Below the pieces are notes generated by a model that saw nothing but the letters and a program-made list of their open reading frames with translations, ran no database searches and was not told the origin of the DNA. A stretch of DNA of 64,000 bases. It comes from an uncultured Planctomycetales bacterium. Lineage in GTDB: Bacteria; Omnitrophota; Gorgyraeia; Gygaellales; Profunditerraquicolaceae. Below, piece after piece: positions 1 through 64,000 of this stretch (position 1 is the stretch's first letter; each line of letters begins with the position of its first letter). The stretch lies in assembly GCA_964645795.1 (NCBI GenBank), contig CAZYCL010000001.1, positions 95,194 to 159,193 of the forward strand. Reading direction: 5' to 3'. The position numbers and the translations under genes were made by a program.

Positions 1-496
1 AGTTTGTTTTTCTGTCTCCCAAGGGAAACTTAACTTTTATAACCTTTGATATGGATTCATAATAAGAAACTGTATCGGTTACAGATAACGGAATTTCATC
101 AGTGTATCTTTTATAAGAATAGGCGAACCAGGCAAAGCCCAACGCCTCAATTGCCGTATGATAATCTCCATCTTTAAACGCTTTCTCGGCACAGCGGTAT
201 GCGACTAATGACATAGCAGGGTAATCCTTAAGGTAGTTGCATACTGTGCCGACAGCCTTGATTATTTCCTTATCGGCATAATTACTTAACTCAAGAGCAT
301 ATTTTAGGTAATAGAGACTGTCTTCCCAAAGACCGACAGACTTTGCCATTCTCATGGCAAGAATGCTTAAACCGAACGCCACCTCTCTTGTTTCTCCTGA
401 ATCAAGAAGGTTTTTTATGCCATCCGCATATTTAAGATGTTCGGCATGGATGAACTTATAGATATTTTGCCTATTATTCAATGAAAATCTCTCCAT
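1..496 (-). CDS. Hypothetical protein. N-terminal part only; the ORF runs off the left edge of the window
   Basis: Open reading frame on the minus strand from ATG at 494-496 (MERFSLNNRQNIYKF...) with no stop before position 1. Not in the ORF track because it is truncated. No recognisable motif. Confidence 0.35.
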   Translation of the reverse strand, partial: MERFSLNNRQNIYKFIHAEHLKYADGIKNLLDSGETREVAFGLSILAMRMAKSVGLWEDSLYYLKYALELSNYADKEIIKAVGTVCNYLKDYPAMSLVAYRCAEKAFKDGDYHTAIEALGFAWFAYSYKRYTDEIPLSVTDTVSYYESISKVIKVKFPLGDRKTN

Positions 497-499
497 AAA

Positions 500-1522
500 T
501 CAATCTTCAGCGAAATTACCTTCGATATCCTGGATATCTAGATTAAAAAATCTCTTCTTGCTGAGTTCGGCGCTTTTTACCAACTTCCAATAATTGTGCT
601 TCCAGGAACGATATTTCCAATCAGGGCAATTCTTGCATAATTCTAATTTGTGTCCCTGCTTATTCAAATGCATCTTTCTAAAATAGTTAAAACCCTCGCT
701 ATGCCAAATATCCTTAATCTGTTTTTCATGAACGTTTCCCATGTCAGTCGTAGCCCTGATATCAAAGCCGCAAACCATCACCTTGCCGCGCGAATCAATG
801 TTAAGCCGCTCAAATAGAAAGGGACATGGAATATGCTCCTCGGGTTCCAAATAGGGATGCGGATCTGCTGATTCCCCCGGATCACTTATATTCCAAGTAA
901 GGTATTTCCTTTTCTGTAGATTATCAACATAACGGCTCCAAAAACTTATTGCCTTATCGACATCGACCCCGACTTGGTTAATAATGCTGGCAATAATTTT
1001 TGTAGGGCTTTTTAATCTATCCCTGAGCTTGCGCATTCGTTTTACGTTTACCACGAGCTTATCCCAATCAAGCCCTTTTCGTACACGCGAATAAGTCGCG
1101 GGATCGCCGGCATCAACACTAAACTCAATCATATCGATACCCGCGTTAAGAAGACGGGTGCTATTCTCTTCGTTAAACAGTGAACCATTGGTAATAAGAC
1201 CGACCTTTGCACCGACCTTCTTAGCGTATTCAAAAAGCTCAACTGCCTTAGCATGCAGCATCGGTTCGCCTCCGCCGGAAATACGCAACCATGCCTTATA
1301 TTGGCCACATTGGTCAGCGATAATTTTGAACGTCTCTCCGGACATTATGGGGGTGTCTTTATAGGTTAAGCGGATATTCGAATTGGTATAAGGACAGTTG
1401 GGGCACCGTGCATTGCAGATATAAACGAACGAGAGTACGCACATCATGGGGAACTCTTCTGCCTCTGCCCTTACCCCATAATACGACTGAGTATGTTCTA
1501 TATCCTGGTTATTTTCCGTCAT
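500..1522 (-). CDS. Radical SAM enzyme with a C-terminal Cys-rich SPASM/twitch-like domain
   Basis: CNARCPNC (CxxxCxxC) near the N-terminus. C-terminal CPF..GKVMVC and CKNCPDW cysteine clusters. Paralogous in architecture to the 4277-5215 protein. Confidence 0.8.
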   Translation of the reverse strand: MTENNQDIEHTQSYYGVRAEAEEFPMMCVLSFVYICNARCPNCPYTNSNIRLTYKDTPIMSGETFKIIADQCGQYKAWLRISGGGEPMLHAKAVELFEYAKKVGAKVGLITNGSLFNEENSTRLLNAGIDMIEFSVDAGDPATYSRVRKGLDWDKLVVNVKRMRKLRDRLKSPTKIIASIINQVGVDVDKAISFWSRYVDNLQKRKYLTWNISDPGESADPHPYLEPEEHIPCPFLFERLNIDSRGKVMVCGFDIRATTDMGNVHEKQIKDIWHSEGFNYFRKMHLNKQGHKLELCKNCPDWKYRSWKHNYWKLVKSAELSKKRFFNLDIQDIEGNFAED

Positions 1523-1911
1523 TTTTTCTCAAAATTGATCGACTGAACCAATCTTTCTGCATGAACAAATCTTCAGATAACTCCTCTTTATCCTACCTTT
1601 ATTAAAAACGGACCTTTCATCTTAAAGATTAATTACAGTTGAAATAATTAAATCAATGCCTATTTTCAGATAACCCTCGCCAGGTCATTTGTCTTTCGGA
1701 ATTTAACCTTCTTCTCAAGCAATGCTAAACAAATTATATGCTCAAGAAAAGTCAAAATCATAATAAAAACGGTGCTTTTGCCATACGATCGCCACTTGTC
1801 AGAACCTTTACTTGATTTCTCCAGGGTAGACAACATTAAATTGTTATATCTCTCGATGCCTTGCTTTTGCTAAAGCGCGCTCTTAATAATGCTACCTTGT
1901 ATTTCATGACA

Positions 1912-2376
1912 TTAACCTTCTTTACCTGAAAGAGCGAAAGATTTAATATATTTGAAACCTTTACGTATGGCACCTTGATATTCTCTTCCTTCCATTCCCT
2001 TCTTAACAAATCCTTTTTTTTCGAAGGCTCTCTGCGCTATTGCATTCCCCTCCCATACCCAAGCCCACATAGAATTCAAACCACTCTTTTTGGCAACACC
2101 CTCTGCCAAATCAAGTAATTGAGAGCCCAAACCCTTACTTGGCTCATTCACGAAAAAAGCTAATTCGTTTTTACGCGCAAGATAAATAATCAAAACCCCC
2201 TGAAGGATATCGTCTTCTACTATGCCAATTATTTCGATATTGGCGTGCGCAAACCACTCTTTGGTCTGCTCTTCCTCTACTGGCTGAGTAATTAGTAGCT
2301 CTTTATATCTATTCCTCAGTTGAACGTATTGACTGATGAATTCTGGTTCATGTTTTAAGTCCACTACTCTCATCAT
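1912..2376 (-). CDS. GNAT-family N-acetyltransferase
   Basis: 154 aa. Central motif QGVLIIYLARKNELAFFVNEPSKGLGSQLL and C-terminal AFEKKGF are typical of the GNAT fold. Confidence 0.55.
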   Translation of the reverse strand: MMRVVDLKHEPEFISQYVQLRNRYKELLITQPVEEEQTKEWFAHANIEIIGIVEDDILQGVLIIYLARKNELAFFVNEPSKGLGSQLLDLAEGVAKKSGLNSMWAWVWEGNAIAQRAFEKKGFVKKGMEGREYQGAIRKGFKYIKSFALSGKEG

Positions 2377-2406
2377 TACTAATCTCGAAATACTGTCTTT
2401 AATAAG

Positions 2407-4269
2407 TTAATTAAAATACGTCTCCCACCAGAGCTGGAACATCATAAGGTTCCAGATATGGCCTGCAAGCCTTTTCTCCCCTAAATAATAGGCCTTAACC
2501 ATAGAGGTAACGGCATCCGACTTGAAATAGCCGTGTTTCTTAAGTCTTTCCTTTGACAGAACGCCTAAAACATAGTTCTTAATATCGCCTCTTAACCAAT
2601 CAAAGATAGGCAAAACAAAACCTTCTTTAGCCCGTGCTGTAATACCTTCAGGCAATAAATCTTTGACCGCCTCTTTAAGGATATATTTGACAACGGCGCC
2701 TTTAATTTTCATAGCATCGGGAACGGTTGCGCAAAACTCTACCAGCCGATGGTCTAAAAAGGGGGAGCGGATTTCGACTGAATGTGCCATTGATAAAAAA
2801 TCAACAAATGCCAATACCTGATCCGGAAGCTGCGTATTCCATTCCATCTCCAATATTCTATTAAGAGGACTGCGAGCAGAAAGACCGTTAAAATACGAAG
2901 AAATGAAACCGAGGCTTGATATTTCTTTTAAATTAGCCTTAAATTTATCGCTTAACAAATTGTCTTTTTCCGAATCGGAAAAAAGATATAACATGTACCG
3001 CCATTTGACTTCGTCGCCATTACTCTTCATAAACAAATTACACAGAAAATCCATCTCGCAAGGCTTAAATAGATTCCTCTCATCATCGCTAAGCGTACCG
3101 CTGCAAATTTTCTCGTAAAGCCGCTGATAATGGAACATCGGCTGCGCTACGCGATGCGTAAGATAGCTGCCGAACAATTCGTCTGCAGCATCTCCGGAAA
3201 GCGCGACTTTCACGTGTTTGCTAATAAGCTTAGTGAGAAAATATGTGGAAATAGTTCCGGAAAAAGGCTGATCGAAACTGGCCACAACACAAGGGAGTTC
3301 ATTAACTAATTCATTATGCGACATAATATATTCATAATGTTCGGTATGGAAGCGCTTTGAAACTTTCCGTGAGAAAAATAGATCAGCTTCCTTGTTCTTT
3401 AACTCATCTTCATAACCCAAGGAAAATGTCTTTACCGGCTGATTGGTAAATTGTGCCATCAGAGCGACAACGGTACTGGAATCAACGCCGCCACTTAGAT
3501 ACGCCCCAAACGGAACATCACAGTTCATGCGTAGCCTTACCGCATCTCCAAGAAGCGAAAGGATGTTCTTTTTTACAAATGCTTCCTCATAATCTTTATT
3601 TTCGTCAAATTTTACTTTCCACCAACGTGAAATAGCAGTTCCGCCGTTAACGAATGTCAAAATACTGCCGGGGTCTAGTGCAAATATATTCTTGTAGGCC
3701 GTTAGTGGAGCAGGGACATGCTTAAAAGTAAAGTAATGATGAAGAGCCTCGTAATTAATCTCCTGGGAATACGACGGGTAAGTAAGAATGCTTTTTATCT
3801 CCGAGGCAAAGACGAGGTTTCCGCCGATCTGAGAATAAAAGAGCGGCTTTACGCCCATGCGGTCCCTGACAAGAACAAGCCTGTCTCTGTTTTTGTCCCA
3901 AAGCGCAATGGCGAACATGCCGTTAAGTTTATGGCAAAAGTCAAGACCATATGCCTCATAAAGGTGCACGATTACTTCGGTATCAGAATGGTGTGTATAA
4001 AAACGGTGGCCCTTTTCTTCCAGCTCTTTGCGCAAGCTGCTAAAATTATAGATCTCGCCGTTAAAGACTAACCAAATACTGCTGTCTTCATTGTGGATCG
4101 GTTGGTGTCCGCTTGCTATGTCGATAATACTTAACCTCCGGATGCCCAGGTTGATCTTCCCGTCGGAAAACAACCCTTCTTCATCCGGGCCGCGGTGGAG
4201 CAGGGAATCCGTCATCCTCTGTAAAACCGTCCTGTTATTTTTTCCTGTAAATCCGCAAATCCCGCACAT
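2407..4269 (-). CDS. Asparagine synthetase (glutamine-hydrolysing)-like amidotransferase; PseA-like candidate for acetamidino formation on a nonulosonic acid
   Basis: Begins MCGICGF (Cys2 Ntn nucleophile). Carries the SGGVDSS PP-loop ATP-pyrophosphatase motif. 620 aa. AsnB homologues in flagellin glycosylation islands (PseA) make Pse5Am. Confidence 0.85.
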   Translation of the reverse strand: MCGICGFTGKNNRTVLQRMTDSLLHRGPDEEGLFSDGKINLGIRRLSIIDIASGHQPIHNEDSSIWLVFNGEIYNFSSLRKELEEKGHRFYTHHSDTEVIVHLYEAYGLDFCHKLNGMFAIALWDKNRDRLVLVRDRMGVKPLFYSQIGGNLVFASEIKSILTYPSYSQEINYEALHHYFTFKHVPAPLTAYKNIFALDPGSILTFVNGGTAISRWWKVKFDENKDYEEAFVKKNILSLLGDAVRLRMNCDVPFGAYLSGGVDSSTVVALMAQFTNQPVKTFSLGYEDELKNKEADLFFSRKVSKRFHTEHYEYIMSHNELVNELPCVVASFDQPFSGTISTYFLTKLISKHVKVALSGDAADELFGSYLTHRVAQPMFHYQRLYEKICSGTLSDDERNLFKPCEMDFLCNLFMKSNGDEVKWRYMLYLFSDSEKDNLLSDKFKANLKEISSLGFISSYFNGLSARSPLNRILEMEWNTQLPDQVLAFVDFLSMAHSVEIRSPFLDHRLVEFCATVPDAMKIKGAVVKYILKEAVKDLLPEGITARAKEGFVLPIFDWLRGDIKNYVLGVLSKERLKKHGYFKSDAVTSMVKAYYLGEKRLAGHIWNLMMFQLWWETYFN

Positions 4270-4276
4270 AAAACAT

Positions 4277-5215
4277 CTAAGGGTTAAGGCTGTGGTAATC
4301 TGCCTTTGCAGACTGCCAATCTCGGCATTCTCTGCAATTCTCAGGCAAAAGATGAAATCTGCCCTGTTTATGTTTATCCCGTAATTCCTTAAGCGGACCG
4401 TTCCATATCTCTTTTATAGAGTTTATATTCAGGTCTCCTGCGATATAGCGGGCATCCAGATCAACCGCACAGGTAACGACTTTTCCGGTATCGGTAATCG
4501 ATAGCGTCTGCATTGCCCAATAGCACGGCCAGCGCTCTTGGTTGCCAAGGACAAGATTCGGCGCATCCACCATCCCGGCCCAGCTTACCTTAGGCCGGAC
4601 TTTTACAATAGCGCCTTCTTTAGTCCAGAAATCAACAAAGGCATCCAATTCATGCCTGTTTTCGTTCATCTCAACAAATTGAACAAAGACCTTAGGTCTG
4701 TTGTAGCCTAATTCTTTCTTAAGGGCTATAAGCCTTTTTACATTACAAACCACCTTTTTGTAATCCCCACCGACTCTTATCCTAGCGTAATTATCGGAGC
4801 TAAAAGCATCAATTCCCACATAAACTGCGTCTAGCCCTGAAGCGATGAGCTTTTTTGCTGCGTCTTCATCGAGAAGGTTGGCATTGGAGTTCATCACCAC
4901 GTTGGCAAGCCCCTTATCCTTGGCATACCTGATCATGTCAAATATGCTAGGACTTGTTTTCTTAAGGATCAGCGCTTCCCCAAAAAATACCATCCAGACG
5001 CGTATATTCTTATTATTTAATGCAATCTCATTGATGATGCTGGTAAACAACTGCCAAGACATAATCCCTTTTTTACGCGTCATGTTCCTGTGCATACACA
5101 TCGCACAGCGAAGGTCGCAAAGACTCACCGTATCAATAAGTACGACAGCGGGAAAACCCCCGCTATCTTCTATCCTGCCGACATCCCGTACGTTGAAATA
5201 GGTGCGCCCCGTCAT
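4277..5215 (-). CDS. Radical SAM enzyme with a SPASM/twitch-like C-terminus; paralog of the 500-1522 protein
   Basis: CDLRCAMC CxxxCxxC motif. C-terminal CYW..GKVVTC and CRECRDW clusters. Confidence 0.8.
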   Translation of the reverse strand: MTGRTYFNVRDVGRIEDSGGFPAVVLIDTVSLCDLRCAMCMHRNMTRKKGIMSWQLFTSIINEIALNNKNIRVWMVFFGEALILKKTSPSIFDMIRYAKDKGLANVVMNSNANLLDEDAAKKLIASGLDAVYVGIDAFSSDNYARIRVGGDYKKVVCNVKRLIALKKELGYNRPKVFVQFVEMNENRHELDAFVDFWTKEGAIVKVRPKVSWAGMVDAPNLVLGNQERWPCYWAMQTLSITDTGKVVTCAVDLDARYIAGDLNINSIKEIWNGPLKELRDKHKQGRFHLLPENCRECRDWQSAKADYHSLNP

Positions 5216-5249
5216 CTATCTACTTTCAAATTTTTCTACGACAAAACAA

Positions 5250-5813
5250 CTATTTAACTTTTAACATTATTCTGTCAGCCATATCTTTAAGCCAGGGAAG
5301 AAATACGTATTCGAGGGAATCCGCCAAAAGGGTGTAATCCCTATTCTGGTATGCCTCGTTTATATCTTTCAGGCAATTAATCAAAGCGGCATAATCAAGG
5401 TCGTAATCTTCCCCTGAATTCAATTCAACCGCGCGCAGCCCCGTCGTAACGGTGCTGATGAGCGGAAGGATCCTGATGTATTCTTCGAGCGCGTTTTTTT
5501 CATCGCCTTTTCTTAATAAAGTAACGACATCTTTCAAGTCCCGCGCAAGATTGGGGAGATTGGCGATAATCTCCTTCAGGGCATCCTGGAGCAATTGCGC
5601 CTTGGGTTTGGTGCAAAGATTCATCGTTTTAACATTGTCCGGGCTGATCGCCGCTAGTTCATGCGGCGCCTTTTCCTTGCCGTCAACTTCAATCTTATAG
5701 ATGAGCTTCTCGGAAGAAGTGACTGCGCTTTTGGCGTAGTCAAAAACTTCCTTCAGGTTATTCATGCCCTCCAGAGACACGCACAACTCGTTGTTATCCA
5801 CTATTATTTTCAT
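5250..5813 (-). CDS. Hypothetical protein
   Basis: ATG at 5811-5813 (MKIIVDNNELCV...) is preceded by GGAGGAAGC. The longer track ORF start lacks an RBS. No recognisable domain. Confidence 0.45.
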   Translation of the reverse strand: MKIIVDNNELCVSLEGMNNLKEVFDYAKSAVTSSEKLIYKIEVDGKEKAPHELAAISPDNVKTMNLCTKPKAQLLQDALKEIIANLPNLARDLKDVVTLLRKGDEKNALEEYIRILPLISTVTTGLRAVELNSGEDYDLDYAALINCLKDINEAYQNRDYTLLADSLEYVFLPWLKDMADRIMLKVK

Positions 5814-5915
5814 GCTTCCTCCTCTTTCCTTGTTCATACTTTACTCGGTAAAAATTCACGGATCCGCTTTTTGCCAAAAACGCTTAAAAGATTAACGTGC
5901 CCTAAAGGCAAATTA

Positions 5916-7775
5916 CTATAGAATGAAAAATCTCCTTATCCCGCAGGAAACCAGCATCGAGTAAAACGACTGCCGGACAAGCTGCAGGCTTGCGCGCAGT
6001 TTTTTTAAAACATCCGACATGCGCAGGATGACCTCGCTGTGGCCCTTAGCCTTGATACGGTTGGTCTCAACCGCTATTCGCATGGACTCTATATCATTTT
6101 TTATCCTATAATCCAGCAAGCTAAGCGTCTTATAGCGGAAAAGCTCGTAGAAATATCCTTGAGTTGCCGCAAAAATACGTTTCTCCTGTTTAGGGGAGAA
6201 ATCCTTCTCGTTCTTGATATAAGCGGCTGCATCGGCCAGGACAGATTCGCCTTTCTTAAGGGAACCGTCGAGCGCCTTGAGCTCCCGCAGGGCCTTTTTA
6301 GCCTTACGGATATACCCCGCATCGAGAACCGGACGGATCTTGCCAAGGCTCTGCTTAAATATAGGGCCTGTATCGAAAGGCGCATTTTTTACGAAGCCAT
6401 CAAATACTTCATCGAGGGTCATGAGCCGCGCACCCTCTATCCTGGCGCCGCCGGCAGTAGCATTGATGAAAGCAATATCGGGAAACCTCCTGATATAACC
6501 CTCCATCCATCGCAAGAATATATAGAAGTAGCGGAAGGTCACCACCTTATCCTCGTAGTTACCTATGGCCTTCATATAATTTATATCATCGGGCCCTATG
6601 TTATAACGCTTATCCTCATGCATGGTGCCTTTGGCGTGAGAACGGTCATTCTCCAGGCAAAGATCCTGACCCACGAAAACAATGGGGTTAAGCCCCAATT
6701 TTACCGCCAGATCCAAGGCGCAGTTAGCTACCGATCCCCCTGATTCAAGATACATCTTCTCTGCCGTTTCCTTTCCCAGCATATAACTTAAAAACGGATT
6801 GGCCATGGAATCAAAAAAGAAGACCCGCGGATAAAACATGGAGACGATCTTAGGAGAGAGGCAGATCTCGGCAAAAAGCCACATGCCGGATGTATCCGTT
6901 ATCCCCTCAAGCTGCTTAAGGACGATGTCGGAAGCATCCAGTACGACCACTATATCCGGCTTGATCCCGTTATTAACCAGAGGCCTTAATGATGTCCCTA
7001 CGCTTATGATAACCGCCTTGGATTGAAATTTCTTGAGTTGCCCGATATTTTTATCCAGAGAAGGACCTGCGGCCACGATAACCCCGGTCCTATCTTTAAA
7101 CGATTTAAAAATAACAGATAAAGGAACGGATTTTAAAGCATCCGGAAGGTTGGTCAAAGAGTTGCTTTCCCAATAAGGCGCCAATTCGTCTATCGCGTTA
7201 TAATCACAGAGTTTGCGCGATGTCACGGTATTTATAAAATCAAGCACCCGGGTAAAATAACCTTCGAATACCCTGCGGTAAGCCGATAGATAAATAATCT
7301 CGGTTTTATAGAGCCCGCTGATTAGATGCGGCGCTATGGCATCTATCATCTTCTGGGGATCGGGATCAACGAAAAGGAGGATGCGCGGATTGGACAGAAT
7401 TTCGCTAAGATCGCCATGGGTAAGCGCGGACTTGAAGATCTCAAGAGAAGGCTCTATGATACAGATGGTGCCGTTAATTTGGGCGCTTTTACGCAGTTGA
7501 TCCACAAGATAGCCAAAACCCATGCCCAGCACAAAAATCACCTGCGTATCCGACAGATCCCTATCTGCCAGCAGATTAAAGGCCTCCTTTACCGGGTCAA
7601 ACAGGCTGTGAAACAGTATCCTTGGCTTATCCTCTGCCCTATAGAAGAAGGTCGCCAGGCCCCGCCGGCTCATCCGGACTTCGATGGATCCCTCAGGCGA
7701 AACGCCTTCAAGCCGTTCAGCAAGCTTTGCGTTGACCCTTTTTAACTCCTCGATATTCTTTGCATAATAGTCCAT
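5916..7775 (-). CDS. maf: Motility accessory factor (Maf, DUF115/MptE-like); putative flagellin nonulosonic-acid transferase
   Basis: Central VIVAAGPSLDKNIG...DIVVVLDASD block typical of DUF115. About 620 aa and located next to fliD. Start chosen at the internal Met (MDYYAKNIEELK) so that it abuts the upstream small ORF. Confidence 0.65.
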   Translation of the reverse strand: MDYYAKNIEELKRVNAKLAERLEGVSPEGSIEVRMSRRGLATFFYRAEDKPRILFHSLFDPVKEAFNLLADRDLSDTQVIFVLGMGFGYLVDQLRKSAQINGTICIIEPSLEIFKSALTHGDLSEILSNPRILLFVDPDPQKMIDAIAPHLISGLYKTEIIYLSAYRRVFEGYFTRVLDFINTVTSRKLCDYNAIDELAPYWESNSLTNLPDALKSVPLSVIFKSFKDRTGVIVAAGPSLDKNIGQLKKFQSKAVIISVGTSLRPLVNNGIKPDIVVVLDASDIVLKQLEGITDTSGMWLFAEICLSPKIVSMFYPRVFFFDSMANPFLSYMLGKETAEKMYLESGGSVANCALDLAVKLGLNPIVFVGQDLCLENDRSHAKGTMHEDKRYNIGPDDINYMKAIGNYEDKVVTFRYFYIFLRWMEGYIRRFPDIAFINATAGGARIEGARLMTLDEVFDGFVKNAPFDTGPIFKQSLGKIRPVLDAGYIRKAKKALRELKALDGSLKKGESVLADAAAYIKNEKDFSPKQEKRIFAATQGYFYELFRYKTLSLLDYRIKNDIESMRIAVETNRIKAKGHSEVILRMSDVLKKLRASLQLVRQSFYSMLVSCGIRRFFIL

Positions 7776-7981
7776 TAGATCAAAAAGAAACCTCCCCCCA
7801 CTCCGCGCCTTACGCCGATGAGCTTTATCTGTTTTAGTTTGCCGACGCATCTTCTGACATAGGCAGGATTGACATTGAGGCTGCGGGATAGATCGAAACT
7901 AGATACGGGACTGCGGTAGCAGGCGTTTTTCTCCCTTAATTCTTTGATTATTTCCTGCTGAAGAAAGCTAAGTCTATACAT
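7775..7981 (-). CDS. Small putative winged-helix DNA-binding protein
   Basis: 68 aa. The stretch DLSRSLNVNPAYVRRCVGKLKQIKLIGVRRGVGGGFFL resembles an Rrf2/MarR-like recognition helix plus wing. No clear RBS. Confidence 0.3.
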   Translation of the reverse strand: MYRLSFLQQEIIKELREKNACYRSPVSSFDLSRSLNVNPAYVRRCVGKLKQIKLIGVRRGVGGGFFLI

Positions 7982-8090
7982 AAGCTTACTAAAAGATACA
8001 AATACTTACACAAGGTAACATTTTAAAAGAAAATTCTTCTCCTTAATATAGCCATGTTCTACAACTCTTTAGGGCTGTAAGGGATTTTTG

Positions 8091-9479
8091 TTAATCAAAG
8101 CTTGGAATTAAACTGTAGCCGCCAAGAGACGCCATAAGAGTCTGGTTCTTGGTCAGAAGGCTATCTAAAGCGGTAAACTTAAGGATCAATACCTGCTGAT
8201 ATGACTCAAGCGCGCGTTCTTTCGCGGCTATCAGATCCTCCAGCCGCTTAACGCTGTCGGAATAAGACAACTGGCTATTTTGCAGGGCGCCCGTAGAAGA
8301 GGCAGTCAGGTCAATATAATCGTTTAGGCGCACAGCCACGCCCGTAGTGGCGGTATTAAATATGGCTTTTACGTCAGAGAGGTTTGCCTGAAGGGCGCTC
8401 TCCAGCTTATCGCTGTCTGTTATGGCAAGGGTGCCTTCTTTGTCCACCTCGATACCTATCACGCCCAGGGAGTTATAATCGCTGGTTATGCCGCTGACGA
8501 CATCGGTCATCAGGGAACGTAAGTCATAGCGAAGTTCACGCACCACGGGATTATTGATGAGCACGCCCATTTGCTTTGTTTCGGTATCATAGGCGCTTAC
8601 CTCTTTGGCGAAGCTGATCACCTCGTTGTAGGCATCGATAAATGACTGGATCTTCTCCGTGATGTTTTCGGTATCCGTAGAGACCTCGACTACCGCCGCT
8701 CCCGTGCTTTTCAGATTCAGCGTAACCTCTCCTATCGCATCGGAAATCACGTTGGAGCTGCGCTGTATACTCAGGGAATCTACGGTCAAAAGCGCATCCT
8801 GCGCCGCCTGGAGCTCATTAAGGAACGCGTTGCTTGCGTCAATTACCTGGCCCGTCTGCAATAAGCTGCCGGTTAGGTCCTGCATGGTCATAGCATTGGT
8901 CAGCCCGGTTTCACCGGAAGTTATCACCAGCCGCGCAGAAGAGCCGGTTTCGTTAACGACAATAGCGGTAGCGTGCGCGCCGGAAGAGTTGATCGCAGTA
9001 GCTATATTAGTAAGCACGGTCTGGTTTGAATCCCCGGCATTAACATCTAAATTAATATCGGTATCCACGCCGTTTATGCTAAGCCTAAACTGCATTGTCC
9101 CTGTACCGGCATCTGAGATGTCCGTGCCGGCGGCGGAAAACTGCGCAGATGCCACCTTATGTTGAGCGGCAAGCTGAGTAATATTGACGTTATACGTCCC
9201 AGAAGCCGCCACTTCCGTGGCAGCAACGCTAACGCGCGACTCGTCAGAGCTGGTCGCGGCCTTAGCTAAAAACGCAGTGCCGCTTTCAAAAGACAAGATC
9301 TTGCTTTTCAAGTAGGAAAGCTTGTTGATTATCTCGCTTAGGGCAGTGCTCTGTTTTTGGGTCGTGGACATTCTTTCTTCTAACGGCGTAATTTGCTGGC
9401 TGCGCCAATTGTTGACCAGGGCCTCAATGATCGCAGAGGTATCCACGCTGCTTCCTAAACTTATGCCGTTAACTAACAT
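8091..9479 (-). CDS. fliD: Flagellar filament cap protein FliD (HAP2)
   Basis: N-terminus GISLGSSVDTSAIIEALVNNWRSQQITPLE... and C-terminal heptad region are typical of FliD. Follows flaG. Confidence 0.85.
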   Translation of the reverse strand: MLVNGISLGSSVDTSAIIEALVNNWRSQQITPLEERMSTTQKQSTALSEIINKLSYLKSKILSFESGTAFLAKAATSSDESRVSVAATEVAASGTYNVNITQLAAQHKVASAQFSAAGTDISDAGTGTMQFRLSINGVDTDINLDVNAGDSNQTVLTNIATAINSSGAHATAIVVNETGSSARLVITSGETGLTNAMTMQDLTGSLLQTGQVIDASNAFLNELQAAQDALLTVDSLSIQRSSNVISDAIGEVTLNLKSTGAAVVEVSTDTENITEKIQSFIDAYNEVISFAKEVSAYDTETKQMGVLINNPVVRELRYDLRSLMTDVVSGITSDYNSLGVIGIEVDKEGTLAITDSDKLESALQANLSDVKAIFNTATTGVAVRLNDYIDLTASSTGALQNSQLSYSDSVKRLEDLIAAKERALESYQQVLILKFTALDSLLTKNQTLMASLGGYSLIPSFD

Positions 9480-9503
9480 GGGAACTGCTCCTTTCTAAAA
9501 ACC

Positions 9504-10001
9504 TCAAGCAAGGATATCGGTGATGACCGCTGTTTGCGTTAAATTCGCGTTAAGCCCAAAACTCTGAGAAGTTTCTCCTGAATCCAGCTCACCCGTACCC
9601 CTGGCCATTAAGATGCGCAAGAGAATATGCAAAGGTATGGTCGTGACCTGGCGATTGGTAATTTTATCAAAAATACGCACCAACTGCTTGCTTTCTTTGG
9701 TTAAAATCAACTCGAAACGCAAACCAAACCTTCCCGTAATCTCCTTGATTTTTTGCATCAGCTCCTGGATCTTCTTTTCGTCATTCTCGCCCAATTTAGC
9801 CTCAAGGCCTTCGATCTTCTTAAGAAGCTCGGCTATCTTCTCAAACCCTATGTCTTTTAATAACTCGCGAAGCGAATTCTTTACCGAAGCTTTTCTATTA
9901 AAGACTTTTTTAGGCGTGTATTCGGTGCCCAGATAGTCAACTTCTACCTGTTGAGTCACCGCTTTAGCCGCAGTTTCCTTTATAACCTCTATCCCGTCCA
10001 T
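9504..10001 (-). CDS. flaG: FlaG family flagellar protein
   Basis: 165 aa acidic protein between the flagellin gene and fliD. The C-terminal VRIFDKITNRQVTTIPLHILLRI segment is FlaG-like. Confidence 0.55.
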   Translation of the reverse strand: MDGIEVIKETAAKAVTQQVEVDYLGTEYTPKKVFNRKASVKNSLRELLKDIGFEKIAELLKKIEGLEAKLGENDEKKIQELMQKIKEITGRFGLRFELILTKESKQLVRIFDKITNRQVTTIPLHILLRILMARGTGELDSGETSQSFGLNANLTQTAVITDILA

Positions 10002-10029
10002 GGTAACCTCTTCTTTGCCCGCCCTGATA

Positions 10030-10066
10030 TATTATAATGACGGCTGGGGGAATAAATCCCCCCAGC
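10030..10066 (-). terminator. Probable intrinsic terminator after the flagellin gene
   Basis: GCUGGGGGG-AUUUAUU-CCCCCCAGC hairpin on the minus-strand transcript, followed by an A/U-rich tract, about 20 nt after the flagellin stop. Confidence 0.4.
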
Positions 10067-10086
10067 ACTTAAAACACCTCTACCTG

Positions 10087-10920
10087 CTATCCTCCGCCAA
10101 TCAGACCCATCGCCAAGGTGGCGGCCGCGTTTGCCTGCGCTAATGCGGCAACACCAGACTGAACGATTATCTGTGAATTGGTAAGGTTGGTTGTTTCTGC
10201 CGCGATGTCGGCATCATAGATCCTGGAACGAGCTGCTTTAAGGTTAGTGCTGTAGGACTCCTGGGCTGCGGTTGAACGCATCCAACCACTTGCCTGGGCA
10301 CCTAATGCAGCTATTGTCGGACCAACGGTTACCCTTACCGCAGATTTTATCTGCAGGATAGCGCTGTCCGCGCGCTGGATGGTGGAAATTGCCAATCCGG
10401 TAAGAGCTAAACCGCTACCACCGGCGGTCATCGTCTGGATGGACATAGTGACTACATCGGCTGCGGAAGCACCGGTCTGGATGGTTACGCCGGCCAAACT
10501 TCCGTTCATTAATACCCTGCCGTTGTAGTTGGCATTGGTCGTCAACCTCTGAATTTCGCTGATCAACTCCTGAAATTCATAGTTGTATGTGTTTCTCTGA
10601 TCGGGGGTCATCAAACCATTCTTTGCCAGGTATGCCAACTCGTTCATCCTCTGCAAATCGTCCTGGACGACGCGCAGAAATGAATCGGCGGTATTCAAGG
10701 CATCGATGGCCATATACAGGTTATTGGTACCGACATCAGTACCAGTAATCTGGAACTGCATCTGCAGGGCCATTAGATAACCTGCCGGATCGTCGTATGC
10801 GTGATTGATTCTGGAACCAGAAGAGAGTTTCTCTAGAGCCGATGTCAACGCCCTCTGCGTATACGTGAGGTTCGTCTGGGCTACCAGAGACATCGTATTG
10901 GTGAGAATTCTAAAACCCAT
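10087..10920 (-). CDS. fliC: Flagellin; short form with D0/D1 domains only
   Basis: N-terminus MGFRILTNTMSLVAQTNL and C-terminus ...QANAAATLAMGLIGG are canonical flagellin. 277 aa with a Ser/Thr-rich middle. AAGGAGG ribosome-binding site. Confidence 0.9.
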   Translation of the reverse strand: MGFRILTNTMSLVAQTNLTYTQRALTSALEKLSSGSRINHAYDDPAGYLMALQMQFQITGTDVGTNNLYMAIDALNTADSFLRVVQDDLQRMNELAYLAKNGLMTPDQRNTYNYEFQELISEIQRLTTNANYNGRVLMNGSLAGVTIQTGASAADVVTMSIQTMTAGGSGLALTGLAISTIQRADSAILQIKSAVRVTVGPTIAALGAQASGWMRSTAAQESYSTNLKAARSRIYDADIAAETTNLTNSQIIVQSGVAALAQANAAATLAMGLIGGG

Positions 10921-11048
10921 TTTTTCCTCCTTGATTTTTTGTTACCAGCATCCTTGCATTCCAGCTTGCGCTTAATCTACTTCCGGGCCGGCAAGCCCTT
11001 TAGCCCTTGGTTTTGATGTCTATTTGCCCTAAACATCACCTCCTTTAC
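10921..11048 (-). promoter_or_regulatory. Flagellin 5'UTR with two candidate CsrA-binding GGA sites
   Basis: AAGGAGG occurs at 10921-10935 (overlapping the SD) and at 11034-11048. This mirrors the Bacillus hag BS1/BS2 arrangement downstream of csrA-fliW. Confidence 0.4.
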
Positions 11049-11071
11049 CATGTTTTTGGCTTCCATAAGGA

Positions 11072-11098
11072 TTATCGGCAAAAAACCATTAAACTTTA
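11072..11098 (-). promoter_or_regulatory. Sigma-28 (FliA) promoter of the flagellin gene
   Basis: The minus strand reads TAAAGTTT-N11-GCCGATAA, an exact match to the sigma-28 consensus. The -35 element overlaps the csrA stop codon. Confidence 0.65.
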
Positions 11099-11343
11099 GC
11101 CTTTTTTGCCGGTTTCTTCATCTGGGCTAACTTGCCCAAAATCACGCTTCTGTCCTCGGACTTGCGAGAAGCCAATAAGTTCTCTTTCAGGATTAAATCA
11201 TAAACCTCTTTCCTGTGGACACTTACGTCACGAGGCGCCACTATCCCCAGGCGCACCGCATTTTTCCTTACTTCCAGGACCTTGATCTCTATATCCTGGC
11301 CTATTTTTATGCTTTCTTCCTGCTTCCTGGTCAAAACCAACAT
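11089..11343 (-). CDS. csrA: Carbon storage regulator CsrA
   Basis: [15 protein letters not shown]...IKVLEV...[18 protein letters not shown] is the classical CsrA sequence. Confidence 0.9.
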
Positions 11344-11369
11344 CTCGCCCTCCCTGGCTTAGCAAAAAA

Positions 11370-11825
11370 TCAAGTATTGTTCACAATCTTATGCTGAGCG
11401 GAGTAATCTTTCATGTTCCGGATTACTACCTGTTTAGCCTTTCCGGTTTTGATATTAATAATAATAGGTGCTGCCAGATTAATTGTAGTCTCGTTTATAT
11501 CCGCATCATTAAGGGCCACAAGAGATAATAAAAACAGGTCCTTGTCTTCAGGGGAGTCAATTGCCTTCAAATCGTCTTCTGAGACATCCGGCTTATAAGA
11601 CGGCAGCATTATCCAGGGGCTGACTACGATAAACTCTAAATTAAAGCCCCCAAGCGCGGACAGGTGCGCAAACGGCTGCTCTTGTTCGTTAAATAAGATG
11701 CAGTATTCTTTTATCTTTTCAAAGCCCGGGATCCCCTCCGCAAACGTAACTATCTGGCTGGCATTGAGATCCAACAGCTGGCACCCTTTTTTTTCCATCA
11801 TATCATTTAAAATCAAACTTGGCAT
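11370..11825 (-). CDS. fliW: Flagellar assembly factor FliW
   Basis: The F.EGIPGFE...Y.L......PF..L motif block is present. 151 aa, immediately upstream of csrA. Confidence 0.85.
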   Translation of the reverse strand: MPSLILNDMMEKKGCQLLDLNASQIVTFAEGIPGFEKIKEYCILFNEQEQPFAHLSALGGFNLEFIVVSPWIMLPSYKPDVSEDDLKAIDSPEDKDLFLLSLVALNDADINETTINLAAPIIINIKTGKAKQVVIRNMKDYSAQHKIVNNT

Positions 11826-11857
11826 AGCCTGCTCCTTATAGTATAAGTATACTTGAA

Positions 11858-12787
11858 TTAGGCAAGAAAATCAAATAAAGACACGGAAAAAAGCCGCGCG
11901 CCAACCTGTAAGGCGGACTGATAAGCAACCTGCTCATTGGACATGCCGGACATGGCTACAAAAGGATCCGCTTCTTCGATATCCGCCCTGACAAGATCTT
12001 TGTATAGGATCTCGCTATCCAGGCTATTGCGGACATTGTACACCTCTTTGGAGTTAACCGCCAATTGCCCGGCCAATCCTTGGAGATATGAGATATAGGA
12101 AGACAGGGTCCCTTGATCGTTAAGAATATTGGTGATATTACCCGCAAATAAATCCGTTCTTAACTGGATGAGGCCGTTGAAGATATCCACGCCCGCGGTA
12201 GCATCGACAAAAACTCCCGGGCTGCCTACCACAGCGGAGCTGCCGGCAAAATTCACATTGACCGACCTGCCGCTGGATATTTCCACAAGCCTTTGACCGG
12301 TATCGCCAAAATAGTTAACCGCATTGATATAGCCTCCCAGGTACGCTGCGACAAAAGGCATGGTCCCGGTCTGGAAACCGGCAAACATATATTTGTTATT
12401 GATCGTATTGTTACCGGCGGAAACAAGGTTGGTGAGTATCTCTTCTACTTCCAGTGCCCCGGCATCCATGGCGCTCTGGGAAATGACGCTATTGCTGCAG
12501 CTGACGGCAATCTCCTTAACCCTCAACAGCGAATCCAAGACGTTATCGATAGTATTGCTGGCGGCATTGATCTCATCCAGGGCGCTGTCGATATTGGACT
12601 GATACTGCTTGGACCTGCTGATAGACCCCCGCAGCCAGAAGACCCTGGAAAGCCCTACCGGATCATCGGAAGGCACGTTGATCCTTAAGCCGGTTGCGGT
12701 CTGCTTCTGATAAGTAGAAAGCCTCTCGTAGCTGTCTTGTATGGCTTTTAAGATAGTCCGCTGGGTAATGGTGTCAGTAAGGCGCAT
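11858..12787 (-). CDS. flgL: Flagellar hook-associated protein 3 FlgL
   Basis: Flagellin-like N-terminus (RLTDTITQRTIL...GLRINVPSDDP). Located downstream of flgK. Confidence 0.8.
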   Translation of the reverse strand: MRLTDTITQRTILKAIQDSYERLSTYQKQTATGLRINVPSDDPVGLSRVFWLRGSISRSKQYQSNIDSALDEINAASNTIDNVLDSLLRVKEIAVSCSNSVISQSAMDAGALEVEEILTNLVSAGNNTINNKYMFAGFQTGTMPFVAAYLGGYINAVNYFGDTGQRLVEISSGRSVNVNFAGSSAVVGSPGVFVDATAGVDIFNGLIQLRTDLFAGNITNILNDQGTLSSYISYLQGLAGQLAVNSKEVYNVRNSLDSEILYKDLVRADIEEADPFVAMSGMSNEQVAYQSALQVGARLFSVSLFDFLA

Positions 12788-12789
12788 AT

Positions 12790-14220
12790 TTAACCCACAA
12801 GGTTAATAATTATCTCAAGCATCTCGTCGTAAGCGGTAATGATCTTTGCCGCTGCCTGATATGATTTTTCATACTCGAGCAGGTATGTCCCTTCCTCATC
12901 CAGAGAAACAGCTGAGGCGCTGTCCCTTAAGTTTTGCACTTCCGTAAGCAGGTTTTGGGTATAATTCATCCTGGTCTCGGTGTCTGCGGTATTGGCTCCC
13001 AGGTGGCTTACCAACTGCGTAAAGAAATCCGAAAAGGTATAACCGCCTAAGCCGGCGATGCCTGCATCCACGATTTGCGCTATTGCCAGGGCATTCAAAC
13101 CGTCTCCCGGCACGCCAGCGGCATTTGAAGCAGCGGCAAGCAAGCCCGGGCCGGTAATAGGGTTAAGAAACGCCGCGTTAACCTGCATATTAAGGGCAGG
13201 CTCGGCAGGGACCACGGGATCAAAGAAGTTGCCGCCTGCGGCTCCCGCCAGATCAAAACCCAGCGCGTGCTGTGTATTAATAGTGTTAATAAACTCGGTA
13301 GCGAAGTTATCCAGCTGCTGCTTATAATAAAGGATGCCGGTAGAAGCTGAGTCTCTTAAATTAAGCAGGCCCCTTAATTCTCCATCGTTAATAGTGGCAT
13401 CCGGACCTAAGGGCGCATCGGAAAACCTTATGTCCACGTAATTATAATTGGCGGGATCCTGCACGCCCACCAGCGTAAGGTAATAATTATCCTGGACGAC
13501 TACCCTTCCTCCGATATAAACCTGAATGGAATTATTGGTCCCTTCAGAGACCGTGATATCCACATAGTTACTTAAATCGTTCAAGGCCTGGTCGCGCTGA
13601 TCAAGCAGGTCGTTAGGCATATCGCCTGTTCCGCTCGCCTCCCGGATAAGCACGTTTAAATCGCGCAAATGCTGCAACAGGGTATTTACCTTGGTGATAT
13701 CCTGCTGTATGTATCTATCGGTATCGTTGCGGGCATTCATCAATGTCTGGGAGAGGGCATTTATCTCCTGGGAGAGCGATACGCCCGCCTGGACAGCTAC
13801 CTGCCGCACAGTTATGCTTTCAGGTGTATTGGAAACGCTCTGGAAGGCATTGAAAAAATCGGTTATTTTATCAAAGATGCCTTCTCTTAATCCGGCTATG
13901 GAATCTATCTGCTGCAGAAACTGTGCTGACATGCTGTAGTTGCCCTGGGTGGAAACCAGGTTGCGTATGTTATACTCAAGCGCCTTATCGTAATTGCGGT
14001 AAATAGAAATAACGTCTACGCCGGTCCCTACCTGATACGGCCCTATCTCCTTGACAAAAGAAGGAGCTGCAAAAGGATCGGAGGCGGACATCACCGGTGA
14101 CTGGCGGTGAAAACCCGGGGTATTGACATTGGCCACGTTATGGCCGACAACGTCTATGGCCCTGCGAAACGCAGAAAGCGCCCTTCTGCCTAATTCAAGG
14201 CCGAAAAAGGTAGAAAGCAT
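12790..14220 (-). CDS. flgK: Flagellar hook-associated protein 1 FlgK
   Basis: N-terminus MLSTFFGLELGRRALSAFRRAIDVVGHNVANVNTPGF. 476 aa. Confidence 0.9.
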   Translation of the reverse strand: MLSTFFGLELGRRALSAFRRAIDVVGHNVANVNTPGFHRQSPVMSASDPFAAPSFVKEIGPYQVGTGVDVISIYRNYDKALEYNIRNLVSTQGNYSMSAQFLQQIDSIAGLREGIFDKITDFFNAFQSVSNTPESITVRQVAVQAGVSLSQEINALSQTLMNARNDTDRYIQQDITKVNTLLQHLRDLNVLIREASGTGDMPNDLLDQRDQALNDLSNYVDITVSEGTNNSIQVYIGGRVVVQDNYYLTLVGVQDPANYNYVDIRFSDAPLGPDATINDGELRGLLNLRDSASTGILYYKQQLDNFATEFINTINTQHALGFDLAGAAGGNFFDPVVPAEPALNMQVNAAFLNPITGPGLLAAASNAAGVPGDGLNALAIAQIVDAGIAGLGGYTFSDFFTQLVSHLGANTADTETRMNYTQNLLTEVQNLRDSASAVSLDEEGTYLLEYEKSYQAAAKIITAYDEMLEIIINLVG

Positions 14221-14549
14221 TATTTAAGCTCCTCGTATATATCTATTTTTCCCTTTAAGATGGTGGCCGCAACGTCTTCGCTGCTTACTTTATACTGGCC
14301 GGACGAGACCTTTTCCTTGATTTCATTGACTTTTTCTTCCCGGACCTTATCAAACTCTTCACGAACTTCCATCTGCAATCTCTTGACTAAAGCCTCCTGT
14401 GAGATAGAAACGTAGTCCCCTTCGCTTCCAGCCCTTTCTGAGGCTCCAGGCTCAGAAGAAGGCTGGGAAGCAGGAGACGATTTTTCTGCTTTATTCGTTT
14501 TTTTGGTAAATCCTAAGAAATTTAACGGATTGAGTCTATTTATGTCCAT
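14220..14549 (-). CDS. flgM: Anti-sigma-28 factor FlgM
   Basis: The C-terminal VREEKVNEIKEKVSSGQYKVSSEDVAATIL matches the FlgM family. ATG at 14547-14549 with GGAGG 8 nt upstream. The track ORF begins at an upstream GTG. Confidence 0.7.
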   Translation of the reverse strand: MDINRLNPLNFLGFTKKTNKAEKSSPASQPSSEPGASERAGSEGDYVSISQEALVKRLQMEVREEFDKVREEKVNEIKEKVSSGQYKVSSEDVAATILKGKIDIYEELK

Positions 14550-14569
14550 TTCCTTTGCCTCCACTAAGA

Positions 14570-14596
14570 TTATCGGCTTTGCTCAGGAAAACTTTA
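14570..14596 (-). promoter_or_regulatory. Sigma-28 promoter of flgM-flgK-flgL
   Basis: Exact TAAAGTTT-N11-GCCGATAA on the minus strand, about 20 nt upstream of the flgM ATG. Confidence 0.6.
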
Positions 14597-14705
14597 ATAT
14601 TTTTCCTTATCCTAACATTCTGGGCAACAAATAGATATATGAATATCTAATTAAACTTTCAGGCATGACTAGGAATTACAGAATTCTTAAACTTTGCCTT
14701 TGAGC

Positions 14706-15878
14706 TTATCTTCTTATTAAACTAAGGTATTGCTGACCCCGGCCAAAAGCCTGGGCTAAAAACGCTGCCCTGGATATCTTATCCTCACTCAACTCATTGT
14801 CTGTCAAAAGGTTAAGTGATTGGACAATAGCCTGACTTACTCTTTCATCCATATCTTTTACTAACTCTCTGATTTCCTTAACCGTTCGGATTACTGATGT
14901 TAAATTAACAAATTCCTTTTTGGCCAGCTTATTCTCAATTATCTTAACCAGCTTAAGGAAATCCCCGATCTTCTTATAAAGCTTCCTATTAACCAGGGGG
15001 TCCCTCTGGCTCTCAGCCATATTCCATAACAGTAAAAGATGATGTTTGCGCCTGAACTGGTCGATGACATTTTTATTGGCGTCAAAACCTGTGTCCTTAT
15101 ACCAGGCGTAATCAGTAAACATTGCCGGCGAACTCCCAAGGAAGATAAATTCTTTTTTAAAAGCATTGATGCATTCCTCTATGCTCAAATTGCCATAGAT
15201 CGCCGGATTGAGGAAGTTATCCGCCACCCAATCCTCAACTGGCCGCGAAGCATGCTTCAGGCTTTTCAGATGACTCCCAAAAGCCCTTGATAGCACAGCT
15301 ACCTTCTCCTTAAAGTCGTTTGTTTTCTTCTTGAAAAGCAGGATGTGCCCCAGGAGCCGTTTCAGTATTTCGAAAAATAAACTCATATTATCGCTGCAGG
15401 TAACTACGAGTACCCCTTTGCGGCTGACTAGATTCGTTAACTTCTTGCTGATAATTTTTTGGGCCTCCTTGCCTAAGCCGTGCAAAAAGCCTTCGGCAAT
15501 AACTAAATCATACCCCTGCTCAAGGTTAAAATCCTCGATTTTCCCCGGGAAAAGCTTCCAACGGTTTTTTTCTATCTTGTGCCTTCGCAATAAAATCAGC
15601 AATTCCTTCTGTGCGGCTGGGTTGGGCTCAACAAAATCTACATCAGCGCCCCAAAAAAAGAAAGCCAGGGCATTATATCCGCCTCCCGGCCCCACTTCTA
15701 GGATGGTCTTATTCTTGAAGAATGCGGGTGCAATACCTAAAAGTCGATAAAGCCTTTGCCTGCGCTCAATGTGCCGCTTGAAGTTCCGGATATCCTGATG
15801 CACAGGCGATATTTTATGTCTGCCGTAAAAAAGTAAAAAGGGATTATCTTTTTTCATTCCTGCCGGGGATTTGCGCAT
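14706..15878 (-). CDS. Class I SAM-dependent methyltransferase
   Basis: ILEVGPGGGYNALAFFFWGADVDFVEP is a Rossmann motif I (GxGxG) followed by an acidic loop. Confidence 0.7.
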   Translation of the reverse strand: MRKSPAGMKKDNPFLLFYGRHKISPVHQDIRNFKRHIERRQRLYRLLGIAPAFFKNKTILEVGPGGGYNALAFFFWGADVDFVEPNPAAQKELLILLRRHKIEKNRWKLFPGKIEDFNLEQGYDLVIAEGFLHGLGKEAQKIISKKLTNLVSRKGVLVVTCSDNMSLFFEILKRLLGHILLFKKKTNDFKEKVAVLSRAFGSHLKSLKHASRPVEDWVADNFLNPAIYGNLSIEECINAFKKEFIFLGSSPAMFTDYAWYKDTGFDANKNVIDQFRRKHHLLLLWNMAESQRDPLVNRKLYKKIGDFLKLVKIIENKLAKKEFVNLTSVIRTVKEIRELVKDMDERVSQAIVQSLNLLTDNELSEDKISRAAFLAQAFGRGQQYLSLIRR

Positions 15879-16528
15879 AAGGCAATAAGATAGTGCGACA
15901 TGGCGAAGAAACCTGAATGCAGTACTTCGTCGTTCATGCCGAATATAAACACGTTTTTGAAGTATCTTCTCAAGTCGTTCTTTAATTCGGTTCCTGTCTT
16001 AGGATTCACATGCCCCTTTTTACTCCAATAAGAAGCATACCTTTGGCTTTCTTTGCTTGGAGTACCGATAATACAGATACCTGTTTTCTTTAGTGATTTG
16101 CTTATATTGAGCAAAAACATCGCCTCCTTGCTTTTAGGGATATGCTCCAGGACATCCAGGGAATAAGCTGCGTCATGAAGGGGGCGTACTGGCTTCTTAG
16201 TTAAATCCGCAACCTTAAAGACTACGTTATAATCTTTGCGTTTTACTTGGCAATCCTCAATAAAAACCGGATCAAAATCAACTGCCACAACCTTACCTGC
16301 TTCCTTCGCCACCAGCTCCGCTCCCACCCCGTCTCCGCAGCCGACCTCAAGGACGGTTTTGCATCCCGAGAGCATCTTAGCCACAAACTTATACCGAGCT
16401 AACATAAATAAGAGCCGTTTTGGGTCGGATCTCCAAAAATGGCTGGTATGCATGCCTAACTCAACTGCACCGATTTTTTCATATTCTTTTACTATCTGAT
16501 TGTACTGTTGCTCTTTGGTCGTCCTCAT
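15854..16528 (-). CDS. Class I SAM-dependent methyltransferase
   Basis: VLEVGCGDGVGAELVAKEAGKVVAVDFD motif. Start moved to the internal Met (MRTTKEQQY) to remove the 107-nt overlap with the upstream gene. Confidence 0.7.
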   Translation of the reverse strand: MRTTKEQQYNQIVKEYEKIGAVELGMHTSHFWRSDPKRLLFMLARYKFVAKMLSGCKTVLEVGCGDGVGAELVAKEAGKVVAVDFDPVFIEDCQVKRKDYNVVFKVADLTKKPVRPLHDAAYSLDVLEHIPKSKEAMFLLNISKSLKKTGICIIGTPSKESQRYASYWSKKGHVNPKTGTELKNDLRRYFKNVFIFGMNDEVLHSGFFAMSHYLIALCANPRQE

Positions 16529-16538
16529 AATTGCTCCT

Positions 16539-17621
16539 TTAATTAGGGATAGCGTACCAAACCGTATCCCAGAATGTTTTAGAGTAATGGGCGAGATGAT
16601 AAGTATAACCCTTAAGCATTTTCGACAAAAACAACGGAATAGCAAACATATCTTGCTTGCGATGATAAATGCTTACCGCCAGAGATGGCCGATGGGTACG
16701 GATGACAACCAGCCCTCCCTTCAACACATCCATTTCTGATCCCTCCACATCCAGTTTAATAAAATCGAGCTTTTCTATTCTTTTTTCCCTGACAAAATCA
16801 TCTATAGTAACCGTTTTTAACTTCTCGGCCCCTTTCCTGCCAAAAACTATACCTGAGCCCTCAGGATTATCCCGGCTATTCCAGAACGGTATCAGGCCGC
16901 CCTTGCTCCAGAGAAGATGAGGGTATATTTTTATATTCTTCTTATTTTTAAGATCCTTCTTGAAGGAAGATTGAATATTCTTATAGAGTGGGTCGAAACC
17001 GTAAATAAAACCTTTTGCGCCGGTCTTGCGAGAGAAATTAAGGGTATCTTTGCCGTTAAAGACCCCTCCCTCTATAACGGTGTGGATCTTACCCCAGGGC
17101 AGAAAATCCAGGTACTGCGAACTCTGCATCCTTTGCGATTTCACTCTGTTGTAAAGCTTAACCAAGCCCTCCGGATTCCGCATCCTGGCCCCTATCAACA
17201 ACCGATACAGATACCTCTCTCTTTTGTCTTCCAATAATTGCTCGGTATTTTTAAAAAACACGGAATATTTTCTTGCTTCGTCTGCATTAAAAATAAGGTA
17301 ATCGTAATAAAGCAGGGGGTTGACGATAAAATAATTTCTGATCCCTAAATCATCCAATCGCTCTTTAATCATCGGCCAGAATGCAGAAGTTACAAGGAGA
17401 CAATCGAGTTTTTTCATGTTGAGTGAGTCAATAGGATTTACTATCCTGAGCCCGCTTCTTACTCCGGTCTTATGGTCGTCGACAAAACAGGCGATAGCCA
17501 CGTCCCTGCGCCTGACCTCAAGCATCCCCTTGAAGCGCGCGCCACCGTCGCCGGCCCCATAAAGCCCGACCCGGCAGCCAATCGGTATCTGCTCAAACCT
17601 ATTGATAAACTTAGCTTTCAT
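16539..17621 (-). CDS. FkbM-family methyltransferase
   Basis: GFDPLYKNIQ...FIKLDVEGSEMDVLKGG is the FkbM-domain signature. Confidence 0.75.
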   Translation of the reverse strand: MKAKFINRFEQIPIGCRVGLYGAGDGGARFKGMLEVRRRDVAIACFVDDHKTGVRSGLRIVNPIDSLNMKKLDCLLVTSAFWPMIKERLDDLGIRNYFIVNPLLYYDYLIFNADEARKYSVFFKNTEQLLEDKRERYLYRLLIGARMRNPEGLVKLYNRVKSQRMQSSQYLDFLPWGKIHTVIEGGVFNGKDTLNFSRKTGAKGFIYGFDPLYKNIQSSFKKDLKNKKNIKIYPHLLWSKGGLIPFWNSRDNPEGSGIVFGRKGAEKLKTVTIDDFVREKRIEKLDFIKLDVEGSEMDVLKGGLVVIRTHRPSLAVSIYHRKQDMFAIPLFLSKMLKGYTYHLAHYSKTFWDTVWYAIPN

Positions 17622-18426
17622 CTAACGGGCCTAATATTTTGCTGATTTTCCCAACGTTAAGCGATGAGTTAAGCGCTCTTTTCTCCTCGCAGGGAAGGCT
17701 TAAAAAATCGATTTTTTCAATAAGGCGCTTATCGAGGCGATTTTCCTCTGCCACCCACAGCGCAAAATCATACCTGCTCATCGTCTTCGGGCAAGCGAGA
17801 TGGTATAAACCTGCGATATTCTTTTTAAGTGCCGCGTAAATCCAACCGCTTAAATCAATGACGTCTGTAGGGTTGAAAATCCGGTTGAACGCTGCTTTGA
17901 CGGGACGCTTATCCTTCAAATTTGAATATACATCTGAATATATGCTCTTTTCCTCAAGATTGCGGGAGTATGTCTGGCTCAGGCGCAAGATAAGATAATC
18001 CCTGATGTTGCCCTCGATAAATTGCTCGGTTTCGCGTTTCAGCTTTCCGTAAAGATTAACCGGGGCCGGCGGGTCAGTCTCCGAATAATTGCCCTTAGCG
18101 CCATCAAAGACCTGATCGGATGAAAGAAATACCACCTTGATCTTTCTGGAGGCCAAATAGGAAATGAATTCCGACGTCTTTTCGACATTTATGCGTCGGG
18201 CAAGCTCCCGGTCTTTAAGACAATCATCGATCTTGACGACAGCCGCAGCGACCACTACCCAATCGCAGGGATCAAACAAAGAGAAATCCCCGCTTAAAAG
18301 ATCGAAGTTTACCAGGCCGTTTTTCTTATGGGAAAGGCAGGTGCCGATTACTTTCTCTTTCCGGGAGAGAAAATTGAAAAGATTGTAACCAATAAGGCCG
18401 GATGCCCCCGCGATTCCTATCGTCAT
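17611..18426 (-). CDS. NAD(P)-dependent sugar reductase, dTDP-4-dehydrorhamnose reductase (RmlD)-like
   Basis: Glycine-rich N-terminus IGIAGASGLIGYNL. The C-terminal substrate-binding region is RmlD-like. Confidence 0.65.
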   Translation of the reverse strand: MTIGIAGASGLIGYNLFNFLSRKEKVIGTCLSHKKNGLVNFDLLSGDFSLFDPCDWVVVAAAVVKIDDCLKDRELARRINVEKTSEFISYLASRKIKVVFLSSDQVFDGAKGNYSETDPPAPVNLYGKLKRETEQFIEGNIRDYLILRLSQTYSRNLEEKSIYSDVYSNLKDKRPVKAAFNRIFNPTDVIDLSGWIYAALKKNIAGLYHLACPKTMSRYDFALWVAEENRLDKRLIEKIDFLSLPCEEKRALNSSLNVGKISKILGPLDES

Positions 18427-19493
18427 ACGAATTCAAGATGACCGCTGTCCGATTCCAGATATTCTAAAATCAGCTTATTCTTGTTATTGGCCACACAGTG
18501 ATGATTGCAGACCAATGAAGGGTTGATCTTAAAGAATTTGTTTTTGTCCGAATACCAAAATTCTTTAAAGCGCCGGTCTTTGATCGAACCTATAAGCCCC
18601 TGCTGTAGGTTATAGGCCTTATCCTGACAGGGATATATATTCATATCCGCCCCGATAACCGGAAGGACCTGAAGATAGGGGCACCAGGCATAATCTTTCT
18701 TGAATTTATCATCCAGCTCATGGTAGGCATCAAAAATCTCGAAACCTTCGCCGGTAAAATCGTTTATCGCACGGCAAACCTGCTCTTTAACAAGGGCGAA
18801 TACCGGCTTATGGTAATCGTTATTCTCTTTACCGTTATTGCTGACAATACAAGGAGAGACCTTGACACTGTCCACTTTCATGCCCTTAAGCCGGGATATA
18901 AAATCGTAGATATGGACAGCGTTCTCCCGGCCCACGATAAAGCTTATTCCCAGATAGCACTTGCCGTTGTGCTTCTTGAACTCTTCGATGTTCTTCATTA
19001 CTTTGCCAAACTCCCCTTTTGCTACCTTGCGATAACTCGAATAGCTCTCCTCATCCCATCCGTCGATGGAGATCCTAAGCCAGGTAGCGTTTTTTGCAAA
19101 AAAATTGGCGATTTCGCCGGTCAACAGCGCCCCGTTGGTAAGGCTGGCGAACTTTATGCCGCCACGCGCCAGATTCTTGACTGCTTCCAGTAAATAGGGA
19201 TAGCAGAAAGGCTCCCCCCCTCCGCTGAAAGTAACTGCCCTGACCTTCATCTCAACAAGATCATCGATGATCTCGAGCATCTTTTCTCTGGGGATAAAAT
19301 CGCGCGTCACCATGTCTTTACCCAGCTGCAGGTTATCTACGCGATAGGCGCAGTAATGGCAGTTGTGGTTACAGACATTGGTAGGCTTGATACGGATATG
19401 TATAGGCGCCAGGATCGCGGGATTCTCCTTGGGCAGCGAATCCAGCTTATCCTTGAAGTGGAAGACCTTGGTCTTTGTGTAGAGGTGCCCCAT
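18423..19493 (-). CDS. Radical SAM enzyme with a SPASM/twitch-like C-terminus
   Basis: CNHNCHYCAY (CxxxCxxC). C-terminal Cys clusters (C..GADMNIYPC, CNHHC). Start set at ATG 19491-19493 (MGHLYTK), 1 nt after the upstream stop. The Arg/Ser-rich 102-aa extension in the track is an overlap artefact. Confidence 0.8.
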   Translation of the reverse strand: MGHLYTKTKVFHFKDKLDSLPKENPAILAPIHIRIKPTNVCNHNCHYCAYRVDNLQLGKDMVTRDFIPREKMLEIIDDLVEMKVRAVTFSGGGEPFCYPYLLEAVKNLARGGIKFASLTNGALLTGEIANFFAKNATWLRISIDGWDEESYSSYRKVAKGEFGKVMKNIEEFKKHNGKCYLGISFIVGRENAVHIYDFISRLKGMKVDSVKVSPCIVSNNGKENNDYHKPVFALVKEQVCRAINDFTGEGFEIFDAYHELDDKFKKDYAWCPYLQVLPVIGADMNIYPCQDKAYNLQQGLIGSIKDRRFKEFWYSDKNKFFKINPSLVCNHHCVANNKNKLILEYLESDSGHLEFV

Positions 19494-19494
19494 T

Positions 19495-20157
19495 TTATTC
19501 GAAGAATATAAACTCGTAATCGCCGGTATAACCGAACTCTTTAAATAAAAACACCCACTCCTCGGGCCTGAAGAACGACTCGCAGGTAAGCGCCCAGCAT
19601 TCCAGATTAAACAGCTCTGCCTCGTCGCGATAACTTTCAACCGCGATATATTTGTTCTTGCCCACTCTCTCGATCTCCTTGACTGCCTTCTTAAGATCAG
19701 GCGCGATAAGATTATGCAAAGTGGTGATGGAGATGACCAGGTCAAACTCCTTCGGCTTAAAAGGGAACTTATCCTGGGCGCGCTGCACAAAAAGGTCATT
19801 TTTTATCTCTTCTTTCGCATCCCCAACGGCGTAGCTTGAGATATCAAAGCCCTTTACTTCGGCTTTGGGAATAAGCCGGGTGAACTCATAAAGCAGGTAT
19901 CCCTTGCCGCAGCCGACATCCAGGATCCGGGCATTCTTGGGCAGGCGGTAATGTTCGATGAGCTTGCGAGCGACCGGCTCCCATCTTCCGTCGTATTTAT
20001 AGCCTCCGTAACCGTAGCGTCTGTCTCCGTCCCAGAAATCCTTACCGTAGGAACGCGCGACCTGCATGCAGTGGATCTTGTCGTCCACCATCCTCTTAAG
20101 GTAATCGCGCTTTGTCCCTTTATGAAGCGAGGTGATGATATTAAGCTCTTTTAACAT
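19495..20157 (-). CDS. Class I SAM-dependent methyltransferase
   Basis: ILDVGCGKGYLLYEFTRLIPKAEVKGFDIS motif. Confidence 0.75.
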   Translation of the reverse strand: MLKELNIITSLHKGTKRDYLKRMVDDKIHCMQVARSYGKDFWDGDRRYGYGGYKYDGRWEPVARKLIEHYRLPKNARILDVGCGKGYLLYEFTRLIPKAEVKGFDISSYAVGDAKEEIKNDLFVQRAQDKFPFKPKEFDLVISITTLHNLIAPDLKKAVKEIERVGKNKYIAVESYRDEAELFNLECWALTCESFFRPEEWVFLFKEFGYTGDYEFIFFE

Positions 20158-21071
20158 TTTGACCTGACTCCTTTGATAAACTGAAATATCCTGTCCGCGG
20201 ATATGCCGAAATAATCGCGCATTCCGTCGGTAGTTTTTACCTCATGGAGGAACCTGTCGGCTATGCCCAGACAAAACAGCTTCCAGGGGACATCGGTCCT
20301 GGATCTTTCCCTGGCGATAATGCTGCCAAGGCCGCAGCCGATAAAATGCTCCTCTACGCACAATACCGTCTTGCAACTCTCCAGCAGCTTCAAGAGTCTT
20401 TCCTTGTTCAACGGCTGGACCATGGGCACGGATATTAACTTTACGTTAATGCCTTCCTTCTCAAGCATCTGTGCGGCCGCCAATACCTGCGTGCCTATGG
20501 AACCGTGGAATACTATGGCGATATCCCCTATTTCCCGCATGAGGATCGGTGCCGTGATATCGATATCGTGGCCGGCATGCAGTTTGGGCTCCCCCCTTTT
20601 TGCCAGCCTCACATACACAGGTTCCCGGGCAGAAAGAGAATACTCTGCCGCTTTTTGAGCTTCAACCGGGTCAATCGGCGAGATAACCGTCAGGTTCGGC
20701 AAGGTCTGGGCAACACCGATATCCTCTACCGAGTAATGCGTCATTCCTTGCGGCGCATAGGTCACGCCGCTGCCGATACCTGCCAGCACAACAGGAAGTT
20801 TCTGATAGCATATGTCGTTTCTAACCTGCTCATAACAGCGGTACAAAAGAAAAGGGATGATATTGTACAGGTAAACTTTGAACCCTGCCATGCTCATGCC
20901 TGCCGCAAAGCTGGTAGCGTTCTGCTCAGCCACGCCTAAATTGAGGAACTGCTCAGGAGAATCCTTCTGAAACTCATCGAATACCCCCAGGCCTGCATCT
21001 TCGCTTATAATAAATATATCTTTTCTTTGCTTAGAGGACTCTATTATCTTATTGATAAAGGTATTTCTCAT
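20151..21071 (-). CDS. Transketolase, C-terminal (pyrimidine-binding) subunit
   Basis: 306 aa with a Transket_pyr-like core. Stop/start overlaps the N-terminal subunit gene, as in split transketolases. Confidence 0.85.
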   Translation of the reverse strand: MRNTFINKIIESSKQRKDIFIISEDAGLGVFDEFQKDSPEQFLNLGVAEQNATSFAAGMSMAGFKVYLYNIIPFLLYRCYEQVRNDICYQKLPVVLAGIGSGVTYAPQGMTHYSVEDIGVAQTLPNLTVISPIDPVEAQKAAEYSLSAREPVYVRLAKRGEPKLHAGHDIDITAPILMREIGDIAIVFHGSIGTQVLAAAQMLEKEGINVKLISVPMVQPLNKERLLKLLESCKTVLCVEEHFIGCGLGSIIARERSRTDVPWKLFCLGIADRFLHEVKTTDGMRDYFGISADRIFQFIKGVRSKC

Positions 21072-21850
21072 CCCAATTCCTTTAACGCCTTCTCTTTTAT
21101 CTCGTCGGTCACCAGGTAATAATGCCAGACAAGCTCATCCTCCATAAAAGATACGCCTTTGCCCTTGGTCGTGCAGCAAAGGATGATCTTTGGCTTTCCG
21201 GGGCAGTCGGCATTCAGCGCCTCTTCGATCTGGGAATAATCGTGTCCGCCGGCCTCAAATACTCCCCAGCCGAACGATTCCCACTTTTTACGCAACGGCT
21301 CAAAATGGCAGATCTCTTTGGCGCGGCCGTAGCCCTGAAGGTTGTTGAAATCTACAAGAGCGGTGAAGTTATCGATGTTCAGCTTGGAGGCGAAGAGCGC
21401 GCCTTCCCAGATAGAGCCCTCCTGCGACTCTCCGTCGCCGATAAGGGCATAGACTTTGCGGTTGTTTGCCTGCTTCTTAAAAGCATAAGCAAGCCCCAAG
21501 CCGACGTTGAAGCCGTGGCCGAGAGAGCCCGCGGAAACTTCTATGCCCCTGGCAGAGAATCGGTCCAGGTGCGCAGGAAGCGTCCCATTGTTTAAATAGT
21601 AACCATCGAGTGTGGCGGCATCGATGATGCCTTTCTGCGCCAAGGTCGCATAAAGCGATATTGCCGCATGCCCTTTACTTAAAATAAAGATGTCCCTTTT
21701 GTCCCAGGGCTCAAGCACGAGCTTCCTGAAGTAAAGCGTGGCAAGGATATCCACGCAGGACAAAGCCGAGCCCACGTGGGGGCTCTTGGAGCGATGCGCG
21801 GCAATGATTATCTTCTTTCTTATCTGCCTGGCAATATCTTTTAGGTCCAT
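21068..21850 (-). CDS. Transketolase, N-terminal (thiamine-diphosphate-binding) subunit
   Basis: SKGHAAISLYATLAQKG...GSLGHGFNVGLGLAYAFK...LIGDGESQEGSIWEGALFASKLNIDN are TPP-binding motifs. Confidence 0.85.
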   Translation of the reverse strand: MDLKDIARQIRKKIIIAAHRSKSPHVGSALSCVDILATLYFRKLVLEPWDKRDIFILSKGHAAISLYATLAQKGIIDAATLDGYYLNNGTLPAHLDRFSARGIEVSAGSLGHGFNVGLGLAYAFKKQANNRKVYALIGDGESQEGSIWEGALFASKLNIDNFTALVDFNNLQGYGRAKEICHFEPLRKKWESFGWGVFEAGGHDYSQIEEALNADCPGKPKIILCCTTKGKGVSFMEDELVWHYYLVTDEIKEKALKELG

Positions 21851-22915
21851 TTAAATAAAGTTTATATGCCTGACTTTGGGGTTCTTGATCTCCCAGAGGA
21901 ACTCGTTTATCTGGTGCGGCCGGCAGTTGGGAGGGCACCTGCTTACGTCAAGCCTCTTTTCAAGGAGGCTTTTTATGCGCTTGCGCCTCGGCCCTTTCCA
22001 GATATCTGCGAACGAATCCTTGTAGATGTTGCCGAAAACGAACTCTTTTTTGTCCCAATGCGGCAGGCAGGCGGCGATATCGCCTGCGGAGTTGAGGGTC
22101 GAAATAAAGCTGGTGCCGTAACAATGACGATAGCCTCTTTTTCCGTATTCACAAAATGACTGCCTGCGGGCGATCACTGAAAAATTCTTCGTAGAAAGCT
22201 TTTCTGCGGCATCCAGGGAGCGTCTTAGCGAAATCGCGCTGAACTTTTTGGGTTTATAGTTTTGAAGCCGGCTCTGGTGTACGAACGGCTTGATGGCAAA
22301 ATAATCCACTCCCCGCTTTTTCGTTTCCCTGACCGCAGCCAGCAAATACCTGATGTTCTCCGGAATAAGCACGAATTGTATCCCGATATCCAGCTTAAGC
22401 CTCTTCATTCTTTTTATCTCACAGGAATTCTTTATGTTATCCAGGACCGTCGCGAATACCTCCTTTTTGACCCCGTGGATTGCCGCGTAGTTTTCCGGGC
22501 TTCCGGCGTTAAAACTAAAACGGACAAACGTCAGGCAGGCAAGGATCTCGGCGGCCAAATCGCGGTTAAGGAATTGCCCGTTGGTGAACATCCCGACGTC
22601 GATGCCGCATTGTTTAGAAAACTTTACGAGGCGAGCAATATCAGGATGGAGCAAAGGCTCCCCCTCGCCGGCAAACAGGATGCTCTTCAGGCCGCAGGAT
22701 GCGGCTTGCCTGATGAAAGAAAGCATCTTTTTTGTATCGAGCCTGCGGTTAGGATAACCGATAAAATCATAGGCGCAAAATATGCAACGGTGGTTGCACC
22801 TGCCGACGGGGCTGACTTCCATGTATAGGGGAAAACAATCGCCTTTTTCCAGGAATAGGTTAACCCTGGGCAAGTGATACGTAAGCTTATGCCCGTCAAA
22901 AATGAATTTGGCCAT
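21851..22915 (-). CDS. Radical SAM enzyme with a Cys-rich C-terminus
   Basis: VSPVGRCNHRCIFCAYDF. C-terminal CLPHW..SRCPPNC. Related to the 18423-19493 protein. Confidence 0.8.
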   Translation of the reverse strand: MAKFIFDGHKLTYHLPRVNLFLEKGDCFPLYMEVSPVGRCNHRCIFCAYDFIGYPNRRLDTKKMLSFIRQAASCGLKSILFAGEGEPLLHPDIARLVKFSKQCGIDVGMFTNGQFLNRDLAAEILACLTFVRFSFNAGSPENYAAIHGVKKEVFATVLDNIKNSCEIKRMKRLKLDIGIQFVLIPENIRYLLAAVRETKKRGVDYFAIKPFVHQSRLQNYKPKKFSAISLRRSLDAAEKLSTKNFSVIARRQSFCEYGKRGYRHCYGTSFISTLNSAGDIAACLPHWDKKEFVFGNIYKDSFADIWKGPRRKRIKSLLEKRLDVSRCPPNCRPHQINEFLWEIKNPKVRHINFI

Positions 22916-23815
22916 CTAACCCCTTATATCCTCGATCTCCACGCTCGTATGGCCGAAGATCTGAAACCTGTTGGTCTTGACCTTTACGTCACATGGGTTG
23001 CATTCGCCGTAATAATCGCAGTCTCTGAATTTGTCTATTTCATCCATGGAGAAGCCTTCCTCAAGTATATGGGCAATCGGGTTCCTGGCATTATACAAAT
23101 CAGAGTGACAACGATAAATATGGCCTCCTGGATCAACAATAAGCTCGCTTATCCTACACCGGCAGCGGCGCAGCTTATGACTGGAGACGCTATCCGGATA
23201 TTTGAAACTGCCATATATAGTTCCGTTATAATCACCAAGGTACTCTTTAGTCCTGAAATCAATATCCAAGGCAAGGCAGTCCTTTTGCACCCGGAGTATA
23301 TGCTGCCTTTTCTCGGGATCGGGATGCAAAACCGAATACAGCCCTACCCGGAATCCCGCAGCTTCCATTTTTTTGGCTTTAGAGATCAAATCTTTAATAT
23401 CGTTCTGGCCGGGATGATAGCTGACCCGAATGGCCGCGTATGGCGCCTGGCGGATAAAACGCTCGACCGGAACACGCTTGATAAATTCATCCACATCAAA
23501 CATCATATTGGTAAGAAGGTCCATTTTGATATCTTTTTTTACCTCGTTCACGAAACGGTAGAAACCCGGGTGCAACGTCGGCTCTCCCCCCTGAAAAGTA
23601 AGCGGCAGGTCATCGCGCAGCACTAAACGGTTTGCCGCAGCAATCCAGTCATCTATCTTCATCTGATTGCGCTTTGCCTGGGCCAAACGCCCTTGGCCTG
23701 CGTCATCGTGCAGATTGATGCAATAAGGGCACTTAAGATTGCATGCCAAAGTAAGGAAGAATGCCACATAATTATGGTGCTGCTTTAAAATGATCGGTTT
23801 CAATCGAGCCGCCAT
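22916..23815 (-). CDS. Radical SAM enzyme with a Cys-rich C-terminus
   Basis: TLACNLKCPYCIN. C-terminal RCRCR...GGHIYRC...CDYYGECNPCD. Confidence 0.75.
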   Translation of the reverse strand: MAARLKPIILKQHHNYVAFFLTLACNLKCPYCINLHDDAGQGRLAQAKRNQMKIDDWIAAANRLVLRDDLPLTFQGGEPTLHPGFYRFVNEVKKDIKMDLLTNMMFDVDEFIKRVPVERFIRQAPYAAIRVSYHPGQNDIKDLISKAKKMEAAGFRVGLYSVLHPDPEKRQHILRVQKDCLALDIDFRTKEYLGDYNGTIYGSFKYPDSVSSHKLRRCRCRISELIVDPGGHIYRCHSDLYNARNPIAHILEEGFSMDEIDKFRDCDYYGECNPCDVKVKTNRFQIFGHTSVEIEDIRG

Positions 23816-23818
23816 GGA

Positions 23819-24757
23819 TTATTTCGGCAAAAGCCGTTTTACGTAACCACAAACCGCTTCCGGAGTAATAAAATACATGCAGCGCTTTTTCTGCATGCAG
23901 TCTCTGCTCATGTTCATGCAAGGCATGCACTCGTAATCTGCTTCCGGTTTCAACTTTACCCCGAGACGGCCCAGATCCACTTCGCTGCTGAAGGTTGGGC
24001 CGAACAAAGCGATGATCTTTTTCTTGAAGGCAAGCGCCAAATGCATCCCGAGGCTGTCGTTGGTTATGATCAGCCTGCAGGAGTTGAGCCAATCCATGTA
24101 TTCATACAGGCTGTTCAGCCCCTTTTGATAGGAGATTGTATACTTGTTCTTCTTCAGCTTCTTCTCCAGCGCCTTCCAATACTCGGCCGGCCAGGCCTTA
24201 TTCGGCCACTTTGGGCCGATATGTGTATTAAAACCGATATCGTAGGCTTCTTTTGTCTTCGGGGCATAACCCAAAAGGGAATCTTCTCCGTTCCATCTTT
24301 TACCGACGATCTCAAACAGGAAATTGTAGAATGATTTATGTGTTTTATGCTTGAGGCTGTGGTTGGCGCTTACCTCAAGGACCTTCTCGGCCATGGAGTA
24401 GGCAGCGACTTCCCCTGTAACCGGATCAAAGCGGAAACCGAATTTCTTCCATGCCTTCATGGAATCCGCAAGGGCGCAGATCCCCGGAGCCTTCTCAAGG
24501 TTAATGATCGTATCAAAATGCTCGGACTGGAGCTGCAAAACCGTGGTCAGGTCATAATGCATGAGCCTCTTTATGTAAGGTATCCCCTCCAGGAAAGGAT
24601 AGCAGCTTTTGTCGGTAAGCCAGGTTACTGCCGCATCCTTGAAGCAATGCAAGATCGGCGTGCACCTGACCACATCGCCGAGGCTAACCTTGTCATCGGT
24701 CTTATCCACCAAGAACTCGGTATAGCCTATTTTTATGATCAATACCTTTTCTTTCAT
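23819..24757 (-). CDS. Family 9 glycosyltransferase (heptosyltransferase-like)
   Basis: N-terminus KVLIIKIGYTEFLVD..GDVVRCTPIL. C-terminus ITNDSLGMHLALAFKKKIIALFGPT is the GT9 signature. Confidence 0.75.
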   Translation of the reverse strand: MKEKVLIIKIGYTEFLVDKTDDKVSLGDVVRCTPILHCFKDAAVTWLTDKSCYPFLEGIPYIKRLMHYDLTTVLQLQSEHFDTIINLEKAPGICALADSMKAWKKFGFRFDPVTGEVAAYSMAEKVLEVSANHSLKHKTHKSFYNFLFEIVGKRWNGEDSLLGYAPKTKEAYDIGFNTHIGPKWPNKAWPAEYWKALEKKLKKNKYTISYQKGLNSLYEYMDWLNSCRLIITNDSLGMHLALAFKKKIIALFGPTFSSEVDLGRLGVKLKPEADYECMPCMNMSRDCMQKKRCMYFITPEAVCGYVKRLLPK

Positions 24758-24770
24758 TATCTGCCCCCTA

Positions 24771-26678
24771 TTAATTGCCGCCTCTCAAGAGGCCTTCTTT
24801 TACAATATCCAGCACCCATTGCATGCGGTGCTTCACGGTATGCTCTCTGAGAAGCCGCTCCTGCCCTCTTCTGGCTATCTCCATGCGTTGGTCATCGTGT
24901 TTTAAATAGAACTCGATCTTTTCGCGCAGCTCTTCTTTAGTCCTGAATACCTCTATCTCTTTACCCAACTCAAAAAGTTCGCCTATGCCTCCGGGCTCCT
25001 CATCCTCGGCGGTTAATCGAGTAAGGAGAAAACCTCCCGCGGCAATGGTATCAAATATGCGGGGGTGGTTATTGGTAGCCGCGTGCATATTCAGGTTGAT
25101 CTTGGCGGCATTCACGATCTTACAGATCTCGTCGCCGTAAGCGGCGCTTCCCCGGGCGCTGGCCTTAAAACGGGGGTCAAGCGACCAGCCTTTGCCGTAA
25201 AGCGAAAGGTTCATATCCCTGATGCTTTCAAGATAGGGCAGACGAAGGCTGGCAGCGGCAAGACCGCTCCAGAGGTAAGTGGTTAAAATCACGTTTTCGC
25301 TGATATCGCCGTAAATTTGCCTGCACTTTCTGCAGGCGTCTTCGTTCATCTCTATTTTACCGAATTTCTTCTTAGCCTGCTGATAAATTTCTCGAAAGGC
25401 AGCGAAATCGTACGAATCGGCTTCGCGCATTGCCTCAATTAAATACTCTACCACATCTGCCGGGATAAAGCTATTCGCCGAAGCATAATCAGGATAATGG
25501 CATATAAACGCGATATCGCTGCCGTATTTTTTCCTGTCTTCATCGCAAAGCTCCAGGCTCCGGTAGACATCGGTATCGGCTCCGAGATACAAACGGTGGA
25601 TCCTGTCTTTCTCAAAACCTAATTTCTCCAAATCGTCAATAAACATCGCTGCCACGATAAATATCTGATCATGCGGGCCGATCTTTTTATCCGCCCGGAT
25701 ACCGGGATTAAAGATAAAAGGCATATAATCCTGAATCCAGCTGGCCGTGATTAACCCGGGATGCTCATACGACTCACCCGCAAGATGATTGATCTTAAAA
25801 TAAATGTCAGGCATGAACTCGCGTAACATCTTGTAAAAATAGACCTGTGATATCAATAGCGTATCCGATTCTAAGACTTGCGTCTGGCAGCCAAGAAGGT
25901 TAAAACCTTTTATGCAGGTGCGCATAGAATGCTGCATATAGGCAGTCGTGGTATTAAGCTCTCCCAAAACGCGTAACCTGCGCCCTGATTTTTCAGATAA
26001 AACATCGACAAGCCTGCTGCGGTCGATCTGGCGGTAATGGGAACTGACCTCAAGGAGGCAGCGCTGCGCGTCTTCGTACATTCCCTTAACCAAAGAAAAA
26101 ATGCTTTTCTGGGCGTCTTGGTAAAAAGCGTGGTCCTCTGCGGCGCAAAAGACAGCACCGAGGAAAGGGATCTGGCCCTGATAGCCGCTGCGCAAGAAAT
26201 CCGTAAATGAATTTACGGCATCTTGTCCGGCAAATATGTAAACTTTGCGGGATTCGAACAATTGCCGCAAATCAAAATGGCGCATTATGGCCTTAAGGAT
26301 CCCCGTATGACGCTCGATTACGAAAAAAACATCCGACTGCTCGCTCCTCGAACATGCGTAAAACAGGCGCACTCCGGCATCAAGCCCAAAAAAGATAAAG
26401 GCGCCGTTATGAGCGGACATTTTAGCCAGATAGCCGTTCGCCTCGGGGAAAATCTCTTCTCTGTAATACTTTTTCAGCTCATGCATCAGCCTGCGTTCCC
26501 CGCCTTTTTTGACAAAAACCCCCAGATCTCCCTCTTCATTAACTGCGGCCAACTCAAACTCAGAGCCGTTATCGGCAGCCAACTGCTGATAAAGAGGATA
26601 ATTATGGATCTTTAATGAAGCCAGGTTCTCCTCATAGAAGTTTTCAGACAACATTTGCCCCTCTTCGGCCCGTTTCAT
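24771..26678 (-). CDS. Maf-like N-terminal region fused to a CgeB/GT1-like C-terminal domain; putative flagellin glycan transferase
   Basis: The N-terminus (FYEENLASLKIHNYPLYQQL) resembles Maf/DUF115 starts. The last ~150 aa (LYGKGW...RTKEELREKIEFYLKHDDQRMEIARRGQERLLREHT) look like a CgeB-type glycosyltransferase C-terminus. Confidence 0.45.
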   Translation of the reverse strand: MKRAEEGQMLSENFYEENLASLKIHNYPLYQQLAADNGSEFELAAVNEEGDLGVFVKKGGERRLMHELKKYYREEIFPEANGYLAKMSAHNGAFIFFGLDAGVRLFYACSRSEQSDVFFVIERHTGILKAIMRHFDLRQLFESRKVYIFAGQDAVNSFTDFLRSGYQGQIPFLGAVFCAAEDHAFYQDAQKSIFSLVKGMYEDAQRCLLEVSSHYRQIDRSRLVDVLSEKSGRRLRVLGELNTTTAYMQHSMRTCIKGFNLLGCQTQVLESDTLLISQVYFYKMLREFMPDIYFKINHLAGESYEHPGLITASWIQDYMPFIFNPGIRADKKIGPHDQIFIVAAMFIDDLEKLGFEKDRIHRLYLGADTDVYRSLELCDEDRKKYGSDIAFICHYPDYASANSFIPADVVEYLIEAMREADSYDFAAFREIYQQAKKKFGKIEMNEDACRKCRQIYGDISENVILTTYLWSGLAAASLRLPYLESIRDMNLSLYGKGWSLDPRFKASARGSAAYGDEICKIVNAAKINLNMHAATNNHPRIFDTIAAGGFLLTRLTAEDEEPGGIGELFELGKEIEVFRTKEELREKIEFYLKHDDQRMEIARRGQERLLREHTVKHRMQWVLDIVKEGLLRGGN

Positions 26679-27796
26679 TGCGGTCTGCGGTATTCCGGAA
26701 AATAGCCATTAGGCTGATTATCTACCCCGGAAATATTGGAGTAAGCCCTGAACTGCATGCAAAGCTGCTGGTATAGACGGCTATCATGGATGGTTGAATA
26801 AGTATAAAAATCGCAACAAGCGCCGGAAAAAGATGATTTAAAGCTGTAGAGTGAATCTGCGCCGCTGTTATGGTATCCGCCGCCCAGGCTGAAAACCTTA
26901 TAACCCTCTTTCTTGGCCCATAAAATCGCCTCATAAAGCAGGAGATTATTCGGGCATAAAGACAGGTGATGTTGGTCAGAACCCGAAAAGTAATAATGAA
27001 TATAGTTTCCCAGATGCAGGAATACGGATGAGGCGATCTTATCACTTTTATAAAAAGCGCTGAAGAGGGAAATATTGTCTTTGAGCGAAGAAAATAAATC
27101 CAGGAAGAACTCCAATGAAAAGAAATAGAATCGGCTTGCCTGGTTGCGGCTCATCGTAGAGGCATAAAGCTCATAAAACTTTTTAATGCTCTCTTGCGAA
27201 ACTACGTCTTTTTTGATCTCCACCCCCTGCCGCTGCGCCTTTTTAATAGAGCTTCTATTGCCCTTGGAAAAACCTTTGCGGATAATATCTTCGGTCTGCA
27301 ACAGGTCCACATAAACAATCCGGCGGTTCATTCGCGCCGAAAACATCTCAAGCGTATCCTTGTCGCCGTTGTAATACGGATTGACCCTGCCGAATTCGCA
27401 GACAATCTTATTTTCCCGGCAAAAATCGTTGAATGTCTTAAGAAAGAACGGAATAAAGTTTTCTTTATCTTTAGCCGGACATTCAATGATCGGTCCGCTG
27501 TATTCCGGAGTTATAATGTCAAAGGCCTCCTCTTTTCCTTCGTAAAACGGCAAAAGATGCACAGGCCTGCGCAGAAAAATATGCACTGCCCGGTTTCTAC
27601 CCTGATTTAGGCAAAAAAGCCCGGCCTTGGCCTGATATAGATTCTCGTAAACCCGGGCATAGCCTGGTAGCAGAAAAACATCCTGATGCGGCCTTTCCAG
27701 GCAGCCAAGCTCATCCAACCACTGCGATTGATCTTCCGGAAGCGAGAAATTCTTAACCTGATAGTCCGCGCTCATTTCTCGGCTCTGATCACCCAA
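26675..27796 (-). CDS. FemAB-like (Acetyltransf_6/BioF2-like) aminoacyl- or acyltransferase
   Basis: FYELY...RFYFFSLEFF...YYFSGSD...PNNLLLYEAILWAKKEGYKVFSLGGG is typical of the FemAB/GNAT-type fold. Confidence 0.6.
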   Translation of the reverse strand: MGDQSREMSADYQVKNFSLPEDQSQWLDELGCLERPHQDVFLLPGYARVYENLYQAKAGLFCLNQGRNRAVHIFLRRPVHLLPFYEGKEEAFDIITPEYSGPIIECPAKDKENFIPFFLKTFNDFCRENKIVCEFGRVNPYYNGDKDTLEMFSARMNRRIVYVDLLQTEDIIRKGFSKGNRSSIKKAQRQGVEIKKDVVSQESIKKFYELYASTMSRNQASRFYFFSLEFFLDLFSSLKDNISLFSAFYKSDKIASSVFLHLGNYIHYYFSGSDQHHLSLCPNNLLLYEAILWAKKEGYKVFSLGGGYHNSGADSLYSFKSSFSGACCDFYTYSTIHDSRLYQQLCMQFRAYSNISGVDNQPNGYFPEYRRPQ

Positions 27797-28443
27797 TGCC
27801 TGATGCTGTTCTTACGGTTATCAAACGTCCTTTCGGCATATTCATAAGAATGATTTCTGAAAACACTAAAAAGAGCGCGTATTTCCTTCTCGCTGAAAAA
27901 ATGAATCCAGCCGACGTCTTTTAAATCAAAATCGTTGTAGTCGGTATAAGTCCCCTCTTCTATTTTACGCCCTTTTCCATAGGCATAATCCTTATCGGTG
28001 CGCACCATGGAGAAGAATTCCCCTGCGGGTTTCAGGGTGCGGTATACTTCTTTAACGGACTTTCTGATGCCGGCAAGGCGATTATGCTGCAAGGAAACGC
28101 AATCAATGACCACGTCAAAATAGTTATCAGGATAAGGAAGGCGGTTAAAATCCCCTGCCCTGACAAGCGCCTTAAGCCTAAAGGTTTTCAGCTTTTGCCT
28201 GCATAAAGATACGGCTTGGGGTGATCCTTCTATGCCGTAAGCCTTAAACCCCTCTTGCGCCAGGAATATCACGTGCCTGCCCGGGCCGCACCCCAAATCC
28301 AGGATGCGATACCTGCCTCTTTCCTGCGCCGGAAACCTGAAATATTTCCCGGCGATAAAACGCACGACGAATTCATCGGGATACTTGGCCCGGAACCCCT
28401 GCTCGGCATAAATATCATCCCACCTGGAATCCCAGCTTTTCAT
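27772..28443 (-). CDS. Class I SAM-dependent methyltransferase
   Basis: ILDLGCGPGRHVIFLAQEGFKAYGIEGS motif. Confidence 0.75.
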   Translation of the reverse strand: MKSWDSRWDDIYAEQGFRAKYPDEFVVRFIAGKYFRFPAQERGRYRILDLGCGPGRHVIFLAQEGFKAYGIEGSPQAVSLCRQKLKTFRLKALVRAGDFNRLPYPDNYFDVVIDCVSLQHNRLAGIRKSVKEVYRTLKPAGEFFSMVRTDKDYAYGKGRKIEEGTYTDYNDFDLKDVGWIHFFSEKEIRALFSVFRNHSYEYAERTFDNRKNSIRHWVIRAEK

Positions 28444-30063
28444 CTACCCTCCGTTTTTCAATGCCGCCAGCTGCGCTATCCTGGCTCTTGCCTCTTGATT
28501 ATCCGGGTTTATTTTTAGCACCCTTTCGTATTCCTTAAGCGCGTTGTCTTTATCGCCTTTGGCCTGGTGGCATTTGCCAAGGCATAAGTGGGCGACTTCG
28601 TGTTCAGGATAAAACTTGATCACCCGGTTAAAATCCCTTATCGCCACATCAAACCTTCCTTCACGCATATTGATATTATTTAGAAAATTAATATTTAAGT
28701 TTGTTTCAAACCATTTACCCTGCAGATACTCGGGGTCAAATTCGGGTGTCTTTATGCTGCCGATGGTATACTTTAACTTAGATAACTGGAAATCTCCGAC
28801 AAGATACCCCTTTTCTTTGCATATATCATACATAGCAGTACCGGGCAGAGGCGTAGCAATATTCATCGCTACCCAATCAAGGCCTACGGTCCTGATAAAA
28901 TTAAGCGTTTCTTCGACTTGAGATTTATTTTCATCGGGAAAACCGATGATAAAAAACCCCTTGGTGTGTAATCCTAAGGCGCGCATCTTCTTGACTAAAG
29001 GCGCTACCCTGGACAGATCCAGCGGTTTATGCACTATATTATCAAGCACCTCCTGCGAGCCAGATTCAATAGCGATAGCCACCGAAAAGCATCCCGATTC
29101 TTTCATAAGTTCCACGGTCGATTCATCGAGGGCAAAAACCGCCAGGCCGTTAGGCGCGCACCAGGAGATGTTGAATTTTTGTGCGATCATGTTGCTAAAT
29201 ATCTCTTTTGCCCGCGGGATATTAAAAGTCATATTGTCGTCTTCAAAATGTATCTCCCTTATGCCATAATCCCTCACTAAAATTCCTATTTCTTCCAGAA
29301 CGTTGCGGCTGGAGCGGATGCGGTACTTTTTGCCCCATAACTTTAGGGCCGAACAAAAAATACAACGGGCGGGACAGCCGCGCGAAGTGATCATGGTGGC
29401 AAAAGGCATGCGCAGAAAATCGCCGTGCGGCTGGGATATTTCGGAGTATAACTTCATGGGGATAAGGTGCCTGGCGGGAAACGGGATTGAATCCAGATCT
29501 TCAATAAACTTTGTTTTCTGGTTAATGCGCAGGCTGCCGCCCTTGCGATAAGCCAAACCGTCAAAATCATCAAACTCTAGGTTCTTCTCCAGGCGCTCGA
29601 TCAGCTCCGGCAGCGCATAATCGCCCTCTCCCAAGACAGCAAAATCAACCAACTCATCCTCCATCACCAGCTGCGGAAAGGTTGTCGGATGGGCTCCGCC
29701 CATGACCGTAATTATATCTTTGTCCGCATCCTTGGCCAACCGGCATAAGTTGTGCGCATCCCTATATTTATTGGTAAGCACGCAGGATACGCCTACCATA
29801 TCAGGCTTGAATTCGATTATCCTTTCCTTTATGCCGCTGTCGGTAAGGCCGTAGCGGATCATGCCTGCGGAGAGCTTGGAAGGGGACAAAAACCCTTCCA
29901 CCAGGCAATCAACGATCTTGACATCATAACCCAGCTTTTCCAGCACCGCAGCAACATAGGCGATCCCCAGCGGAGGCACGACCGGCATGCGCTGCTGCTG
30001 CACGGCGCCTTCAGGCAATGTAACCGGCGGCTCAAATAATATTATCTTCTTTATCTTTTTCAC
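28444..30063 (-). CDS. B12-binding (class B) radical SAM enzyme with a C-terminal TPR
   Basis: N-terminal cobalamin-binding Rossmann region (VGVSCVLTNKY...VMGGAHPT). TSRGCPARCIFCS radical SAM motif. C-terminal TPR (EYERVLKINPDNQEA). Confidence 0.85.
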   Translation of the reverse strand: MKKIKKIILFEPPVTLPEGAVQQQRMPVVPPLGIAYVAAVLEKLGYDVKIVDCLVEGFLSPSKLSAGMIRYGLTDSGIKERIIEFKPDMVGVSCVLTNKYRDAHNLCRLAKDADKDIITVMGGAHPTTFPQLVMEDELVDFAVLGEGDYALPELIERLEKNLEFDDFDGLAYRKGGSLRINQKTKFIEDLDSIPFPARHLIPMKLYSEISQPHGDFLRMPFATMITSRGCPARCIFCSALKLWGKKYRIRSSRNVLEEIGILVRDYGIREIHFEDDNMTFNIPRAKEIFSNMIAQKFNISWCAPNGLAVFALDESTVELMKESGCFSVAIAIESGSQEVLDNIVHKPLDLSRVAPLVKKMRALGLHTKGFFIIGFPDENKSQVEETLNFIRTVGLDWVAMNIATPLPGTAMYDICKEKGYLVGDFQLSKLKYTIGSIKTPEFDPEYLQGKWFETNLNINFLNNINMREGRFDVAIRDFNRVIKFYPEHEVAHLCLGKCHQAKGDKDNALKEYERVLKINPDNQEARARIAQLAALKNGG

Positions 30064-30121
30064 TTTTCCTCAATGCTGCATTTTTAGATACAGACAAAAA
30101 TCTTGGCAATTTTGGCTATTT

Positions 30122-31729
30122 TCAGGAATTAAGCCTTTCTTTGGCTTCACTGGAATCCGGGTTAAGCTCTAACGCTGTTCTCCACTCTCTGGCCGCTTCC
30201 TCAACCATGCCTTTCTTTTTATAGGCATCGCCTAAGAAGAGGTGGCCGTACCAGATATGCGGATAAAACTCCAGGACGGACTGAAAATCCCTGATCGCTT
30301 CGTCAATATCATATTTAATCAAATTAGGGTTATTCCTGAAATTTATGTCGATATTGGCTTCCTCTTTGACCTTCTCAACGTAATCGCCGTCAAACTCAGG
30401 AGTCTGGATATTGCCGGCGTAGAAACTGTGCGCGAAATCCACGGATTCGTCCTTTAGATAGCGCTTATTCTTGCAAATCTCATAAATCTTGGTCCCCACC
30501 AGAGGCGTGGCGATAAAAAACAGGGTCCAGTCCAGCTCAAGGCTTTTGGCGAAATCCACTGTCTTTTGCATGGTCTTCTTAGTCTCTCCGGGAAAGCCTA
30601 AAATAAAAAATCCCTTGGTCTTCATGCCCAGCGAGCGCGCCTTATCTGCGAGCGGTTTGGCGCGGTTAAGCTTTATCGGTTTGTGCATCAATTTATCCAG
30701 GACATGCTGGTCTCCGGATTCGACGGCCAGCGAAATGCTGTAACAGCCGCTTTGCGCCATTTTTTCCAGCAACTCCTCGTCTAAGGAATAAATCGCCAGG
30801 CCGCTGGGGACGGTCCAACTGATATTAAATTTTCTATCGATTATCCCGTTAAATATCTCCAGGGCGCGCTTTTTGTTGGAGGTTAAATTGTCGTCTTCAA
30901 AGTGTATTTCCTTGACTCCGTACTTTTTGATGAGAAACTCAATTTCTTCAAGGATGCTTTTGCTTGAGCGGTAGCGCGGGACCTTTCCCCATAAAAGCTC
31001 TATTGAGCAGAATGTGCATTTGGCAGGGCAGCCGCGCGAGCTGATAATCGAAGCGAAAGGTTTGTTTTTGTAGCCGCTGTGCGCCGAGCCAAGCCGGCTG
31101 TACTCCTGCATGCTTAAAAGGTGCCGCGCGGGAAAAGGCAGGGTATCGAGATTAGGGATAAAATGCGCCTTGTGGACACAATTAATTTTTCCTTCGTGAC
31201 GATAGGCGATACCATCGAGCATCCTTGGGTCTCCGCCTGACTTAATAATGCCTAACAACTGCAAGAAAGTCATTTCTCCTTCGCCTAAAATTACGTAATC
31301 AATGTTTATTTCATTTTCCAGGAGCTCTCTGGCAATAGCCGTAGGATGCACCCCCCCTACAGCCACCAAACACCGGGGGTTGACTTTCTTAACAATGCGG
31401 CTGGCGTTGCGCATATCCCAATCCTTGTTTGAAAAAAGACACGAAATGCCGACAATATCGGGATTTTCTTTACGCAGGATCTCTTCGATCTGCTGGTCAG
31501 TCAGGCCATAACGCAACATCCCTTCGTTATATTTTTGCTGCCCCTGCCCTGCCCCCTCCAGTAGCGCATCAATAATCTTTACCTCATAGCCTGAATCCTC
31601 CAGCACCGCTGCGATATAGGCCAGCCCCAAAGGCGCGAATACGCTGACGCGACAACGCTCTTTAGAGAAATCCGCGGGCCTGGTCACCGGAGGGTCTATC
31701 AGCAATATCTTTTTTATCCTACTGGTCAT
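30122..31729 (-). CDS. B12-binding radical SAM enzyme with a C-terminal TPR; tandem paralog of the 28444-30063 protein
   Basis: Roughly 55-60% identical by eye to the neighbouring protein over the core (FPARHL...SSRGCPAKCTFCS...EIHFEDDN...KFNISW). TPR tail EWRTALELNPDSSEA. Confidence 0.85.
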   Translation of the reverse strand: MTSRIKKILLIDPPVTRPADFSKERCRVSVFAPLGLAYIAAVLEDSGYEVKIIDALLEGAGQGQQKYNEGMLRYGLTDQQIEEILRKENPDIVGISCLFSNKDWDMRNASRIVKKVNPRCLVAVGGVHPTAIARELLENEINIDYVILGEGEMTFLQLLGIIKSGGDPRMLDGIAYRHEGKINCVHKAHFIPNLDTLPFPARHLLSMQEYSRLGSAHSGYKNKPFASIISSRGCPAKCTFCSIELLWGKVPRYRSSKSILEEIEFLIKKYGVKEIHFEDDNLTSNKKRALEIFNGIIDRKFNISWTVPSGLAIYSLDEELLEKMAQSGCYSISLAVESGDQHVLDKLMHKPIKLNRAKPLADKARSLGMKTKGFFILGFPGETKKTMQKTVDFAKSLELDWTLFFIATPLVGTKIYEICKNKRYLKDESVDFAHSFYAGNIQTPEFDGDYVEKVKEEANIDINFRNNPNLIKYDIDEAIRDFQSVLEFYPHIWYGHLFLGDAYKKKGMVEEAAREWRTALELNPDSSEAKERLNS

Positions 31730-33162
31730 TTCTTTCTTGCGGCAATGGACTGCGCGGTGACGTTGCGGCCGCGCAACTTTGGCGTCCTCTTATAATAAAA
31801 CTCTAACAGCTTCTTAACTCCGGGCACTCCCCTAAAGTAAAAAAATAGTTTCGATAACCAAAGCGCGGTATACGGTATAACGCTTGCCAACTGGTAATAA
31901 AAATCGGATTCGTCATAGTCAGAATACCCGCGCTCGTAGGGGTTGGTTCTCGGGACTACCCCTCTTTGTTTATATATCTCTTCCAATTCTGTACGGGGAT
32001 AGGCTGTTAAGGCATAAAGCGTCAAGGAAAACGGCCGGGCAATTTTAAGAAGAAGCTTTATGGTCTGGTTGCGGTCACGATCCTCTTCCAGGTCGTTTTG
32101 TATAATGATATCGTAGTAAGGATACACTTGGTTGCGGCTTAATATACGCGATGAACCGACTACGGCGCTTTTATTGAACGACCGATGGTAGATCAGGCGG
32201 TGCGTACGGCTGCTGCCCGACTGTATGCCGATCTGAGTAAACATCAAACCCGCATCCTTTAATTTCTTTAGTACGCCGTCATCGAAACTGCCCGGCACAA
32301 GCCTTACGATAAAAGGCAGCCCTACCTCTTTCGTATAACGTTCGATAAATTCGTCATTCCACTGCCTGGAAGTCAGAAATTGATCATCAATAAAATTAAC
32401 GAATTTGATATTCGGGATATACTCTAAGGCATATTTGATCTCGGCAATGACGTGACCGACGCTTCGTTTCCTTATCCTGTTACCCTCTTTATAGAGGCTA
32501 TTTAAATAGCTGTTACAGCAATAGCTGCAGCTAAAGGGGCAGCCTCGCGTTGCCATTAAAGTATAATCCTCGCCCCGGTAATTTGAATACCTTACATACT
32601 CCTCTTGGCTGAACCGGCGAAGGCCGAATCTGTCAATAACATAAAAATCAGACCAGCCGTACCGCGGGAAGGCAATACTGTCTAAGTCGCTATTTAACTG
32701 CGGAGGATTTATGATGCACTTGCCTTCTTTTGTCTTTAAGCCGATGCCGGGTATCGAAGAAATATCCCTTCCGGTAAAAAAACATTGCAGTAGCTTAAGA
32801 AACGCTACCTCTCCTTCCCCGATACATACGCTATCTGCATATTCAAGGCATTCCTGCGGCATAAGCGTCGGGTGTATCCCTCCCCATGTAATGTGAGCGC
32901 GGTCAAGAAATTTTTTTATATCCGAGGTTAGGCGGCGGCTGAAATCCATCCCATCGGTCATCAGCGATATGCCGACTACCGAGAAGGCCTCTGCGTTCAG
33001 CAGCTCCCTCAATTGCTCGCTATTATATTCGTCTTGCCTTGGGACAAAAAGGAGCTTTACATCGATAGAAGCTGCCTTTAATGCCGAATACAGCGAAAGA
33101 CAGCTTAAATTACGGTGACTGTCGCGTAAAATAGAAATAAGGAGAACGCTTGGTTCAGGCAT
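31726..33162 (-). CDS. B12-binding radical SAM enzyme
   Basis: VVGISLMTDG...ITWGGIHPT B12 region and MATRGCPFSCSYCCNS. No TPR tail. Confidence 0.8.
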   Translation of the reverse strand: MPEPSVLLISILRDSHRNLSCLSLYSALKAASIDVKLLFVPRQDEYNSEQLRELLNAEAFSVVGISLMTDGMDFSRRLTSDIKKFLDRAHITWGGIHPTLMPQECLEYADSVCIGEGEVAFLKLLQCFFTGRDISSIPGIGLKTKEGKCIINPPQLNSDLDSIAFPRYGWSDFYVIDRFGLRRFSQEEYVRYSNYRGEDYTLMATRGCPFSCSYCCNSYLNSLYKEGNRIRKRSVGHVIAEIKYALEYIPNIKFVNFIDDQFLTSRQWNDEFIERYTKEVGLPFIVRLVPGSFDDGVLKKLKDAGLMFTQIGIQSGSSRTHRLIYHRSFNKSAVVGSSRILSRNQVYPYYDIIIQNDLEEDRDRNQTIKLLLKIARPFSLTLYALTAYPRTELEEIYKQRGVVPRTNPYERGYSDYDESDFYYQLASVIPYTALWLSKLFFYFRGVPGVKKLLEFYYKRTPKLRGRNVTAQSIAARKK

Positions 33163-33164
33163 TG

Positions 33165-34301
33165 CTAAAAACTCAGGCGTCTGTTCAAGAGACGATCATC
33201 CAGCTTAACAGCCCTCAATATATTAGTAATCTTTTTATCCGTATTCAAGTCGCGGTAGGGATTGCCTCCTTTTATCCGTTTATAGCTATTCTTTCTAAAC
33301 CGCTTTATGGCCTGGATAATCTTACGTTTAGAATAGGGCACATCGACAACATTGGCCGCGCGCTCCCTACCGTCCTGACGGCTGCCGATATTTACCACAG
33401 GCGTGCCGAAAAACGGCGCCTCAACTATACCGCTGGAAGAATTGCCTATCAGTACCGAGGCATATTTGAGCAGCCCCAGATAATAAGGACGCTCGATATT
33501 CTTGAATATCCTGATAAAAGGAAACTTGCGATACTTTAATATTTCCTTAATCATGCTTTGCCCGCCCATATCGCAATTGGGATAGAATATTACGGTTTGG
33601 GTTTTAAAATGCCTTGCCGCCTCAAGCGTCCGGCGCATCTGCAAGGCCGCATCCCGATATTCATTCGCCACCGGATGCTGGATCACTAAAAATAGGGCCT
33701 TATTAAGATCTATCCCCAGCTTTCTTCGGATCTCTTCCTTTGAACAGGACTGTCCGAGAATGGCTTTGGATACGGCCAGGGTCCCGACATATTTGATGCG
33801 CCATGGCTCCTCCCCCATTCTTAAAAGCCTCTTGCAGCTTGCCTTTGTATTTGCCAAATGAAGATGAGCAAACCTGGATAAGCTGTGCCTTATGGCATCA
33901 TCCATGCCTCCGGAAACATCGCCTCCGGATATATGGACAATGGGCAGATTCAAGAATGCCGCGGCAAGCCCTGCCGCAAGCATCTCGATCCTGTCAGCCT
34001 CAAGCACTACGATATCAGGCTCTAATTTTTTAAAAATACGCGCAAAACCCGGTACCGCCCTGGCAAATGAACCGGCCAGTTGCAAGCCGCCTTCTTTCCC
34101 GGAAAAAATATCCAGTTTTGCGCTTATTTTGAAGCCATCCTTGCGGATGATATCTACCGATGAACCAAAACGCCGCATAAGATGCATCCCGCAGACAACC
34201 AATTGCAGCCTTAAATCAGCGCTGTCCCTGATGCGCTCTAAAAACGGCTTCATCACCCCGTATTCTGCCCGCGTTCCCGTAATAACGCATATTTTTCTCA
34301 T
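33165..34301 (-). CDS. neuC: UDP-N-acetylglucosamine 2-epimerase (hydrolysing), NeuC/LegG family
   Basis: KICVITGTRAEYGVMKP...VHISGGDVSGG...YLGLLKYASVLIGNSSSGIVEAPFFGTPVVNIG is the NeuC signature. Confidence 0.85.
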   Translation of the reverse strand: MRKICVITGTRAEYGVMKPFLERIRDSADLRLQLVVCGMHLMRRFGSSVDIIRKDGFKISAKLDIFSGKEGGLQLAGSFARAVPGFARIFKKLEPDIVVLEADRIEMLAAGLAAAFLNLPIVHISGGDVSGGMDDAIRHSLSRFAHLHLANTKASCKRLLRMGEEPWRIKYVGTLAVSKAILGQSCSKEEIRRKLGIDLNKALFLVIQHPVANEYRDAALQMRRTLEAARHFKTQTVIFYPNCDMGGQSMIKEILKYRKFPFIRIFKNIERPYYLGLLKYASVLIGNSSSGIVEAPFFGTPVVNIGSRQDGRERAANVVDVPYSKRKIIQAIKRFRKNSYKRIKGGNPYRDLNTDKKITNILRAVKLDDRLLNRRLSF

Positions 34302-35737
34302 GCCGCGTACTGGAATTTTCCTTTACAAAATTGGCATAAAGACAAATTTTCGAGCCTGTGATTCAATAAAGAACACTGCAACATCTTCATGCGCTCGGAG
34401 CTCCAGACCGCATCAACGCTGCAGTCTTTCGCATTGCCGAGCTCCATCTCTGCGTTAACATCATAGCAGCACGGAGTGATGGTGCCATCGCATAGAATGT
34501 TCAGTTTCTCAAGAGATTCCGGACACAGCGTATCCTGCCCAGCCGCGCGTCCCGGAATAATTGCCGCTTCTTTGAACGAAAACAACTTTCCGTCACGGCC
34601 AAAGAAACTCCCTCCCAGCCTGCGGTCAAGCACAGAGAACCCGCTGTAATCAACCAGGGGCAGGAGCGAAGATAAAAAACCAGAAGTTTTCCTGGTGCCT
34701 TCGGGATCGCTAAACGGTATGACCGAGGTTATGCCCAGCTTTATCTGGTCCTCAAGCCCCATTTCTTTCCTTTCACGGTTAACCGTCTTTATGATCCTGC
34801 AAATCTTGTTCCAGCTGCTGCCCTTACGCACCGACTCATAGCTCTCTTTGCTGAAACCGTCAACAGAAAACCAGATGCCCGAAGGCCGGGCTTCCAGTAT
34901 CTTTTTTCTCCGCTCGCAATCTGCCAGCGCAAATCCATTGGTCTGTAAAGCAAGGTATATCCCCTCTTGCCTGATCTTTGATATCAAGGTATCGATCCCC
35001 GGATGCAGCAGCGGCTCTCCCATATAATAAAATTTGATAACGCCGGGCACTTTCCAATTCTTAATTATGGCTCTATCCAAAACTAAATGCGGGATGCTTA
35101 TCTCAATACTCCTCGCGCTCCAGCCTGAAATTATCTTATCTAAAAGGGCCTCATCAAGATACCCGATGTTTCTGGCCATCTTGTGGCGGGGGCACATCAG
35201 GCATTTTATGTCGCAATTGTTGGTAGGTTCGACCTGAAGCACAAAGGGGGATTTGGGCACAGGATAAATCCCTCCCTCCACGCATCCCGATTCGTTCCTG
35301 ATGCACCAAACAAGGTGGCGTTTCAACATGCTCTCCGCTTCTTTACGCAAAAGAAGGTCTTCTACATCGTGCGCTATGAGACGCGCCTTTACCGCCGCCT
35401 TGTTGCTGTATTTTAACGCCAGGGTATTGTCCAGCTTAAAAACGGTATGAAATTCTGAGAGCGCCGCCAATTGCAACGCCACCTGTCCGACAAAACGCTT
35501 GGTTTCAATATCCGGATTCTTGAACAAAAGCAAATTTTCATAAAGCTCGCAGATTTCGTTTAAATGCGCCAGGCCTCCCGAGAAATCATCGTCGTAAATC
35601 TTGGCTATTCCCGCGCAGTAACGCACTGCCAAATCCTGCGGCCGGTGCATCACGATGCTTTCAGTCAGGTCGATAATATCTTTTATCCTGCGCTGTTTTG
35701 AGAGCTCATACAGTCTGTTCTTGAGTTCGCAATCCAT
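34298..35737 (-). CDS. Radical SAM enzyme with a full SPASM-like C-terminal domain and a ~150-aa N-terminal helical extension
   Basis: NNCDIKCLMCPRH. C-terminus CPESLEKLNILCDGTITPCCYD....C....C..C. Confidence 0.8.
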   Translation of the reverse strand: MDCELKNRLYELSKQRRIKDIIDLTESIVMHRPQDLAVRYCAGIAKIYDDDFSGGLAHLNEICELYENLLLFKNPDIETKRFVGQVALQLAALSEFHTVFKLDNTLALKYSNKAAVKARLIAHDVEDLLLRKEAESMLKRHLVWCIRNESGCVEGGIYPVPKSPFVLQVEPTNNCDIKCLMCPRHKMARNIGYLDEALLDKIISGWSARSIEISIPHLVLDRAIIKNWKVPGVIKFYYMGEPLLHPGIDTLISKIRQEGIYLALQTNGFALADCERRKKILEARPSGIWFSVDGFSKESYESVRKGSSWNKICRIIKTVNRERKEMGLEDQIKLGITSVIPFSDPEGTRKTSGFLSSLLPLVDYSGFSVLDRRLGGSFFGRDGKLFSFKEAAIIPGRAAGQDTLCPESLEKLNILCDGTITPCCYDVNAEMELGNAKDCSVDAVWSSERMKMLQCSLLNHRLENLSLCQFCKGKFQYAA

Positions 35738-36259
35738 TTACTTACCCTGGATTTCCTTAAGCTGCTGTTCAAGCGCCTCCCGGCGCGCCCGCTCTTCGCC
35801 TAAATACCACTGCGTATCGCGCAGCTGCTGTTCGGCTGAAACGGCCTTTTCCCTGAGGCTGTTAAGCTCCCCCTCCATCGACTCGCAGCGCTGGCGGAAT
35901 TCACTCAGGGAATTTTCCGAATGCTCGCGCTTGGACTTTTCCTCTCCCAGCTGCCAGGCAGCTTCGTCATGCTGAGATTTAAGCTTCTGCGAATACTCTT
36001 CCATCTTATGGACGTATTCGTTCTTTTCCCTAAGCTGCAACTCCAGGCTTTCTCTACGCGCCCTCTCTTCGCCCAAAAACCAGCGCGCATCCTGCAGGTC
36101 ATTCTTTAATCCCTCAAGCTCCGCCTCTTTCTCCTTGGCAGCCTGGCTGATGCAAGCCTGAATTTCTACAAGAAACTTGTCTTTATCGGACTGGAGCCTC
36201 TGAAGTATAAGTTCAACGATCTTGGCCAGTGCCGCCTCCCCTATCGTAACAGCCGCCAT
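35738..36259 (-). CDS. Coiled-coil protein with three internal W-x-LGEE-[RK]-x-[RK]-RE repeats
   Basis: Repeats WFLGEERARRESLELQL / WQLGEEKSKREHSENSL / WYLGEERARREALEQQL. GGGAGG RBS upstream. No known domain. Confidence 0.5.
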   Translation of the reverse strand: MAAVTIGEAALAKIVELILQRLQSDKDKFLVEIQACISQAAKEKEAELEGLKNDLQDARWFLGEERARRESLELQLREKNEYVHKMEEYSQKLKSQHDEAAWQLGEEKSKREHSENSLSEFRQRCESMEGELNSLREKAVSAEQQLRDTQWYLGEERARREALEQQLKEIQGK

Positions 36260-36277
36260 ATCCAGCCTCCCTACCGC

Positions 36278-37324
36278 CTACAGGTCGCCCTTCCTGATGG
36301 GCATATCCCTCTTAACGTCTTTCTTTAGCTTCTTGCCGATGATTTCAAAGTAGTGTTTCGGCAGAAGCCCATGCTGAGGTCGTTTAATTGCCAAATGTTG
36401 TTTTTTGATCCTGGTGCCCCTGGGTAAATCCACTTTGGCCACTATGCTTTTTCTTATGCAAGTCATGTCCTTTTTCTCGGTCTTGGTCGGACATTTCTTG
36501 CTGCTGCCAAGGCACTCTTCCGTTTCACGTAAAAGCTTTACGAAAACCTTGAACTCTTCGGGCTCATAGGAAGAGGCGTGGTCGGGACCGGGAAGCTTTC
36601 GGTCAAGGGTTATATGCTTTTCAATAACGCAGGCACCAAGGCTGACCGCACTCATACTGGCGCTAACGCCTGCAGTATGGTCGGAATATCCTACCGGAAG
36701 CCTCAGGCATTCTCTGATAGTCGAAAGCGCGCGCATATTCACGTCTTTGAGCGGGCAGGGGTATTGGGTCGTCGTATGCATCACTATAAGTGGAACCCGC
36801 CTGGTCTTAAGAATTACATCGTATACGGCCTCTTTTATCTCCTTGAGCGTGCCCATGCCCGTAGAAAGAATGATGGGTTTGCCTTTTGCGGCAACGTATT
36901 CCAGAAGCGGGAAATTGTTAAGGTCATCGGAACCGATCTTGAATAACGACACTCCCAGCCTGTCTAACAGGTCGGCCGAGGCAAAATCTCCCGGAGTAGA
37001 AATCAGGATTATGCCTCTGTCTTTGGCAAACTTCATAAGCTGAAAGTGGTCCTGGTCCGACAGCTCCAGGGCCCTAAGCATGTCAAACTGAGTACGCGCG
37101 CCCTTGGCAAACTCCTTTTGATAGGGGACCAGCCTGGTCGTGCGGCTTACCACCTCTTCGGTCTTGAATGTCTGGAACTTTACGGCGTCGGCGCCCGCAT
37201 GGCTGGCTGCCACGATCAATCTCTTGGCCAGCTCAATATCTCCGTTATGATTGACTCCCGCTTCTGCAATTATAAAGACAGGTTTGTTATTGCCGATTTC
37301 TTTTTTCCCGATTTTAACAATCAT
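36278..37324 (-). CDS. neuB: N-acetylneuraminate / legionaminate / pseudaminate synthase (NeuB family)
   Basis: KPVFIIAEAGVNHNGDIELAKRLIVAASHAGADAVKFQTF. C-terminal SAF/antifreeze-like domain. Confidence 0.9.
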   Translation of the reverse strand: MIVKIGKKEIGNNKPVFIIAEAGVNHNGDIELAKRLIVAASHAGADAVKFQTFKTEEVVSRTTRLVPYQKEFAKGARTQFDMLRALELSDQDHFQLMKFAKDRGIILISTPGDFASADLLDRLGVSLFKIGSDDLNNFPLLEYVAAKGKPIILSTGMGTLKEIKEAVYDVILKTRRVPLIVMHTTTQYPCPLKDVNMRALSTIRECLRLPVGYSDHTAGVSASMSAVSLGACVIEKHITLDRKLPGPDHASSYEPEEFKVFVKLLRETEECLGSSKKCPTKTEKKDMTCIRKSIVAKVDLPRGTRIKKQHLAIKRPQHGLLPKHYFEIIGKKLKKDVKRDMPIRKGDL

Positions 37325-37368
37325 TTTTGCTGGTCTCCTTGTTGAGGTTGTGCAATAAGGAAAATCGA

Positions 37369-38091
37369 CTAAATTATCATCCCCCCTTTTCTTTTTTTCA
37401 TTATTAATCCAGCTATCTCTAAATCGAAATAATTATCTATGTCCCAGGCAGCCAGATCTCCGGTCGTAAAACCGATAACTTTATGCCCTTTAAAGTAGTG
37501 CGAAACAATGAACGGGTCTGAGCCATAAAGCAGGCTTGTCTTCAGGATTATCAACCCGGAATCGATGTAAAAAACAGGAGGCAGGCGCTGGCTGCGGAAA
37601 GTTGAGATTTTTTTTGCATAGAGATTAAACCTGCGGTTTTTTGCCAGAATAACCAGGCGCTCGGGGTGAAACCGCTCAACGGGGGAAACCGTTACCAGAG
37701 CATCCGCCCTGCAGGAAATCATCTTTTTTATTGCCGAATCTATGAGCCCTTTTTCACGAAAAGGAACATTTGCATATAAGAGCGCAATCGCATCCGGCCG
37801 GTAACCGTCTTTTTCCTTCAGGTATTCTACGGCATGCCTTAACGGCTCCTCTATGGGGGAATAATCGGTTGCGTACCGGCTGGGCCGCTTGATTGCCTCC
37901 AAACCGCGGGCCCTGACAAGCTTAAAGATCCGCTCGGAGTCTGTAGAGCACACTACCCTGTCCAAAAGCCGTGACTGCCTGGCTGCATCTATGGTATAAC
38001 TTATCAAAGGCCTGCCTCGGAAAATAAGTATATTCTTATTGCGCACTCTCTTGCTGTTTCCTCTGGCTGTAATTATCCCTAGTATTTTCAT
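37369..38091 (-). CDS. neuA: Acylneuraminate cytidylyltransferase (CMP-nonulosonate synthetase, NeuA/LegF/PseF family)
   Basis: MKILGIITARGNSKRVRNKNI...STDSERI matches the CMP-NeuAc synthetase N-terminus. Confidence 0.85.
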   Translation of the reverse strand: MKILGIITARGNSKRVRNKNILIFRGRPLISYTIDAARQSRLLDRVVCSTDSERIFKLVRARGLEAIKRPSRYATDYSPIEEPLRHAVEYLKEKDGYRPDAIALLYANVPFREKGLIDSAIKKMISCRADALVTVSPVERFHPERLVILAKNRRFNLYAKKISTFRSQRLPPVFYIDSGLIILKTSLLYGSDPFIVSHYFKGHKVIGFTTGDLAAWDIDNYFDLEIAGLIMKKRKGGMII

Positions 38092-38268
38092 CTTTGGAAA
38101 AAAATTTGCGGTTTAACGCCTGTGTTAAGCATGGATACCCCTATCCTGCGCCATGACGCACATGGTCACCGGGCCCCATCAGCGCTTGGCTATTAATTAA
38201 CATTTTTGGCTTTTTTAGAGCCATTGTGATAAAACGGCAGGTAATGCAGGCAACCAGACGGCACAGGG

Positions 38269-38763
38269 TCATATTTTACGGTTGAGATGACGATAGAAGT
38301 TCCCTTTTGACTCCTTGAGATGTCCTTTTGTATCATAGACGGCATCATCGGGATTGCTGGCTAAGGCGTTGACGTAATTGTTGATAAAACCGAGGCCGTG
38401 CTGAATAAGGGCGCTGTTTATCTGCTGCTTGCTTTTTATCATCTCCAACACAACTTTTAGCTCCTTGCGCAGCTGAATAAAACGGGGTTCAGACCATATC
38501 TTGGCGAGCATGGAAAGCGTCACGTCCTTGGCATTCATATTAAGTATCCCCGCAATATTCATGACAAGCTGCTGCCGCAGGTCTTCTCTCCTGCGTATAT
38601 CCTCAATCAATGCTTCTTTCTTCTTGATTGTTTTATTAAGGGTGCCCGGATCTTTTGATATGTTGTCTTTTTCTTCTTCAAGAAGTGAAAGCATCTGCTT
38701 GTGCAGCAGGAGCTCGTTCTCCAAGACTACGATCAACTCCTTTTTAATCTTCTCCTGTACCAT
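38269..38763 (-). CDS. flgN: FlgN-like flagellar export chaperone (tentative)
   Basis: 164-aa all-helical protein with a Leu-rich N-terminus (LIVVLENELLLHKQMLSLLEEE). Sits after flgJ, where Bacillus-type late operons carry flgN. Confidence 0.4.
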   Translation of the reverse strand: MVQEKIKKELIVVLENELLLHKQMLSLLEEEKDNISKDPGTLNKTIKKKEALIEDIRRREDLRQQLVMNIAGILNMNAKDVTLSMLAKIWSEPRFIQLRKELKVVLEMIKSKQQINSALIQHGLGFINNYVNALASNPDDAVYDTKGHLKESKGNFYRHLNRKI

Positions 38764-38765
38764 TT

Positions 38766-39170
38766 CTATCCTTTCTTATCCACGGTGATATCGGCCTTGT
38801 TGAGAAGCGAATCCTTGATCTGTCTGTAGAGCGTAGCGCCCAGGCCCATACCCTTTGATTGGGCGATCTTGTCCGCTATCTTCTCGTCGAACATGTCCTG
38901 GTAGAACTCCTGCGCGCGAGACTCCTCAAGGATCCCCTCATCCTTGGGAATGCTGGTCCTCATTTGCTTTAGCAGGTAATATAGAAAGAAGGATTCGAAA
39001 TCCTTGCAGGCCTTTTGGAGCCTGGCGTCCTCCTCGGGGCTCAGCGCGCTTTTTGCCTTGGACAACTTGTCAAAGGTCGCTTTTTGCTCGCCGTTAATAA
39101 GGACCCCCTTGTTCTGGACGCTCCAGATATCTTTAGCCTGATTATCAGCTGCTATTTTCTTAAGTTGCAT
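38766..39170 (-). CDS. flgJ: Rod-binding protein, FlgJ N-terminal-domain type (no muramidase domain)
   Basis: FESFFLYYLLKQMRTSIPKD...QEFYQDMFDEKIADKIAQSKGMGLG is the rod-binding domain signature. Only 134 aa. Confidence 0.7.
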   Translation of the reverse strand: MQLKKIAADNQAKDIWSVQNKGVLINGEQKATFDKLSKAKSALSPEEDARLQKACKDFESFFLYYLLKQMRTSIPKDEGILEESRAQEFYQDMFDEKIADKIAQSKGMGLGATLYRQIKDSLLNKADITVDKKG

Positions 39171-39180
39171 GGCCTCTCCT

Positions 39181-40317
39181 TTAAATAACCTCTATTTCTG
39201 CCTGCAACGCCCCTGCTTCTTTGATCGCCTGTAGTATCGCGATAAGGTCTTTGGGGGGCACACCGAGAGCGTTGAGCGCCTTTACCAGCTCATTGATATC
39301 CGCCCCCTCGTCAAGGACCAACATCTGAGACAAGCCGTCTTTTACCGTTCCTTCGCCGTCAACGCGGGTAACAATGCTGTTGGATATAAGTTCGCCCTTC
39401 GGCGGATAGGCTGCTGACTGAACGGTCGAAACCGTATTCTCGAACTTGTTCTGGACGGTCACTGAAATATTACCGTGGGTAACCGCAACTGTAGAGATGC
39501 GCACGTCCCTGCCTACAACGACCGTACCGGTCCTCTCATTGATGACGACCTTGGCCGTTGTGTCAGGGTTAACCGGCAGAGACTCGATTTGAGCTATAAG
39601 CTTGACAAGATTGTTTTTGTAATCGTCGGGTATCTCCACCCTGATCGTGCCCGCGTCGGTAGCCTTGGCAAGCTGCGAATTCAACGATGCGTTGATCACC
39701 TGAATTATCCTGTCGGCTGTGGAAAAATCAGGATTATTGAGTATGATCGAAACGGCGCCGTTTCTTACGATAGTCGAAGGTACGTCTTTCTCCACCAGCG
39801 CACCGTTTGGTATGCGCGCGACGTTCAAGGGGCCGGTATTTGTAGTCCTTGTACCGGCACTAAGGCCAACTGAAACCTGGCCCTGGGCCACGGCATAGAC
39901 ATTGCCGTCGGCCGCAAAGAGCGGCGCCTGCACAAGCACTCCGTTGGCAAGGCTTGTAGCATCGTTGATGGAAGATATGGTAACGCTTATGCGCGTGCCC
40001 GGCCTGGCGTAAGCCGGAAGGTCGGCGGTTACGATGACCGCGGCGACGTTCCTGCTTTTTATCTGGGTAGTCACCTGGTCGGCAGGTATGTTTATGCCCA
40101 GCCTTCTAAGCATATTGCCGATACTCTGCGCCGTATAGGTGCTTTGTTTGTCACCCGTGCCGTTTAAGCCGATGACAAGCCCGTAGCCGTAGAGCTGGTT
40201 GCTCCTTACCCCATCGATGCGAGCGATATCCTTGATGCGCGTAGCCGCATCCGCACACGCCAAACCCAAACACAAATAACCCGTAATCAATAAGAACGCT
40301 GCTGATATTCTTTTCAT
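39181..40317 (-). CDS. flgI: Flagellar P-ring protein FlgI
   Basis: Signal peptide followed by IKDIARIDGVRSNQLYGYGLVIGLNGTGD. Start set at MKRISAAF (ATG 40315-40317, GAGGTG RBS). Confidence 0.9.
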   Translation of the reverse strand: MKRISAAFLLITGYLCLGLACADAATRIKDIARIDGVRSNQLYGYGLVIGLNGTGDKQSTYTAQSIGNMLRRLGINIPADQVTTQIKSRNVAAVIVTADLPAYARPGTRISVTISSINDATSLANGVLVQAPLFAADGNVYAVAQGQVSVGLSAGTRTTNTGPLNVARIPNGALVEKDVPSTIVRNGAVSIILNNPDFSTADRIIQVINASLNSQLAKATDAGTIRVEIPDDYKNNLVKLIAQIESLPVNPDTTAKVVINERTGTVVVGRDVRISTVAVTHGNISVTVQNKFENTVSTVQSAAYPPKGELISNSIVTRVDGEGTVKDGLSQMLVLDEGADINELVKALNALGVPPKDLIAILQAIKEAGALQAEIEVI

Positions 40318-40337
40318 CTTAACCCACCTCTGCTTTT

Positions 40338-40976
40338 TTAAAACGGCCAAATCCAATCAAGGATCCTTTCGAATACGCCGCGTTTAGTCTTGTCCGCCAG
40401 CGGCCCCTTGCCTATGAGCCTTACCTTTGCATCCGCTAACTGCGTTGAAAGCACGGTATTGTTCGGGCCGATGTCCTGAGGCCGCACAATGCCGGATATA
40501 GCCACGGTGTTTCTTTCGGCGTTCACCATAACTTCGCTTGAGCCCTCGACGACCAGGCTTTTATTGGGAAGCACCTCGATGACCTTAGTAGTGATCTGGG
40601 CGCGTATATTATAGGCGCCGGTATAGGTGCCGCCGCCGCTGAATTTAGACGCGCCTTCTACTTCGTAAATAGGCAGATTTGTGGTCCTGTCGATCTTGGT
40701 ACGCAAGCCATGATAAAATTCAGGCTGAGTCCAGTTCTTTACCTCAAGGTTTATGCTTGACTGGCGATCACGGGAGCTGGTGGCCTTTTGGCTGACGGAG
40801 GAGCTTTCCACTATCAAAACGGTGATGATGTCGCCGATCTTGTTGGCGCGATGATCGCTGGATAGCGCATCAGGCGTGCCCCCCTCCTCGTTGGTCCAGA
40901 GCGAATCACAGAGCCCCGCGGTGTTCATCGTTACAACAATAACAGCGCTCAAGGCAATCCTCAGTAAGGTATTCAT
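40338..40976 (-). CDS. flgH: Flagellar L-ring lipoprotein FlgH
   Basis: Lipoprotein signal MNTLLRIALSAVIVVTMNTAGLC. FlgH core (LPNKSLVVEGSSEVMVNAERNTVAISGIVRPQDI). GGGGAG RBS before ATG 40974-40976. Confidence 0.85.
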   Translation of the reverse strand: MNTLLRIALSAVIVVTMNTAGLCDSLWTNEEGGTPDALSSDHRANKIGDIITVLIVESSSVSQKATSSRDRQSSINLEVKNWTQPEFYHGLRTKIDRTTNLPIYEVEGASKFSGGGTYTGAYNIRAQITTKVIEVLPNKSLVVEGSSEVMVNAERNTVAISGIVRPQDIGPNNTVLSTQLADAKVRLIGKGPLADKTKRGVFERILDWIWPF

Positions 40977-41015
40977 TTTATTCTCCCCGTATGGATAATA
41001 TAGCAAAATATCGCA

Positions 41016-41729
41016 TTATCTGCCGGTCTCAACCGCTACCGTTGCCGCATCGACCACTTTGCCGTAAATGTCTTTCTTGGAATCCAATAATCTAAGCTTA
41101 ATGACCTCGTCTTTTCTGCCGTCCATAAGAGCTACGCCCTTGGCGCTTATCTGTATATTCTTGCTTTCCATGATAACGTTTACCGGATCCCTACTTCTGA
41201 CAAGCGGAGGCAGCTCGATGCCGGAGCCGGTAATGATCCTGCCTTTGGCAATTGCGGCCTTGGCTACCTTTCCCGCAAGATCCTCATCGACAGAAAGCGC
41301 GTTCATCGGTATCTTGGAGCGGTACGTATCTACGATGTTGACGTTATCCGGACCCAGATACTCATAACGCTTGATCCAGCGGCTTGCCATATAAGCCTTG
41401 GTCTTGATATCTATTTCAAGATAAACTATAAAACTCTTGTATACCTTCTCATCCAGCAAAATATATACTTCCAATGTCGTAAATCCTAGAAATTTGGCGT
41501 TTGCCCCGGATTTTATCTCAATAGCTGCCCTGCCGGAGGGGATCTTTTCGTCTGCCAGGGGCGTCTTGTATTCGATCAGCAGGTCATTCTGGGCGCAGCC
41601 GGCGTTTTTGGCCACGTAATCGATTATCTCCTGCTGGATTACCCCTGCGGGAATAACCTGAGATTCCTCGGCAAGCACTACAGCAGCCATGATCAATATT
41701 AAAGTGATCAGAATAAATATTTTTTTCAT
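41016..41729 (-). CDS. flgA: Flagellar P-ring assembly chaperone FlgA
   Basis: Signal peptide. C-terminal SAF-like domain (GRIITGSGIELP...VALMDGRKDEVIKLRLLDSKKDIYGKVVD). Positioned before flgH-flgI. Confidence 0.7.
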   Translation of the reverse strand: MKKIFILITLILIMAAVVLAEESQVIPAGVIQQEIIDYVAKNAGCAQNDLLIEYKTPLADEKIPSGRAAIEIKSGANAKFLGFTTLEVYILLDEKVYKSFIVYLEIDIKTKAYMASRWIKRYEYLGPDNVNIVDTYRSKIPMNALSVDEDLAGKVAKAAIAKGRIITGSGIELPPLVRSRDPVNVIMESKNIQISAKGVALMDGRKDEVIKLRLLDSKKDIYGKVVDAATVAVETGR

Positions 41730-41783
41730 ATAAAGCCTCCCCCGGCCGCGATTATGGCAGCCGGAAGGTTTTGAGCCGATCTT

Positions 41784-42578
41784 TTACCTGCTCAGATTAT
41801 TGGCGATCGCCAGCATATCGTCGGCGGTTCGCACGGCCTTGGAGTTTACCTCATAGGCGCGCTGAGCAATGATCATCCGCACCATTTCCTCTACCACCTT
41901 TACGTTCGACATTTCCAGAAAACCCTGCATGATCGCTCCATACCCTTCGGAGCTGGGTATGCCGGCTACAGGCTGGCCTGAGGCCGCGGATTCAAGAAAC
42001 AGATTCTTGCCGTAGCTTAAGAGCCCCGCGGGATTGACGAACTTGACAAGCTCAATCTGTCCGAGCTCTTCAGGGGTAGTTGTGCCAGGCCTTAGCACCG
42101 ACACGACCCCCTCGGCGCTGATGTTAATGCTTATGGAATCCTGGGGAACCGTCATCTCCGGAAGCAGGTAATAACCGTCGGCGGTGACGATGTTTCCGTC
42201 AGAGTCGATCTTAAACGAACCGTCCCTGGTGTAAGCGGTAGTGCCGTCGGCAAGCGTGATCTGAAAAAACCCATCTCCTGAGATAGCCAGGTCCAATGGA
42301 TTCTCGGTCTCGGTAAAGCCCTCGACTGAAAAAATCTTGCCTATTGCCGCCGGTTTTACGCCCAGGCCTATCTGCTGGCCTACGGGAAGCTGGATCTCGC
42401 CGCCGCTGGTGACCGGAGTGCCGGGCGCCTGCAGCACCTGATAAAAGAGATCCTGAAAATCGACGCGTGATTTCTTGAAACCCGTGGTGTTTACGTTTGC
42501 CAGGTTGTTAGAGATTACGTCGAGGTTTACCTGCTGGCCGTACATGCCCGATGAAGCTGTCCACAATGCGCGCATCAT
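41784..42578 (-). CDS. flgG: Flagellar distal rod protein FlgG
   Basis: MMRALWTASSGMYGQQVNLDVISNNLANVNTTGFKK ... AQRAYEVNSKAVRTADDML. Confidence 0.9.
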   Translation of the reverse strand: MMRALWTASSGMYGQQVNLDVISNNLANVNTTGFKKSRVDFQDLFYQVLQAPGTPVTSGGEIQLPVGQQIGLGVKPAAIGKIFSVEGFTETENPLDLAISGDGFFQITLADGTTAYTRDGSFKIDSDGNIVTADGYYLLPEMTVPQDSISINISAEGVVSVLRPGTTTPEELGQIELVKFVNPAGLLSYGKNLFLESAASGQPVAGIPSSEGYGAIMQGFLEMSNVKVVEEMVRMIIAQRAYEVNSKAVRTADDMLAIANNLSR

Positions 42579-42601
42579 AAGAAAACCACCTCCTTAGTTT
42601 G

Positions 42602-43357
42602 TTAAGCCCTTGATTCGCTTATCAGTTTTTGTAATGCTGTGTCCTGAGAAACAATAGCCTTTTGGTTTGCCTCATAGAGCCTGAGTCCCGAGATCATATT
42701 TACCATCTCCGAAACCACGTTTACATTAGAGCTCTCCAGGCACCCCTGGACTATCTTGGCATTATCCACATCTACTACTGCGGCGTCCGCCTGTAGCGCA
42801 AAAAGATTTTTGCCGACCTTGACAAATGAACCGGGCTGAGTGCCGTCTACGACCCGCAATTTGTTTACCAGGTTTCCGTCGGCAACTACCGTGCCGTCGG
42901 CGTTAAAGACGATATCCGTTACATTCGCCAGGTTAATTATCCCCTGCGTTCCGACGACGTTATAACCGTCTCTGGTCACCAGGTCCCCGTTTACGGCAAT
43001 AGTAAAACTTCCGTCACGGGTATACATATCCCCCTGCGGGGTCTGGACCACGAAGAACCCTTCGCCACCCAAAGCAACGTCAAGCTTGTTCTCGGTAGCC
43101 TTCAGGGCCCCCTGGCTTAAGTCCGTATAGACACCGTCGATATTGCAGCCGGTACCGAGGCTGCCAAGGGTCACATCCATGCCCCTGTCACTATTATCCC
43201 CGACGCGATTTAACAGGAGCTTCTGGAAAGACTTAGTGACGGTCAGGTCTTTTTTGTATCCGGTCGTATCGGCATTGGCAAGGTTGTTGCTGATGACCTC
43301 CTGATTGGTAAGCTGGGTCATCATGCCTGAAGCCGAAGTATAGAGTCCGCGTATCAC
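42602..43357 (-). CDS. flgF: Flagellar rod protein FlgF/FlgG paralog
   Basis: IRGLYTSASGMMTQLTNQEVISNNLANADTTGYKKD. Probable GTG start at 43355-43357; the upstream part of the track ORF would overlap fliM. Confidence 0.8.
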   Translation of the reverse strand: MIRGLYTSASGMMTQLTNQEVISNNLANADTTGYKKDLTVTKSFQKLLLNRVGDNSDRGMDVTLGSLGTGCNIDGVYTDLSQGALKATENKLDVALGGEGFFVVQTPQGDMYTRDGSFTIAVNGDLVTRDGYNVVGTQGIINLANVTDIVFNADGTVVADGNLVNKLRVVDGTQPGSFVKVGKNLFALQADAAVVDVDNAKIVQGCLESSNVNVVSEMVNMISGLRLYEANQKAIVSQDTALQKLISESRA

Positions 43358-43377
43358 CTGCCACCTCCTTTCAAAGA

Positions 43378-44334
43378 TTATCTTTCGTCGTATAGAGATT
43401 CGATCTTTACTGCCACCCTTTTGCCGCACAAACCCGGCTTGCCGAAGAACTTGCTTAAGCCTCCGATCTGCACTTCAAGAAGACCTTCCTTGGGTTTATC
43501 CAACCTGATATAATCCCCTGCTTGCAGCTTAAGCAGGTCTTTAAGCGTCAGCTCGCAATCCCCGAGCTTGCCTACGATTGTAAGTTTGGTGTTGCCCAGA
43601 TGGGTCTTTATCAGTCCGCCTAGCTCTATCTCGGATTTCTTCTGCGCATACATAAACCACTTCTTGATGTCCAGATGCTCGGTAAGCGACTCCAGGGTCA
43701 GATACGGCAGGCAGATCACCGCCTCCCCTGCCACGTTCTTGATCTTAATCTCGAGGTTGATGAAGAGCGCGGCCTCATTGGGAGATGCCAGCACCACAAA
43801 CTGGGGGTTTGAGTCGGTAGATTCGATACGCGGCTCAAACTGTATCGTTTTCTCAAACGACTCCTTCAGGCACGATAGGATCCTGCCGGCAAACACCGTG
43901 GCGGTCTCGGTCTCTATCTGGGAAAGCTCCCGGTTCTCGGGCTTTGCGGCGTTTTCTCCACCCAGAAGCTGCTCCATTAGATAGACAAGAAATCCCGTCT
44001 CGATGACAATTGCTGAAGTCCCGTCCAGCGGTTTTACCGTAAATATGCCGATGTAAGAAGGATAGTGCATTGAAAGAAACTCCTTGAACACCGACTGCCG
44101 TATAGAGCTGATATTGACCTCGATATCCAGTCGCAGGTGCTGCGAGAGCCGTTTCCTGAGCCTGTGGCAGAAATCCTCCATCAGCATCTGGAAGACCCTC
44201 AGATGCTCCTTGGATAGCCTCTCGGGCGCGTGAAAGTCGTAGGGCCGGACAATTTTCCCTTTCAGGTCCAAATTCTTCTCGGCCTCACCCTTAAGCAAAG
44301 CCTCCATCTCTTCTTTTGAAAGTATGTCGCTCAT
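43378..44334 (-). CDS. fliM: Flagellar motor switch protein FliM
   Basis: MSDILSKEEMEALLKG N-terminus (CheY-P-binding-like) plus the FliM middle domain. 318 aa. Confidence 0.85.
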   Translation of the reverse strand: MSDILSKEEMEALLKGEAEKNLDLKGKIVRPYDFHAPERLSKEHLRVFQMLMEDFCHRLRKRLSQHLRLDIEVNISSIRQSVFKEFLSMHYPSYIGIFTVKPLDGTSAIVIETGFLVYLMEQLLGGENAAKPENRELSQIETETATVFAGRILSCLKESFEKTIQFEPRIESTDSNPQFVVLASPNEAALFINLEIKIKNVAGEAVICLPYLTLESLTEHLDIKKWFMYAQKKSEIELGGLIKTHLGNTKLTIVGKLGDCELTLKDLLKLQAGDYIRLDKPKEGLLEVQIGGLSKFFGKPGLCGKRVAVKIESLYDER

Positions 44335-44336
44335 TT

Positions 44337-44639
44337 CTAACCTCCGGATTTTCTCCTAAAATGCGCATCTACGGAATATACCCAGGCCATGACCTCGGCC
44401 ACGAGTTGATACAGGCTTTCAGGGATAGCCTTATCAAGCGAAACCTCATAAAGCATTGCCATAAGATGCGAGTCGGCGTAGATCGGGACATCGCTTTGTT
44501 GGGCTACCTCTATTATCTTTTTCGCCAGGTTTCCCCTGCCTTTAGCGGTTACCCTTGGAGCCGCATCCGTTCCGGCATCGTACCTCAGCGCTACGGCGGC
44601 ATCGGGATCGGAACTTGTCTTCTTCTTGGTTATGATCAT
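44337..44639 (-). CDS. Stand-alone FlhB C-terminal-domain homolog (EscU/YscU family, FhlB-domain protein)
   Basis: 100 aa. ...AKKIIEVAQQSDVPIYADSHLMAMLYEV...LYQLVAEVMAWVY matches the FlhB C-terminus after the NPTH site. Confidence 0.8.
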   Translation of the reverse strand: MIITKKKTSSDPDAAVALRYDAGTDAAPRVTAKGRGNLAKKIIEVAQQSDVPIYADSHLMAMLYEVSLDKAIPESLYQLVAEVMAWVYSVDAHFRRKSGG

Positions 44640-45559
44640 GCCTTTATCTCCAGGCGCGGCAAAAGCGAAGGCAGGTAATCCCCGGCTGCCGCGGTCTTAC
44701 ATTTGAAATCATTCAAAACAAACCTTATGCCTTTAAGACGACTGGCCAGATCAGGCGACCCCCCCTTAATGGCCGCCAGGACGCTCTCATTTTCTACGCT
44801 CAGGCTGCAGGAAACCTGTTTTTTGCGCACCCGGACAAAGACGTTGACCATCCCCAGCGAGTCGGTATCCAAATTAAGATTAAAGCTGAAGGAATCGGTA
44901 TTGAACGCACCCCGCCTGTCGGTTTCGGGATAAACAACCAGCTCCATCTTCCTTTTTTTGCCGTCTTCGGGGTTAAGCGTAAAAGGGAAATATAGAAAAC
45001 TGGTTTTTGCCGAGCTATTGCTTGCCGCTTCACGATTAAAGAAATTAACCGACTCAAGCATCTCCAGGAAGCTAGATATCCTCTCTTTAAGGGCAACAAC
45101 AGTCGCATCTTTATGAGTAAGCTGCATAAAGAGCTCAAGGAGGTTGAGCTTAAGCTCTCCTGCCCCGTTATAAACTTCGATTACGCTCCTTACAAATGAA
45201 ACGGTAATCTCCTTGCTGTTAAGCGAGTTGTTTAAAGACAACAGTGATTTCATCGCGTTATTCAACTGGCTTAAGAGCTGCTTATCGGTTATTTCATTCT
45301 TTGCCGCTGACAGCAGCTCCAGGATGTCGTTTATTTCCTTTAAGAGGAAGAAACCGTTATTATTAAAGTTATCGAGCACGATCCTGAATAAACCGAGCCT
45401 GCGCTCAGACATGGAAGAAACGAGGTAGCTTTCTGCTTCCTTGTGCCCGGAAGCTAAAGCAGGCGCCCTGGCGTTTTCCGGCGTTTGGCCTTCGACCTGC
45501 TGACTGCCTGAAGGCTTATGTTTTACTGACTGAGGTAGGTCCAAATGCCTTATCTGCAT
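44636..45559 (-). CDS. FliK-like protein with a Flg_hook-type C-terminal domain (second copy in the window)
   Basis: The C-terminal block LGMVNVFVRVRKKQVSCSLSVENESVLAAIKGGSPDLASRLKGIRFVL resembles the FliK C-terminal domain. Coupled by a 4-nt overlap to the FlhB-C homolog. Confidence 0.45.
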   Translation of the reverse strand: MQIRHLDLPQSVKHKPSGSQQVEGQTPENARAPALASGHKEAESYLVSSMSERRLGLFRIVLDNFNNNGFFLLKEINDILELLSAAKNEITDKQLLSQLNNAMKSLLSLNNSLNSKEITVSFVRSVIEVYNGAGELKLNLLELFMQLTHKDATVVALKERISSFLEMLESVNFFNREAASNSSAKTSFLYFPFTLNPEDGKKRKMELVVYPETDRRGAFNTDSFSFNLNLDTDSLGMVNVFVRVRKKQVSCSLSVENESVLAAIKGGSPDLASRLKGIRFVLNDFKCKTAAAGDYLPSLLPRLEIKA

Positions 45560-46032
45560 TATCTTGCCCTGTTTAAAATACCCAATCTCAGCTCCACTTC
45601 CCCTACTCCGATGCCAAGGTTCCGGGCGATATCATGTGCCGCCAAACCCTGCTGGTGAAGCTCAAATACCTTGCGAAAGCTGCTCTGGTTCCCTGAGCCA
45701 AAAGCGAATCCGGAAGGTTCTGGCACGGTCTCGGCTGCCCTAGAGAGCTCATCTAAGCGCTCGTCAACCAGCTTTAAGAGCTCGTTAAGACTTGCCTCTC
45801 TTTGGGCCAGCATATCTGATTTTGACTGTATATCGGCAAGCAGCTCGGTGACCGCGGCTTTCAGCGTCTCCGACTGTTTCTGGATATCTTCTTTTATATC
45901 CGCCGGCAGGGCTTCTTCGGACTGGCCGTTGTTATTATTGGCCCTGAAACGGCTCCTGAAGAAGTTTATCATCAGGTAGTTTACCCCCAAGCCTATACCC
46001 GTCAAGAATATAAAAGCCGCTACATATTTCAT
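45559..46032 (-). CDS. Membrane-anchored coiled-coil protein with a C-terminal HTH-like motif
   Basis: N-terminal transmembrane segment (AAFIFLTGIGLGVNYLMI), a coiled coil, and C-terminal LAAHDIARNLGIGVGEVELRL. Confidence 0.4.
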   Translation of the reverse strand: MKYVAAFIFLTGIGLGVNYLMINFFRSRFRANNNNGQSEEALPADIKEDIQKQSETLKAAVTELLADIQSKSDMLAQREASLNELLKLVDERLDELSRAAETVPEPSGFAFGSGNQSSFRKVFELHQQGLAAHDIARNLGIGVGEVELRLGILNRAR

Positions 46033-46056
46033 TTATAAGCCTCCGTTGCCAGTGCC

Positions 46057-46770
46057 CTACTGATTGATATCGGGCTCAATGCTCATTACCAGCTCCATGA
46101 ACTTACCCTGTCTTTTGGCCTTGCGTATGGTAGCTTCATCCACCACATGACCTTCGGTGGCGATGACGCTGCCGCTGTCGGTCTCAAGTCTCCTGAGGAG
46201 CCTCTTACCCATTACAAACTCCATCTGCCTTTTCTCAAATATCGAATTAAGGTCATAATCATCGTCAGCGTTTACTATTTCTTTTGACAACTCCATAAAA
46301 TTGGATACCTGCTCCTTGGTAACGATTAGTTCTTTGCCTATGGAGATAGTATCCTTGTAGCTCATCAGGGTGTTCAACCCTTTAACCTTATAAGAATCGA
46401 TCTTGCCGCTGGTAGGATTAAAGGAGAACTCTTCGATGTATCCCAGCACCCTGCCGGTCTCGGTAATGACTTTATGGCCTATCAACTGAATATTCTCTTC
46501 GAGCTGTTTCTGTATAGCCTTAAGGTTAGTGACTGACATGACCGCCGCCTCATCCTCAACGGTCACCACATCCTTGCCCATTCCGCGAACCAGCGGCAGG
46601 AGGATCACCTTTGTCTCCATGTACCACTTATCATCGTCGATGACAAAACCGATGACCTCCTGCTTGCCGGCATCGATTATGGGGTAGCGCACCTTGCCGA
46701 TCAGCTTTCCCGGCCTTATCGCCAAAATCGGCTTGGCTATCAGGTCTCTTGAATTCATATTTACCTCCAT
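46057..46770 (-). CDS. Hypothetical protein with two PRC-barrel-like repeats
   Basis: LIGKVRYPIIDAGKQEVIGFVIDDD... and LIGHKVITETGRVLGYIEEFSF... resemble PRC-barrel (YlmC/YmxH-type) modules. Confidence 0.3.
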   Translation of the reverse strand: MEVNMNSRDLIAKPILAIRPGKLIGKVRYPIIDAGKQEVIGFVIDDDKWYMETKVILLPLVRGMGKDVVTVEDEAAVMSVTNLKAIQKQLEENIQLIGHKVITETGRVLGYIEEFSFNPTSGKIDSYKVKGLNTLMSYKDTISIGKELIVTKEQVSNFMELSKEIVNADDDYDLNSIFEKRQMEFVMGKRLLRRLETDSGSVIATEGHVVDEATIRKAKRQGKFMELVMSIEPDINQ

Positions 46771-46774
46771 TTTC

Positions 46775-47086
46775 TTAGATTAAGAAATCTATAATATGGT
46801 CGCTTTTTCCGGAATCCGTCCTGCCATCTTCTTCTTGGGACTGCTTCTTTCTTTTGCGACCGCCGCTTCCCTGTTCCTTGCCTTCCGAATCTATTTGCCT
46901 GACCTGCGATTGTTCCGCCTTGGCTGCAGCCTCGGTCTGGCTCTTTCTCTCCTCGATCTCGCGCTGAAACCTGCTGATCAGATGTTCCTGCTGGGCCCTG
47001 GCCTGCTGCTGCGCGACCTCTTGCAAGCTTTCGATGGCGCGCGTAGCCGTCATAATAACCTGCAAATCCGTAGGCCTTAGAGCCAT
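46775..47086 (-). CDS. Small charged hypothetical protein
   Basis: 103 aa with a Gln/Glu/Lys-rich helical N-terminus. No recognisable motif. Confidence 0.35.
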   Translation of the reverse strand: MALRPTDLQVIMTATRAIESLQEVAQQQARAQQEHLISRFQREIEERKSQTEAAAKAEQSQVRQIDSEGKEQGSGGRKRKKQSQEEDGRTDSGKSDHIIDFLI

Positions 47087-47096
47087 AATTAGCCGC

Positions 47097-47795
47097 CTAT
47101 CTCTGCATCTCTTTCTTTACAAGCCTGAGCTTATCCCTGAGGACATCGATTACATTACTCAATAGCTGCGATATGCGTGACTCGCTTAGATCCATGACCT
47201 TGCCGATCTCTTTCAAGTTTAAGCCCTCATAATAATAAAGCGTGACTACCTGTCTTTCTTTTTCTTCAAGGACGCTGATCGCCTCGGCCAAAACCGCCGC
47301 AATCTCTTTCTCCTCAAGCTCTCTTGTCCCTTCTTCCCGGGTATCCGCAAGCGCGTCCTGAAGCTCCTCTTCCAGGGAAATAATCTTTGCCTGCTGCGAT
47401 TCAAACTGCATGGTCCTGACCTGCTCGACAGAAACCTTTAAATGCTGGGCAACTTCGTAATCGTGCGGTTCGCGGCCGAACTTTCCTTTTAATCCCTCTA
47501 CGGTGCTTTCCATATGCTTGATCTTATGCCGCAGGGGCCTGGGCAGCCAGTCTTGAGCGCGCAGACCGTCGAGTATCGCACCCCTTATACGGTAAAACGC
47601 GTAAGTAGAAAACTTTACATTCCTTGAAGGGTTAAAACTTCTTATGGCCTCCATAAGACCGAGCACTCCGTAACCTATCAGGTCATCCAGGTCTACGTGC
47701 GTGGGCAGATTGGCAAAAAGCCTGAAAGCCACGCTCTTGACCAGCGGCAGGTAGCCGATAACCTCTTCCTGCGCAACATCCTTTAATTTGCTCAT
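47097..47795 (-). CDS. fliA: Flagellar sigma factor sigma-28 (FliA/SigD)
   Basis: Region 2 (LIGYGVLGLMEAIRSFNPSRNVKFSTYAFYRIRGAILD) and region 4 (LNLKEIGKVMDLSESRISQL). Confidence 0.9.
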   Translation of the reverse strand: MSKLKDVAQEEVIGYLPLVKSVAFRLFANLPTHVDLDDLIGYGVLGLMEAIRSFNPSRNVKFSTYAFYRIRGAILDGLRAQDWLPRPLRHKIKHMESTVEGLKGKFGREPHDYEVAQHLKVSVEQVRTMQFESQQAKIISLEEELQDALADTREEGTRELEEKEIAAVLAEAISVLEEKERQVVTLYYYEGLNLKEIGKVMDLSESRISQLLSNVIDVLRDKLRLVKKEMQR

Positions 47796-48166
47796 TTGCT
47801 TATCATCGCCTCTACGGCCTTGGCCATCTCTTTCGGTTTCTCTCTGGCCAACTCCAGGGTTTCTCTCTTCATTGCCTCAAGCGCCGGTTCCTGCCCTTGC
47901 GCTGGATTCGCCGAAGGCGCAGCCGCAGCGCCTACCTTAACATCCAGCTTCTCCCCCTTTGCGGCCTGGGGCTTAGAAGCATCGCCTGCCTTATCCTTGG
48001 TCACCGGATCGACAAAAGCGCAGATGATGTTCCCCAGGATAATAAAAACAATGAATGCGCCCAGGCTTTTCAACAATATGCTCTCTATCGGCTCGTTTCT
48101 TATGAGCCCGAAGAGCTCGATAAACAGAAATGTGATCATCGAAAAATAAATAACGAATATTCGCAT
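47792..48166 (-). CDS. Small two-TM membrane protein of unknown function, translationally coupled to fliA
   Basis: Two hydrophobic helices followed by an Ala/Lys/Glu-rich tail. 4-nt overlap with the fliA start. Confidence 0.45.
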   Translation of the reverse strand: MRIFVIYFSMITFLFIELFGLIRNEPIESILLKSLGAFIVFIILGNIICAFVDPVTKDKAGDASKPQAAKGEKLDVKVGAAAAPSANPAQGQEPALEAMKRETLELAREKPKEMAKAVEAMISK

Positions 48167-48856
48167 TTAAATCTTCTTTATGCTGGTAACCGCAAGCTTG
48201 CGGATTATATCTTTGTGTTCCTCGCTGATCATGAGAAACTGCACCCGGGTTACATACTTGACATTGGGCTGGATGACCTCTTGGGATAAAGCCTTGCCCA
48301 CGGCCTCAACCCAGGTGTTGGCACTTACGATCGTAAGGTTTATGCGGATCTTTAAAAGCGTGCCGGCCGCGATCATCCGGTCTACAACCAGCTGCAGACC
48401 TCCTTCAGACAGGTCCTTGGTTATCGCCTCAAGATTAGTCACGATCTTGTTGGTATCGTAAAGGCTTAAATCCGTAGCGTTGATTATGGCGTACTCTGCC
48501 GGCAGGTATGCGTTTATGCGGAAAAACTGCCTCATCTGCACGTGCTCTATCTTCTTGGGCTTTTCCAGGGCGATGGTATAACCGTTGTCCCAATCCTGAG
48601 AAATTACCTTGCTGCTAAACTCGAATATACCGCCCTCAATGTAGACTTTTACCAGCACCTCCGTCTTTGGAGGGATCTCAAGCACGGTAGAGCCGACCCT
48701 CGGGGTAAGTATAAGCAGCTTATCGGACTCGCACGATACGACCTGGGATTTATAGACCTCGCGCAAAGCGATGCTTAAAGTAAGGTCGACCTTCTGGCCC
48801 ATGTCGAACTTGTTCCAATAAAGCTCTTCCTGGGGACCTAGACCAAACCAGCCCAT
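48167..48856 (-). CDS. PilZ-domain c-di-GMP receptor, YcgR (flagellar brake)-like
   Basis: RQFFR (RxxxR) and DLSEGG (D/NxSxGG) c-di-GMP-binding motifs. N-terminal YcgR-N-like domain. Confidence 0.7.
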   Translation of the reverse strand: MGWFGLGPQEELYWNKFDMGQKVDLTLSIALREVYKSQVVSCESDKLLILTPRVGSTVLEIPPKTEVLVKVYIEGGIFEFSSKVISQDWDNGYTIALEKPKKIEHVQMRQFFRINAYLPAEYAIINATDLSLYDTNKIVTNLEAITKDLSEGGLQLVVDRMIAAGTLLKIRINLTIVSANTWVEAVGKALSQEVIQPNVKYVTRVQFLMISEEHKDIIRKLAVTSIKKI

Positions 48857-49542
48857 CTCAAGCTCCTTAACCTCTCTTGAATATATTTGTTAAGCACGTT
48901 TTCCTTGTTTTCCCCGATGTTCAAAAATCTTACCCCGTAATACCACTTATCAAGGCTTGGCCGCGTATACTTCCAGACGATCTCCCCCGCAAACACCGTT
49001 TTCTCCTCACCCATACCCGAAATAGTCACGTCTATGCCGGTCTTAAGGGGAAGGTCTACGGTAGAGACCATGGCTATGCCGCCGATACTGATGTTTCTGG
49101 TCAGTCCGCGGCTTGAATCCTTCAGCAGTCCGCCGGAGACCTTAAAAGAAGCGTCCAAAACGTTGTCCAGGCGGAAGGCCTTGCGCCTTTCGGCATAGGC
49201 CGCAAGCTTCTTGGGCTTACTCAGGACCCACATCGGCAGCGGCTGGCTGATCTTCTTCTTAAGCACGCATTTATTCTTATAATAAAATTCGTCCATGAAG
49301 ACAAAAATCTCCAGCTTCTCGTCGGGCAACACAACGGAAAAATTAAGCTCCTTATCCGTCACCGCAGAAATATAAATGTTATCCTTATCCACGTCCTCGA
49401 TGCGGGTAATAAATGTATTGGGGAGCGACTCAAGCTTGATTCCCACTCTCTGGTTGGGCTTGATATCATGACAGCCCCCCGCCGGCTTTAATGACCTGAG
49501 CCTTTCGACGATCTCCTTCCACATCTTTAAAAGACCCCCCAT
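48838..49542 (-). CDS. PilZ-domain c-di-GMP receptor, YcgR-like (tandem paralog)
   Basis: RRKAFR and NISIGG motifs. Confidence 0.7.
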   Translation of the reverse strand: MGGLLKMWKEIVERLRSLKPAGGCHDIKPNQRVGIKLESLPNTFITRIEDVDKDNIYISAVTDKELNFSVVLPDEKLEIFVFMDEFYYKNKCVLKKKISQPLPMWVLSKPKKLAAYAERRKAFRLDNVLDASFKVSGGLLKDSSRGLTRNISIGGIAMVSTVDLPLKTGIDVTISGMGEEKTVFAGEIVWKYTRPSLDKWYYGVRFLNIGENKENVLNKYIQERLRSLRWAGLV

Positions 49543-50384
49543 CTCACAGGGCTGAAATCCTGCCTGCTTAAAAGCCTATCCGCTATAGCTAAACAATCGT
49601 TTGAGGCCTGGCTGTAAGGATATTTCAGGACAAATGGCGTCCTGGCCTTGAGCGACTTTATCACCTCCGGCAGCAGCAAAACAAAACCCAGGTCTTCGAC
49701 CTCAATATCCTGGAACTTCTTTACCGTAGCAATGAGCTTTCTTGATTGCGTAACCGCCTCGCGCTCGCTATGGCACATGTTCATGATCAGTTTTAATGAC
49801 AGTTGGCGCTTGTCGTGAACAAGCTGCTTTATCATGGCGTAAGAGCGGGTCAACATCTCCTGGCCTCCAGATACCAGCATCACGACCTCGCCCGTTGCCA
49901 GCGCAAACCTTGGCGCATCTTCACTGATAAGAATAAGATCGGCCTCTTCTTCAAAGGACAGCCAGTGGCTAAAGAAATCGTTCTTGGCTTTGAAATCCAG
50001 CTTCTGCAGACGGTTAAGCACGTCGCCGAGCTTTACGTATTTGACTCCGCAGGAGCCGGTGTAGATGATTTCTTTTGTCTTGGACTGCTGGCCGAGTATC
50101 TCCTCCAGGCCCGTGCGCGGCTGCAGCCCAAGAGGAATACTCGTATCTATCTTGCCCTTGTAGGAATCGAGGATCATTACCTTCTTTCCCTTCCTGGCCA
50201 AAGACGCCGCGATATTGGCTACGAGGTTGGAGTTGGCGGCTGCGGATTCATGGGGACCAAGGAAAACGATCACCCTTTTTCTTGAATCCAGCTTCTCTTC
50301 AAGAATCTGGGAAAGTCCAAGATCTACCCCCATCTCTTTACGCTTGACCCACCTGCGCAGCCTCTCTGCCTGATCCATTATCAT
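49527..50384 (-). CDS. flhG: FlhG (MinD/ParA-like) paralog with a degenerate Walker A box
   Basis: N-terminal DQAERLRR FlhF-activating motif and MinD-like fold throughout. The P-loop position reads GPHESAAAN instead of GKGGVGKT. Confidence 0.65.
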   Translation of the reverse strand: MIMDQAERLRRWVKRKEMGVDLGLSQILEEKLDSRKRVIVFLGPHESAAANSNLVANIAASLARKGKKVMILDSYKGKIDTSIPLGLQPRTGLEEILGQQSKTKEIIYTGSCGVKYVKLGDVLNRLQKLDFKAKNDFFSHWLSFEEEADLILISEDAPRFALATGEVVMLVSGGQEMLTRSYAMIKQLVHDKRQLSLKLIMNMCHSEREAVTQSRKLIATVKKFQDIEVEDLGFVLLLPEVIKSLKARTPFVLKYPYSQASNDCLAIADRLLSRQDFSPVRWGVF

Positions 50385-51256
50385 CTTATCTTGACCTCAT
50401 CACCCAACTTCAGGTTGTCGGGCGAGGTCTTGATATCACAGGCGCTGACCCTGGCCCGCGCCTCGATTATCTCAAGCTCTCCGACCGCTGCCCCGTTATT
50501 CATGACCAAGAGCCTCATGCCTTTCATGTAGCCGTTTTCCTGGCCCGCGCTTACAAGCACAAATAGAGCATCTTTATTGATAAGCAATATCTTCGGATAT
50601 GCGGCTGCTTCTGCGCCGGATGCCTGAATGCTTCCGATAACCGAGGCGCTTTCCTCAAGCTTCAGGCTTAGCTCGGCTATCTTATCCTGCAGACCGGATA
50701 TCTGTTCCTGGGTACCGTTGACGCTCTCCTCCAGCTGCTGGCGCAGGGCCTGGCGCTCGCGGGCAATCTTATCCGTATTTTCCCTGGCTTCGGAGATCTG
50801 ATCAAGGAGCAACTTGCGTTCCCGTGCCAGAACGCTCAACTGGTCGTTCAGGGAAGAGTTGGTCTGTTCGAAATCCTGCAGCTGTTCGGATAGCTCCTGA
50901 TTCTTTTTGAGATTAGCCGTAAGCCTCTGCTCCAAATCCCTGGTCTTCTCCAGGACGGAGGCGAACTCTTCTTTTAAGCCGCGGCTTTCCCGATTCAGGC
51001 TGTTTATTATGGTTTTGTAACGAATGCTGTTTTGCCAGCTTAAGAAGACAACGAGCATAACGATCGCCAGAATAGCTGTCCCGGTTAAAATTATAGCGAT
51101 ACCCCTTAACCTTGACGCCCGGCCGGCCCTTAAGGACTCGGCGCTGCTTTTGCCAATGAGCGAAGAATAGGTAAGAGGGGCCTCTTCCTGGGCGCCGGCA
51201 TCCTGCCTGCCGGCTAAAACCCTTAGCTTCTCCGCCTGGTCCTTTCCAAACATCAT
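50381..51256 (-). CDS. Membrane-anchored coiled-coil protein carrying an N-terminal DQAxxLR motif
   Basis: MMFGKDQAEKLRVL..., one TM (IAIILTGTAILAIVMLVVFL), a ~120-aa coiled coil, and a C-terminal beta-rich domain (GMRLLVMNNGAAVGELEIIEA...GDEVKI). Inserted between flhF and flhG. Confidence 0.45.
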   Translation of the reverse strand: MMFGKDQAEKLRVLAGRQDAGAQEEAPLTYSSLIGKSSAESLRAGRASRLRGIAIILTGTAILAIVMLVVFLSWQNSIRYKTIINSLNRESRGLKEEFASVLEKTRDLEQRLTANLKKNQELSEQLQDFEQTNSSLNDQLSVLARERKLLLDQISEARENTDKIARERQALRQQLEESVNGTQEQISGLQDKIAELSLKLEESASVIGSIQASGAEAAAYPKILLINKDALFVLVSAGQENGYMKGMRLLVMNNGAAVGELEIIEARARVSACDIKTSPDNLKLGDEVKIR

Positions 51257-52365
51257 TTCTTGGTCGCCTCTGCTTTCTTAATAAATGGGTTGAAATCCTT
51301 GGTTAATATGAGCCTGGCCAGCTTCATGGGATCAGCCAACTCTATGTCTTCCGGGACATTCTGCCCGGTAGTGATATAGGATATCGGCCTTTTTGAGCCT
51401 GTGGCGGCAGTAAGCAGGTTGCCGAAGCTGGTTACTTCATCGATCTTGGTGAGGATCACGCGGTGGATCCTGGCAAGCTCAAAACGGTTGAAGATCTCGA
51501 TCATCTCCTTAGGCTTTGTGGTCATGCTTATGAGAAGAGAGACCTCAATGCTGCCGTCTTGGCCGATAAAATTGCGCAACTCATCCATTTGAAGATCGTT
51601 AAGGGGGTTCCTTCCGGCAGTGTCAATAAGGATGAGGTCCTTGTCTTTATACTTCTTGAATGCGGGTATTAGCTCTTTAGGGGTAAACACTACCTCAATC
51701 GGAATACCCATAATCTCGGCATAGGTCTTGAGCTGCTCGACAGCCGCGATCCTGTAGGTATCCAGGGTTATCAGGGCGACCTTCTTCTTCTCCAGGAGCG
51801 TAAAGTTTGCGGCCAGCTTTGCTATGGTGGTGGTCTTTCCTACTCCCGTAGGGCCGACAAAGGCAATTATCTTATTGTTTTCGGCGCTAAGCGGTCCCGA
51901 GGCTTCGATGGTTTGCGCGATCTGCCTGATCAGGAGCTCCTCAAGCAAATGAACGTCCTTAAGTTCTTTTTCGGTGGCGCGTTGCTGGATGCGCTTGATC
52001 AGGTCTTCGGCGATCTCCTCCTGGACTTCGCAATCCAGAAGCTTCTGATAGGCCTGCCTTAGGCCCAAAGCCATAAAGGCGGTCTTGGGAGAACTCTGTA
52101 TGTTCTGAAGGGCGACTTCCTTCATAAAATCCTTTATCTCTCTTAACTCGTACTGGATCATCTCCAGCTTTGTTTGGTTGACCGCTTCGCGTTGCATATC
52201 CTCGACACCGGCGATCACTTCGATGCTCAATATGGGATGCAGCCGGAACGAGCGGTAGCGCTTTATCTCTTTGACGTAAAGCACGACCGCTTCGGGGCCA
52301 AGATCAAGCTTTATCTGAGACAGCGCCTCCTGGATGCTTTTTGCTTCAAACCTTTTTACTCTCAT
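51253..52365 (-). CDS. flhF: Flagellar biosynthesis GTPase FlhF
   Basis: SRP-type GTPase motifs: FVGPTGVGKTTTIAKLA, DTAGR, TKIDE. Confidence 0.9.
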   Translation of the reverse strand: MRVKRFEAKSIQEALSQIKLDLGPEAVVLYVKEIKRYRSFRLHPILSIEVIAGVEDMQREAVNQTKLEMIQYELREIKDFMKEVALQNIQSSPKTAFMALGLRQAYQKLLDCEVQEEIAEDLIKRIQQRATEKELKDVHLLEELLIRQIAQTIEASGPLSAENNKIIAFVGPTGVGKTTTIAKLAANFTLLEKKKVALITLDTYRIAAVEQLKTYAEIMGIPIEVVFTPKELIPAFKKYKDKDLILIDTAGRNPLNDLQMDELRNFIGQDGSIEVSLLISMTTKPKEMIEIFNRFELARIHRVILTKIDEVTSFGNLLTAATGSKRPISYITTGQNVPEDIELADPMKLARLILTKDFNPFIKKAEATKK

Positions 52366-54437
52366 ATTGTCACCATCCCCAGAGATTTGACCTCCTGGTC
52401 CGTGGGCACTTCGTTGTAGGCCAGGACGTTAAGCTGTGCGAAATTGCGTTCCGTCAACCTTTTGAAAGCGCTCCTTACCTGAGGAGAAACCAGGATAACC
52501 GGCGGCCTGGATGAATTTATCAGTTTGGAGATCCCGTTTGACAGGCTTGAAAATATCTTCTTGACCGTTTCAGGATCAAGGGCAAGATAGCTTGCGCGGC
52601 TATCCTGGCTCCTGATATTCTCCATGATCATCTGTTCGACCTGCGGATCCAGGGTTACCACGCTGATCGATTTGTCTTCAACCTGAAGCTGTTTGCAGAT
52701 CTGGCGCGATAAAGCGACGCGCACGTAACCGACGAGGGCGTCAACTTCCTTGGTCGAGCGCACATTATCCGCCAGCGTCTCCAGGATCGTAGGCAGGTCC
52801 CGGATGGAAACACGCTCGGCCAACAGGCTCTGAAGGATTTTTTGCAGCTCGCCTATCGTCATCAGGCCCGGTATAAGCTCCTCAACAACCGTAGGATAAT
52901 CTTTTTTGACGTTATCGATAAGCGACTGCACGTCCTGGCGGCTAAGTATATTTGCGGCTTGAGAACGAATGATCTCGCTTAAGTGCGTGCCGATGATCGA
53001 GGCGATATCGACAACGGTGTATCCGGCCATCTCGGCGCTGCGTTTCCTGCCTTCGGTTATCCAGATCGCCGGCAGGCGGAACACCGGTTCATGCGTAGCG
53101 ATGCCCTCGACCGTTTCGGTGACCTTTCCCGGATTTATCGCCAGATACTGGTTTAACTGCACGGTGCTGTGCACAACATCTACTCCCTTTATCTTTATGG
53201 CGTACTCGTTGGGGGCCAGGGACACGTTATCGCGGATGCGTATGGGAGGCACGACTATGCCGGCATCCAGGGCTATCTGGCGCCTTATCAGGGTTATGCG
53301 GTCGAGAAGCGAGCCTCCCTGTTCGGGATTCACCAGCGGGATGAGGCCGTAACCGATCTCCAGCTCCAGGATGTCCATCTTCAACATCCCCGCTACGTTT
53401 TCCGGTTTTTTCCTTAGAACCGCCTCTTTCTCAATCTGTTTCTTGGCTTCTTCTTCTGTCTTAGACTGGGCTTTACGCAGGGTATAGGCGATACCGCCGA
53501 CGGAGCCTGCGATCAAAAGAAACGGGATCTTGGGAATAGAGGGAACGAATAAGAATACAAACAGCAGGGAAGCTGCGACGGCAATAGCGCGAGGCTGGCT
53601 CAAGACCTGACCGGTAATGGCGTTACCAAGGTCGGTATCCGTTGCTGCCCGCGATACTACAAGGCCGGCGGCGGTAGACAGAAGGAGCGCTGCCACCTGC
53701 ATGGCGATGCCTGCCCCGATAGTCATCAGGGTATATACCTGCAAAGCTTTCAGGAAGGGCATGCCCTGCTGGGCCACCCCGATGATAAAACCGCCGATGA
53801 TGTTGACAAGGATGATAACGATCGCCGCAGTGACGTCTCCGCGCACGAACTTGGAAGCACCGTCCATCGAACCGTAAAAATCAGCCTCTTTCTGGATCTG
53901 GAGGCGGCGCTGCTTGGCCTGCTCCTCGTTTATCAGCCCGCTGTTTAAATCCGCATCAATTGCCATCTGCTTACCGGGCATGGCATCGAGGGTAAAACGC
54001 GCGGCTACTTCGGCGATACGCTGGCTGCCGCTGGTAAGCACGATAAACTGGATGACAATGAGGATCAAGAATATGACTATGCCTACGACGTAACTGTCTC
54101 CCACCACAAAGCCGCCGAAGGCCTTTATAACGTTTGAGGCGGCATCCCCCCTTATCAGGATTGCCCGGCAGCAGGCTACGTTTACCGCAAGCCTGAAGAG
54201 GGTCAGAAGCAGAAGCAGGGCCGGAAACATAGAGAACTGGACAGCCTGCTTCAGGTATATGGTAATTAAGAGCACGACCAGAGATACCGCAATGTTCATC
54301 AGAAGGAACACGTCGATCATCATTGCCGGCAGCGGAACAAGGAGCAGGCCTATTACCAGGAATACGCCGATAGCGATGACGATATCGCTGTATTTGGTAA
54401 ACCTCTGTACGTATAATGCTTCGGCAGTTAGGGCCAT
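52362..54437 (-). CDS. flhA: Flagellar export apparatus protein FlhA
   Basis: 691 aa. Conserved FHIPxxLLxL-like transmembrane region and cytoplasmic domain. Confidence 0.95.
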   Translation of the reverse strand: MALTAEALYVQRFTKYSDIVIAIGVFLVIGLLLVPLPAMMIDVFLLMNIAVSLVVLLITIYLKQAVQFSMFPALLLLLTLFRLAVNVACCRAILIRGDAASNVIKAFGGFVVGDSYVVGIVIFLILIVIQFIVLTSGSQRIAEVAARFTLDAMPGKQMAIDADLNSGLINEEQAKQRRLQIQKEADFYGSMDGASKFVRGDVTAAIVIILVNIIGGFIIGVAQQGMPFLKALQVYTLMTIGAGIAMQVAALLLSTAAGLVVSRAATDTDLGNAITGQVLSQPRAIAVAASLLFVFLFVPSIPKIPFLLIAGSVGGIAYTLRKAQSKTEEEAKKQIEKEAVLRKKPENVAGMLKMDILELEIGYGLIPLVNPEQGGSLLDRITLIRRQIALDAGIVVPPIRIRDNVSLAPNEYAIKIKGVDVVHSTVQLNQYLAINPGKVTETVEGIATHEPVFRLPAIWITEGRKRSAEMAGYTVVDIASIIGTHLSEIIRSQAANILSRQDVQSLIDNVKKDYPTVVEELIPGLMTIGELQKILQSLLAERVSIRDLPTILETLADNVRSTKEVDALVGYVRVALSRQICKQLQVEDKSISVVTLDPQVEQMIMENIRSQDSRASYLALDPETVKKIFSSLSNGISKLINSSRPPVILVSPQVRSAFKRLTERNFAQLNVLAYNEVPTDQEVKSLGMVTI

Positions 54438-54446
54438 ATCAAATAA

Positions 54447-55514
54447 TTAGAAAAACTTCTTCTTTAATTTACCCGTCCTCCAGACAAAGGCGAGGATATC
54501 CGCTACCGCCTGGTAAAGATCCAGGGGGATGAACTTACCGATATCCACCATCTTAAATAACAAGCGCGCCAAAGGCTTGTTCTCCATGACCGGTACGTTG
54601 TTTTCTTTGGCTATGGCGATGATCCTCTCGGCTATGAGGCGCGCGCCCTTAGCGACCACCTTGGGCGCTGCCATATCCTTCGGATTGTACTGCAGCGCGA
54701 CGGCCAGGTGGGTGGGGTTGGTGATGACTACGTCGGCTTTCGGGACCTCCTGCATCATCCTGCGCATAGCCAATTGGCGCTGGATAGAACGCACCCTGGA
54801 CCTGACCTCCGGCCTTCCTTCGTATCTTATCAGCTCTTCCTTGACTTCCATTTTGGTCATCCTGAGGCCTCTCTCATGCTCCCATCTCTGATACCAGTAA
54901 TCAATGGCGGCGAATGCCGCAAATACCAGCCCGATGCGCACGCCAAGACGAAAGATCAATATCGCCACATAATTGATGCTGTCTATGGGATCCATGTCGG
55001 CGGCCAGGATCAGATGACCGAGCTCCGGTTTTATGACCTGATAGGCCACTACCGCGGTAAGCGTAATTTTAACCACGCTCTTTACAAGCTCGATAAGGAT
55101 CCTGTATGAGAAAAACCTTTTCATGCCGTTAATCGGGTTTATCCGCGAGAACTTCGGCTTTATGATAGAAGTGCTGTGCATAAAACCCACCTGCAATATG
55201 TTTATCAGTATCGAAGACAGCGCAACTATCAGGATGAACGGCAGCACCACGTATCCGATCGTAATGATTATCCTTATCGCATAGTGCGAAAAGTTCTCCT
55301 CGTTCATCACTACGGTGCCCAGATTAGCGAGGCTAAACCTGGTTACCTCCGCCAGGCCGTTCCACATATGGGGCCCCAGGGCGCGCAAGACATAAAAAGA
55401 GATGATCAGGATAAAAGCGGTATTAAGCTCCATGCTCTTGGCAACCTGGCCTTTCTCCCTGGCCTCCTGCCTGCGTCGCCCAGTTGGGACTTCTGTCTTA
55501 TCCGAATCGGCCAT
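54447..55514 (-). CDS. flhB: Flagellar export switch protein FlhB
   Basis: 355 aa with the NPTH autocleavage site (VVITNPTHLAVAL). Confidence 0.95.
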   Translation of the reverse strand: MADSDKTEVPTGRRRQEAREKGQVAKSMELNTAFILIISFYVLRALGPHMWNGLAEVTRFSLANLGTVVMNEENFSHYAIRIIITIGYVVLPFILIVALSSILINILQVGFMHSTSIIKPKFSRINPINGMKRFFSYRILIELVKSVVKITLTAVVAYQVIKPELGHLILAADMDPIDSINYVAILIFRLGVRIGLVFAAFAAIDYWYQRWEHERGLRMTKMEVKEELIRYEGRPEVRSRVRSIQRQLAMRRMMQEVPKADVVITNPTHLAVALQYNPKDMAAPKVVAKGARLIAERIIAIAKENNVPVMENKPLARLLFKMVDIGKFIPLDLYQAVADILAFVWRTGKLKKKFF

Positions 55515-55516
55515 AT

Positions 55517-56305
55517 TTAGAACAACCTCATTAAAAGGTTAAAATTCAGCAATGCTTGCGTAAAAAAACGCTTGATGACCAGAAAAAATAAAGGCAGGGA
55601 GATTACTGCGAAAAACAATCCCAGCCCTATCTTTACGGGAAAACCTACGATCATGATATTGGCCTGGGGGACGGTTCGCGCGATTACCCCGTATGCCAGA
55701 TCAATAAGGAAAAGCGACATCACCAGGGGCGCGGATACCTTAAACCCTATGACAAAGATATAGGAAGCGATCTTAACCATACCCCAGACGATGTTTGGGC
55801 TGTAGCGAAAACCGTCAAGCGGAATGATCTGAAAGCTCTTGACCATGGCCTGCACCAGCCAATGATGGCCGTCTATCAATAAAAAAATAAAAATCGCGAA
55901 GATATAAAGGAATTGGCCCATGATCGGTATCTGCAACCTTGATTCGGGGTCAACGACATTGACAAAACCGAAACCCATCTCATAATCGATGAGCTGGCCG
56001 GCTATCTGGATACCCGCAAATAAAAGCCTGGCCGCAAACCCTATGATAAGGCCTATGGACACTTCCCTGACTATCGCCCCCAGGAACAAAAGATTATTGG
56101 AATGAAGGCTCAGGCCATTTATCGGGACAAAGGGAAAGACGATCATGCTCATAAAAAATAGCAGCCCGATCTTGACCATTGCCGGAATATTGCGGTTGCT
56201 CAAAAGTGGGGCATCAAGGAAGAGTCCGCCGAGTCGGCAGAGGACAAAAAGAAATGCCTCCAACTGAAGAGGGTTAAGTTGTTTTATCTGGGTAATGATA
56301 TCCAT
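55517..56305 (-). CDS. fliR: Flagellar export protein FliR
   Basis: 262-aa polytopic membrane protein downstream of fliQ. Confidence 0.9.
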   Translation of the reverse strand: MDIITQIKQLNPLQLEAFLFVLCRLGGLFLDAPLLSNRNIPAMVKIGLLFFMSMIVFPFVPINGLSLHSNNLLFLGAIVREVSIGLIIGFAARLLFAGIQIAGQLIDYEMGFGFVNVVDPESRLQIPIMGQFLYIFAIFIFLLIDGHHWLVQAMVKSFQIIPLDGFRYSPNIVWGMVKIASYIFVIGFKVSAPLVMSLFLIDLAYGVIARTVPQANIMIVGFPVKIGLGLFFAVISLPLFFLVIKRFFTQALLNFNLLMRLF

Positions 56306-56309
56306 AGAT

Positions 56310-56579
56310 TCAGCGCGCTAAATACGGCAGATTAACCAGCAAGCCGTAGGTATAGGTCACGACGACCCTAAGCATCCAGGGGCCGAATATGACTATAGCC
56401 ACGAATACCGCAATTATCTTAGGCACAAAAGCCAGCGTAACATCCTGTATCGAAGTTATTGCCTGAAGGATGCTTATTACCAATCCCAAAATCAGCGATA
56501 ACCCCAGCAGCGGACCGGCTACCTTAAGCACGACCATCAGCGTACTTTGAGCCAAAGTAAGAATATAGGCTTCCGTCAA
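56310..56579 (-). CDS. fliQ: Flagellar export protein FliQ
   Basis: 89 aa with two transmembrane segments. ...LSLILGLVISILQAITSIQDVTLAFVPKI is the FliQ consensus. Confidence 0.9.
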   Translation of the reverse strand: MTEAYILTLAQSTLMVVLKVAGPLLGLSLILGLVISILQAITSIQDVTLAFVPKIIAVFVAIVIFGPWMLRVVVTYTYGLLVNLPYLAR

Positions 56580-56594
56580 CTGATTTACCTTTCT

Positions 56595-57353
56595 TTAATG
56601 AAAACTGTATACCAAAGACCTGCTGATAAGATGCCAGCCGTCCACCATTATAAAAAGCAGGATCTTAAAAGGGAACGAAATGATTACCGGCGGCAGGAGC
56701 ATCATGCCCATCGACATCAGGGCAGAAGCTACCACCATATCCACGACCAAAAAAGGTATGAATATAACAAACCCCATCTGGAAGGCAGTTTTTAGCTCGC
56801 TGATCACGAAAGCCGGTATCAAGATATGGTTCGGTATATCCTTGGGGGTTGCCGGCCGCGGCATCTTGGATAAATGCACAAACAGGGCCAAATCGTTTTG
56901 CCTGGTCTGCCTGAACATGAACTCTCGCAGGGGATCCATCGCCCGCTCAAAAGCAACCTCCTGGGTGATCTCATTCTTAAGATACGGCTGTATCGCCTCC
57001 TTGTTCATCTTCTCGCCGATAGGGGCCATCACAAAAACCGTCAAAAACAGCGCCAGGCCGACGATCACCTGGTTAGGAGGTATCTGCTGGGTAGCCATCG
57101 CTTGCCTGGTAAAGGCCAGGACGATGATTATCCTGGTAAAGGCAGTCAGCATTATGATAATCGCCGGGGCCAGGGTCAGGACCGTCAATAAAAGCAGTAT
57201 CTGGATGCTGGTAGAAACCTGCGCAGGCGTTTCGGCTGATCCAACGCGTAAGTTTATATCGGGGATAGTTACCGGCGCAGCATAAGCCGCTTGTGCCGAA
57301 AACGCCGCGCATAGCGCCAGCGATAACAATATTATCAATCTCGTCTTTTTCAT
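56595..57353 (-). CDS. fliP: Flagellar export protein FliP
   Basis: Signal peptide followed by the conserved IIIMLTAFTRIIIVLAFTRQA...FKT.F..GF core. Confidence 0.9.
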   Translation of the reverse strand: MKKTRLIILLSLALCAAFSAQAAYAAPVTIPDINLRVGSAETPAQVSTSIQILLLLTVLTLAPAIIIMLTAFTRIIIVLAFTRQAMATQQIPPNQVIVGLALFLTVFVMAPIGEKMNKEAIQPYLKNEITQEVAFERAMDPLREFMFRQTRQNDLALFVHLSKMPRPATPKDIPNHILIPAFVISELKTAFQMGFVIFIPFLVVDMVVASALMSMGMMLLPPVIISFPFKILLFIMVDGWHLISRSLVYSFH

Positions 57354-57355
57354 GC

Positions 57356-58000
57356 CTAACTCTTTTTCGAGCCGCGCAGAAAATCCGTAAGACCGCTAAA
57401 ATATAGGCGCAACTGATCCTGAGCGGCCTTTCTCTGTCGTGCGCCCTTGAAATGCTCCTTGAACGTGCGCACATTGGCAACCTTATCTTTGGACTTGGCA
57501 AAGATATCACGGACCTGCTGAGCATCTTCAATCTTATCCAAAAGCACCACGTCTTTATCGGATATGGACAAGACCAGTATCCGGACCTGATTTATCCCCA
57601 CCAAATAGATGCTCCTTTGCGGGCCTATGCTCACAGAATCAAGTATATCGAACATGCCGCCTTCAAGGATACTCGAAGGCCTGTACTTGGAAGTGACGGT
57701 CCTTAGCATAAACACCGTAAAGTACACCAGCACTATTATTACAACCAGCGAAAAGGCGAACTTGAAAAGTGTGCCCAGAAAAGTTGCGCCGCCCGCTTCG
57801 GCAGCCGGGGGCTGAGGAGGCGCATACTCGGGGACAAGCGGCCTCTGGGTATCCGCCTTCGGGGCGGCAGGCTTTTGGACCACGGGCTTCTGGAAAACCG
57901 CCTTTTGCGCCGAAGACTTGACCTTCTGCTGGGCATAAACAAACCCGGGGCTTATCAGCAAGAAGGATAAAACGGTAAGCGAAAAGATTATTTTTCTCAA
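57356..58000 (-). CDS. fliO: FliO/FliZ-like protein
   Basis: Signal peptide, Pro-rich linker, a single TM (FAFSLVVIIVLVYFTVFML), then a C-terminal domain. Immediately upstream of fliP. Confidence 0.6.
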   Translation of the reverse strand: MRKIIFSLTVLSFLLISPGFVYAQQKVKSSAQKAVFQKPVVQKPAAPKADTQRPLVPEYAPPQPPAAEAGGATFLGTLFKFAFSLVVIIVLVYFTVFMLRTVTSKYRPSSILEGGMFDILDSVSIGPQRSIYLVGINQVRILVLSISDKDVVLLDKIEDAQQVRDIFAKSKDKVANVRTFKEHFKGARQRKAAQDQLRLYFSGLTDFLRGSKKS

Positions 58001-58001
58001 C

Positions 58002-58910
58002 TTAAACCCTCTCGTTGGGATTGATGATATGCGTCAGCCTTACGCCGATGTTCTCGTCGATTATCACAACTTCGCCCTTAGCCAAAGGTTTGTTGTTAAG
58101 CATTATATCCACCGGCTCGCCGGAGAGCCTCTCCAGCTCTATGATCGAACCCACTCCCAGCTCTAAAACGTCCTTTAACGGCATCCTGGTCCTTCCCAGC
58201 TCCACGCTTAACTGCAGCGGTATATCCACAAGGAGGCTGCCCAGATCTCCGCTTGGAGAGGCCCCGCTTTTTTCCAAAGGAAAGAGGTTTAACGGTTCGA
58301 TGTTCTGGCCGGCCTTCTGCAGCTTTGCAGGAAGCGCCTGAGCCAGCTCTCCTGCTACATCTTGCCCCAGCCCCAGTAAAAGCGAACCATCGGCAATTCC
58401 TTCCAGGCTTACCTGCGCGCTTATAAGGGTCCCGGAGGACGATGCCTGGCTGATCACCGAAGCCCCGTCAGCCTCAAGCGTAGAAAGCTTTAAGTCCGGG
58501 TTGCTCAGGTTTACCTTTTTACTCAATGTCTGCGAGAGTGCCGCGGAAAATGCCGCCAGCATTTGATTGACCAGCTGCGTCAATACCCCCAGCTCGTTCT
58601 GGCCGATCTGCTCAGGAGGATTCTTGCCGCTACCACCCGTAGAGATGTCGCAGAGTATGCGGGCGAAATTTTCGTCTATCGCCAAGATGCCTTCCCCCTG
58701 CACGTCATTGGCAATAGCAAACCGGCTGATAAGCTGCGCTGAGGGATAGCGGCCAGCCAGCTCTTCGACGGATAATGTCGCGATCTCCTGAAGGCTGATT
58801 TGTGTTTTTACCCTTAAGACCGTGGAAAGCAGCGTCGCCGTCTGTTTTAAAACTTGAGCGAAAATCAACTTGAGCGCTTCGGCGCTCTTTGTTTCAAGAC
58901 CGTTTGCCAT
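58002..58910 (-). CDS. fliY: Flagellar motor switch protein FliY/FliN
   Basis: C-terminal FliN/SpoA domain (LELGVGSIIELERLSGEPVDIMLNNKPLAKGEVVIIDENIGVRLT). 302 aa with a CheC-like N-terminal half. Confidence 0.85.
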   Translation of the reverse strand: MANGLETKSAEALKLIFAQVLKQTATLLSTVLRVKTQISLQEIATLSVEELAGRYPSAQLISRFAIANDVQGEGILAIDENFARILCDISTGGSGKNPPEQIGQNELGVLTQLVNQMLAAFSAALSQTLSKKVNLSNPDLKLSTLEADGASVISQASSSGTLISAQVSLEGIADGSLLLGLGQDVAGELAQALPAKLQKAGQNIEPLNLFPLEKSGASPSGDLGSLLVDIPLQLSVELGRTRMPLKDVLELGVGSIIELERLSGEPVDIMLNNKPLAKGEVVIIDENIGVRLTHIINPNERV

Positions 58911-58928
58911 CTCTGTCCTCCTCTGTTT

Positions 58929-59591
58929 TTAGTAATTTACTATTACCTTCTGCCTTAAAACTGTCAAAACCACCCTGCGGTTAGCTGCCCTGCCCGCGGG
59001 CGTAGCGTTGCTGGCAACAGGACGGTATTCTCCGTAACCGGATGCCGATATGCGCGCAGGCTTTATCCCCAACTGCTCGACCAGATACTTGACCATGTTC
59101 GTCGCGCGGGCCGTAGATAATTCCCAGTTGGAGCCGAATTTTTCGTTTGATATAGGGACATTATCGGTATGCCCCTCGAGGTTTATCTCGTTATTGACAT
59201 CCTTTAGCTTGCTGACGATCTCATTCAATAGCGGCAGCGCCTGCGGCAGGATGTCGGCAGAGCCGCTGTTAAACATCAGCTTCTCGGAAAAGCTGATCGC
59301 CAGGCCCCGCTCGTTGATCTCCATAGCTATCGAATCGCCGAATCCGCGCTTTTCGGCCCACTCGGCTATCTCAAGCATCAGGCGCCTGAGCTGCTCCTCA
59401 TCCAGGACCACCGGAGGCTTCTTCATCTTCTTGAAGAAGCTGCTGAACTTTACGAGATTAATGTCCGAAAGACTGAACAGCAGGATAAAAAATACCATAA
59501 CCTGGGTAATAAGGTCGGCGTATGATAACATCCATGCCGGCGCCGGCTTTCCTATGCTTATGTCTTCCTGGCCTCTTTTTCTCCCTCTCAT
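58929..59591 (-). CDS. motB: Flagellar stator protein MotB
   Basis: WMLSYADLITQVMVFFILLF plug/TM segment. C-terminal OmpA-like peptidoglycan-binding domain. Confidence 0.85.
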   Translation of the reverse strand: MRGRKRGQEDISIGKPAPAWMLSYADLITQVMVFFILLFSLSDINLVKFSSFFKKMKKPPVVLDEEQLRRLMLEIAEWAEKRGFGDSIAMEINERGLAISFSEKLMFNSGSADILPQALPLLNEIVSKLKDVNNEINLEGHTDNVPISNEKFGSNWELSTARATNMVKYLVEQLGIKPARISASGYGEYRPVASNATPAGRAANRRVVLTVLRQKVIVNY

Positions 59592-59600
59592 CTGATTTCC

Positions 59601-60386
59601 TTATTTCTTCTTGGCGGCCACGGCAGCCCCGGCCTGCCTTATCTTTTCCATGCGGGGGGTAATGTAAGCCTTGAGCTTTTCTCCGATAACTCGCGGCGAC
59701 TCGCCCGCCTGGATGGATAAAACGCCTTCCATGATTACTTCCTTTAATAGCAGCTCTTCCTGGCTCCTGACCTTTAATTTTCCGGCTATGGGAAGGAAGA
59801 TAAGATACGAAGCCAGGGCCCCGTAAAAGGTAGTGATGATGGCCACCGCCATGCCCGGGCCCACCTTCTTTGGATTATCCAGATTATACAACATAAGGAT
59901 AAGGCCCATCAGGGTACCGATCATACCGAAAGCCGGACAGTAGGTGCCGATGGAAACGAATATTTCCTGCCCCAGCTTATGCCTGTCCTGTAAAAACCCA
60001 AGCTCCTTCTCCAGGCTGTCTTTGAGCACGTCGCGGTCCATGCCGTCGACCACATGCTGAAGGCTTTTCCTCATAAACTCATCATCGATCTTGGCCATCT
60101 CATTGTCTAATGCCAAGAGCCCCTCCCTGCGCGCTTTTTCCGCCAAAGTTATGATCTTGTCTACAACCGCATAAGGCGTCATGGGACGCGAGAAGAACGC
60201 CTTCTGGGTCACCTTTAAAACCCTTAATACCTGGGCCGCAGGGTAATTCAGGAGCGTTGCCGCGAAGGCCCCTCCGAAAGTTATCATAAGAGACGGCGGA
60301 TTCCAGAACAGGACGAGATTGTCTTTTACCGCCAGCACCAAACATCCCACTCCGATGATGATACCTACTATACTGGTAATGTCCAT
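59601..60386 (-). CDS. motA: Flagellar stator protein MotA
   Basis: Four-TM MotA/TolQ/ExbB fold, including ...AFGMIGTLMGLILMLYNL. Confidence 0.9.
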   Translation of the reverse strand: MDITSIVGIIIGVGCLVLAVKDNLVLFWNPPSLMITFGGAFAATLLNYPAAQVLRVLKVTQKAFFSRPMTPYAVVDKIITLAEKARREGLLALDNEMAKIDDEFMRKSLQHVVDGMDRDVLKDSLEKELGFLQDRHKLGQEIFVSIGTYCPAFGMIGTLMGLILMLYNLDNPKKVGPGMAVAIITTFYGALASYLIFLPIAGKLKVRSQEELLLKEVIMEGVLSIQAGESPRVIGEKLKAYITPRMEKIRQAGAAVAAKKK

Positions 60387-60510
60387 AACTGCTCCCTTTT
60401 TATGATTTAATTTTCAAACTGCAGTCTAATTACTAACAAATTATTCAATTGAAATTATTACAATCAGCCCAAAACTCATCTTTATGAAAACGTAAATCTT
60501 TCAGAAATCC

Positions 60511-60720
60511 TTACTCTTCTTTTTTGTCAACGACAAGGGGGCGGACTATGCTGCGTTTATAGACGGTCACCTTCTCGACGATCTCATCCGCGCTATCACA
60601 GACCACGATCTTGTTGCCCGTCGTAAGAGTAATCACGGTATTCGGCGTAGTCTCGATATGGCTGATCAGCTCTGCGTTGACCACCAACTCCTTGCCGTTA
60701 AGCTGTTTCACTTTAATCAT
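60511..60720 (-). CDS. flbD: Flagellar protein FlbD
   Basis: MIKVKQLNGKELVVNAELISHIETTPNTVITLTTGNKIVV..S.DEIVEKV is the FlbD consensus. Start at the internal Met. Confidence 0.8.
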   Translation of the reverse strand: MIKVKQLNGKELVVNAELISHIETTPNTVITLTTGNKIVVCDSADEIVEKVTVYKRSIVRPLVVDKKEE

Positions 60721-60781
60721 AAGCTGAATTTTGTGGTGCTGTGCGGGTTTTAAGGCCCGCACAGCACCCAACTACTTGGTA

Positions 60782-62038
60782 TTACCTCTTCAAGTTAAGC
60801 AACTCCTGTAACATCTCATCCGAAGTGGTAATACTGCGTGAATTGGCCTGGAAACCGCGTTGCGCGGTGATCATAGTTGTGAACTCTTCTGCCAAATCCA
60901 CGTTGGACATTTCCAGCGTGCCTGCGGTAACGCTGCCTCTGCCGCCGGTCTGCGCCGTACCTATTTGGGGCGTCCCGGAGTTACCGGTCTCGCTCCACAT
61001 ATTGCTTCCTTCTTTAAACAAACCTCCGTAGTTGTTGAAATGCGCGATGGCCAACTGGGCCAAGTCCTGATTCAGGCCGTTGGAGTAGACCCCGCGGATG
61101 ATACCGGAGTCGCTGACCGCGTAAGACGTCAGCGTCCCGGAAGCATAACCATCCTGAGTGTTAGGTATCAGGGTGTTATCCGCGGCATATTGTGTCACAT
61201 TGGCTGTGCCAAAGGTGAGGTTGTAGTTCTGAGGTGTTAACGCGCCATACGCAGGTAAGTAGGTTATCTGGATGGCAGCTGTTTCAGCGGCGATAAGCTG
61301 ACCTGCGCCGTTGAAGTTAAGCGGCATGCTACCGCCGGTGACCGCAGCACCTATGATATTGGTATCGGCTGCCGGCCAGGTAACTCCCAGGCCCCAGGTA
61401 TTTGCCGCAGTTTTCGTGAAAGTCATGATCAGCGTATGCTGCGCGCCCAAAGAATCATAAAAGAGCGCAGACGCCGTATATGTGCCGCCTATTGCGGTAG
61501 TGGCATCGAGGTTACCGGTGAAGTCAACCGTAGTTGTAGCATTAGGTGCAAGGTTAGTGCCTATAGGAACATTGATGTTGCCTTCGGTTCCGGGCGTAGG
61601 CGTAATCACTCCGCCTACAGAAGTCCAGCCCAGGACATGCCAGCCGGTTGCCGTATCAACCAGGTCGCCGTTAGCATCCAGTGTGAACGATCCGGCACGC
61701 GTAAAGCGCACGGACGCGTTGTCCGTTATCATGAACATCCCGTTACCCTGCAAGGCCATATCGGTGTTGACTCCGGTAGTCTGAAGGTTGCCCTGGGTAA
61801 AAAGATTGTCGATTGCGCCCAGGCTCATGCCTAAACCGACCTGTTTGGGGTTAATACCGCCCACCGAAGTGGAAGGGATCGCGCCGCCGGAAAGGGTCTG
61901 GTTAAGGATATCCTGAAAATTGACCCTGCCCTTCTTGAACCCGATGGTATTGACGTTGGCAATGTTATTTGCCACCACATCCATCCTCACCTGGTGGTTC
62001 TTAAGACCGCCTATAGCGGTGAACATTGATCTTAACAT
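60782..62038 (-). CDS. flgE: Flagellar hook protein FlgE
   Basis: MLRSMFTAIGGLKNHQVRMDVVANNIANVNTIGFKK ... SNVDLAEEFTTMITAQRGFQANSRSITTSDEMLQELLNLKR. ATG at 62036-62038 with a GGAGG RBS. Confidence 0.9.
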   Translation of the reverse strand: MLRSMFTAIGGLKNHQVRMDVVANNIANVNTIGFKKGRVNFQDILNQTLSGGAIPSTSVGGINPKQVGLGMSLGAIDNLFTQGNLQTTGVNTDMALQGNGMFMITDNASVRFTRAGSFTLDANGDLVDTATGWHVLGWTSVGGVITPTPGTEGNINVPIGTNLAPNATTTVDFTGNLDATTAIGGTYTASALFYDSLGAQHTLIMTFTKTAANTWGLGVTWPAADTNIIGAAVTGGSMPLNFNGAGQLIAAETAAIQITYLPAYGALTPQNYNLTFGTANVTQYAADNTLIPNTQDGYASGTLTSYAVSDSGIIRGVYSNGLNQDLAQLAIAHFNNYGGLFKEGSNMWSETGNSGTPQIGTAQTGGRGSVTAGTLEMSNVDLAEEFTTMITAQRGFQANSRSITTSDEMLQELLNLKR

Positions 62039-62099
62039 GGTTTTTCGCCTCCTTAAAACGAGGCCTCCTCTCAAGCGAGGTCCAGCCTCTAGTTTAACC

Positions 62100-62483
62100 C
62101 TAGATTATTATCGCACTGTCAATGTTGGTAAACACGTTCTCTTTGATGCTTTCTCCGTCAATAGCAGTGATAACCATATGGTTCTTGATGCTGACGATCA
62201 GCGCCAGGTTATCCATCAGAACCAGGGATTCACGGCTGCCCTTGGCCTCGGCCTTGGCAACCGCGCTGTTAAGCTTTTCGATCTTCTCAGGGGTAAAAAC
62301 GATGTTTCTCTTCTGCAGCCGCTCCATGGCATGCCCCGAGAACTTCACTGCAGGCTGTATCTTAGCCTTTAATATGTCCTGAAAGGCGGATACACCCTGC
62401 AGCTGACCGGCAGGCTTAGTTACCCCTTGAGACTGAACCGGGTTTATCTTATTGCTATTGACCGGTTTGATTTCTCCTGTCAC
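62100..62483 (-). CDS. Flagellar operon protein of the flgD-flgE intergenic family (TIGR02530-like)
   Basis: 127 aa. ...FSGHAMERLQKRNI...LVLMDNLALIVSIKNHMVITAI, in the characteristic position between flgD and flgE. Confidence 0.55.
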   Translation of the reverse strand: MTGEIKPVNSNKINPVQSQGVTKPAGQLQGVSAFQDILKAKIQPAVKFSGHAMERLQKRNIVFTPEKIEKLNSAVAKAEAKGSRESLVLMDNLALIVSIKNHMVITAIDGESIKENVFTNIDSAIII

Positions 62484-62501
62484 TTAACTCAACCCCCTTT
62501 G

Positions 62502-62915
62502 CTAGTTAACGGAAAGGATCCTGTCGATGGTGACCCTGTATTCGGTCCCATCTTCCTGCTGAATGACCAGCTTTGCCAATCCGTCCTTGAATTCAACCGC
62601 GGTTACAGTACCGCTGATGCTTGCTCCGCTATCGTCTAAAGCCTCGATATTCCTGCCGACCAGAGAGGCGGTCTGGGAAAGGATCTGAAGATTCCCGAGG
62701 CTGGCCATAGTCTGGTTCAGGTTTATCATCTGCTCCAGCGAATTGAACTGGGCAAGCTGGGCGATGAAATCCTCATTCTTCATGGGATCAAGAGGATCCT
62801 GGTTCTGCAGCTGCGATATCATAAGCATCAGGAAATCGCTTTTGCCCAGCTCCTCCTTACCGCCCGTATCAGGGATATACCCCGTCAATTGGGTTAACGC
62901 GTTAGTAACAATCAT
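62502..62915 (-). CDS. flgD: Hook capping protein FlgD
   Basis: SDFLMLMISQLQNQDPLDPMKNEDFIAQLAQFNSLEQM is the FlgD signature. Confidence 0.85.
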   Translation of the reverse strand: MIVTNALTQLTGYIPDTGGKEELGKSDFLMLMISQLQNQDPLDPMKNEDFIAQLAQFNSLEQMINLNQTMASLGNLQILSQTASLVGRNIEALDDSGASISGTVTAVEFKDGLAKLVIQQEDGTEYRVTIDRILSVN

Positions 62916-62925
62916 CTTTCACCTC

Positions 62926-64000
62926 TTATATAAGGTAATTAACAAGCGCTGTCTCAAGATAATAATTCGGCTGAGTTTCACCTAAATTATCCGAAACCAG
63001 CGCTTTTTCAGCATCGTTTTCCACTTCTTCGAACCAGAGAGCGTTGGCCGTATCGGGGGCAACGAACTGCCCCTTGGGATGCTCGCTACCTGCGCGGGCA
63101 TCAACGCCGACAGAAACGGAGAACCTGTCCGTGGTAAAACCCCGGTCTCTCAAGGAATCCTTAAGCATTGAGAAGTTACTCTCCAGGGTCTCCTTGACCG
63201 CAAGGTTCGATACCTGGATACGTACAGACACCTTGCCGTCTTCCAGGGTCACCTTTAAAAAAGCCCTTCCCAGGTGTTCAGGCTTAAGCTCAATGAATGC
63301 CTCCTGAACCCGATCCCTGAGACTGGTATGGATCCTCTGGACGAACTGGTCCACGACCTCCTTCTGATTCAGCATTTGGTTGAGCGCATCGGCCTCTTCC
63401 AGGAACTTGGCCGCGTTATTGGCCAAAGCTTCGGTCTTTTCCGCGGACAAAGCGCTGCCTGCCGTAAAGATATTCGCTCCCCCTTCATTATCAAGATTAT
63501 TCTCGGCTAAATTGAACTTCAGCCCGATCTCTTTAATGAGGTTATCGCTCTTCGGCAGCTGCAGATACCTCGATTCGATATCAACGGGTTTATCCTTGGT
63601 TGATACCGTATCGGTTTCGCTCTTGGAAAGCACACCCTCCTGGCGGAGTCCATATGCCTTTGCGCTTGTATCCAAATCAGTCAGCTTTACCGATCTGGAT
63701 AGGTTTTGCGCTAAAGTAAGAAGTTTTTCGTAGGTCAGTCCTGCGGTCTCCGGTTTCTCAACCGGCGCATTATTGCCCTCGACTGCGACAGCGTCTGCTT
63801 CTGGCTGTTCCTGGACCTGGGGGAGATTATTGGCGATCTCCGGCTTTTGTTTAAGCTGTAACGAAACCAGCTCCGACAAAAGCTCCTGCCAACTAACTCC
63901 GGACAGCTTAACAGGCGTGCCATCGGCTTTTGCTTGCCCCAGCTTATCAAAAAGCAACTGAATAAGCTCAGAGCTCCCTTTCAGTTCTTCCAGCAGCTGG
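62926..64000 (-). CDS. fliK: Hook-length control protein FliK; 5' end beyond the window
   Basis: C-terminal Flg_hook domain (ELKPEHLGRAFLKVTLEDGKVSVRIQVSNLAVKETLES). The reading frame stays open from 63957 to the window end; the track start is a TTG. Confidence 0.8.
   Translation of the reverse strand, partial: QLLEELKGSSELIQLLFDKLGQAKADGTPVKLSGVSWQELLSELVSLQLKQKPEIANNLPQVQEQPEADAVAVEGNNAPVEKPETAGLTYEKLLTLAQNLSRSVKLTDLDTSAKAYGLRQEGVLSKSETDTVSTKDKPVDIESRYLQLPKSDNLIKEIGLKFNLAENNLDNEGGANIFTAGSALSAEKTEALANNAAKFLEEADALNQMLNQKEVVDQFVQRIHTSLRDRVQEAFIELKPEHLGRAFLKVTLEDGKVSVRIQVSNLAVKETLESNFSMLKDSLRDRGFTTDRFSVSVGVDARAGSEHPKGQFVAPDTANALWFEEVENDAEKALVSDNLGETQPNYYLETALVNYLI

Follow-up and report, generated by a model that had tools for sequence, protein, structure and literature searches.

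A split transketolase with an altered acceptor site in a flagellin glycosylation island, and a tentative case for two-carbon transfer in sugar tailoring

The question raised by this locus is what a transketolase might do in the middle of an operon for sugar modification. The window (the whole stretch of DNA that was analyzed, 64,000 nucleotides) had previously been read from its letters alone, and this sequence-only reading had placed a split transketolase pair at 20151-21850 and proposed that it either extends a sugar by two-carbon ketol transfer or supplies sedoheptulose-7-phosphate for heptose synthesis. The coordinates of the pair proved to be exact, and its identity was confirmed by Pfam domains and by matches to solved structures.

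21068..21850, minus strand: TK_N, the thiamine-diphosphate (PP-domain) subunit of a split transketolase, 260 aa
20151..21071, minus strand: TK_C, the subunit with the pyrimidine-binding and C-terminal domains, 306 aa, with a predicted rebuilt acceptor site

TK_N matched Pfam PF00456 (Transketolase_N, E=1.2e-29), and TK_C matched PF02779 (Transket_pyr, 2.3e-27) and PF02780 (Transketolase_C, 1.2e-14), all above the Pfam gathering thresholds. The nearest solved structures are PDB 6YAK for TK_N (E=2.5e-57, 41% identity) and PDB 6YAJ for TK_C (E=2.7e-40, 29% identity). The genes share a 4-bp overlap (ATGA). Both the cofactor motif and the donor-side histidines of a split transketolase-type thiamine-diphosphate (ThDP) enzyme are present. 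Within the ThDP/metal motif GDG...NN of TK_N, GDG 138-140 and N169 are invariant among 69 relatives, and His25, His61, His94, and His243, which correspond to H26, H66, H100, and H261 of Escherichia coli transketolase, are kept in 68-69 of the 69. In TK_C, E49 (equivalent to E411, the cofactor-activating Glu) and H112 (H473) are kept in 79 of 79 relatives. The H100 position is His in transketolases and Phe in DXS (PMC7661550); DXS-like use of pyruvate was ruled out, as the His100 equivalent is invariant. The E1_dh score of the pair (19.5 bits) fell below threshold, which places it with the transketolase type.

The acceptor side is not conserved in the same way. In E. coli numbering, TK_C has G100 in place of H461, G29 in place of S385, Q108 in place of D469, and K158 in place of R520. 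The first two positions are Gly in 79 of 79 members of the family, the D469 position is Q, A, M, G, or S and never Asp among the 79, and R520 is Lys in 76 of 79, while R358 is kept. The mapping was checked against ChTK, the split transketolase of Carboxydothermus hydrogenoformans, and, by profile alignment, human transketolase; H461, S385, D469, and R520 are all retained in ChTK and in the human and E. coli enzymes. Engineering work has shown that S385, D469, and R520, which line the entrance of the active site, govern acceptor specificity and that H461 and R358 contact docked substrate (PMC10787763). The pair thus departs from canonical pentose-phosphate transketolase (EC 2.2.1.1) at the residues that read the sugar phosphate and the C-2 hydroxyl. 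Judged by these residues, it belongs to a distinct transketolase subfamily in which the cofactor and donor side is intact and the acceptor and sugar-phosphate site is altered; with R358 retained and Lys a conservative substitute for R520, phosphate could still bind. Gly at the H461 and S385 positions together with the lack of Asp at the D469 position is diagnostic for the subfamily and, if a tailoring role is correct, would let annotators drop the pentose-phosphate transketolase label for such genes.

The pair lies inside a tightly packed 22-gene operon (14706-38091) between flgN and flgM. In the proximal part of the operon (24771..38091) all intergenic gaps are ≤58 bp, and the genes around the transketolase pair are spaced by -11 to +13 bp.

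38269-38763: flgN, operon flank
37369-38091, minus strand: CMP-sugar synthetase-like gene, proximal part (Pfam)
36278-37324, minus strand: NeuB, proximal part (Pfam)
within 24771..38091, minus strand: 173-aa coiled-coil protein, proximal part
within 24771..38091, minus strand: radical-SAM/SPASM protein, 479 aa, proximal part (Pfam)
33165-34301, minus strand: UDP-GlcNAc 2-epimerase, proximal part (Pfam)
28444-33162, minus strand: three B12-radical-SAM genes, proximal part (Pfam)
within 24771..38091, minus strand: methyltransferase, proximal part (Pfam)
26675-27796, minus strand: FemAB-like gene, proximal part (Pfam)
24771-26678, minus strand: Glyco_trans_1_2 protein, 635 aa, proximal part (Pfam)
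23819..24757, minus strand: glycosyltransferase-like protein of GT9, the heptosyltransferase family, 312 aa (Pfam PF01075), with a C-terminal Cys4 motif
22916..23815, minus strand: rSAM299, small radical-SAM enzyme, 299 aa (Pfam Radical_SAM)
21851..22915, minus strand: radical-SAM/SPASM enzyme, 354 aa (Pfam Radical_SAM and SPASM), near-invariant partner of the transketolase
19495..20157, minus strand: MT220, class-I SAM methyltransferase, 220 aa (Pfam methyltransferase domains)
18423..19493, minus strand: rSAM356, radical-SAM enzyme, 356 aa (Pfam Radical_SAM)
17611..18426, minus strand: RmlD-like NAD(P)H sugar-nucleotide ketoreductase, 271 aa (Pfam RmlD_sub_bind, E=5e-42)
16539-17621, minus strand: FkbM-type methyltransferase, distal tailoring gene
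15854-16528, minus strand: class-I methyltransferase, distal tailoring gene
14706-15857, minus strand: 383-aa protein with no family match, in the distal tailoring group
14220-14564: flgM, operon flank
5916..7850, minus strand: Maf-type (MptE-like/Maf_flag10) putative flagellin nonulosonic-acid transferase (PF01973, E=1e-43, and PF20157)

Outside the island the window consists of flagellar genes, with flgN, flgJ, and flgI upstream of the operon and flgM, flgK, flgL, fliW, csrA, flagellin, and fliD downstream. The Maf-type gene lies downstream of fliD and sets the island in a flagellin-glycosylation context. With its flagellar flanks, the Maf gene, and a nonulosonic-acid synthase among its neuABC-like genes, the island has the makeup of a flagellin glycosylation island.

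The SPASM gene next to TK_N is separated from it by an intergenic distance of zero. The best PDB matches of its product, although weak, are BlsE, DesII, MoaA, and viperin, enzymes whose substrates are nucleotides or nucleotide sugars; rSAM356 likewise has weak matches to BlsE and DesII. On the other side, MT220 overlaps TK_C by 7 bp and forms a conserved pair with rSAM356, which is 356 aa by gene calls on the identical contig and a 458-aa frame in the mechanical list of open reading frames. The RmlD-like gene, the third downstream of the pair, scored 140 bits against TIGR01214, below the cutoff of 224. In all, the island has nine radical-SAM genes.

The third gene upstream of TK_N, with two radical-SAM genes between, encodes the GT9-like protein that the sequence-only reading had pointed out. 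Its Pfam Glyco_transf_9 (PF01075) match covers residues 216-261 only (49.3 bits versus a gathering threshold of 22). The AF2 model (pLDDT 94.3) has as its best Foldseek matches WaaC (2H1H, 2GT1, and 6DFE), a Veillonella GT9 protein (3TOV), and WaaF (1PSW), followed by TibC (4RAP), with E=3.5e-11 to 1e-6 and TM 0.56-0.71. A GD motif lies at the position of the catalytic Asp of WaaC, and D28, C277, C280, C287, and C293 are invariant across 58 homologs. By its predicted structure the protein has a heptosyltransferase fold, and both fold and Pfam match assign it to glycosyltransferase family 9. A role for ADP-heptose as its donor would be suggested by association, through the GmhA-like and HldE-like genes in other versions of the cassette.

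Genes for making a nucleotide-activated heptose were not found nearby. The scan of island and flagellar open reading frames, which covered nearly every long one on the minus strand apart from a few small gaps, gave no SIS/GmhA, PfkB/HldE, or HAD/GmhB domain, in line with what the sequence-only reading had stated for the window, and no 4,6-dehydratase, heptose kinase, or heptose nucleotidyltransferase was found there either. The scanned frames thus contain no ADP- or NDP-heptose module of SIS isomerase, PfkB kinase, and nucleotidyltransferase.

Related loci (n = 81) were retrieved by two TK_C peptide patterns and therefore sample only the transketolase subfamily described here; counts refer to 52 long loci, to 56 informative loci for GT9 versus GmhA/HldE, or to 77 loci for flagellar context. 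The 81 loci span over ten phyla with TK_C identities of 46-67%, and the genome collection (GTDB species representatives) yielded 110 matches to the cassette. Carriers occur in Omnitrophota, Planctomycetota (anammox), Nitrospirota, Desulfobacterota/Geobacteraceae, Rhodocyclaceae, and elsewhere; the closest TK_C in the collection is 67% identical to that of the window. Among named organisms, Candidatus Omnitrophota have the nearest relatives of the FlhA and GT9 proteins. In metagenomes, 7,770 of 8,000 scored candidate relatives of TK_N passed E≤0.001, and the best 120 are 66-100% identical. The cassette was not flagellum specific, a possibility that was ruled out, as flagellar genes lie within 10 kb in only 3 of 77 loci. 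NeuB was found within 10 kb in 8 of the 77, and no Maf gene was seen in 52 related transketolase loci.

The transketolase nearly always has a SPASM radical-SAM gene beside it, and an ortholog of the SPASM enzyme is present in 47 of 52 long loci (55 of 81 by clustering). MT220 (35/52; median identity, 66%), rSAM356 (32/52; median identity, 62%), rSAM299 (30/52), and GT9 (30/52) are also frequent. In 21-23 loci the gene after TK_C is a diverged RmlD-like one, and relatives of the distal tailoring genes (14706..17621) are sporadic. The earlier placement of the pair in a sugar cluster rather than a pentose-phosphate context is thus borne out by the 22-gene operon and by the same type of cassette in 81 loci.

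A GT9-like gene adjoins the transketolase in 32 of 56 informative loci. In 16-17 others, GmhA-like and HldE-like genes lie directly upstream of the same transketolase, with no GT9. The two arrangements exclude each other (GT9 plus rSAM299 versus GmhA-like/HldE-like, 32 versus 16 loci, both in none; Fisher P = 1.8e-8), and rSAM299 covaries with GT9 (28 of 32 GT9-type loci versus 0 of 16 of the GmhA/HldE type). The gene order of the latter is GSU2086 family, RfaE-domain-II-like, CTP_transf plus PfkB fusion, SIS_2, radical-SAM/SPASM, TK_N, and TK_C. The HldE-like fusion has its domains in reversed order, and no recognizable GmhB phosphatase was present in these loci. Separate transketolases for the two arrangements were ruled out; identities within and between them are equal (0.53-0.56), they do not form separate clades, and the second-nearest TK_C to that of the window comes from a GmhA/HldE-type locus.

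Sister cassettes were also sampled through homologs of GT9, which gave five loci. In four of the five, a pyruvate-dehydrogenase-E1-like E1 alpha/E1 beta pair fills the exact slot of the transketolase, with the SPASM ortholog on one side and the downstream genes on the other; rSAM299 orthologs in these E1-type cassettes are 45-48% identical. The fifth locus (L094) had no ThDP enzyme.

The explanation that we tentatively place first is that the pair is a dedicated, non-housekeeping split transketolase of the alpha2beta2 type, which transfers a C2 (ketol) unit to extend or branch a heptose-class sugar within a conserved tailoring cassette. As a distinct subfamily that travels with radical-SAM and heptose-type genes, the pair would, on this reading, attach two carbons to an unusual sugar of the cell surface and have no part in central metabolism. 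The ketol transfer proposed by the sequence-only reading fits the retained donor-side residues, the rebuilt acceptor site, and the replacement by E1 alpha/beta in sister cassettes. The heptose-type or chain-extended product that it suggested stands at the level of association, through the GmhA-like and HldE-like genes beside the same transketolase in 16 loci.

In such a pathway, a heptose-class sugar would be supplied first, by the GmhA-like and HldE-like enzymes in sister loci and here presumably by genes elsewhere in the genome. The adjacent SPASM enzyme would then make or rearrange a carbonyl on this sugar or its nucleotide. The transketolase, which should be capable of forming dihydroxyethyl-ThDP because its catalytic residues are retained, would generate this intermediate from a ketol donor and add the unit to the carbonyl, giving a C2 chain-extended or glycolyl-branched sugar. 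The RmlD-like reductase could reduce the new ketone, the methyltransferases and further radical-SAM enzymes may decorate the product, and the GT9-like transferase would install it. The gene context here points to a flagellar glycan, made alongside NeuB-derived nonulosonic acid.

A more far-reaching version, which we consider unlikely, is that the transketolase and the E1-like alpha/beta pair are interchangeable C2-donor modules. With the SPASM enzyme acting on a heptose nucleotide, either would yield a nine-carbon or C2-branched sugar by an oxygen-independent route distinct from NeuB-type aldol condensation, and the Cys4-containing GT9 protein would install this sugar on surface proteins, such as flagellin. 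If so, sugar biosynthesis in bacteria would have a new branch with a wide phylogenetic distribution.

The strongest competing explanation, though a somewhat unlikely one, is that the transketolase acts first, joining a C2 unit to an unusual aldose phosphate (e.g., a 2-epimeric or 2-deoxy pentose phosphate) to give a nonstandard keto-heptose phosphate, which the GmhA-like and HldE-like enzymes would isomerize and nucleotide-activate for transfer by the GT9-like protein. The gene order in the 16-17 GmhA/HldE-type loci fits equally well a transketolase acting first to form an unusual ketose phosphate. The best NCBIfam matches of the genes in these loci (HldE, GmhA, and rfaE_dom_II) all score well below equivalog cutoffs, which suggests a related but different substrate. 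Loss of Asp469, which reads the C-2 hydroxyl, would allow acceptors of other stereochemistry; R358 is retained, and position 520 is still basic. However, every member has lost H461 and S385 of the phosphate site, an E1 alpha/beta pair in the same slot would yield a 1-deoxy-ketose that an aldose-ketose isomerase could not use, and neither an isomerase nor a kinase occurs within 10 kb of the transketolase in the window or in the 32 GT9-type loci.

It is quite improbable that the pair is the pentose-phosphate transketolase of the cell, or a second copy that boosts sedoheptulose-7-phosphate for ADP-heptose, with its place in the island a matter of chance or of coregulation. Split transketolases can be genuine transketolases, ChTK being active as an alpha2beta2 enzyme (PMC7661550). 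The cofactor and donor residues are all intact, and no second transketolase is visible in the 64-kb window. However, the acceptor-site changes are family-wide, at positions that ChTK and the human and E. coli enzymes all keep, and the supply of sedoheptulose-7-phosphate suggested by the sequence-only reading fits poorly, because three of five acceptor-side residues (H461, S385, and D469) are lost in 79 of 79 members and R520 is Lys in 76 of 79. The conserved neighbors are radical-SAM, methyltransferase, and glycosyltransferase genes, with no transaldolase, Rpe, or Rpi noted in the transketolase loci whose gene calls were read. Identities of 46-67% across more than ten phyla, compared with 29% to the C subunit of ChTK, point to a mobile cassette, and one locus (L023) has a second, ChTK-like TK_N 10 kb from the cassette. 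The cassette also occurs in both metagenome-assembled genomes and isolates of Rhodocyclaceae and Geobacteraceae, which have an ordinary central metabolism.

Formation of 7-deoxy-sedoheptulose, the precursor of a 7-deoxy-heptose, from a C2 unit and 5-deoxyribose derived from the 5'-deoxyadenosine of the nine radical-SAM enzymes has a precedent in a Synechococcus transketolase (PMC8102628, PMC6358636) and would suit the loss of phosphate-binding residues and the lack of a recognizable GmhB in GmhA/HldE-type loci as signs of a nonphosphorylated substrate, but this speculative reading is hardly probable at all. The isomerase that accompanies the transketolase belongs to the phosphosugar-binding SIS proteins, its Ser/Thr-rich loop appears by eye to be retained, and the cassette has no nucleosidase or phosphorylase.

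No description of the cassette was found in full-text literature that pairs transketolase with glycosylation of flagellin, radical-SAM enzymes, nonulosonic acids, the anammox S-layer, O-antigen, or gmhA/hldE; where passages mentioning both transketolase and flagellin glycosylation were checked, they were unrelated. The cassette is uncharacterized, and its transketolase subfamily is widespread. If two-carbon transfer in sugar tailoring is correct, a central-metabolism enzyme has been recruited to tailor cell-surface sugars, the cassette forms a large uncharacterized group, and the sugar predicted on flagella, S-layers, or lipopolysaccharide is unusual, heavily methylated, and either C2 extended or glycolyl branched. 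Cultured carriers (Citrifermentans bremense R1, Geotalea toluenoxydans, and Geobacter sp. OR-1) open the cassette to experimental test, and the naturally altered acceptor pocket may be of interest in biocatalysis, where these very residues are targets of mutagenesis.

Among known systems, ChTK (6YAK/6YAJ; PMC7661550) has the same two-gene layout, in which one chain carries the PP domain and the other the Pyr and C domains, and has the ThDP motif and every catalytic His and Glu in common with the pair. It differs from the pair in sequence (41% identity for the N subunit and 29% for the C subunit), in keeping H461, S385, D469, and R520 where the subfamily has G, G, Q/A/M/G/S, and K, and in having no description as part of a glycan cassette.

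A published route to C2-branched sugars employs YerE followed by the YerF reductase, or the two-protein complexes AviB1/AviB2 and Pau11/Pau12 (PMC4753412, PMC9306805). As here, a ThDP enzyme lies in a sugar cluster in the pathways to yersiniose (YerE) and to eurekanate and paulomycose (AviB1/AviB2 and Pau11/Pau12), and a ketoreductase follows it, YerF or Pau7 in the known pathways and the RmlD-like protein in the window. The island thus combines a carboligase and a candidate side-chain ketoreductase, as in ThDP-dependent C2 branching, and lacks the YerE or E1 homology and the 4,6-dehydratase of the YerE and AviB1/AviB2 type. The known enzymes belong to other ThDP families than the pair, YerE being a ThDP-dependent flavoprotein of the POX type and AviB1/AviB2 being E1-like. 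They use pyruvate to form an acetyl branch, whereas the unit transferred by a transketolase would be dihydroxyethyl (glycolyl), and their known acceptors are NDP-4-keto-deoxyhexoses made by 4,6-dehydratases, whereas the transketolase cassette has radical-SAM enzymes and no dehydratase. In sister cassettes whose GT9 and radical-SAM genes are orthologous, E1 alpha/beta stands in for the transketolase.

The ADP-heptose pathway (GmhA, HldE, GmhB, and HldD) has GmhA-like and HldE-like counterparts in other versions of the cassette, whereas none was found in the window. The GT9-like protein shares its predicted fold with WaaC, WaaF, and the protein heptosyltransferase TibC, but its identity to solved GT9 enzymes is just 13-18%, and it differs from them in its invariant Cys4 motif. 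Known islands for flagellin glycosylation that carry Maf and nonulosonic-acid genes of the NeuB type are those of Campylobacter, Helicobacter, and Aeromonas. The island described here resembles these in its position between flagellar genes and in its NeuB, CMP-sugar synthetase-like, UDP-GlcNAc 2-epimerase, and Maf homologs, and goes beyond them in its nine radical-SAM genes, transketolase pair, GT9-like gene, and FemAB-like gene. Unlike such islands, the transketolase cassette as a whole resides mostly outside flagellar loci.

The split transketolase (TK) pair proposed by the sequence-only reading was recovered at exactly the same coordinates, with matching Pfam domains and structural relatives:

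21068-21850, minus strand, TK_N, N-terminal half, 260 aa (Pfam Transketolase_N, E=1.2e-29)
20151-21071, minus strand, TK_C, C-terminal half, 306 aa (Pfam Transket_pyr, 2.3e-27, and Transketolase_C, 1.2e-14)

The closest solved structures were both chains of the Carboxydothermus hydrogenoformans split-gene transketolase (ChTK; 6YAK, E=2.5e-57, and 6YAJ, 2.7e-40), to which the window's N and C subunits are 41% and 29% identical, respectively. ChTK forms an active alpha2beta2 assembly (PMC7661550). The minus strand carries all genes of the window. The two TK genes overlap by 4 bp within an uninterrupted 22-gene operon (14706-38091; gene junctions of -11 to +58 bp) that has flgN/flgJ/flgI/flgH/flgA/flgG on one side and flgM/flgK/flgL/fliW/csrA/flagellin/fliD on the other. 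A Maf-type transferase and more sugar genes lie downstream of fliD, and genes for flagellar export, motor, and hook are found at 42 to 64 kb. No SIS/GmhA, PfkB/HldE, or HAD/GmhB domain was found in the scanned window ORFs, which included nearly every long minus-strand ORF, in agreement with the earlier statement that no GmhA, HldE, or GmhB homologues are visible in the window.

The TK residues were compared by aligning 69 TK_N and 79 TK_C relatives to ChTK and to E. coli TktA; the TktA sequence served only for motif placement. On the donor side the enzyme is catalytically competent, with the ThDP motif, the activating Glu, and the equivalents of E. coli H26, H66, H100, H261, and H473 invariant among these relatives. 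DXS has Phe where TK has H100 (PMC7661550), and the retained His therefore indicates TK-type chemistry with a hydroxylated C2 donor and rules out DXS-type chemistry. The acceptor side is altered. The positions of H461 and S385 (E. coli numbering) are Gly in all 79 TK_C sequences, D469 is replaced by Q, A, M, G, or S and is Asp in none of the 79, and R520 is Lys in 76 of them; R358 is retained. The canonical acceptor-channel residues are retained in ChTK, human TK, and E. coli TK, and a profile alignment of TK_C to human TK gave the identical residue mapping. S385, D469, and R520 have been mutated by enzyme engineers in order to alter the acceptor range of TK, and in that channel H461 and R358 touch the docked substrate (PMC10787763). 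Judged from sequence, the pair qualifies as a transketolase-type ThDP enzyme by all defining features and does not match the canonical pentose-phosphate enzyme at the substrate site. TK_C is 46-67% identical to relatives across >10 phyla. We rate the pair as a neofunctionalised, distinct transketolase subfamily in a widespread glycan pathway.

Metagenomes contain thousands of TK_N relatives (of the 8,000 candidates that were scored, 7,770 had E≤0.001), the best 120 listed being 66-100% identical. A search of one genome per species with two subfamily-specific TK_C peptide patterns found 110 carriers, from which 80 loci were fetched. Carriers belong to Brocadiaceae and other Planctomycetota, Nitrospirota/Thermodesulfovibrionales, Dissulfurispiraceae, Omnitrophota, Geobacteraceae, Rhodocyclaceae/Sulfuricellaceae, Chloroflexota, Fibrobacterota, and others, and include the cultured Geobacteraceae Citrifermentans bremense R1 (NZ_AUGE01000010), Geotalea toluenoxydans JCM 15764, and Geobacter sp. 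OR-1, as well as two Sedimentisphaerales chromosomes (OY762711.1 and OY763926.1). Locus ORFs were taken as stop-to-stop frames in flanks of up to 10 kb and clustered at ≥40% identity.

Partner genes within 10 kb of the TK pair, counted in the 52 loci that span ≥18 kb (median identity in parentheses)
Radical-SAM/SPASM ortholog of 21851-22915: 47/52 (37%)
220-aa methyltransferase: 35/52 (66%)
356-aa radical-SAM enzyme: 32/52 (62%)
299-aa radical-SAM enzyme: 30/52 (58%)
GT9-like gene: 30/52 (44%)
RmlD-like reductase: 23/52 (26%)

NeuB occurred in just 5 of these 52 loci and Maf, within 10 kb of TK, in none, and flagellar genes were present in only 3 of 77 non-redundant loci. Thus, the cassette of TK, radical-SAM, methyltransferase, and glycosyltransferase genes is a general glycan module that is here placed in a flagellar island. 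In a Nitrospira-type flagellar locus, a gene for a 653-aa NeuB-radical-SAM domain fusion (L008:5957-7918) lies directly upstream of a radical-SAM/GT9/TK cassette.

The island in the window is an unusually radical-SAM-rich sugar locus, with nine such genes in or around it (listed here with three other genes of the region):

500-1522, minus strand, radical-SAM gene
4277-5215, minus strand, radical-SAM gene
18423-19493, minus strand, radical-SAM gene
21851-22915, minus strand, radical-SAM gene (SPASM gene next to TK_N)
22916-23815, minus strand, radical-SAM gene (299 aa)
28444-30063, minus strand, radical-SAM gene
30122-31729, minus strand, radical-SAM gene
31726-33162, minus strand, radical-SAM gene
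34298-35737, minus strand, radical-SAM gene
26675-27796, minus strand, FemAB-like gene (aminoacyl-tRNA-dependent peptidyltransferase family) inside the sugar operon
2407-4269, minus strand, AsnB-type amidotransferase gene downstream of Maf
1912-2376, minus strand, GNAT gene downstream of Maf

Four of the nine radical-SAM genes encode SPASM domains, and three encode tandem B12-binding enzymes, of which two carry TPR repeats at the C terminus. The FemAB-like, AsnB-type, and GNAT genes hint that the glycan may be decorated with amino acids or amides. The only nonulosonic-acid genes at 33165-38091 are those for UDP-GlcNAc 2-epimerase, NeuB, and a CMP-synthetase-like protein, interleaved with genes for a 173-aa coiled-coil protein and a 479-aa radical-SAM/SPASM protein. 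Because dehydratases and aminotransferases of the PseB/PseC or LegB/LegC type were not found in this interval, the set looks more like a neuCBA (sialic-acid-type) route than a pseudaminic or legionaminic one. The flagellin (10087-10920) is short (277 aa), with N- and C-terminal helical regions and a variable domain nearly absent, so that it offers little surface to glycosylate. Next to the flagellar sigma factor are two YcgR-like PilZ proteins in tandem (PilZNR plus PilZ; 48167-49542), a hint that the c-di-GMP brake of the motor is duplicated.

The neighboring glycosyltransferase gene had also been read as a family 9 enzyme:

23819-24757, minus strand, GT9-like gene

Its Pfam Glyco_transf_9 match was above threshold and covered only 46 residues, so the structure was modelled. 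The model, built from 58 homologs (pLDDT 94.3), most resembled WaaC, a Veillonella GT9 protein, WaaF, and the protein heptosyltransferase TibC, and the GT9 assignment stands. A C-terminal Cys4 motif (C277, C280, C287, C293; C-x2-C-x6-C-x5-C) is invariant in the 58 homologs and is reminiscent of the iron-binding site of TibC. Among named sequences, those closest to the GT9-like protein (70% identity) and to FlhA (57-72%) are from Candidatus Omnitrophota, and the window is provisionally placed in that phylum, probably in a flagellated member. A sequence identical to the window occurs in Logan run ERR14964774 and on short contigs of NCBI assembly GCA_020047475.1, and the longest NCBI contig with it spans 352 kb.

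ORF clustering revealed a second version of the cassette in 16-17 loci, in which a GmhA/HldE-type block immediately precedes the SPASM gene and TK. The block encodes a GSU2086-family protein, an RfaE-domain-II-like nucleotidyltransferase, a CTP_transf_like+PfkB fusion (top NCBIfam match HldE, 146 bits versus a cut-off of 521), and a SIS_2 protein (top match GmhA, 104 bits versus a cut-off of 276). The GSU2086 family protein (330 aa; NCBIfam NF052581, 380 bits; cluster c13, with members at L016, L018, L021, L022, L025, L047, L070, L073, L081, and L089) always comes first and has weak deoxyhypusine-synthase-like similarity. Among 56 informative loci, 32 were GT9-type, 16 GmhA/HldE-type, 8 neither, and none both (Fisher p=1.8e-8); the GT9-like and 299-aa radical-SAM genes never occurred in the GmhA/HldE-type version. 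Separate TK clades for the two versions were refuted, and the second-closest TK_C to that of the window is from a GmhA/HldE-type locus. Thus, one enzyme is tied independently to two hallmarks of heptose biochemistry.

Reverse sampling from five homologs of the GT9-like protein (∼55% identical) showed that the ThDP enzyme is exchangeable within the GT9/radical-SAM framework, because four of the five loci, which also had orthologs of the SPASM (37-41% identity) and small radical-SAM (45-48%) proteins, carried an E1_dh (alpha) and Transket_pyr/Transketolase_C (beta) pair exactly in the TK_N/TK_C position, and the fifth had GT9 and radical-SAM genes and no ThDP enzyme. In these four sister cassettes, L090-L093 (e.g., L091:8001-13606), the alpha/beta pair that replaces TK is PDH-E1-like; L040 and L042 have the TK pair plus an E1-like subunit ∼10 kb away.

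The TK/E1 swap, the remodelled acceptor pocket, the adjacent reductase, and the best, albeit weak, structural relatives of the radical-SAM enzymes (BlsE, DesII, MoaA, and viperin), taken together, lead us to favor, tentatively and with somewhat less than even confidence, a dedicated C2 transfer in five steps, for which we infer all substrates. A heptose-class sugar would be supplied, here presumably by genes elsewhere in the genome and in sister loci by the cassette-encoded GmhA/HldE-like enzymes. The SPASM enzyme would make a carbonyl, to which TK would add a dihydroxyethyl unit. An SDR would reduce the new ketone, with methyltransferases and further radical-SAM enzymes decorating the product, and the GT9-like enzyme would transfer it.

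The main rival, which we consider unlikely, places TK at the start of the pathway, where it would form an unusual keto-heptose phosphate on which the GmhA/HldE-like enzymes then act; this matches the gene order of the GmhA/HldE-type version but leaves the E1 swap unexplained. A housekeeping role, or supply of sedoheptulose-7-phosphate, agrees poorly with both the sequence signature and the synteny and is improbable. It is very improbable that the cassette follows the 7-deoxy-heptose route from 5-deoxyribose (PMC8102628, PMC6358636), because the SIS partner is of the phosphosugar-binding kind.

A literature search returned no description of such a TK/radical-SAM/GT9 cassette. Dedicated C2 transfer does have published counterparts, in that C2 branching of a nucleotide-activated keto-sugar is carried out by the two-subunit complexes AviB1/AviB2 and Pau11/Pau12 and by YerE, a flavoprotein-type enzyme after which the reductase YerF acts (PMC4753412; PMC9306805). 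By analogy, the TK pair would work like the sugar C2-carboligases of the YerE and AviB1/B2 class, yet it is not homologous to them.

What the first reader, a model, noticed from the sequence alone, without database searches (positions are those of the whole stretch)
28444..33162. Three consecutive B12-binding radical SAM enzymes, two of them a tandem paralog pair with C-terminal TPRs
Class B (cobalamin-dependent) radical SAM enzymes typically methylate unactivated carbon or phosphinate centres (GenK-, Fom3- and TsrM-type chemistry). Three in a row next to NeuC/NeuB suggests serial C-methylation, or other radical alkylation, of a nonulosonic acid or its precursor. That would be an unusual sugar chemistry. 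The 28444-30063 and 30122-31729 proteins are clearly duplicates (FPARHL...SRGCPA[RK]C[IT]FCS...EIHFEDDN...KFNISW). Both end in a TPR-like helical repeat, which could dock them onto a protein partner, possibly flagellin or a Maf.
Basis: inference. Interest (0 to 1): 0.75.

Follow-up and report, generated by a model that had tools for sequence, protein, structure and literature searches.

The report
B12 radical SAM enzymes tailoring flagellar sialic-like sugar
Three neighbouring genes for vitamin-B12-dependent radical enzymes sit inside a flagellin-sugar-coating gene island, and one of them belongs to an uncharacterised enzyme family that travels with sialic-acid-like sugar genes in many uncultured bacteria and archaea, which points to a still unknown radical modification of these sugars.

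Summary
Three consecutive minus-strand genes (A 28444-30063, B 30122-31729, C 31726-33162) encode B12-binding radical SAM proteins with intact CxxxCxxC and cobalamin motifs. A and B are 46% identical and each ends in two TPR repeats. They lie in a flagellin glycosylation island (flgN to flgK) of a probable Candidatus Omnitrophota genome.

The link to nonulosonic acid is supported by comparative genomics. In 21 loci of the TPR-tailed clade, spanning at least six phyla including DPANN archaea, 14 carry NeuB or NeuC and 16 carry an orthologue of the window's FemAB-like gene. Among 143 non-TPR relatives the counts are 2 and 0. The neighbours form a legionaminic-acid-type pathway. Elsewhere, related B12 radical SAM enzymes are fused to the window's methyltransferase (a TPR-clade member) or to its FemAB-like neighbour (a more distant, non-TPR subfamily).

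What is not supported:
- A and B are old paralogs with separate orthologues.
- C is an unrelated subfamily found in mixed contexts.
- The TPR cannot be a flagellin- or Maf-specific dock.

No characterised family's threshold is met, so C-methylation is an inference. I found no literature on this link. This is a new variant of a known enzyme kind, of moderately high interest.

The parts
30122..31729 (-). Paralog B. B12-binding + radical SAM + two C-terminal TPR repeats (535 aa; gene callers elsewhere use a start 8 codons downstream). It is the orthologue of the NeuC/NeuB-linked TPR clade.
   Evidence: Pfam; sequence. It is the best match (43-51% identity) to the TPR-clade genes next to NeuC in L004-L007, L010, L015, L084, L085, L088. 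It falls in the B-type branch of the tree.
28444..30063 (-). Paralog A. Same architecture as B (539 aa, GTG start) and 46% identical to B. It belongs to a sister branch whose members lie either in legionaminic-type clusters or in Wzx/Wzy polysaccharide clusters.
   Evidence: AlphaFold2 model has pLDDT 92.4. Foldseek matches are AprD4, MgmA, TsrM, OxsB, CysS and TokK.
31726..33162 (-). Enzyme C. B12-binding + radical SAM, no TPR (478 aa). It is a distinct subfamily, 22-26% identical to A and B.
   Evidence: Relatives are 50-59% identical and sit in mixed contexts.
33165..34301 (-). NeuC/LegG-type hydrolysing UDP/GDP-GlcNAc 2-epimerase. It lies 2 nt upstream of C.
   Evidence: TIGR03568 at 403 bits against a cut-off of 236.
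34298..35737 (-). Radical SAM/SPASM protein (479 aa) between NeuB and NeuC.
   Evidence: Pfam. Radical SAM/SPASM genes recur in the related cassettes L174 and L175.
36278..37324 (-). NeuB/LegI-type nonulosonate synthase.
   Evidence: TIGR03569 at 404.7 bits (cut-off 399.65). The PseI model is not passed.
37369..38091 (-). CMP-nonulosonate synthetase (NeuA/LegF-like cytidylyltransferase).
   Evidence: PF02348 at 65.5 bits.
27772..28443 (-). Class I SAM methyltransferase abutting A. It is a conserved partner and is fused to the radical SAM enzyme in P0033.
   Evidence: Pfam. Orthologues at 34-40% identity occur in L004, L006, L010, L174, L175. In the fusion P0033, residues 510-713 are 35% identical to this protein.
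26675..27796 (-). FemAB-like / Acetyltransf_6 acyl- or aminoacyl-transferase. It is the most tightly linked partner of the TPR clade.
   Evidence: Pfam. It is present in 16 of 21 TPR-clade loci and 0 of 143 others, p = 3e-18. It is fused to a B12 radical SAM in L007:5994-8417.
5916..7850 (-). Maf-type flagellin glycosyltransferase (MptE-like plus Maf N-terminal domain). It is the likely transferase that places the nonulosonate on flagellin.
   Evidence: Pfam. NF050051 PseD domain at 114 bits, below its cut-off.
10087..10920 (-). Flagellin, the presumed acceptor of the glycan.
   Evidence: Flagellin_N and Flagellin_C.

Best explanation
The three genes encode cobalamin-dependent (class B) radical SAM tailoring enzymes of a legionaminic-acid-type nonulosonate. 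A Maf transferase then puts this sugar on flagellin, in a probable Candidatus Omnitrophota bacterium.

Enzyme B is the local orthologue of a widespread, uncharacterised, TPR-tailed subfamily. That subfamily is an accessory part of a conserved cassette: LegB/LegC-type dehydratase and aminotransferase, NeuC, NeuB, NeuA, a FemAB-like acyltransferase, a class I methyltransferase, and extra radical SAM enzymes.

The most likely mechanism has three steps.
1. The FemAB-like enzyme puts an unusual acyl or aminoacyl group on the amine of the 4-amino-4,6-dideoxy-hexose precursor. This amine becomes N7 of the nonulosonate.
2. The B12 radical SAM enzyme abstracts a hydrogen from an unactivated carbon of that substituent or of the sugar skeleton, and transfers a methyl group from methylcobalamin.
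3. The class I methyltransferase adds an N- or O-methyl group.

A is an old paralog that probably performs a second, related step, or the same step on a different amino sugar of the glycan. C is an unrelated class B enzyme that performs a further, unknown radical step. The two TPR repeats most likely hold the enzyme to its pathway partners, not to flagellin.

Shown: domain content, motifs, paralogy, conserved neighbourhood, the fusions, and the flagellar setting.
Inferred: the substrate, the methyl-transfer chemistry, and the role of the TPR.
For: 1. Domains and motifs:
- Pfam B12-binding and Radical_SAM are above cut-off for all three.
- CxxxCxxC is present in each.
- GxSxL, GG and GE cobalamin motifs are invariant or nearly invariant in the 28-sequence family alignment, read against the motif definitions in PMC9204698.

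2. Fold: the model of A has pLDDT 92.4. Its best solved matches are AprD4, MgmA, TsrM, OxsB, CysS and TokK, with E from 7e-23 to 1e-17.

3. Setting:
- The island lies between flgN and flgK, with flagellin, FliD and Maf nearby.
- A near-identical contig (L172) shows two dehydratase/aminotransferase pairs and WbqC within 9 kb beyond window position 1.

4. Conserved neighbourhood:
- NeuC and/or NeuB, often with the FemAB-like and MT orthologues, accompany TPR-clade members in Pacearchaeota, Nanoarchaeia, Thermodesulfobacteriota, Elusimicrobia, Oligoflexia, Limnocylindrales and an Aenigmarchaeota-type contig.
- In several of these loci (L004, L005, L006, L174, L175) the order is NeuB, NeuC, then the radical SAM-TPR gene.
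- Counts in 21 TPR-clade loci against 143 other loci: NeuB or NeuC 14 vs 2 (p = 2e-13), FemAB-like 16 vs 0 (p = 3e-18), MT 9 vs 5 (p = 2e-6).

5. Fusions:
- P0033 is this radical SAM enzyme joined to an orthologue of the window's MT, and sits between NeuB and NeuC.
- L007:5994-8417 is a B12 radical SAM of a more distant subfamily (31-33% identical to A and B, no TPR) joined to an orthologue of the window's FemAB-like protein.

6. Tight operon-like spacing from NeuC through C, B, A, MT and FemAB, with overlaps or gaps of at most 58 nt.

7. Precedent: a FemAB-like gene lies in the C. difficile type B flagellin locus, whose glycan carries a peptidylamido sugar (PMC5207246).
Against: - No curated family threshold is reached, so the chemistry is not assigned by homology. 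The best hit is the Sden_1168 P-methyltransferase model at 283 and 256 bits against a cut-off of 575.
- Among the nearest characterised relatives, HpnJ, BchE, AprD4 and OxsB do not methylate.
- A-type relatives occur in polysaccharide clusters without NeuB. The true substrate may therefore be an amino-hexose or its N-acyl group rather than the nine-carbon sugar itself.
- C has no consistent glycan context.
The Fisher p-values therefore overstate independence.
- No glycan chemistry is known for any organism that carries the cassette.
Confidence: 0.55

Rival explanations
1. The enzymes carry out non-methylating radical chemistry on the sugar. Candidates are ring contraction or rearrangement, deoxygenation or dehydration, epimerisation, or C-C bond formation. 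Precedents are HpnJ (amino-sugar ring contraction), OxsB and AprD4 (sugar diol dehydratase).
For: HpnJ is the second-best NCBIfam hit at 186-189 bits, and BchE is third. AprD4, a sugar-modifying radical SAM dehydratase, is the best solved-structure match by sequence (115 bits) and by fold (E = 7e-23).
Against: All these scores are far below family cut-offs. By sequence, AprD4 aligns only to the radical SAM half (profile positions 193-453). The cobalamin motifs here are strictly conserved. Most characterised class B enzymes are methylases (PMC9204698).
Confidence: 0.2
2. The enzymes, especially A, do not act on the nonulosonate. They act on another amino sugar of the flagellin glycan, or on its N-acyl chain. 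The rest of the island would build this sugar (GT9, 635-aa GT, split transketolase, RmlD, FkbM and other methyltransferases).
For: The closest relatives of A (55-57% identity) lie in Wzx/Wzy clusters. There they sit next to a Polysacc_synt_2 enzyme, an Acetyltransf_6 protein and a methyltransferase, with no NeuB within 10 kb. FemAB-like linkage (16 of 21) is stronger than NeuB or NeuC linkage (14 of 21).
Against: Two A-branch members (L165, L083) and all well-covered B-branch members except L087 are inside NeuB/NeuC clusters. The 4-amino-4,6-dideoxy-hexose is itself the legionaminic acid precursor, so this reading overlaps with the main one.
Confidence: 0.15
3. They are P-methyltransferases of the PhpK/Sden_1168 kind that build a methylphosphinate or phosphonate decoration on the glycan.
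For: NF038361 (Sden_1168 family P-methyltransferase) is the top NCBIfam hit for A and B, aligned almost end to end.
Against: The scores are about half the cut-off: 283 and 256 bits against 575. The PEP mutase signature EDKxxxxxNS (recalled from memory) is absent from the window, from L172 and from every TPR-clade locus. It occurs only in L019, beside a non-TPR relative.
Confidence: 0.04
4. They modify the flagellin polypeptide itself, by side-chain C-methylation like the MCR-modifying class B enzymes. The TPR would grip the protein substrate.
For: MgmA (glutamine methylase of methyl-coenzyme M reductase) is among the best structural matches. TPR repeats commonly bind peptides.
Against: The same TPR-tailed enzyme occurs in DPANN archaea, and in polysaccharide clusters that lack flagellin and Maf. 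It is fused to sugar-pathway partners.
Confidence: 0.04

Closest known systems
Class B (cobalamin-dependent) radical SAM methylases with solved structures: TokK, CysS, TsrM, MgmA
   Same: N-terminal Rossmann-type B12 domain with GxSxL, GG and GE motifs, a CxxxCxxC radical SAM barrel and a C-terminal cap. Foldseek E ranges from 1e-17 to 3e-22.
   Different: Sequence identity is only 14-18%. Here the C-terminal cap is a two-repeat TPR. The pathway context is a nonulosonate cluster, not an antibiotic, RiPP or MCR pathway. No family threshold is met.
Sden_1168 / PhpK P-methyltransferases (NF038361, TIGR04479)
   Same: Best-scoring curated family, aligned over about 420 residues.
   Different: Scores are about half the cut-off. 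There is no PEP mutase context. There is no TPR tail in the aligned part of the model.
HpnJ (hopanoid amino-sugar ring contraction) and AprD4 (aminoglycoside sugar diol dehydratase)
   Same: Radical SAM enzymes of the same architecture that act on amino sugars. HpnJ scores 186-189 bits. AprD4 is the top PDB match.
   Different: Their contexts are hopanoid and apramycin pathways. Scores are far below cut-offs. AprD4's N-terminal domain does not align by sequence.
Campylobacter-type legionaminic acid pathway (LegB, LegC, LegH, LegG, LegI, LegF, PtmA/E/F) with Maf transferases
   Same: NeuC/LegG, NeuB/LegI, NeuA/LegF and Maf are present, with dehydratase and aminotransferase genes just outside the window. 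Related cassettes also carry PtmE-like (CBS plus NTP transferase), SDR and GFO genes.
   Different: To my knowledge, the known pathway has no radical SAM enzymes. Here the cassette adds B12 radical SAM, radical SAM/SPASM, FemAB-like, WbqC and methyltransferase genes. No LegH-type hexapeptide acetyltransferase was seen in the cassettes examined.
C. difficile type B flagellin modification locus (FemAB-like CDR20291_0244; peptidylamido sugar)
   Same: A FemAB-like gene lies in a flagellin glycan locus whose product bears an amino-acid-substituted amino sugar (PMC5207246).
   Different: That paper does not describe any B12 radical SAM enzyme or nonulosonate genes in the locus. The role of its FemAB-like gene is itself unproven.

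Membership tests
Class B (cobalamin-dependent) radical SAM enzymes | Radical SAM domain with a CxxxCxxC [4Fe-4S] motif | tested here: met
   PF04055 scores 77.3, 81.4 and 47.9 bits against a cut-off of 29.5. The motifs are CPARCIFC in A, CPAKCTFC in B and CPFSCSYC in C.
Class B (cobalamin-dependent) radical SAM enzymes | N-terminal B12-binding Rossmann domain with base-off motifs (GxSxL-type, GG, GE) | tested here: met
   PF02310 scores 94.4, 91.8 and 64.8 bits against a cut-off of 32.1. A has G91-V-S-C-V, G122-G123 and G145-E146; these glycines and the glutamate are invariant or at least 90% conserved in A1, and Ser93 matches the consensus. C has GISLM, WGG and GEGE. Motif definitions come from PMC9204698.
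Class B (cobalamin-dependent) radical SAM enzymes | Fold matches solved class B enzymes | tested here: met
   The model of A has pLDDT 92.4. TsrM, OxsB, CysS, TokK and MgmA all match with Foldseek probability 1.00 and TM-scores (TMq) of 0.57-0.67. B and C were not modelled.
Class B (cobalamin-dependent) radical SAM enzymes | Actual cobalamin binding and methyl transfer | not testable with these tools
   This needs purified protein, UV-vis or EPR spectroscopy and activity assays.
Sden_1168 family P-methyltransferase (NF038361) | Score at or above the curated cut-off (575 bits), and a phosphonate (PEP mutase) context | tested here: not met
   Scores are 283 bits for A, 256 for B and 56.8 for C. 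The PEP mutase motif is absent from the window and from TPR-clade loci.
HpnJ (TIGR03471) and BchE (TIGR02026) | Score at or above the curated cut-offs (577.6 and 481.35 bits) | tested here: not met
   HpnJ scores 186, 189 and 63 bits. BchE scores 157, 165 and 64 bits. The JGI labels 'Mg-protoporphyrin IX monomethyl ester cyclase' on relatives are therefore over-annotations.
TsrM (TIGR04428), PhpK (TIGR04479), HpnR (TIGR04367), KedN5 (NF033712), MCR glutamine methylase (TIGR04014) | Score at or above the curated cut-off | tested here: not met
   All score between 21 and 122 bits against cut-offs of 360-700.
   No GenK or Fom3 model or sequence was available in the libraries used. Neither appeared among the PDB or NCBIfam hits.
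TPR repeat proteins | TPR profile match above cut-off, with helical hairpins in the model | tested here: met
   TPR_2 scores 44.8 bits in A and 33.2 in B against a cut-off of 27. The profile matches consensus TPR proteins at positions 467-538. The model has helices at 471-484, 489-501, 505-518 and 523-537. C has none.
Legionaminic / neuraminic-type nonulosonate pathway | NeuC/LegG hydrolysing 2-epimerase, NeuB/LegI synthase and a CMP-transferase | tested here: met
   TIGR03568 scores 403 bits against a cut-off of 236. TIGR03569 scores 404.7 against 399.65, and PseI is not passed. PF02348 is present.
Legionaminic / neuraminic-type nonulosonate pathway | 4,6-dehydratase and aminotransferase (LegB, LegC), which separate Leg from Neu5Ac | tested here: inconclusive
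   None is inside the window. A 99.97% identical contig has Polysacc_synt_2 and DegT pairs 2-8 kb beyond window position 1; one dehydratase is 56% identical to the L004 LegB-like protein. The sugar stereochemistry cannot be read from sequence.

The most novel reading that the evidence does not exclude
The conserved cassette (NeuB, NeuC, TPR-tailed B12 radical SAM, FemAB-like, methyltransferase, and further radical SAM enzymes) makes a new class of nonulosonic acid. Either its carbon skeleton or its N-acyl or aminoacyl side chain is alkylated by radical, cobalamin-dependent methyl transfer. In this window the alkylation may be repeated by A, B and C. It would be the first radical SAM chemistry known in sialic-acid-like sugar biosynthesis. 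It would be present on flagella, on archaeal surfaces and on polysaccharides across many uncultured phyla.
Probability: 0.35. Interest if true: 0.8.

Novelty: new variant of a known kind. Interest (0 to 1): 0.66.

Why it matters
Nonulosonic acids (sialic, legionaminic and pseudaminic acids) shape how microbial surfaces and flagella are recognised. As far as I know, their known tailoring is limited to N- and O-acylation, amidination and O- or N-methylation. A cobalamin-dependent radical enzyme embedded in these pathways implies a modification at an unactivated carbon. The cassette is conserved from Omnitrophota and Chloroflexota to DPANN archaea. That would extend both sialic-acid-like sugar chemistry and the reaction scope of class B radical SAM enzymes.

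It also gives a concrete, testable function to a subfamily of several thousand proteins. These are currently labelled only 'cobalamin-dependent protein', or mislabelled as BchE. It defines partner proteins (FemAB-like, methyltransferase) for reconstitution.

Tried and rejected
1. Assignment by curated families. NCBIfam gave no hit above cut-off for A, B or C. BchE, HpnJ, Sden_1168, PhpK, TsrM and the others were therefore rejected as memberships.
2. P-methylation. No PEP mutase motif occurs in the window or in TPR-clade loci.
3. TPR as a flagellin or Maf dock. This was rejected because of the archaeal and polysaccharide contexts.
4. Recent tandem duplication. The tree places A and B in different branches, each with foreign orthologues. 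It is a neighbour-joining tree without bootstrap, so the branch order inside the clade is only indicative.
5. C as the orthologue of the 'second B12 radical SAM' next to FemAB in L001, L174, L175 and L006. Identity is only 26-28%, and those genes are no more than about 34% identical to each other. The extra B12 radical SAM genes are therefore variable accessories.
6. Looking for LegB and LegC inside the window. None was found. They were found only beyond the left end, through a near-identical contig.
7. Literature. Six searches combined radical SAM or B12 with nonulosonic, legionaminic, sialic acid or flagellin glycosylation, or Omnitrophota with flagella and glycosylation. None returned anything relevant.
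8. Organism name. The exact proteins are on an NCBI contig of 352,447 bp but no name was returned. Taxonomy rests on FlhA similarity to Ca. Omnitrophota MAGs at 57-72% identity.
9. Model coordinates could not be inspected, so the position of the TPR relative to the active site is unknown.


Full report
**What is in the sequence**

All long ORFs of the window are on the minus strand. At the stated coordinates there are three consecutive genes.
- A, 28444-30063, 539 aa.
- B, 30122-31729, 535 aa.
- C, 31726-33162, 478 aa.

Pfam finds a B12-binding domain followed by a Radical_SAM domain in each, all above the curated cut-offs. A and B also have C-terminal TPR repeats. A and B are 46% identical over 530 residues, E = 1e-178. 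C is only 22-26% identical to them.

The genes are tightly packed. NeuC ends 2 nt before C. C and B overlap by 4 nt if B uses its ATG. A follows B after 58 nt. A class I methyltransferase (27772-28443) abuts A. A FemAB-like gene (26675-27796) overlaps the methyltransferase.

**The setting**

The three genes lie in an island of about 24 kb inserted between flgN (38269-38763) and flgK (12790-14220). In gene order the island reads:
- NeuA-like cytidylyltransferase, NeuB, a 173-aa coiled-coil protein, a radical SAM/SPASM protein, NeuC;
- C, B, A, methyltransferase, FemAB-like protein;
- a 635-aa glycosyltransferase, a GT9 glycosyltransferase, two more radical SAM proteins, a split transketolase;
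- a methyltransferase, another radical SAM protein, an RmlD-like reductase, an FkbM methyltransferase and two more methyltransferase-like genes (the last matches only weakly, below Pfam cut-offs).

After flgK, flgL, fliW, flagellin and fliD come a Maf-type flagellin glycosyltransferase, another radical SAM/SPASM protein, an asparagine-synthase-like amidotransferase, a GNAT and a further radical SAM/SPASM protein. The window thus holds nine radical SAM genes.

NeuC passes the NeuC/NnaA equivalog model. NeuB passes the NeuB/NnaB model but not PseI. The sugar is therefore of the neuraminic/legionaminic type, not the pseudaminic type.

The window itself has no 4,6-dehydratase or sugar aminotransferase. 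A contig from another sample (L172) is 99.97% identical over 11.5 kb. It continues beyond window position 1 with a glycosyltransferase, WbqC, a Polysacc_synt_2 dehydratase, a DegT aminotransferase and fliS. A second dehydratase (56% identical to an archaeal LegB-like protein) and a second DegT follow.

The FlhA of the window is most similar to named proteins of Candidatus Omnitrophota, at 72%, 58% and 57% identity. The exact proteins occur on an unnamed NCBI contig of 352 kb.

**Are they cobalamin enzymes, and which kind**

The review PMC9204698 defines the base-off cobalamin motifs of class B radical SAM enzymes. These are a GxSxL-type motif on beta-3, a GG motif on beta-4 and a GE motif on alpha-5.
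- A has G91-V-S-C-V, G122-G123 and G145-E146. These glycines and the glutamate are invariant or at least 90% conserved in a 28-sequence family alignment, and Ser93 matches the consensus.
- B has GISCL, GG and GE.
- C has GISLM, GG and GE.

An AlphaFold2 model of A is confident, with pLDDT 92.4. Its best solved matches are AprD4, MgmA, TsrM, OxsB, CysS and TokK, with E from 7e-23 to 1e-17 and 14-21% identity. The sequence search of the PDB agrees. Membership of class B is therefore met on every feature that sequence can test.

No narrower family is met, however. The best NCBIfam hit for A and B is the Sden_1168 P-methyltransferase model (283 and 256 bits, cut-off 575). HpnJ, BchE, ApyD, a lipid-biosynthesis B12 enzyme, PhpK and the MCR glutamine methylase follow. 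C is nearest to TIGR04013 at 89 bits against a cut-off of 251. The chemistry therefore cannot be transferred by homology. The label 'Mg-protoporphyrin cyclase' that some sources attach to relatives is an over-annotation.

**The key evidence: a conserved cassette**

A protein search found more than 4000 relatives, almost all unnamed and from metagenomes. I scanned representative genomes and metagenome contigs with the family alignment and fetched 160 loci. I added a few contexts looked up by exact protein. Translated searches with the window's own proteins then gave a sharp split.

| Neighbour within 10 kb | TPR-tailed clade (21 loci) | Other relatives without TPR, 32-47% identical (143 loci) | Fisher p |
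|---|---|---|---|
| NeuB or NeuC | 14 | 2 | 2e-13 |
| Orthologue of the window's FemAB-like protein | 16 | 0 | 3e-18 |
| Orthologue of the window's methyltransferase | 9 | 5 | 2e-6 |

Most of the TPR-clade loci that lack NeuB are short contigs.

The carriers include Pacearchaeota, Nanoarchaeia, an Aenigmarchaeota-type contig, Thermodesulfobacteriota, Elusimicrobia, Oligoflexia and Limnocylindrales.

Gene maps show a recurring order: NeuA, methyltransferase, NeuB, NeuC, radical SAM-TPR, a short DegT-like protein, FemAB-like, DegT, LegB-like dehydratase. CBS-nucleotidyltransferase (PtmE-like), SDR and GFO genes are often present too. This is the gene set of the Campylobacter-type legionaminic acid pathway, as I recall it. 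Most of these cassettes also carry one to three further, mutually divergent B12 radical SAM genes and a radical SAM/SPASM gene. The many radical SAM genes in the window are thus a recurring theme, not an oddity of this genome.

**Fusions**

P0033 (716 aa) lies between NeuB and NeuC. Its residues 5-510 are 45% identical to A. Its residues 510-713 are 35% identical to the window's methyltransferase over that protein's full length. In L007, an 807-aa protein joins a B12 radical SAM enzyme of a more distant subfamily (31-33% identical to A and B, no TPR) to a domain 31% identical to the window's FemAB-like protein. That locus also has Maf and the split transketolase. By their precomputed Pfam domains, other relatives are fused to WbqC (P0104) or to a sugar-phosphate transferase (P0148, a relative of C). 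These fusions argue that the radical SAM enzyme, the FemAB-like enzyme and the methyltransferase act in one short pathway segment.

In P0033 the methyltransferase replaces the last TPR repeat. This fits a TPR that normally holds a partner non-covalently, but that reading is an inference.

**A, B and C are not equivalent**

In a neighbour-joining tree the TPR clade separates from the non-TPR relatives and splits in two.
- B groups with its 85% identical counterpart in the syntenic relative L001 and with the NeuC-adjacent genes of most phyla.
- A groups with its 76% identical counterpart in L001, with two Leg-cluster members (L165, L083), and with three 55-57% identical proteins. Those three sit in Wzx/Wzy polysaccharide clusters beside a Polysacc_synt_2 enzyme, an Acetyltransf_6 protein and a methyltransferase, with no NeuB nearby.

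A and B are therefore old paralogs, each with its own orthologues. The feature common to all contexts is an amino-sugar pathway with a FemAB-like acyltransferase, rather than the nine-carbon sugar as such.

C belongs to another subfamily. Its relatives (50-59% identity) are found in a radical-SAM-rich glycan cluster (L169), but also in contexts with no visible glycan genes (L170, L171). It is not orthologous to the extra B12 genes of the other cassettes.

**Most likely mechanism**

FemAB-family and Acetyltransf_6 enzymes transfer acyl or aminoacyl groups to amines. In the cassettes examined, no hexapeptide-type LegH acetyltransferase was seen.

I therefore propose that the FemAB-like enzyme acylates the 4-amino group of the 4-amino-4,6-dideoxy-hexose intermediate, which becomes N7 of the nonulosonate. 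The TPR-tailed B12 radical SAM enzyme would then methylate an unactivated carbon of that substituent or of the sugar, through 5'-deoxyadenosyl radical hydrogen abstraction and methylcobalamin. The class I methyltransferase would add a heteroatom methyl group. NeuC, NeuB and NeuA then complete and activate the sugar, and Maf transfers it to flagellin.

The setting, the neighbourhood and the fusions are shown. The substrate, the order of steps and the methyl transfer are inferred. As a precedent, a FemAB-like gene lies in the C. difficile type B flagellin locus, whose glycan has a peptidylamido sugar (PMC5207246).

**Rivals**

- Non-methylating radical chemistry remains a serious alternative, because HpnJ, BchE and AprD4 are among the nearest characterised relatives.
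- P-methylation is unlikely. The scores are half the cut-off, and the PEP mutase signature is absent from the window and from all TPR-clade loci. It appears only beside a non-TPR relative, L019.
- Direct modification of flagellin, with the TPR as a flagellin or Maf dock, is contradicted by the archaeal and polysaccharide contexts.

**Novelty**

Six full-text searches combined radical SAM or B12 with nonulosonic, legionaminic, sialic acid or flagellin glycosylation, or Omnitrophota with flagella and glycosylation. None found a relevant paper. The enzyme class is known. The subfamily, its TPR tail and its fixed place in nonulosonate cassettes appear undescribed. I rate it a new variant of a known kind, with interest 0.66.

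Noticed in passing
window 500-1522, 4277-5215, 18423-19799, 21851-22915, 22916-23815, 34298-35737 (all minus strand): Six further radical SAM genes lie in the same flagellar glycosylation island; four have SPASM domains and two do not. With A, B and C this makes nine in 64 kb. None reaches an NCBIfam cut-off. Radical SAM/SPASM genes also recur in the related cassettes L174 and L175.
   Followed up: partly
window 20151-21071 and 21068-21850 (minus strand); L007:19213-21137: A split transketolase-like pair (N-terminal TPP half and pyrimidine/C-terminal half) lies inside the glycan island. The same pair occurs with Maf and a TPR-type B12 radical SAM in L007. This suggests two-carbon transfer onto a sugar.
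   Followed up: partly
L172:11042-18677 (beyond window position 1): The island continues past the window end with a GT1, WbqC and two dehydratase/aminotransferase pairs, and fliS is embedded between them. WbqC is 38% identical to the WbqC of the archaeal-type cassette L174. In P0104 it is fused to a B12 radical SAM relative.
   Followed up: partly
L010:11601-13994: In an Elusimicrobia MAG, NeuB is fused to an N-terminal FAD amine-oxidase domain (797 aa), directly after the TPR-type radical SAM gene.
   Followed up: no
L019, about 8.1 kb on the + strand (frame 3, residue 2714): The PEP mutase signature EDKxxxxxNS occurs next to a non-TPR relative in a Woesearchaeota genome. Some non-TPR members of the wider family may therefore really be phosphonate or phosphinate enzymes, like Sden_1168.
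   Followed up: no
L013:8499 and 9992; L016:8487 and 10001: Omnitrophota genomes carry tandem pairs of non-TPR relatives of A and B with no NeuB, NeuC or FemAB nearby. Tandem class B radical SAM pairs are therefore common in this phylum, in other unknown pathways.
   Followed up: no
L164:10001-12595 (P0007, 864 aa); L004:11589-12494; L175:9601-10530: A short DegT-like protein of about 300 aa follows the TPR-type radical SAM gene in several cassettes. The window has no such gene. The 340-residue C-terminal extension of P0007 may be a fusion to a similar PLP-fold domain. This was judged by eye only and was not confirmed.
   Followed up: no
window 35738-36259 (minus strand): A 173-aa predicted coiled-coil protein with no Pfam family sits between NeuB and the radical SAM/SPASM gene. 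It gives only weak SMC-like and chain-length-determinant-like hits.
   Followed up: no
window 11089-11343 (minus strand): A small CsrA gene lies between fliW and flagellin. It was seen in the gene calls for the identical contig L172. It indicates the FliW-CsrA flagellin control circuit.
   Followed up: no
L003 / L164 neighbourhoods (L002:15200-19613; L164:1-2027 and 8676-9800): The A-type polysaccharide clusters also contain LeuA-like, isopropylmalate-dehydrogenase-like and branched-chain aminotransferase genes. This hints that an unusual amino or keto acid is made there and attached to the sugar.
   Followed up: no

Follow-up and report, generated by a model that had tools for sequence, protein, structure and literature searches.

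An flhF operon encoding a P-loop-less FlhG and a membrane-spanning protein with a second enhancer-like helix

In roughly one-third of bacteria, the FlhF/FlhG pair is the conserved switch that determines how many flagella form and where. Canonical FlhG reaches the membrane only in its ATP-bound state. In characterised FlhG, the active site of FlhF is made complete by the glutamine of the enhancer helix, which sets off the hydrolysis of GTP. This glutamine is co-catalytic for FlhF (PMC12826062), and activation of FlhF in vitro is abolished by a Q9A mutation (bioRxiv 10.1101/2022.03.19.484964). Current models rely on an FlhG that dimerises in an ATP-dependent manner and cycles at the membrane, and on flhG always being the gene next to flhF; its normal position is directly downstream, and the recruiters of FlhF known so far are membrane proteins (PMC12826062). 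Among envelope components, the C-domain of FlgT (Vibrio H-ring) and the C-domains of TsaP (type IV pilus secretin ring) are periplasmic and decorate envelope-spanning rings (bioRxiv 10.1101/2020.05.29.123786). The lineage described here breaks two of these rules, the ATP cycle of FlhG and the placement of flhG directly after flhF, while the enhancer helix is still strictly conserved.

We analysed a 64-kb stretch of DNA, referred to as the window, that contains a flagellar supercluster of a diderm organism (flgH and flgI are present). Its minus strand carries a flagellar operon in which flhF is followed by a gene for a membrane protein, referred to as X, and then by a gene at the flhG position, referred to as flhG*. 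The block reads flhF-X-flhG*-pilZ-pilZ-orf124-fliA, and its features are as follows.

51253-52365, minus strand: flhF, SRP-type GTPase, 370 aa (TIGR03499, 2.6e-61; Pfam SRP54, 1.6e-42)
50381-51256, minus strand: X, bitopic membrane protein, 291 aa, between flhF and flhG* (ORF; orthologues in the same position)
51188-51244, minus strand: X, N-terminal enhancer-helix-like segment, residues 5-23 (AF2 helix 5-23)
51221-51241, minus strand: X, DQAEKLR motif, residues 6-12, within the N-terminal helix segment
51032-51100, minus strand: X, single predicted transmembrane helix, residues ~53-75 (Kyte-Doolittle maximum of 2.88 at window 53)
50624-51031, minus strand: X, long helix/coiled coil, residues ~76-211 (AF2; Pfam gives coiled-coil noise matches only)
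50384-50593, minus strand: X, C-terminal beta-barrel, residues 222-291 (AF2 pLDDT ~94; Foldseek; Pfam FlgT_C in relatives)
49527-50384, minus strand: FlhG*, putative pseudo-ATPase derived from FlhG, 285 aa (family profile against the PDB; AF2; Foldseek; alignments)
50355-50375, minus strand: FlhG*, DQAERLR enhancer-helix motif, residues 4-10 (alignment of 19 sequences)
50232-50258, minus strand: FlhG*, former P-loop GPHESAAAN, residues 43-51 (alignments; AF2)
49917-49937, minus strand: FlhG*, site of the 6-residue deletion at the Walker B Asp/switch II (reads LILIS-EDA against canonical hhhhDTGAG[IV]S)
48838-49542, minus strand: YcgR-like PilZ protein 1 (PilZN + PilZ) with RxxxR and NxSxxG (Pfam PilZ, 3.2e-11; PilZNR, 3.6e-9)
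48167-48856, minus strand: YcgR-like PilZ protein 2 with RxxxR and DxSxxG (Pfam PilZNR, 9.6e-12; PilZ, 1.5e-7)
47097-47795, minus strand: fliA (sigma-28), end of the block (TIGR02479, 2.3e-73)

The flhF/X and X/flhG* junctions are each a 4-nt ATGA overlap, with the start of X lying over the stop of flhF and the stop of X over the start of flhG*, which suggests that the three genes are translationally coupled. PilZ protein 1 also adjoins FlhG* downstream in the related loci L001, L005, L006, L091, L093, L094, and L096. The same cluster contains a FipA-like gene at 45559-46032 (DUF6115, 1.3e-8; DUF2802, 5e-4). The FlhF partner itself looks canonical: all G motifs (G1-G5) of its SRP-type NG domain are intact (GPTGVGKTT, DTYR, DTAGR, TKIDE, and GQNVPEDI), they align with those of Bacillus subtilis FlhF (2PX0/3SYN, 5.6e-47), and the protein scores 208 bits against a TIGR03499 cut-off of 174.

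The N-terminus of FlhG* reads MIMDQAERLRR, in which D4, Q5, A6, L9, and R10 do not vary across an alignment of 19 sequences that covers both FlhG* and canonical FlhG. Following the enhancer helix is a conserved KG[IV]DLxF segment that is new in FlhG*. At the Walker A position, the alignments place GPHESAAAN (residues 43-51) instead of SGKGGVGK[ST], converting the signature lysine to Glu and the P-loop lysine to Asn. LDSYKGKID stands at the position of the canonical DADxGxAN, and a 6-residue deletion takes out the Walker B/switch II motif DTGAG[IV], with its Asp replaced by Ser or Asn. This deletion is the same in 13/13 FlhG* representatives and occurs in none of the canonical FlhG sequences. 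The C-terminal amphipathic membrane-targeting helix is also missing; FlhG* sequences stop 12 to 20 residues short of the canonical helix, and residues 275-285 are disordered in the AF2 model. In that model (pLDDT 80.9, pTM 0.79), strand 37-42 runs straight into helix 45-64 with no glycine loop.

Both structure and profile comparisons place FlhG* closest to FlhG and FleN. The best Foldseek matches are 4RZ3, 5J1J, and 4RZ2 at ~1e-17 with a TM score of 0.83 (4RZ3, 1.5e-17), and the family profile searched against the PDB returns FleN at 3e-21, FlhG (4RZ2/3) at 6e-16, and MinD at 6e-5. FlhG* falls under the curated cut-offs in Pfam (CbiA/ParA/AAA_31) and NCBIfam (MinD), scoring 41.3 bits against 201.75 for minD_arch and 18.3 against 27.1 for ParA. 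By neighbour joining, the FlhG* family forms a monophyletic group, and its 13 representatives, although they differ by more than 50%, share their lesions down to the identical 6-residue deletion and the missing membrane-targeting helix. These comparisons support a nucleotide site that is comprehensively destroyed and has been conserved in that state by selection across the 13 representatives; FlhG* would thus have lost ATP binding. Because 13 diverged members carry exactly the same lesions, we regard FlhG* as a selected pseudo-ATPase and not as the product of a frameshift or a pseudogene.

Judged by synteny and sequence, FlhG* is the descendant and positional orthologue of flhG and not an extra paralogue. 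The preliminary description had called it an FlhG paralogue with a destroyed P-loop; the alignments and the AF2 model uphold the destroyed P-loop, and the term paralogue has to be dropped since the gene is the syntenic flhG. That the gene keeps DQAERLRR and a MinD-like fold, that GPHESAAAN replaces the Walker A motif, and that the DxD switch is altered had all been read correctly. The Walker B/switch II deletion, the loss of the membrane-targeting helix, and the positional orthology had been missed.

A lost P-loop could in principle be an artefact of sequencing or assembly, or a frameshift hiding a functional GxxGxGK[ST], as the preliminary description had allowed. A six-frame translation of the region, and likewise of the complete window, contained no Walker A motif, so a frameshift cannot restore the P-loop. 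The identical FlhG* protein is present on 4-5 independent contigs, and the same lesions are found in twelve further diverged homologues. On the strength of the six-frame search and the homologues sharing these lesions, we excluded this explanation, to which we assign a practically negligible probability.

Another reading takes FlhG* for a copy that is redundant or in decay, with a canonical FlhG or MinD doing the work elsewhere in the genome and the motif in X being a functionless relic of an insertion. The scores far under the curated family thresholds would agree with this, and the 64 kb examined here belong to a contig of at least 352 kb. However, despite divergence of more than 50%, the family retains 62 invariant columns in the six clade A sequences, an enhancer helix that never varies, and a MinD fold modelled with confidence, and the flhG position is always occupied by FlhG*. 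No other MinD-like gene was identified in the 64-kb flagellar supercluster, nor in 15 to 21 kb of the L094 and L096 loci. Combined with codon change in the X motif that is synonymous only, these observations make a redundant copy highly improbable, and we continue to treat FlhG* as the conserved occupant of the flhG position.

The comparison loci from other phyla contain an flhG with intact KGGVGK[ST] that abuts flhF in 67/67 cases, and the Walker A motif is also intact in 133 of 149 further top profile matches. The distance between flhF and flhG is -119 to +99 nt in all 67 of these loci compared to 769 to 868 nt where X is present (868 nt in the window). A scan of 185,579 GTDB species genomes with FlhG*-specific patterns returned no member, and the metagenome scan returned one. 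In reference genomes, the closest FlhA proteins share only ~50% identity with the FlhA of this cluster and come from many different phyla. The order flhF-X-flhG*, whose recurrence in relatives the preliminary description had proposed to check, was found in 8 of the 11 distinct FlhG* loci, with orthologues of X in the same position in L004, L005, L006, L087, L092, L094, and L095. In one FlhG* subclade (L091, L093, and L096), flhF directly abuts flhG*, and X was not found in up to 20.9 kb of the flagellar cluster. Because this FlhG* subclade lacks X, a P-loop-less FlhG can function without it. The absence of X in the P0048/P0051/P0074 subclade is more parsimoniously explained by a single loss, since L094 and L095, which belong to the other clade, carry X.

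The X protein begins MMFGKDQAEKLR, and its helix 5-23 is the most conserved part of the protein, with a mean pairwise identity of 59% compared to 15 to 40% elsewhere. DQAxxLR is retained in each full-length X orthologue recovered, and the codons for D, A, L, and R of the motif vary synonymously across five orthologues. Beyond the minimal motif, the helix fits the canonical consensus DQAEKLRxLA at positions 4, 5, 9, and 10. Among 3434 ORFs from 87 loci, DQAxxL[RK] is restricted to the N-termini of FlhG proteins and X. At non-motif positions, the X helix shares an identity of 0.21 with the helix of its own FlhG* and of 0.17 with canonical helices, values too close to speak for or against an origin of the helix by duplication of the 5' end of flhG*. 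The first 40 residues of X matched no sequence in the PDB. The conservation and codon patterns support purifying selection on DQAxxLR in X. A chance occurrence, which the preliminary description had considered as a way its proposal might fail, is ruled out by the restriction of the motif to FlhG and X, its conservation, the synonymous codon change, and the wider fit to the consensus. Both helices encoded in this operon are conserved under selection. The earlier proposal that the functions of FlhG had been repartitioned does not hold in that form, as the activating helix has been duplicated and not moved, and FlhG* retains its own invariant copy.

The presence of the same short motif on two proteins of one presumably coupled operon could point to competition. 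X might act as an antagonist or decoy whose helix competes with the FlhG* helix for the two sites of the FlhF dimer, so that a cue from the periplasm would tune activation or lead to mixed complexes. After LR, the two helices diverge in a systematic manner, reading VLA in X and RWV in FlhG*. However, there is no sign of altered catalytic residues in X, and we consider an antagonist rather improbable.

Beyond the helix, X has one hydrophobic segment at residues ~53-75 and no second one by Kyte-Doolittle analysis. The AF2 model consists of a single long helix from 63 to 211 (pLDDT up to 98) and a confident beta domain from 222 to 291; the coiled coil of ~135 residues would span ~20 nm if extended. 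This agrees with the initial account of a 291-aa inserted protein with a DQA start, one transmembrane helix, a long coiled coil, and a C-terminal beta domain. None of the curated families in Pfam or NCBIfam reached threshold for X. An assignment of X as FipA was rejected, as Pfam gives no DUF2802 match in X.

The C-terminal domain of X appears to resemble the C-domain of FlgT and the C-domains of TsaP by three methods (Foldseek, Pfam FlgT_C, and profile-to-PDB comparison). Foldseek matched the Vibrio LPHT ring (8Z5N, 2.4e-4) and FlgT (3W1E, 5.8e-4), which are marginal E-values with F1-ATPase N-terminal barrels close behind, and the profile search against the PDB matched TsaP (3JC8, 5.6e-5). 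Pfam FlgT_C (PF16538, gathering score 27 bits) does not match the X of the window itself; it scores 24.1 bits (4.9e-5) in the X orthologue of L092 and matches 18 of 29 family members with an E-value of 0.01 or better, the best being 2.6e-6. Over its body, X shares homology with coiled-coil proteins that have an N-terminal anchor but no enhancer helix, and the occurrence of such paralogues in non-flagellar contexts indicates that the periplasmic module is not specific to the flagellum. By analogy with these signal-anchor paralogues and from the periplasmic domain type, the coiled coil of X is probably periplasmic; the positive-inside evidence is weak, with 4 versus 3 K/R. X had first been described as the membrane-tethered part of a divided FlhG. 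The membrane helix is there, but X is not a simple tether, since its coiled coil and FlgT-C/TsaP-like beta domain are most likely periplasmic.

A protein built in this way could also serve as a landmark or recruitment factor, comparable to FipA or HubP, in which the helix captures GTP-bound FlhF dimers at a site marked by the periplasmic domain and thereby fixes where flagella form but not how many. X has a membrane anchor, its probably periplasmic FlgT-C/TsaP-like domain would suit attachment to a fixed structure of the envelope, the known FlhF recruiters are membrane proteins (PMC12826062), and a second identical activity looks redundant when FlhG* already provides an activator helix. However, the catalytic glutamine and the full DQAxxLR are under purifying selection, so hydrolysis would be expected upon binding, and the separate FipA-like gene described above is already present in the cluster. 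On balance, we consider a recruitment role unlikely.

The reading that we favor, by a modest degree of confidence, is that this lineage has rebuilt the FlhF/FlhG switch with two activators, one being X at the membrane and the other a nucleotide-independent FlhG*. FlhG* has shed all parts of the ATP-driven membrane-cycling switch: the two lysines of Walker A, switch II together with the Walker B Asp, and the membrane-targeting helix. It retains the enhancer helix and the MinD-like fold, the latter presumably as a scaffold for partners, and may be a soluble, constitutive activator and scaffold. X would be an inner-membrane protein whose cytoplasmic N-terminus forms the second enhancer helix and whose periplasmic coiled coil of ~20 nm ends in a FlgT-C/TsaP-type barrel. 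It would keep a helix that activates the GTPase of FlhF, or binds FlhF, permanently stationed at the membrane and may also link that helix to a periplasmic structure. As a further and doubtful extension, X could be a trans-envelope feedback device: the barrel, ~20 nm out, would dock on the outer rings (L/P ring) of a completed flagellum or on a different landmark in the envelope, position or release the enhancer helix, and locally switch off FlhF. If this is true, a periplasmic assembly signal and not the ATP cycle of FlhG would set flagellar number or position. Activation of FlhF would then be naturally separated from the ATP/membrane switch, leaving FlhG* as a nucleotide-free scaffold and activator within a new logic for counting flagella.

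This arrangement is an undescribed variant of the FlhF/FlhG switch and suggests an undescribed control of flagellar number and placement. Gene order, lesions, fold, and the conservation of both helices under selection are established by the analysis; we infer the loss of ATP binding, the activation of FlhF by either helix, the membrane orientation of X, and, if there is one, its partner in the periplasm. As a natural separation-of-function variant, it implies that selection can maintain the enhancer helix in the absence of an ATPase cycle, and the second copy on a membrane-spanning protein implies that the helix can be transferred to a scaffold of unrelated type. Both points bear on which FlhG activities serve which part of flagellar patterning. 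The two peptides, the single FlhF, and the single pseudo-ATPase are directly testable reagents, and FlhG* adds a rare example of a pseudo-enzyme to the ParA/MinD family.

Compared with FlhG/YlxH/FleN (4RZ2, 4RZ3, and 5J1J), FlhG* has the same DQAxxLR helix, the same MinD/ParA fold, and a place in an flhF operon upstream of fliA. It differs by the missing Walker A, Walker B/switch II, and membrane-targeting helix, and by the intervening X in most members. MinD shares the fold, but the match is weaker than to FlhG/FleN, and FlhG* lacks the nucleotide site and the membrane-targeting helix while having the enhancer helix. FipA (DUF2802) and HubP/FimV are landmark proteins of the membrane to which FlhF is recruited, and X is, like FipA, a predicted single-pass membrane protein encoded near flhF with a proposed FlhF contact (PMC12826062 and PMC11620751). 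However, X contains neither DUF2802 nor LysM, its proposed contact is a copy of the enhancer helix, and its bulk is probably periplasmic and not cytoplasmic. X resembles FlgT and TsaP in one C-terminal domain only, with a similarity below threshold for the sequence from the window; it carries this domain on a coiled coil with an anchor and a cytoplasmic helix, and it lacks the N and M domains of FlgT as well as LysM. The closest relatives of its body are transmembrane, coiled-coil, and beta-barrel proteins of ~380-395 aa (P0018-P0045, one labelled Candidatus Omnitrophota), which show homology to the coiled coil and barrel of X, with F, G, R, and SACDI positions that are invariant. Unlike X, these proteins begin at the membrane anchor without DQAxxLR, and their genes lie between ROK and LacI regulators and not in flagellar loci.

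The 64-kb window is a flagellar supercluster with nearly all genes on the minus strand, and the presence of flgH and flgI shows that the organism is diderm.

Gene order around flhF, X and FlhG*
First block: fliK, flgD, flgE, motA, motB
Next block: fliN/Y-like, fliO, fliP, (fliQ), fliR, flhB, flhA
51253-52365, minus strand, core: flhF
50381-51256, minus strand, core: X, a 291-aa protein
49527-50384, minus strand, core: FlhG*, a 285-aa FlhG-derived protein
Minus strand, after FlhG*: two YcgR-like PilZ genes, 124-aa membrane protein, fliA
After fliA: 103-aa ORF, PRC-barrel protein, DUF6115/DUF2802 protein
Minus strand, then: second FliK-like protein, FlhB-C-terminal-like protein, fliM
Last block: flgF, flgG, flgA, flgH, flgI, flgJ-like, flgN

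ATGA overlaps at both the flhF/X and X/flhG* junctions indicate a single, translationally coupled flhF-X-flhG* operon, and FlhF is intact. The features of the preliminary description all lie at the coordinates it gave. FlhG* is the syntenic flhG and not, as first described, a paralogue. It begins with MIMDQAERLRR and carries GPHESAAAN at the position of the FlhG SGKGGVGK[ST] motif, as the preliminary description had noted in proposing that the ATP site was lost. Neither the region nor the whole window contains a Walker A in any reading frame, so the frameshift considered there cannot rescue the P-loop. A word-indexed protein search returned FlhG* itself and five relatives (47-63% identity), followed by canonical FlhG at ~25%. 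Against solved structures, a six-sequence FlhG* profile matched FleN (3e-21) and FlhG (4RZ2/4RZ3, 6e-16) much more strongly than MinD (6e-5), with the alignment starting just past the P-loop. The AF2 model has a MinD fold (pLDDT 80.9, pTM 0.79), with 4RZ3, 5J1J, and 4RZ2 as best Foldseek matches (E ~1e-17, TM 0.83). In this model hardly any residues separate strand 37-42 from helix 45-64, so the glycine-rich phosphate loop is predicted to be gone.

Exhaustive HMM searching of 1.84 billion cluster representatives enlarged the family, with three representatives in clade A (>300 bits) and eight in the more divergent clade B (110-175 bits), all missing KGGxGK[ST]. When aligned together with canonical FlhG (19 sequences in all), each of the 13 FlhG* proteins has lost both Walker A lysines, shares an identical 6-residue deletion of DTGAG[IV] with Ser or Asn replacing the Walker B Asp, ends before the C-terminal amphipathic membrane-targeting helix, and has a new conserved KG[IV]DLxF segment following the N-terminal helix. 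D4, Q5, A6, L9, and R10 of that enhancer helix are invariant in all 19, and FlhG* forms a single clade in a neighbor-joining tree. Alignment and model mark FlhG* as a conserved pseudo-ATPase of FlhG descent, and the ATP site loss proposed earlier extends to the whole family. Both a pseudogene and artifactual lesions are ruled out by the common deletion, the divergence depth, and the retained fold. Alternatively, a canonical copy elsewhere in the genome could back up this pseudo-ATPase. The KG[IV]DLxF-type segment, EMGVDLGLSQ in the window (FlhG* residues 17-26, ~50307-50336), lies directly after the enhancer helix and has low AF2 confidence; kept in both FlhG* clades and not in canonical FlhG, it may be a new interaction motif.

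In a comparison set of 67 flhA-flhF-flhG loci from many phyla, KGGVGK[ST] is always intact and flhG always starts -119 to +99 nt from the flhF stop; the flhF-flhG* gap in the window family is 769-868 nt. The motif is also intact in 133 of 149 newly returned top profile matches, the exceptions being the FlhG* clade, two fragments not covering the motif region, and four isolated degenerate-motif sequences. These four FlhG homologues from outside the FlhG* clade have partly degenerate Walker A sequences (P0085, GPESDIGKAN; P0169, GKGGVGTAT; P0173, GREGVGKT; P0190, GECGVDRYN), and P0085 is a 722-aa protein with a 450-residue N-terminal extension. Erosion of the FlhG nucleotide site may have happened more than once.

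The start of X, MMFGKDQAEKLR, had been read as a second DQAxxLR motif. Genes built like X occur between flhF and FlhG* at loci L004, L005, L006 (partial), L087, L092, and L094, and L095 has X there as a C-terminal fragment.

N-termini of X
Window: MMFGKDQAEKLRVLA
L004: MMFNKDQAEKLRDLA
L005: MIYNKDQAENLRVLA
L087: MISKRDQAAKLRALA
L092: MMQKKDQAEKLRWWF
L094: MSVISDQARNLRIIA

X is conserved most strongly over residues 1-20, with a mean pairwise identity of 59%; elsewhere the values are 15% (TM helix), 27% (coiled coil), and 40% (beta domain). Codons for D, A, L, and R in the motif vary synonymously between orthologues, which is direct evidence for selection on the peptide. The fit extends past the minimal motif: against 146 canonical helices, X carries the most frequent residue at positions 4 (E), 5 (K), and 9 (L), and its A at position 10 ranks second. 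Among 3434 ORFs from 87 loci, the motif is restricted to FlhG proteins and X, and no comparison locus contains two motif-bearing ORFs. This pattern of conservation marks the X helix as a true enhancer-helix copy under selection, and the duplication first described is upheld.

The flhF-X-flhG* order recurs: 8 of the 11 distinct FlhG* loci have X. In the other three (L091, L093, and L096), flhF abuts or overlaps flhG*, and neither an X-like domain nor another DQA ORF occurs in the 20.9 kb of otherwise collinear flagellar cluster at L096. Because these three FlhG* proteins form one subclade nested among X-bearing branches, in a simple distance tree of short sequences, the most parsimonious and likely history is a common ancestor with X as well as the degenerate FlhG, followed by a single loss of X. 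X is dispensable to a P-loop-less FlhG. As far as databases show, the system is confined to a small uncultured diderm lineage. The earlier term "repartitioning" was too strong: the motif was duplicated and the ATP site lost, but the helix was not transferred, X can be absent, and FlhG* holds the place of flhG itself.

Other features of the cluster deserve mention. Two tandem YcgR-like proteins (PilZN plus PilZ; 48838-49542 and 48167-48856, minus strand) have intact c-di-GMP-binding motifs (RxxxR and D/NxSxxG), and two to three such genes follow FlhG* in loci reaching far enough downstream, with or without X, which suggests that c-di-GMP input is conserved beside the degenerate FlhG. The PilZ genes are separated from fliA by a 124-aa membrane protein without a family match (47792-48166, minus strand), and a similar-sized gene occupies this position in L001, L094, and L096. 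Four genes downstream of fliA, a 157-aa protein (45559-46032, minus strand) with an N-terminal TM helix, coiled coil, and C-terminal domain matches DUF6115 above threshold (1.3e-8) and DUF2802 below it (5e-4). DUF2802 is the domain of the FlhF-recruiting protein FipA, and a FipA-like FlhF partner may also be encoded here; L096 has a counterpart at the equivalent place. A second FliK-like protein (Flg_hook domain; 44636-45559, minus strand) is followed by a 100-aa protein whose match to FlhB is limited to the C-terminal part (Bac_export_2, positions 261-335; 44337-44639, minus strand); this pair also occurs in L096, and the window has a regular fliK (compare 62926-63957) and flhB as well. Of two FliM/FliN-type switch proteins (58002-58910 and 43378-44334, minus strand), one is a regular FliM (FliM plus FliN_C) and the other (302 aa; partial FliM N-domain plus FliN_C) looks FliY-like. 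A large putative flagellin-glycosylation island (500-37324, minus strand) adjoins flagellin (10087-10920), fliD, fliW, and a Maf-type glycosyltransferase (5916-7850). It encodes NeuB, a CMP-sugar transferase, UDP-GlcNAc 2-epimerase, asparagine synthase, a FemAB-like protein, three B12-binding radical-SAM enzymes (two with TPR tails, 28444-33162), and three radical-SAM/SPASM enzymes, a radical-SAM set unusually rich for a flagellar locus.

The body of X has the parts first described: one transmembrane segment (~residues 53-75) and, in the AF2 model, one very long helix spanning 63-211 and a C-terminal beta domain (222-291) modelled with high confidence. A profile search found ~28 X-body homologues of 367-413 aa, which have the same beta domain and start straight at the signal-anchor helix; one is labelled Candidatus Omnitrophota, and two lie between ROK and LacI regulator genes, outside flagellar loci. 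Since the homologues lack the DQA segment, X looks like a lineage-specific envelope protein that gained a cytoplasmic N-terminal extension with the FlhG helix. Omnitrophota-type paralogues (TM, coiled coil, and FlgT-C-like barrel, no DQA helix) at L088 6001-7188 and at L089 and L090 6001-7179 share a conserved ROK-regulator/paralogue/LacI-regulator arrangement beside glycoside hydrolase genes.

Three methods suggest that the C-terminal domain of X resembles those of FlgT and TsaP. Foldseek placed the Vibrio LPHT ring (8Z5N, 2.4e-4) and FlgT (3W1E, 5.8e-4) first among PDB entries, with F1-ATPase N-terminal barrels next; Pfam FlgT_C matches 18 of 29 family members (best 2.6e-6) and also the L092 X (4.9e-5), and not the window's own X; and the domain profile matches TsaP (3JC8) at 5.6e-5. 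Domains of the FlgT-C type lie in the periplasm, where they make up spokes or rings around machines that span the envelope. The topology of X is most likely N-in/C-out, because the paralogues have a signal anchor and the enhancer helix can meet FlhF only in the cytoplasm; the positive-inside signal is weak by itself. With this topology, the coiled coil would be a periplasmic helix of ~136 residues, ~20 nm long. The probably periplasmic, FlgT-C-like nature of X and the loss of the membrane-targeting helix and switch II from FlhG* go beyond the preliminary description and strengthen the idea that membrane association passed to a different protein.

The FlhG enhancer helix puts a glutamine into the active site of the FlhF homodimer, causing GTP hydrolysis; FlhG alternates between a monomeric form and an ATP-bound dimer held at the membrane by its C-terminal helix, and flhG is consistently directly downstream of flhF (PMC12826062; bioRxiv 10.1101/2022.03.19.484964). 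As FlhF is intact and FlhG* retains only the helix and fold, FlhG* would be a nucleotide-independent, soluble FlhF activator and scaffold. X would provide a helix that activates, or at least binds, FlhF and is fixed at the inner membrane, a location open to canonical FlhG solely in its ATP form, and the periplasmic domain of X may couple the helix to an envelope structure. X could alternatively be a recruiter or landmark instead of an activator, or a competitor of FlhG*.

We found nothing relevant in the literature on a degenerate or pseudo-ATPase FlhG. In a December 2025 review on how FlhF/FlhG diversified (PMC12826062), there is no mention of an FlhG without a P-loop or of another protein with an enhancer helix; the review stresses flhF-flhG adjacency, which the window lineage breaks. 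Whereas canonical FlhG has Walker A, DTGAG[IV], and the membrane-targeting helix, FlhG* lacks all three.
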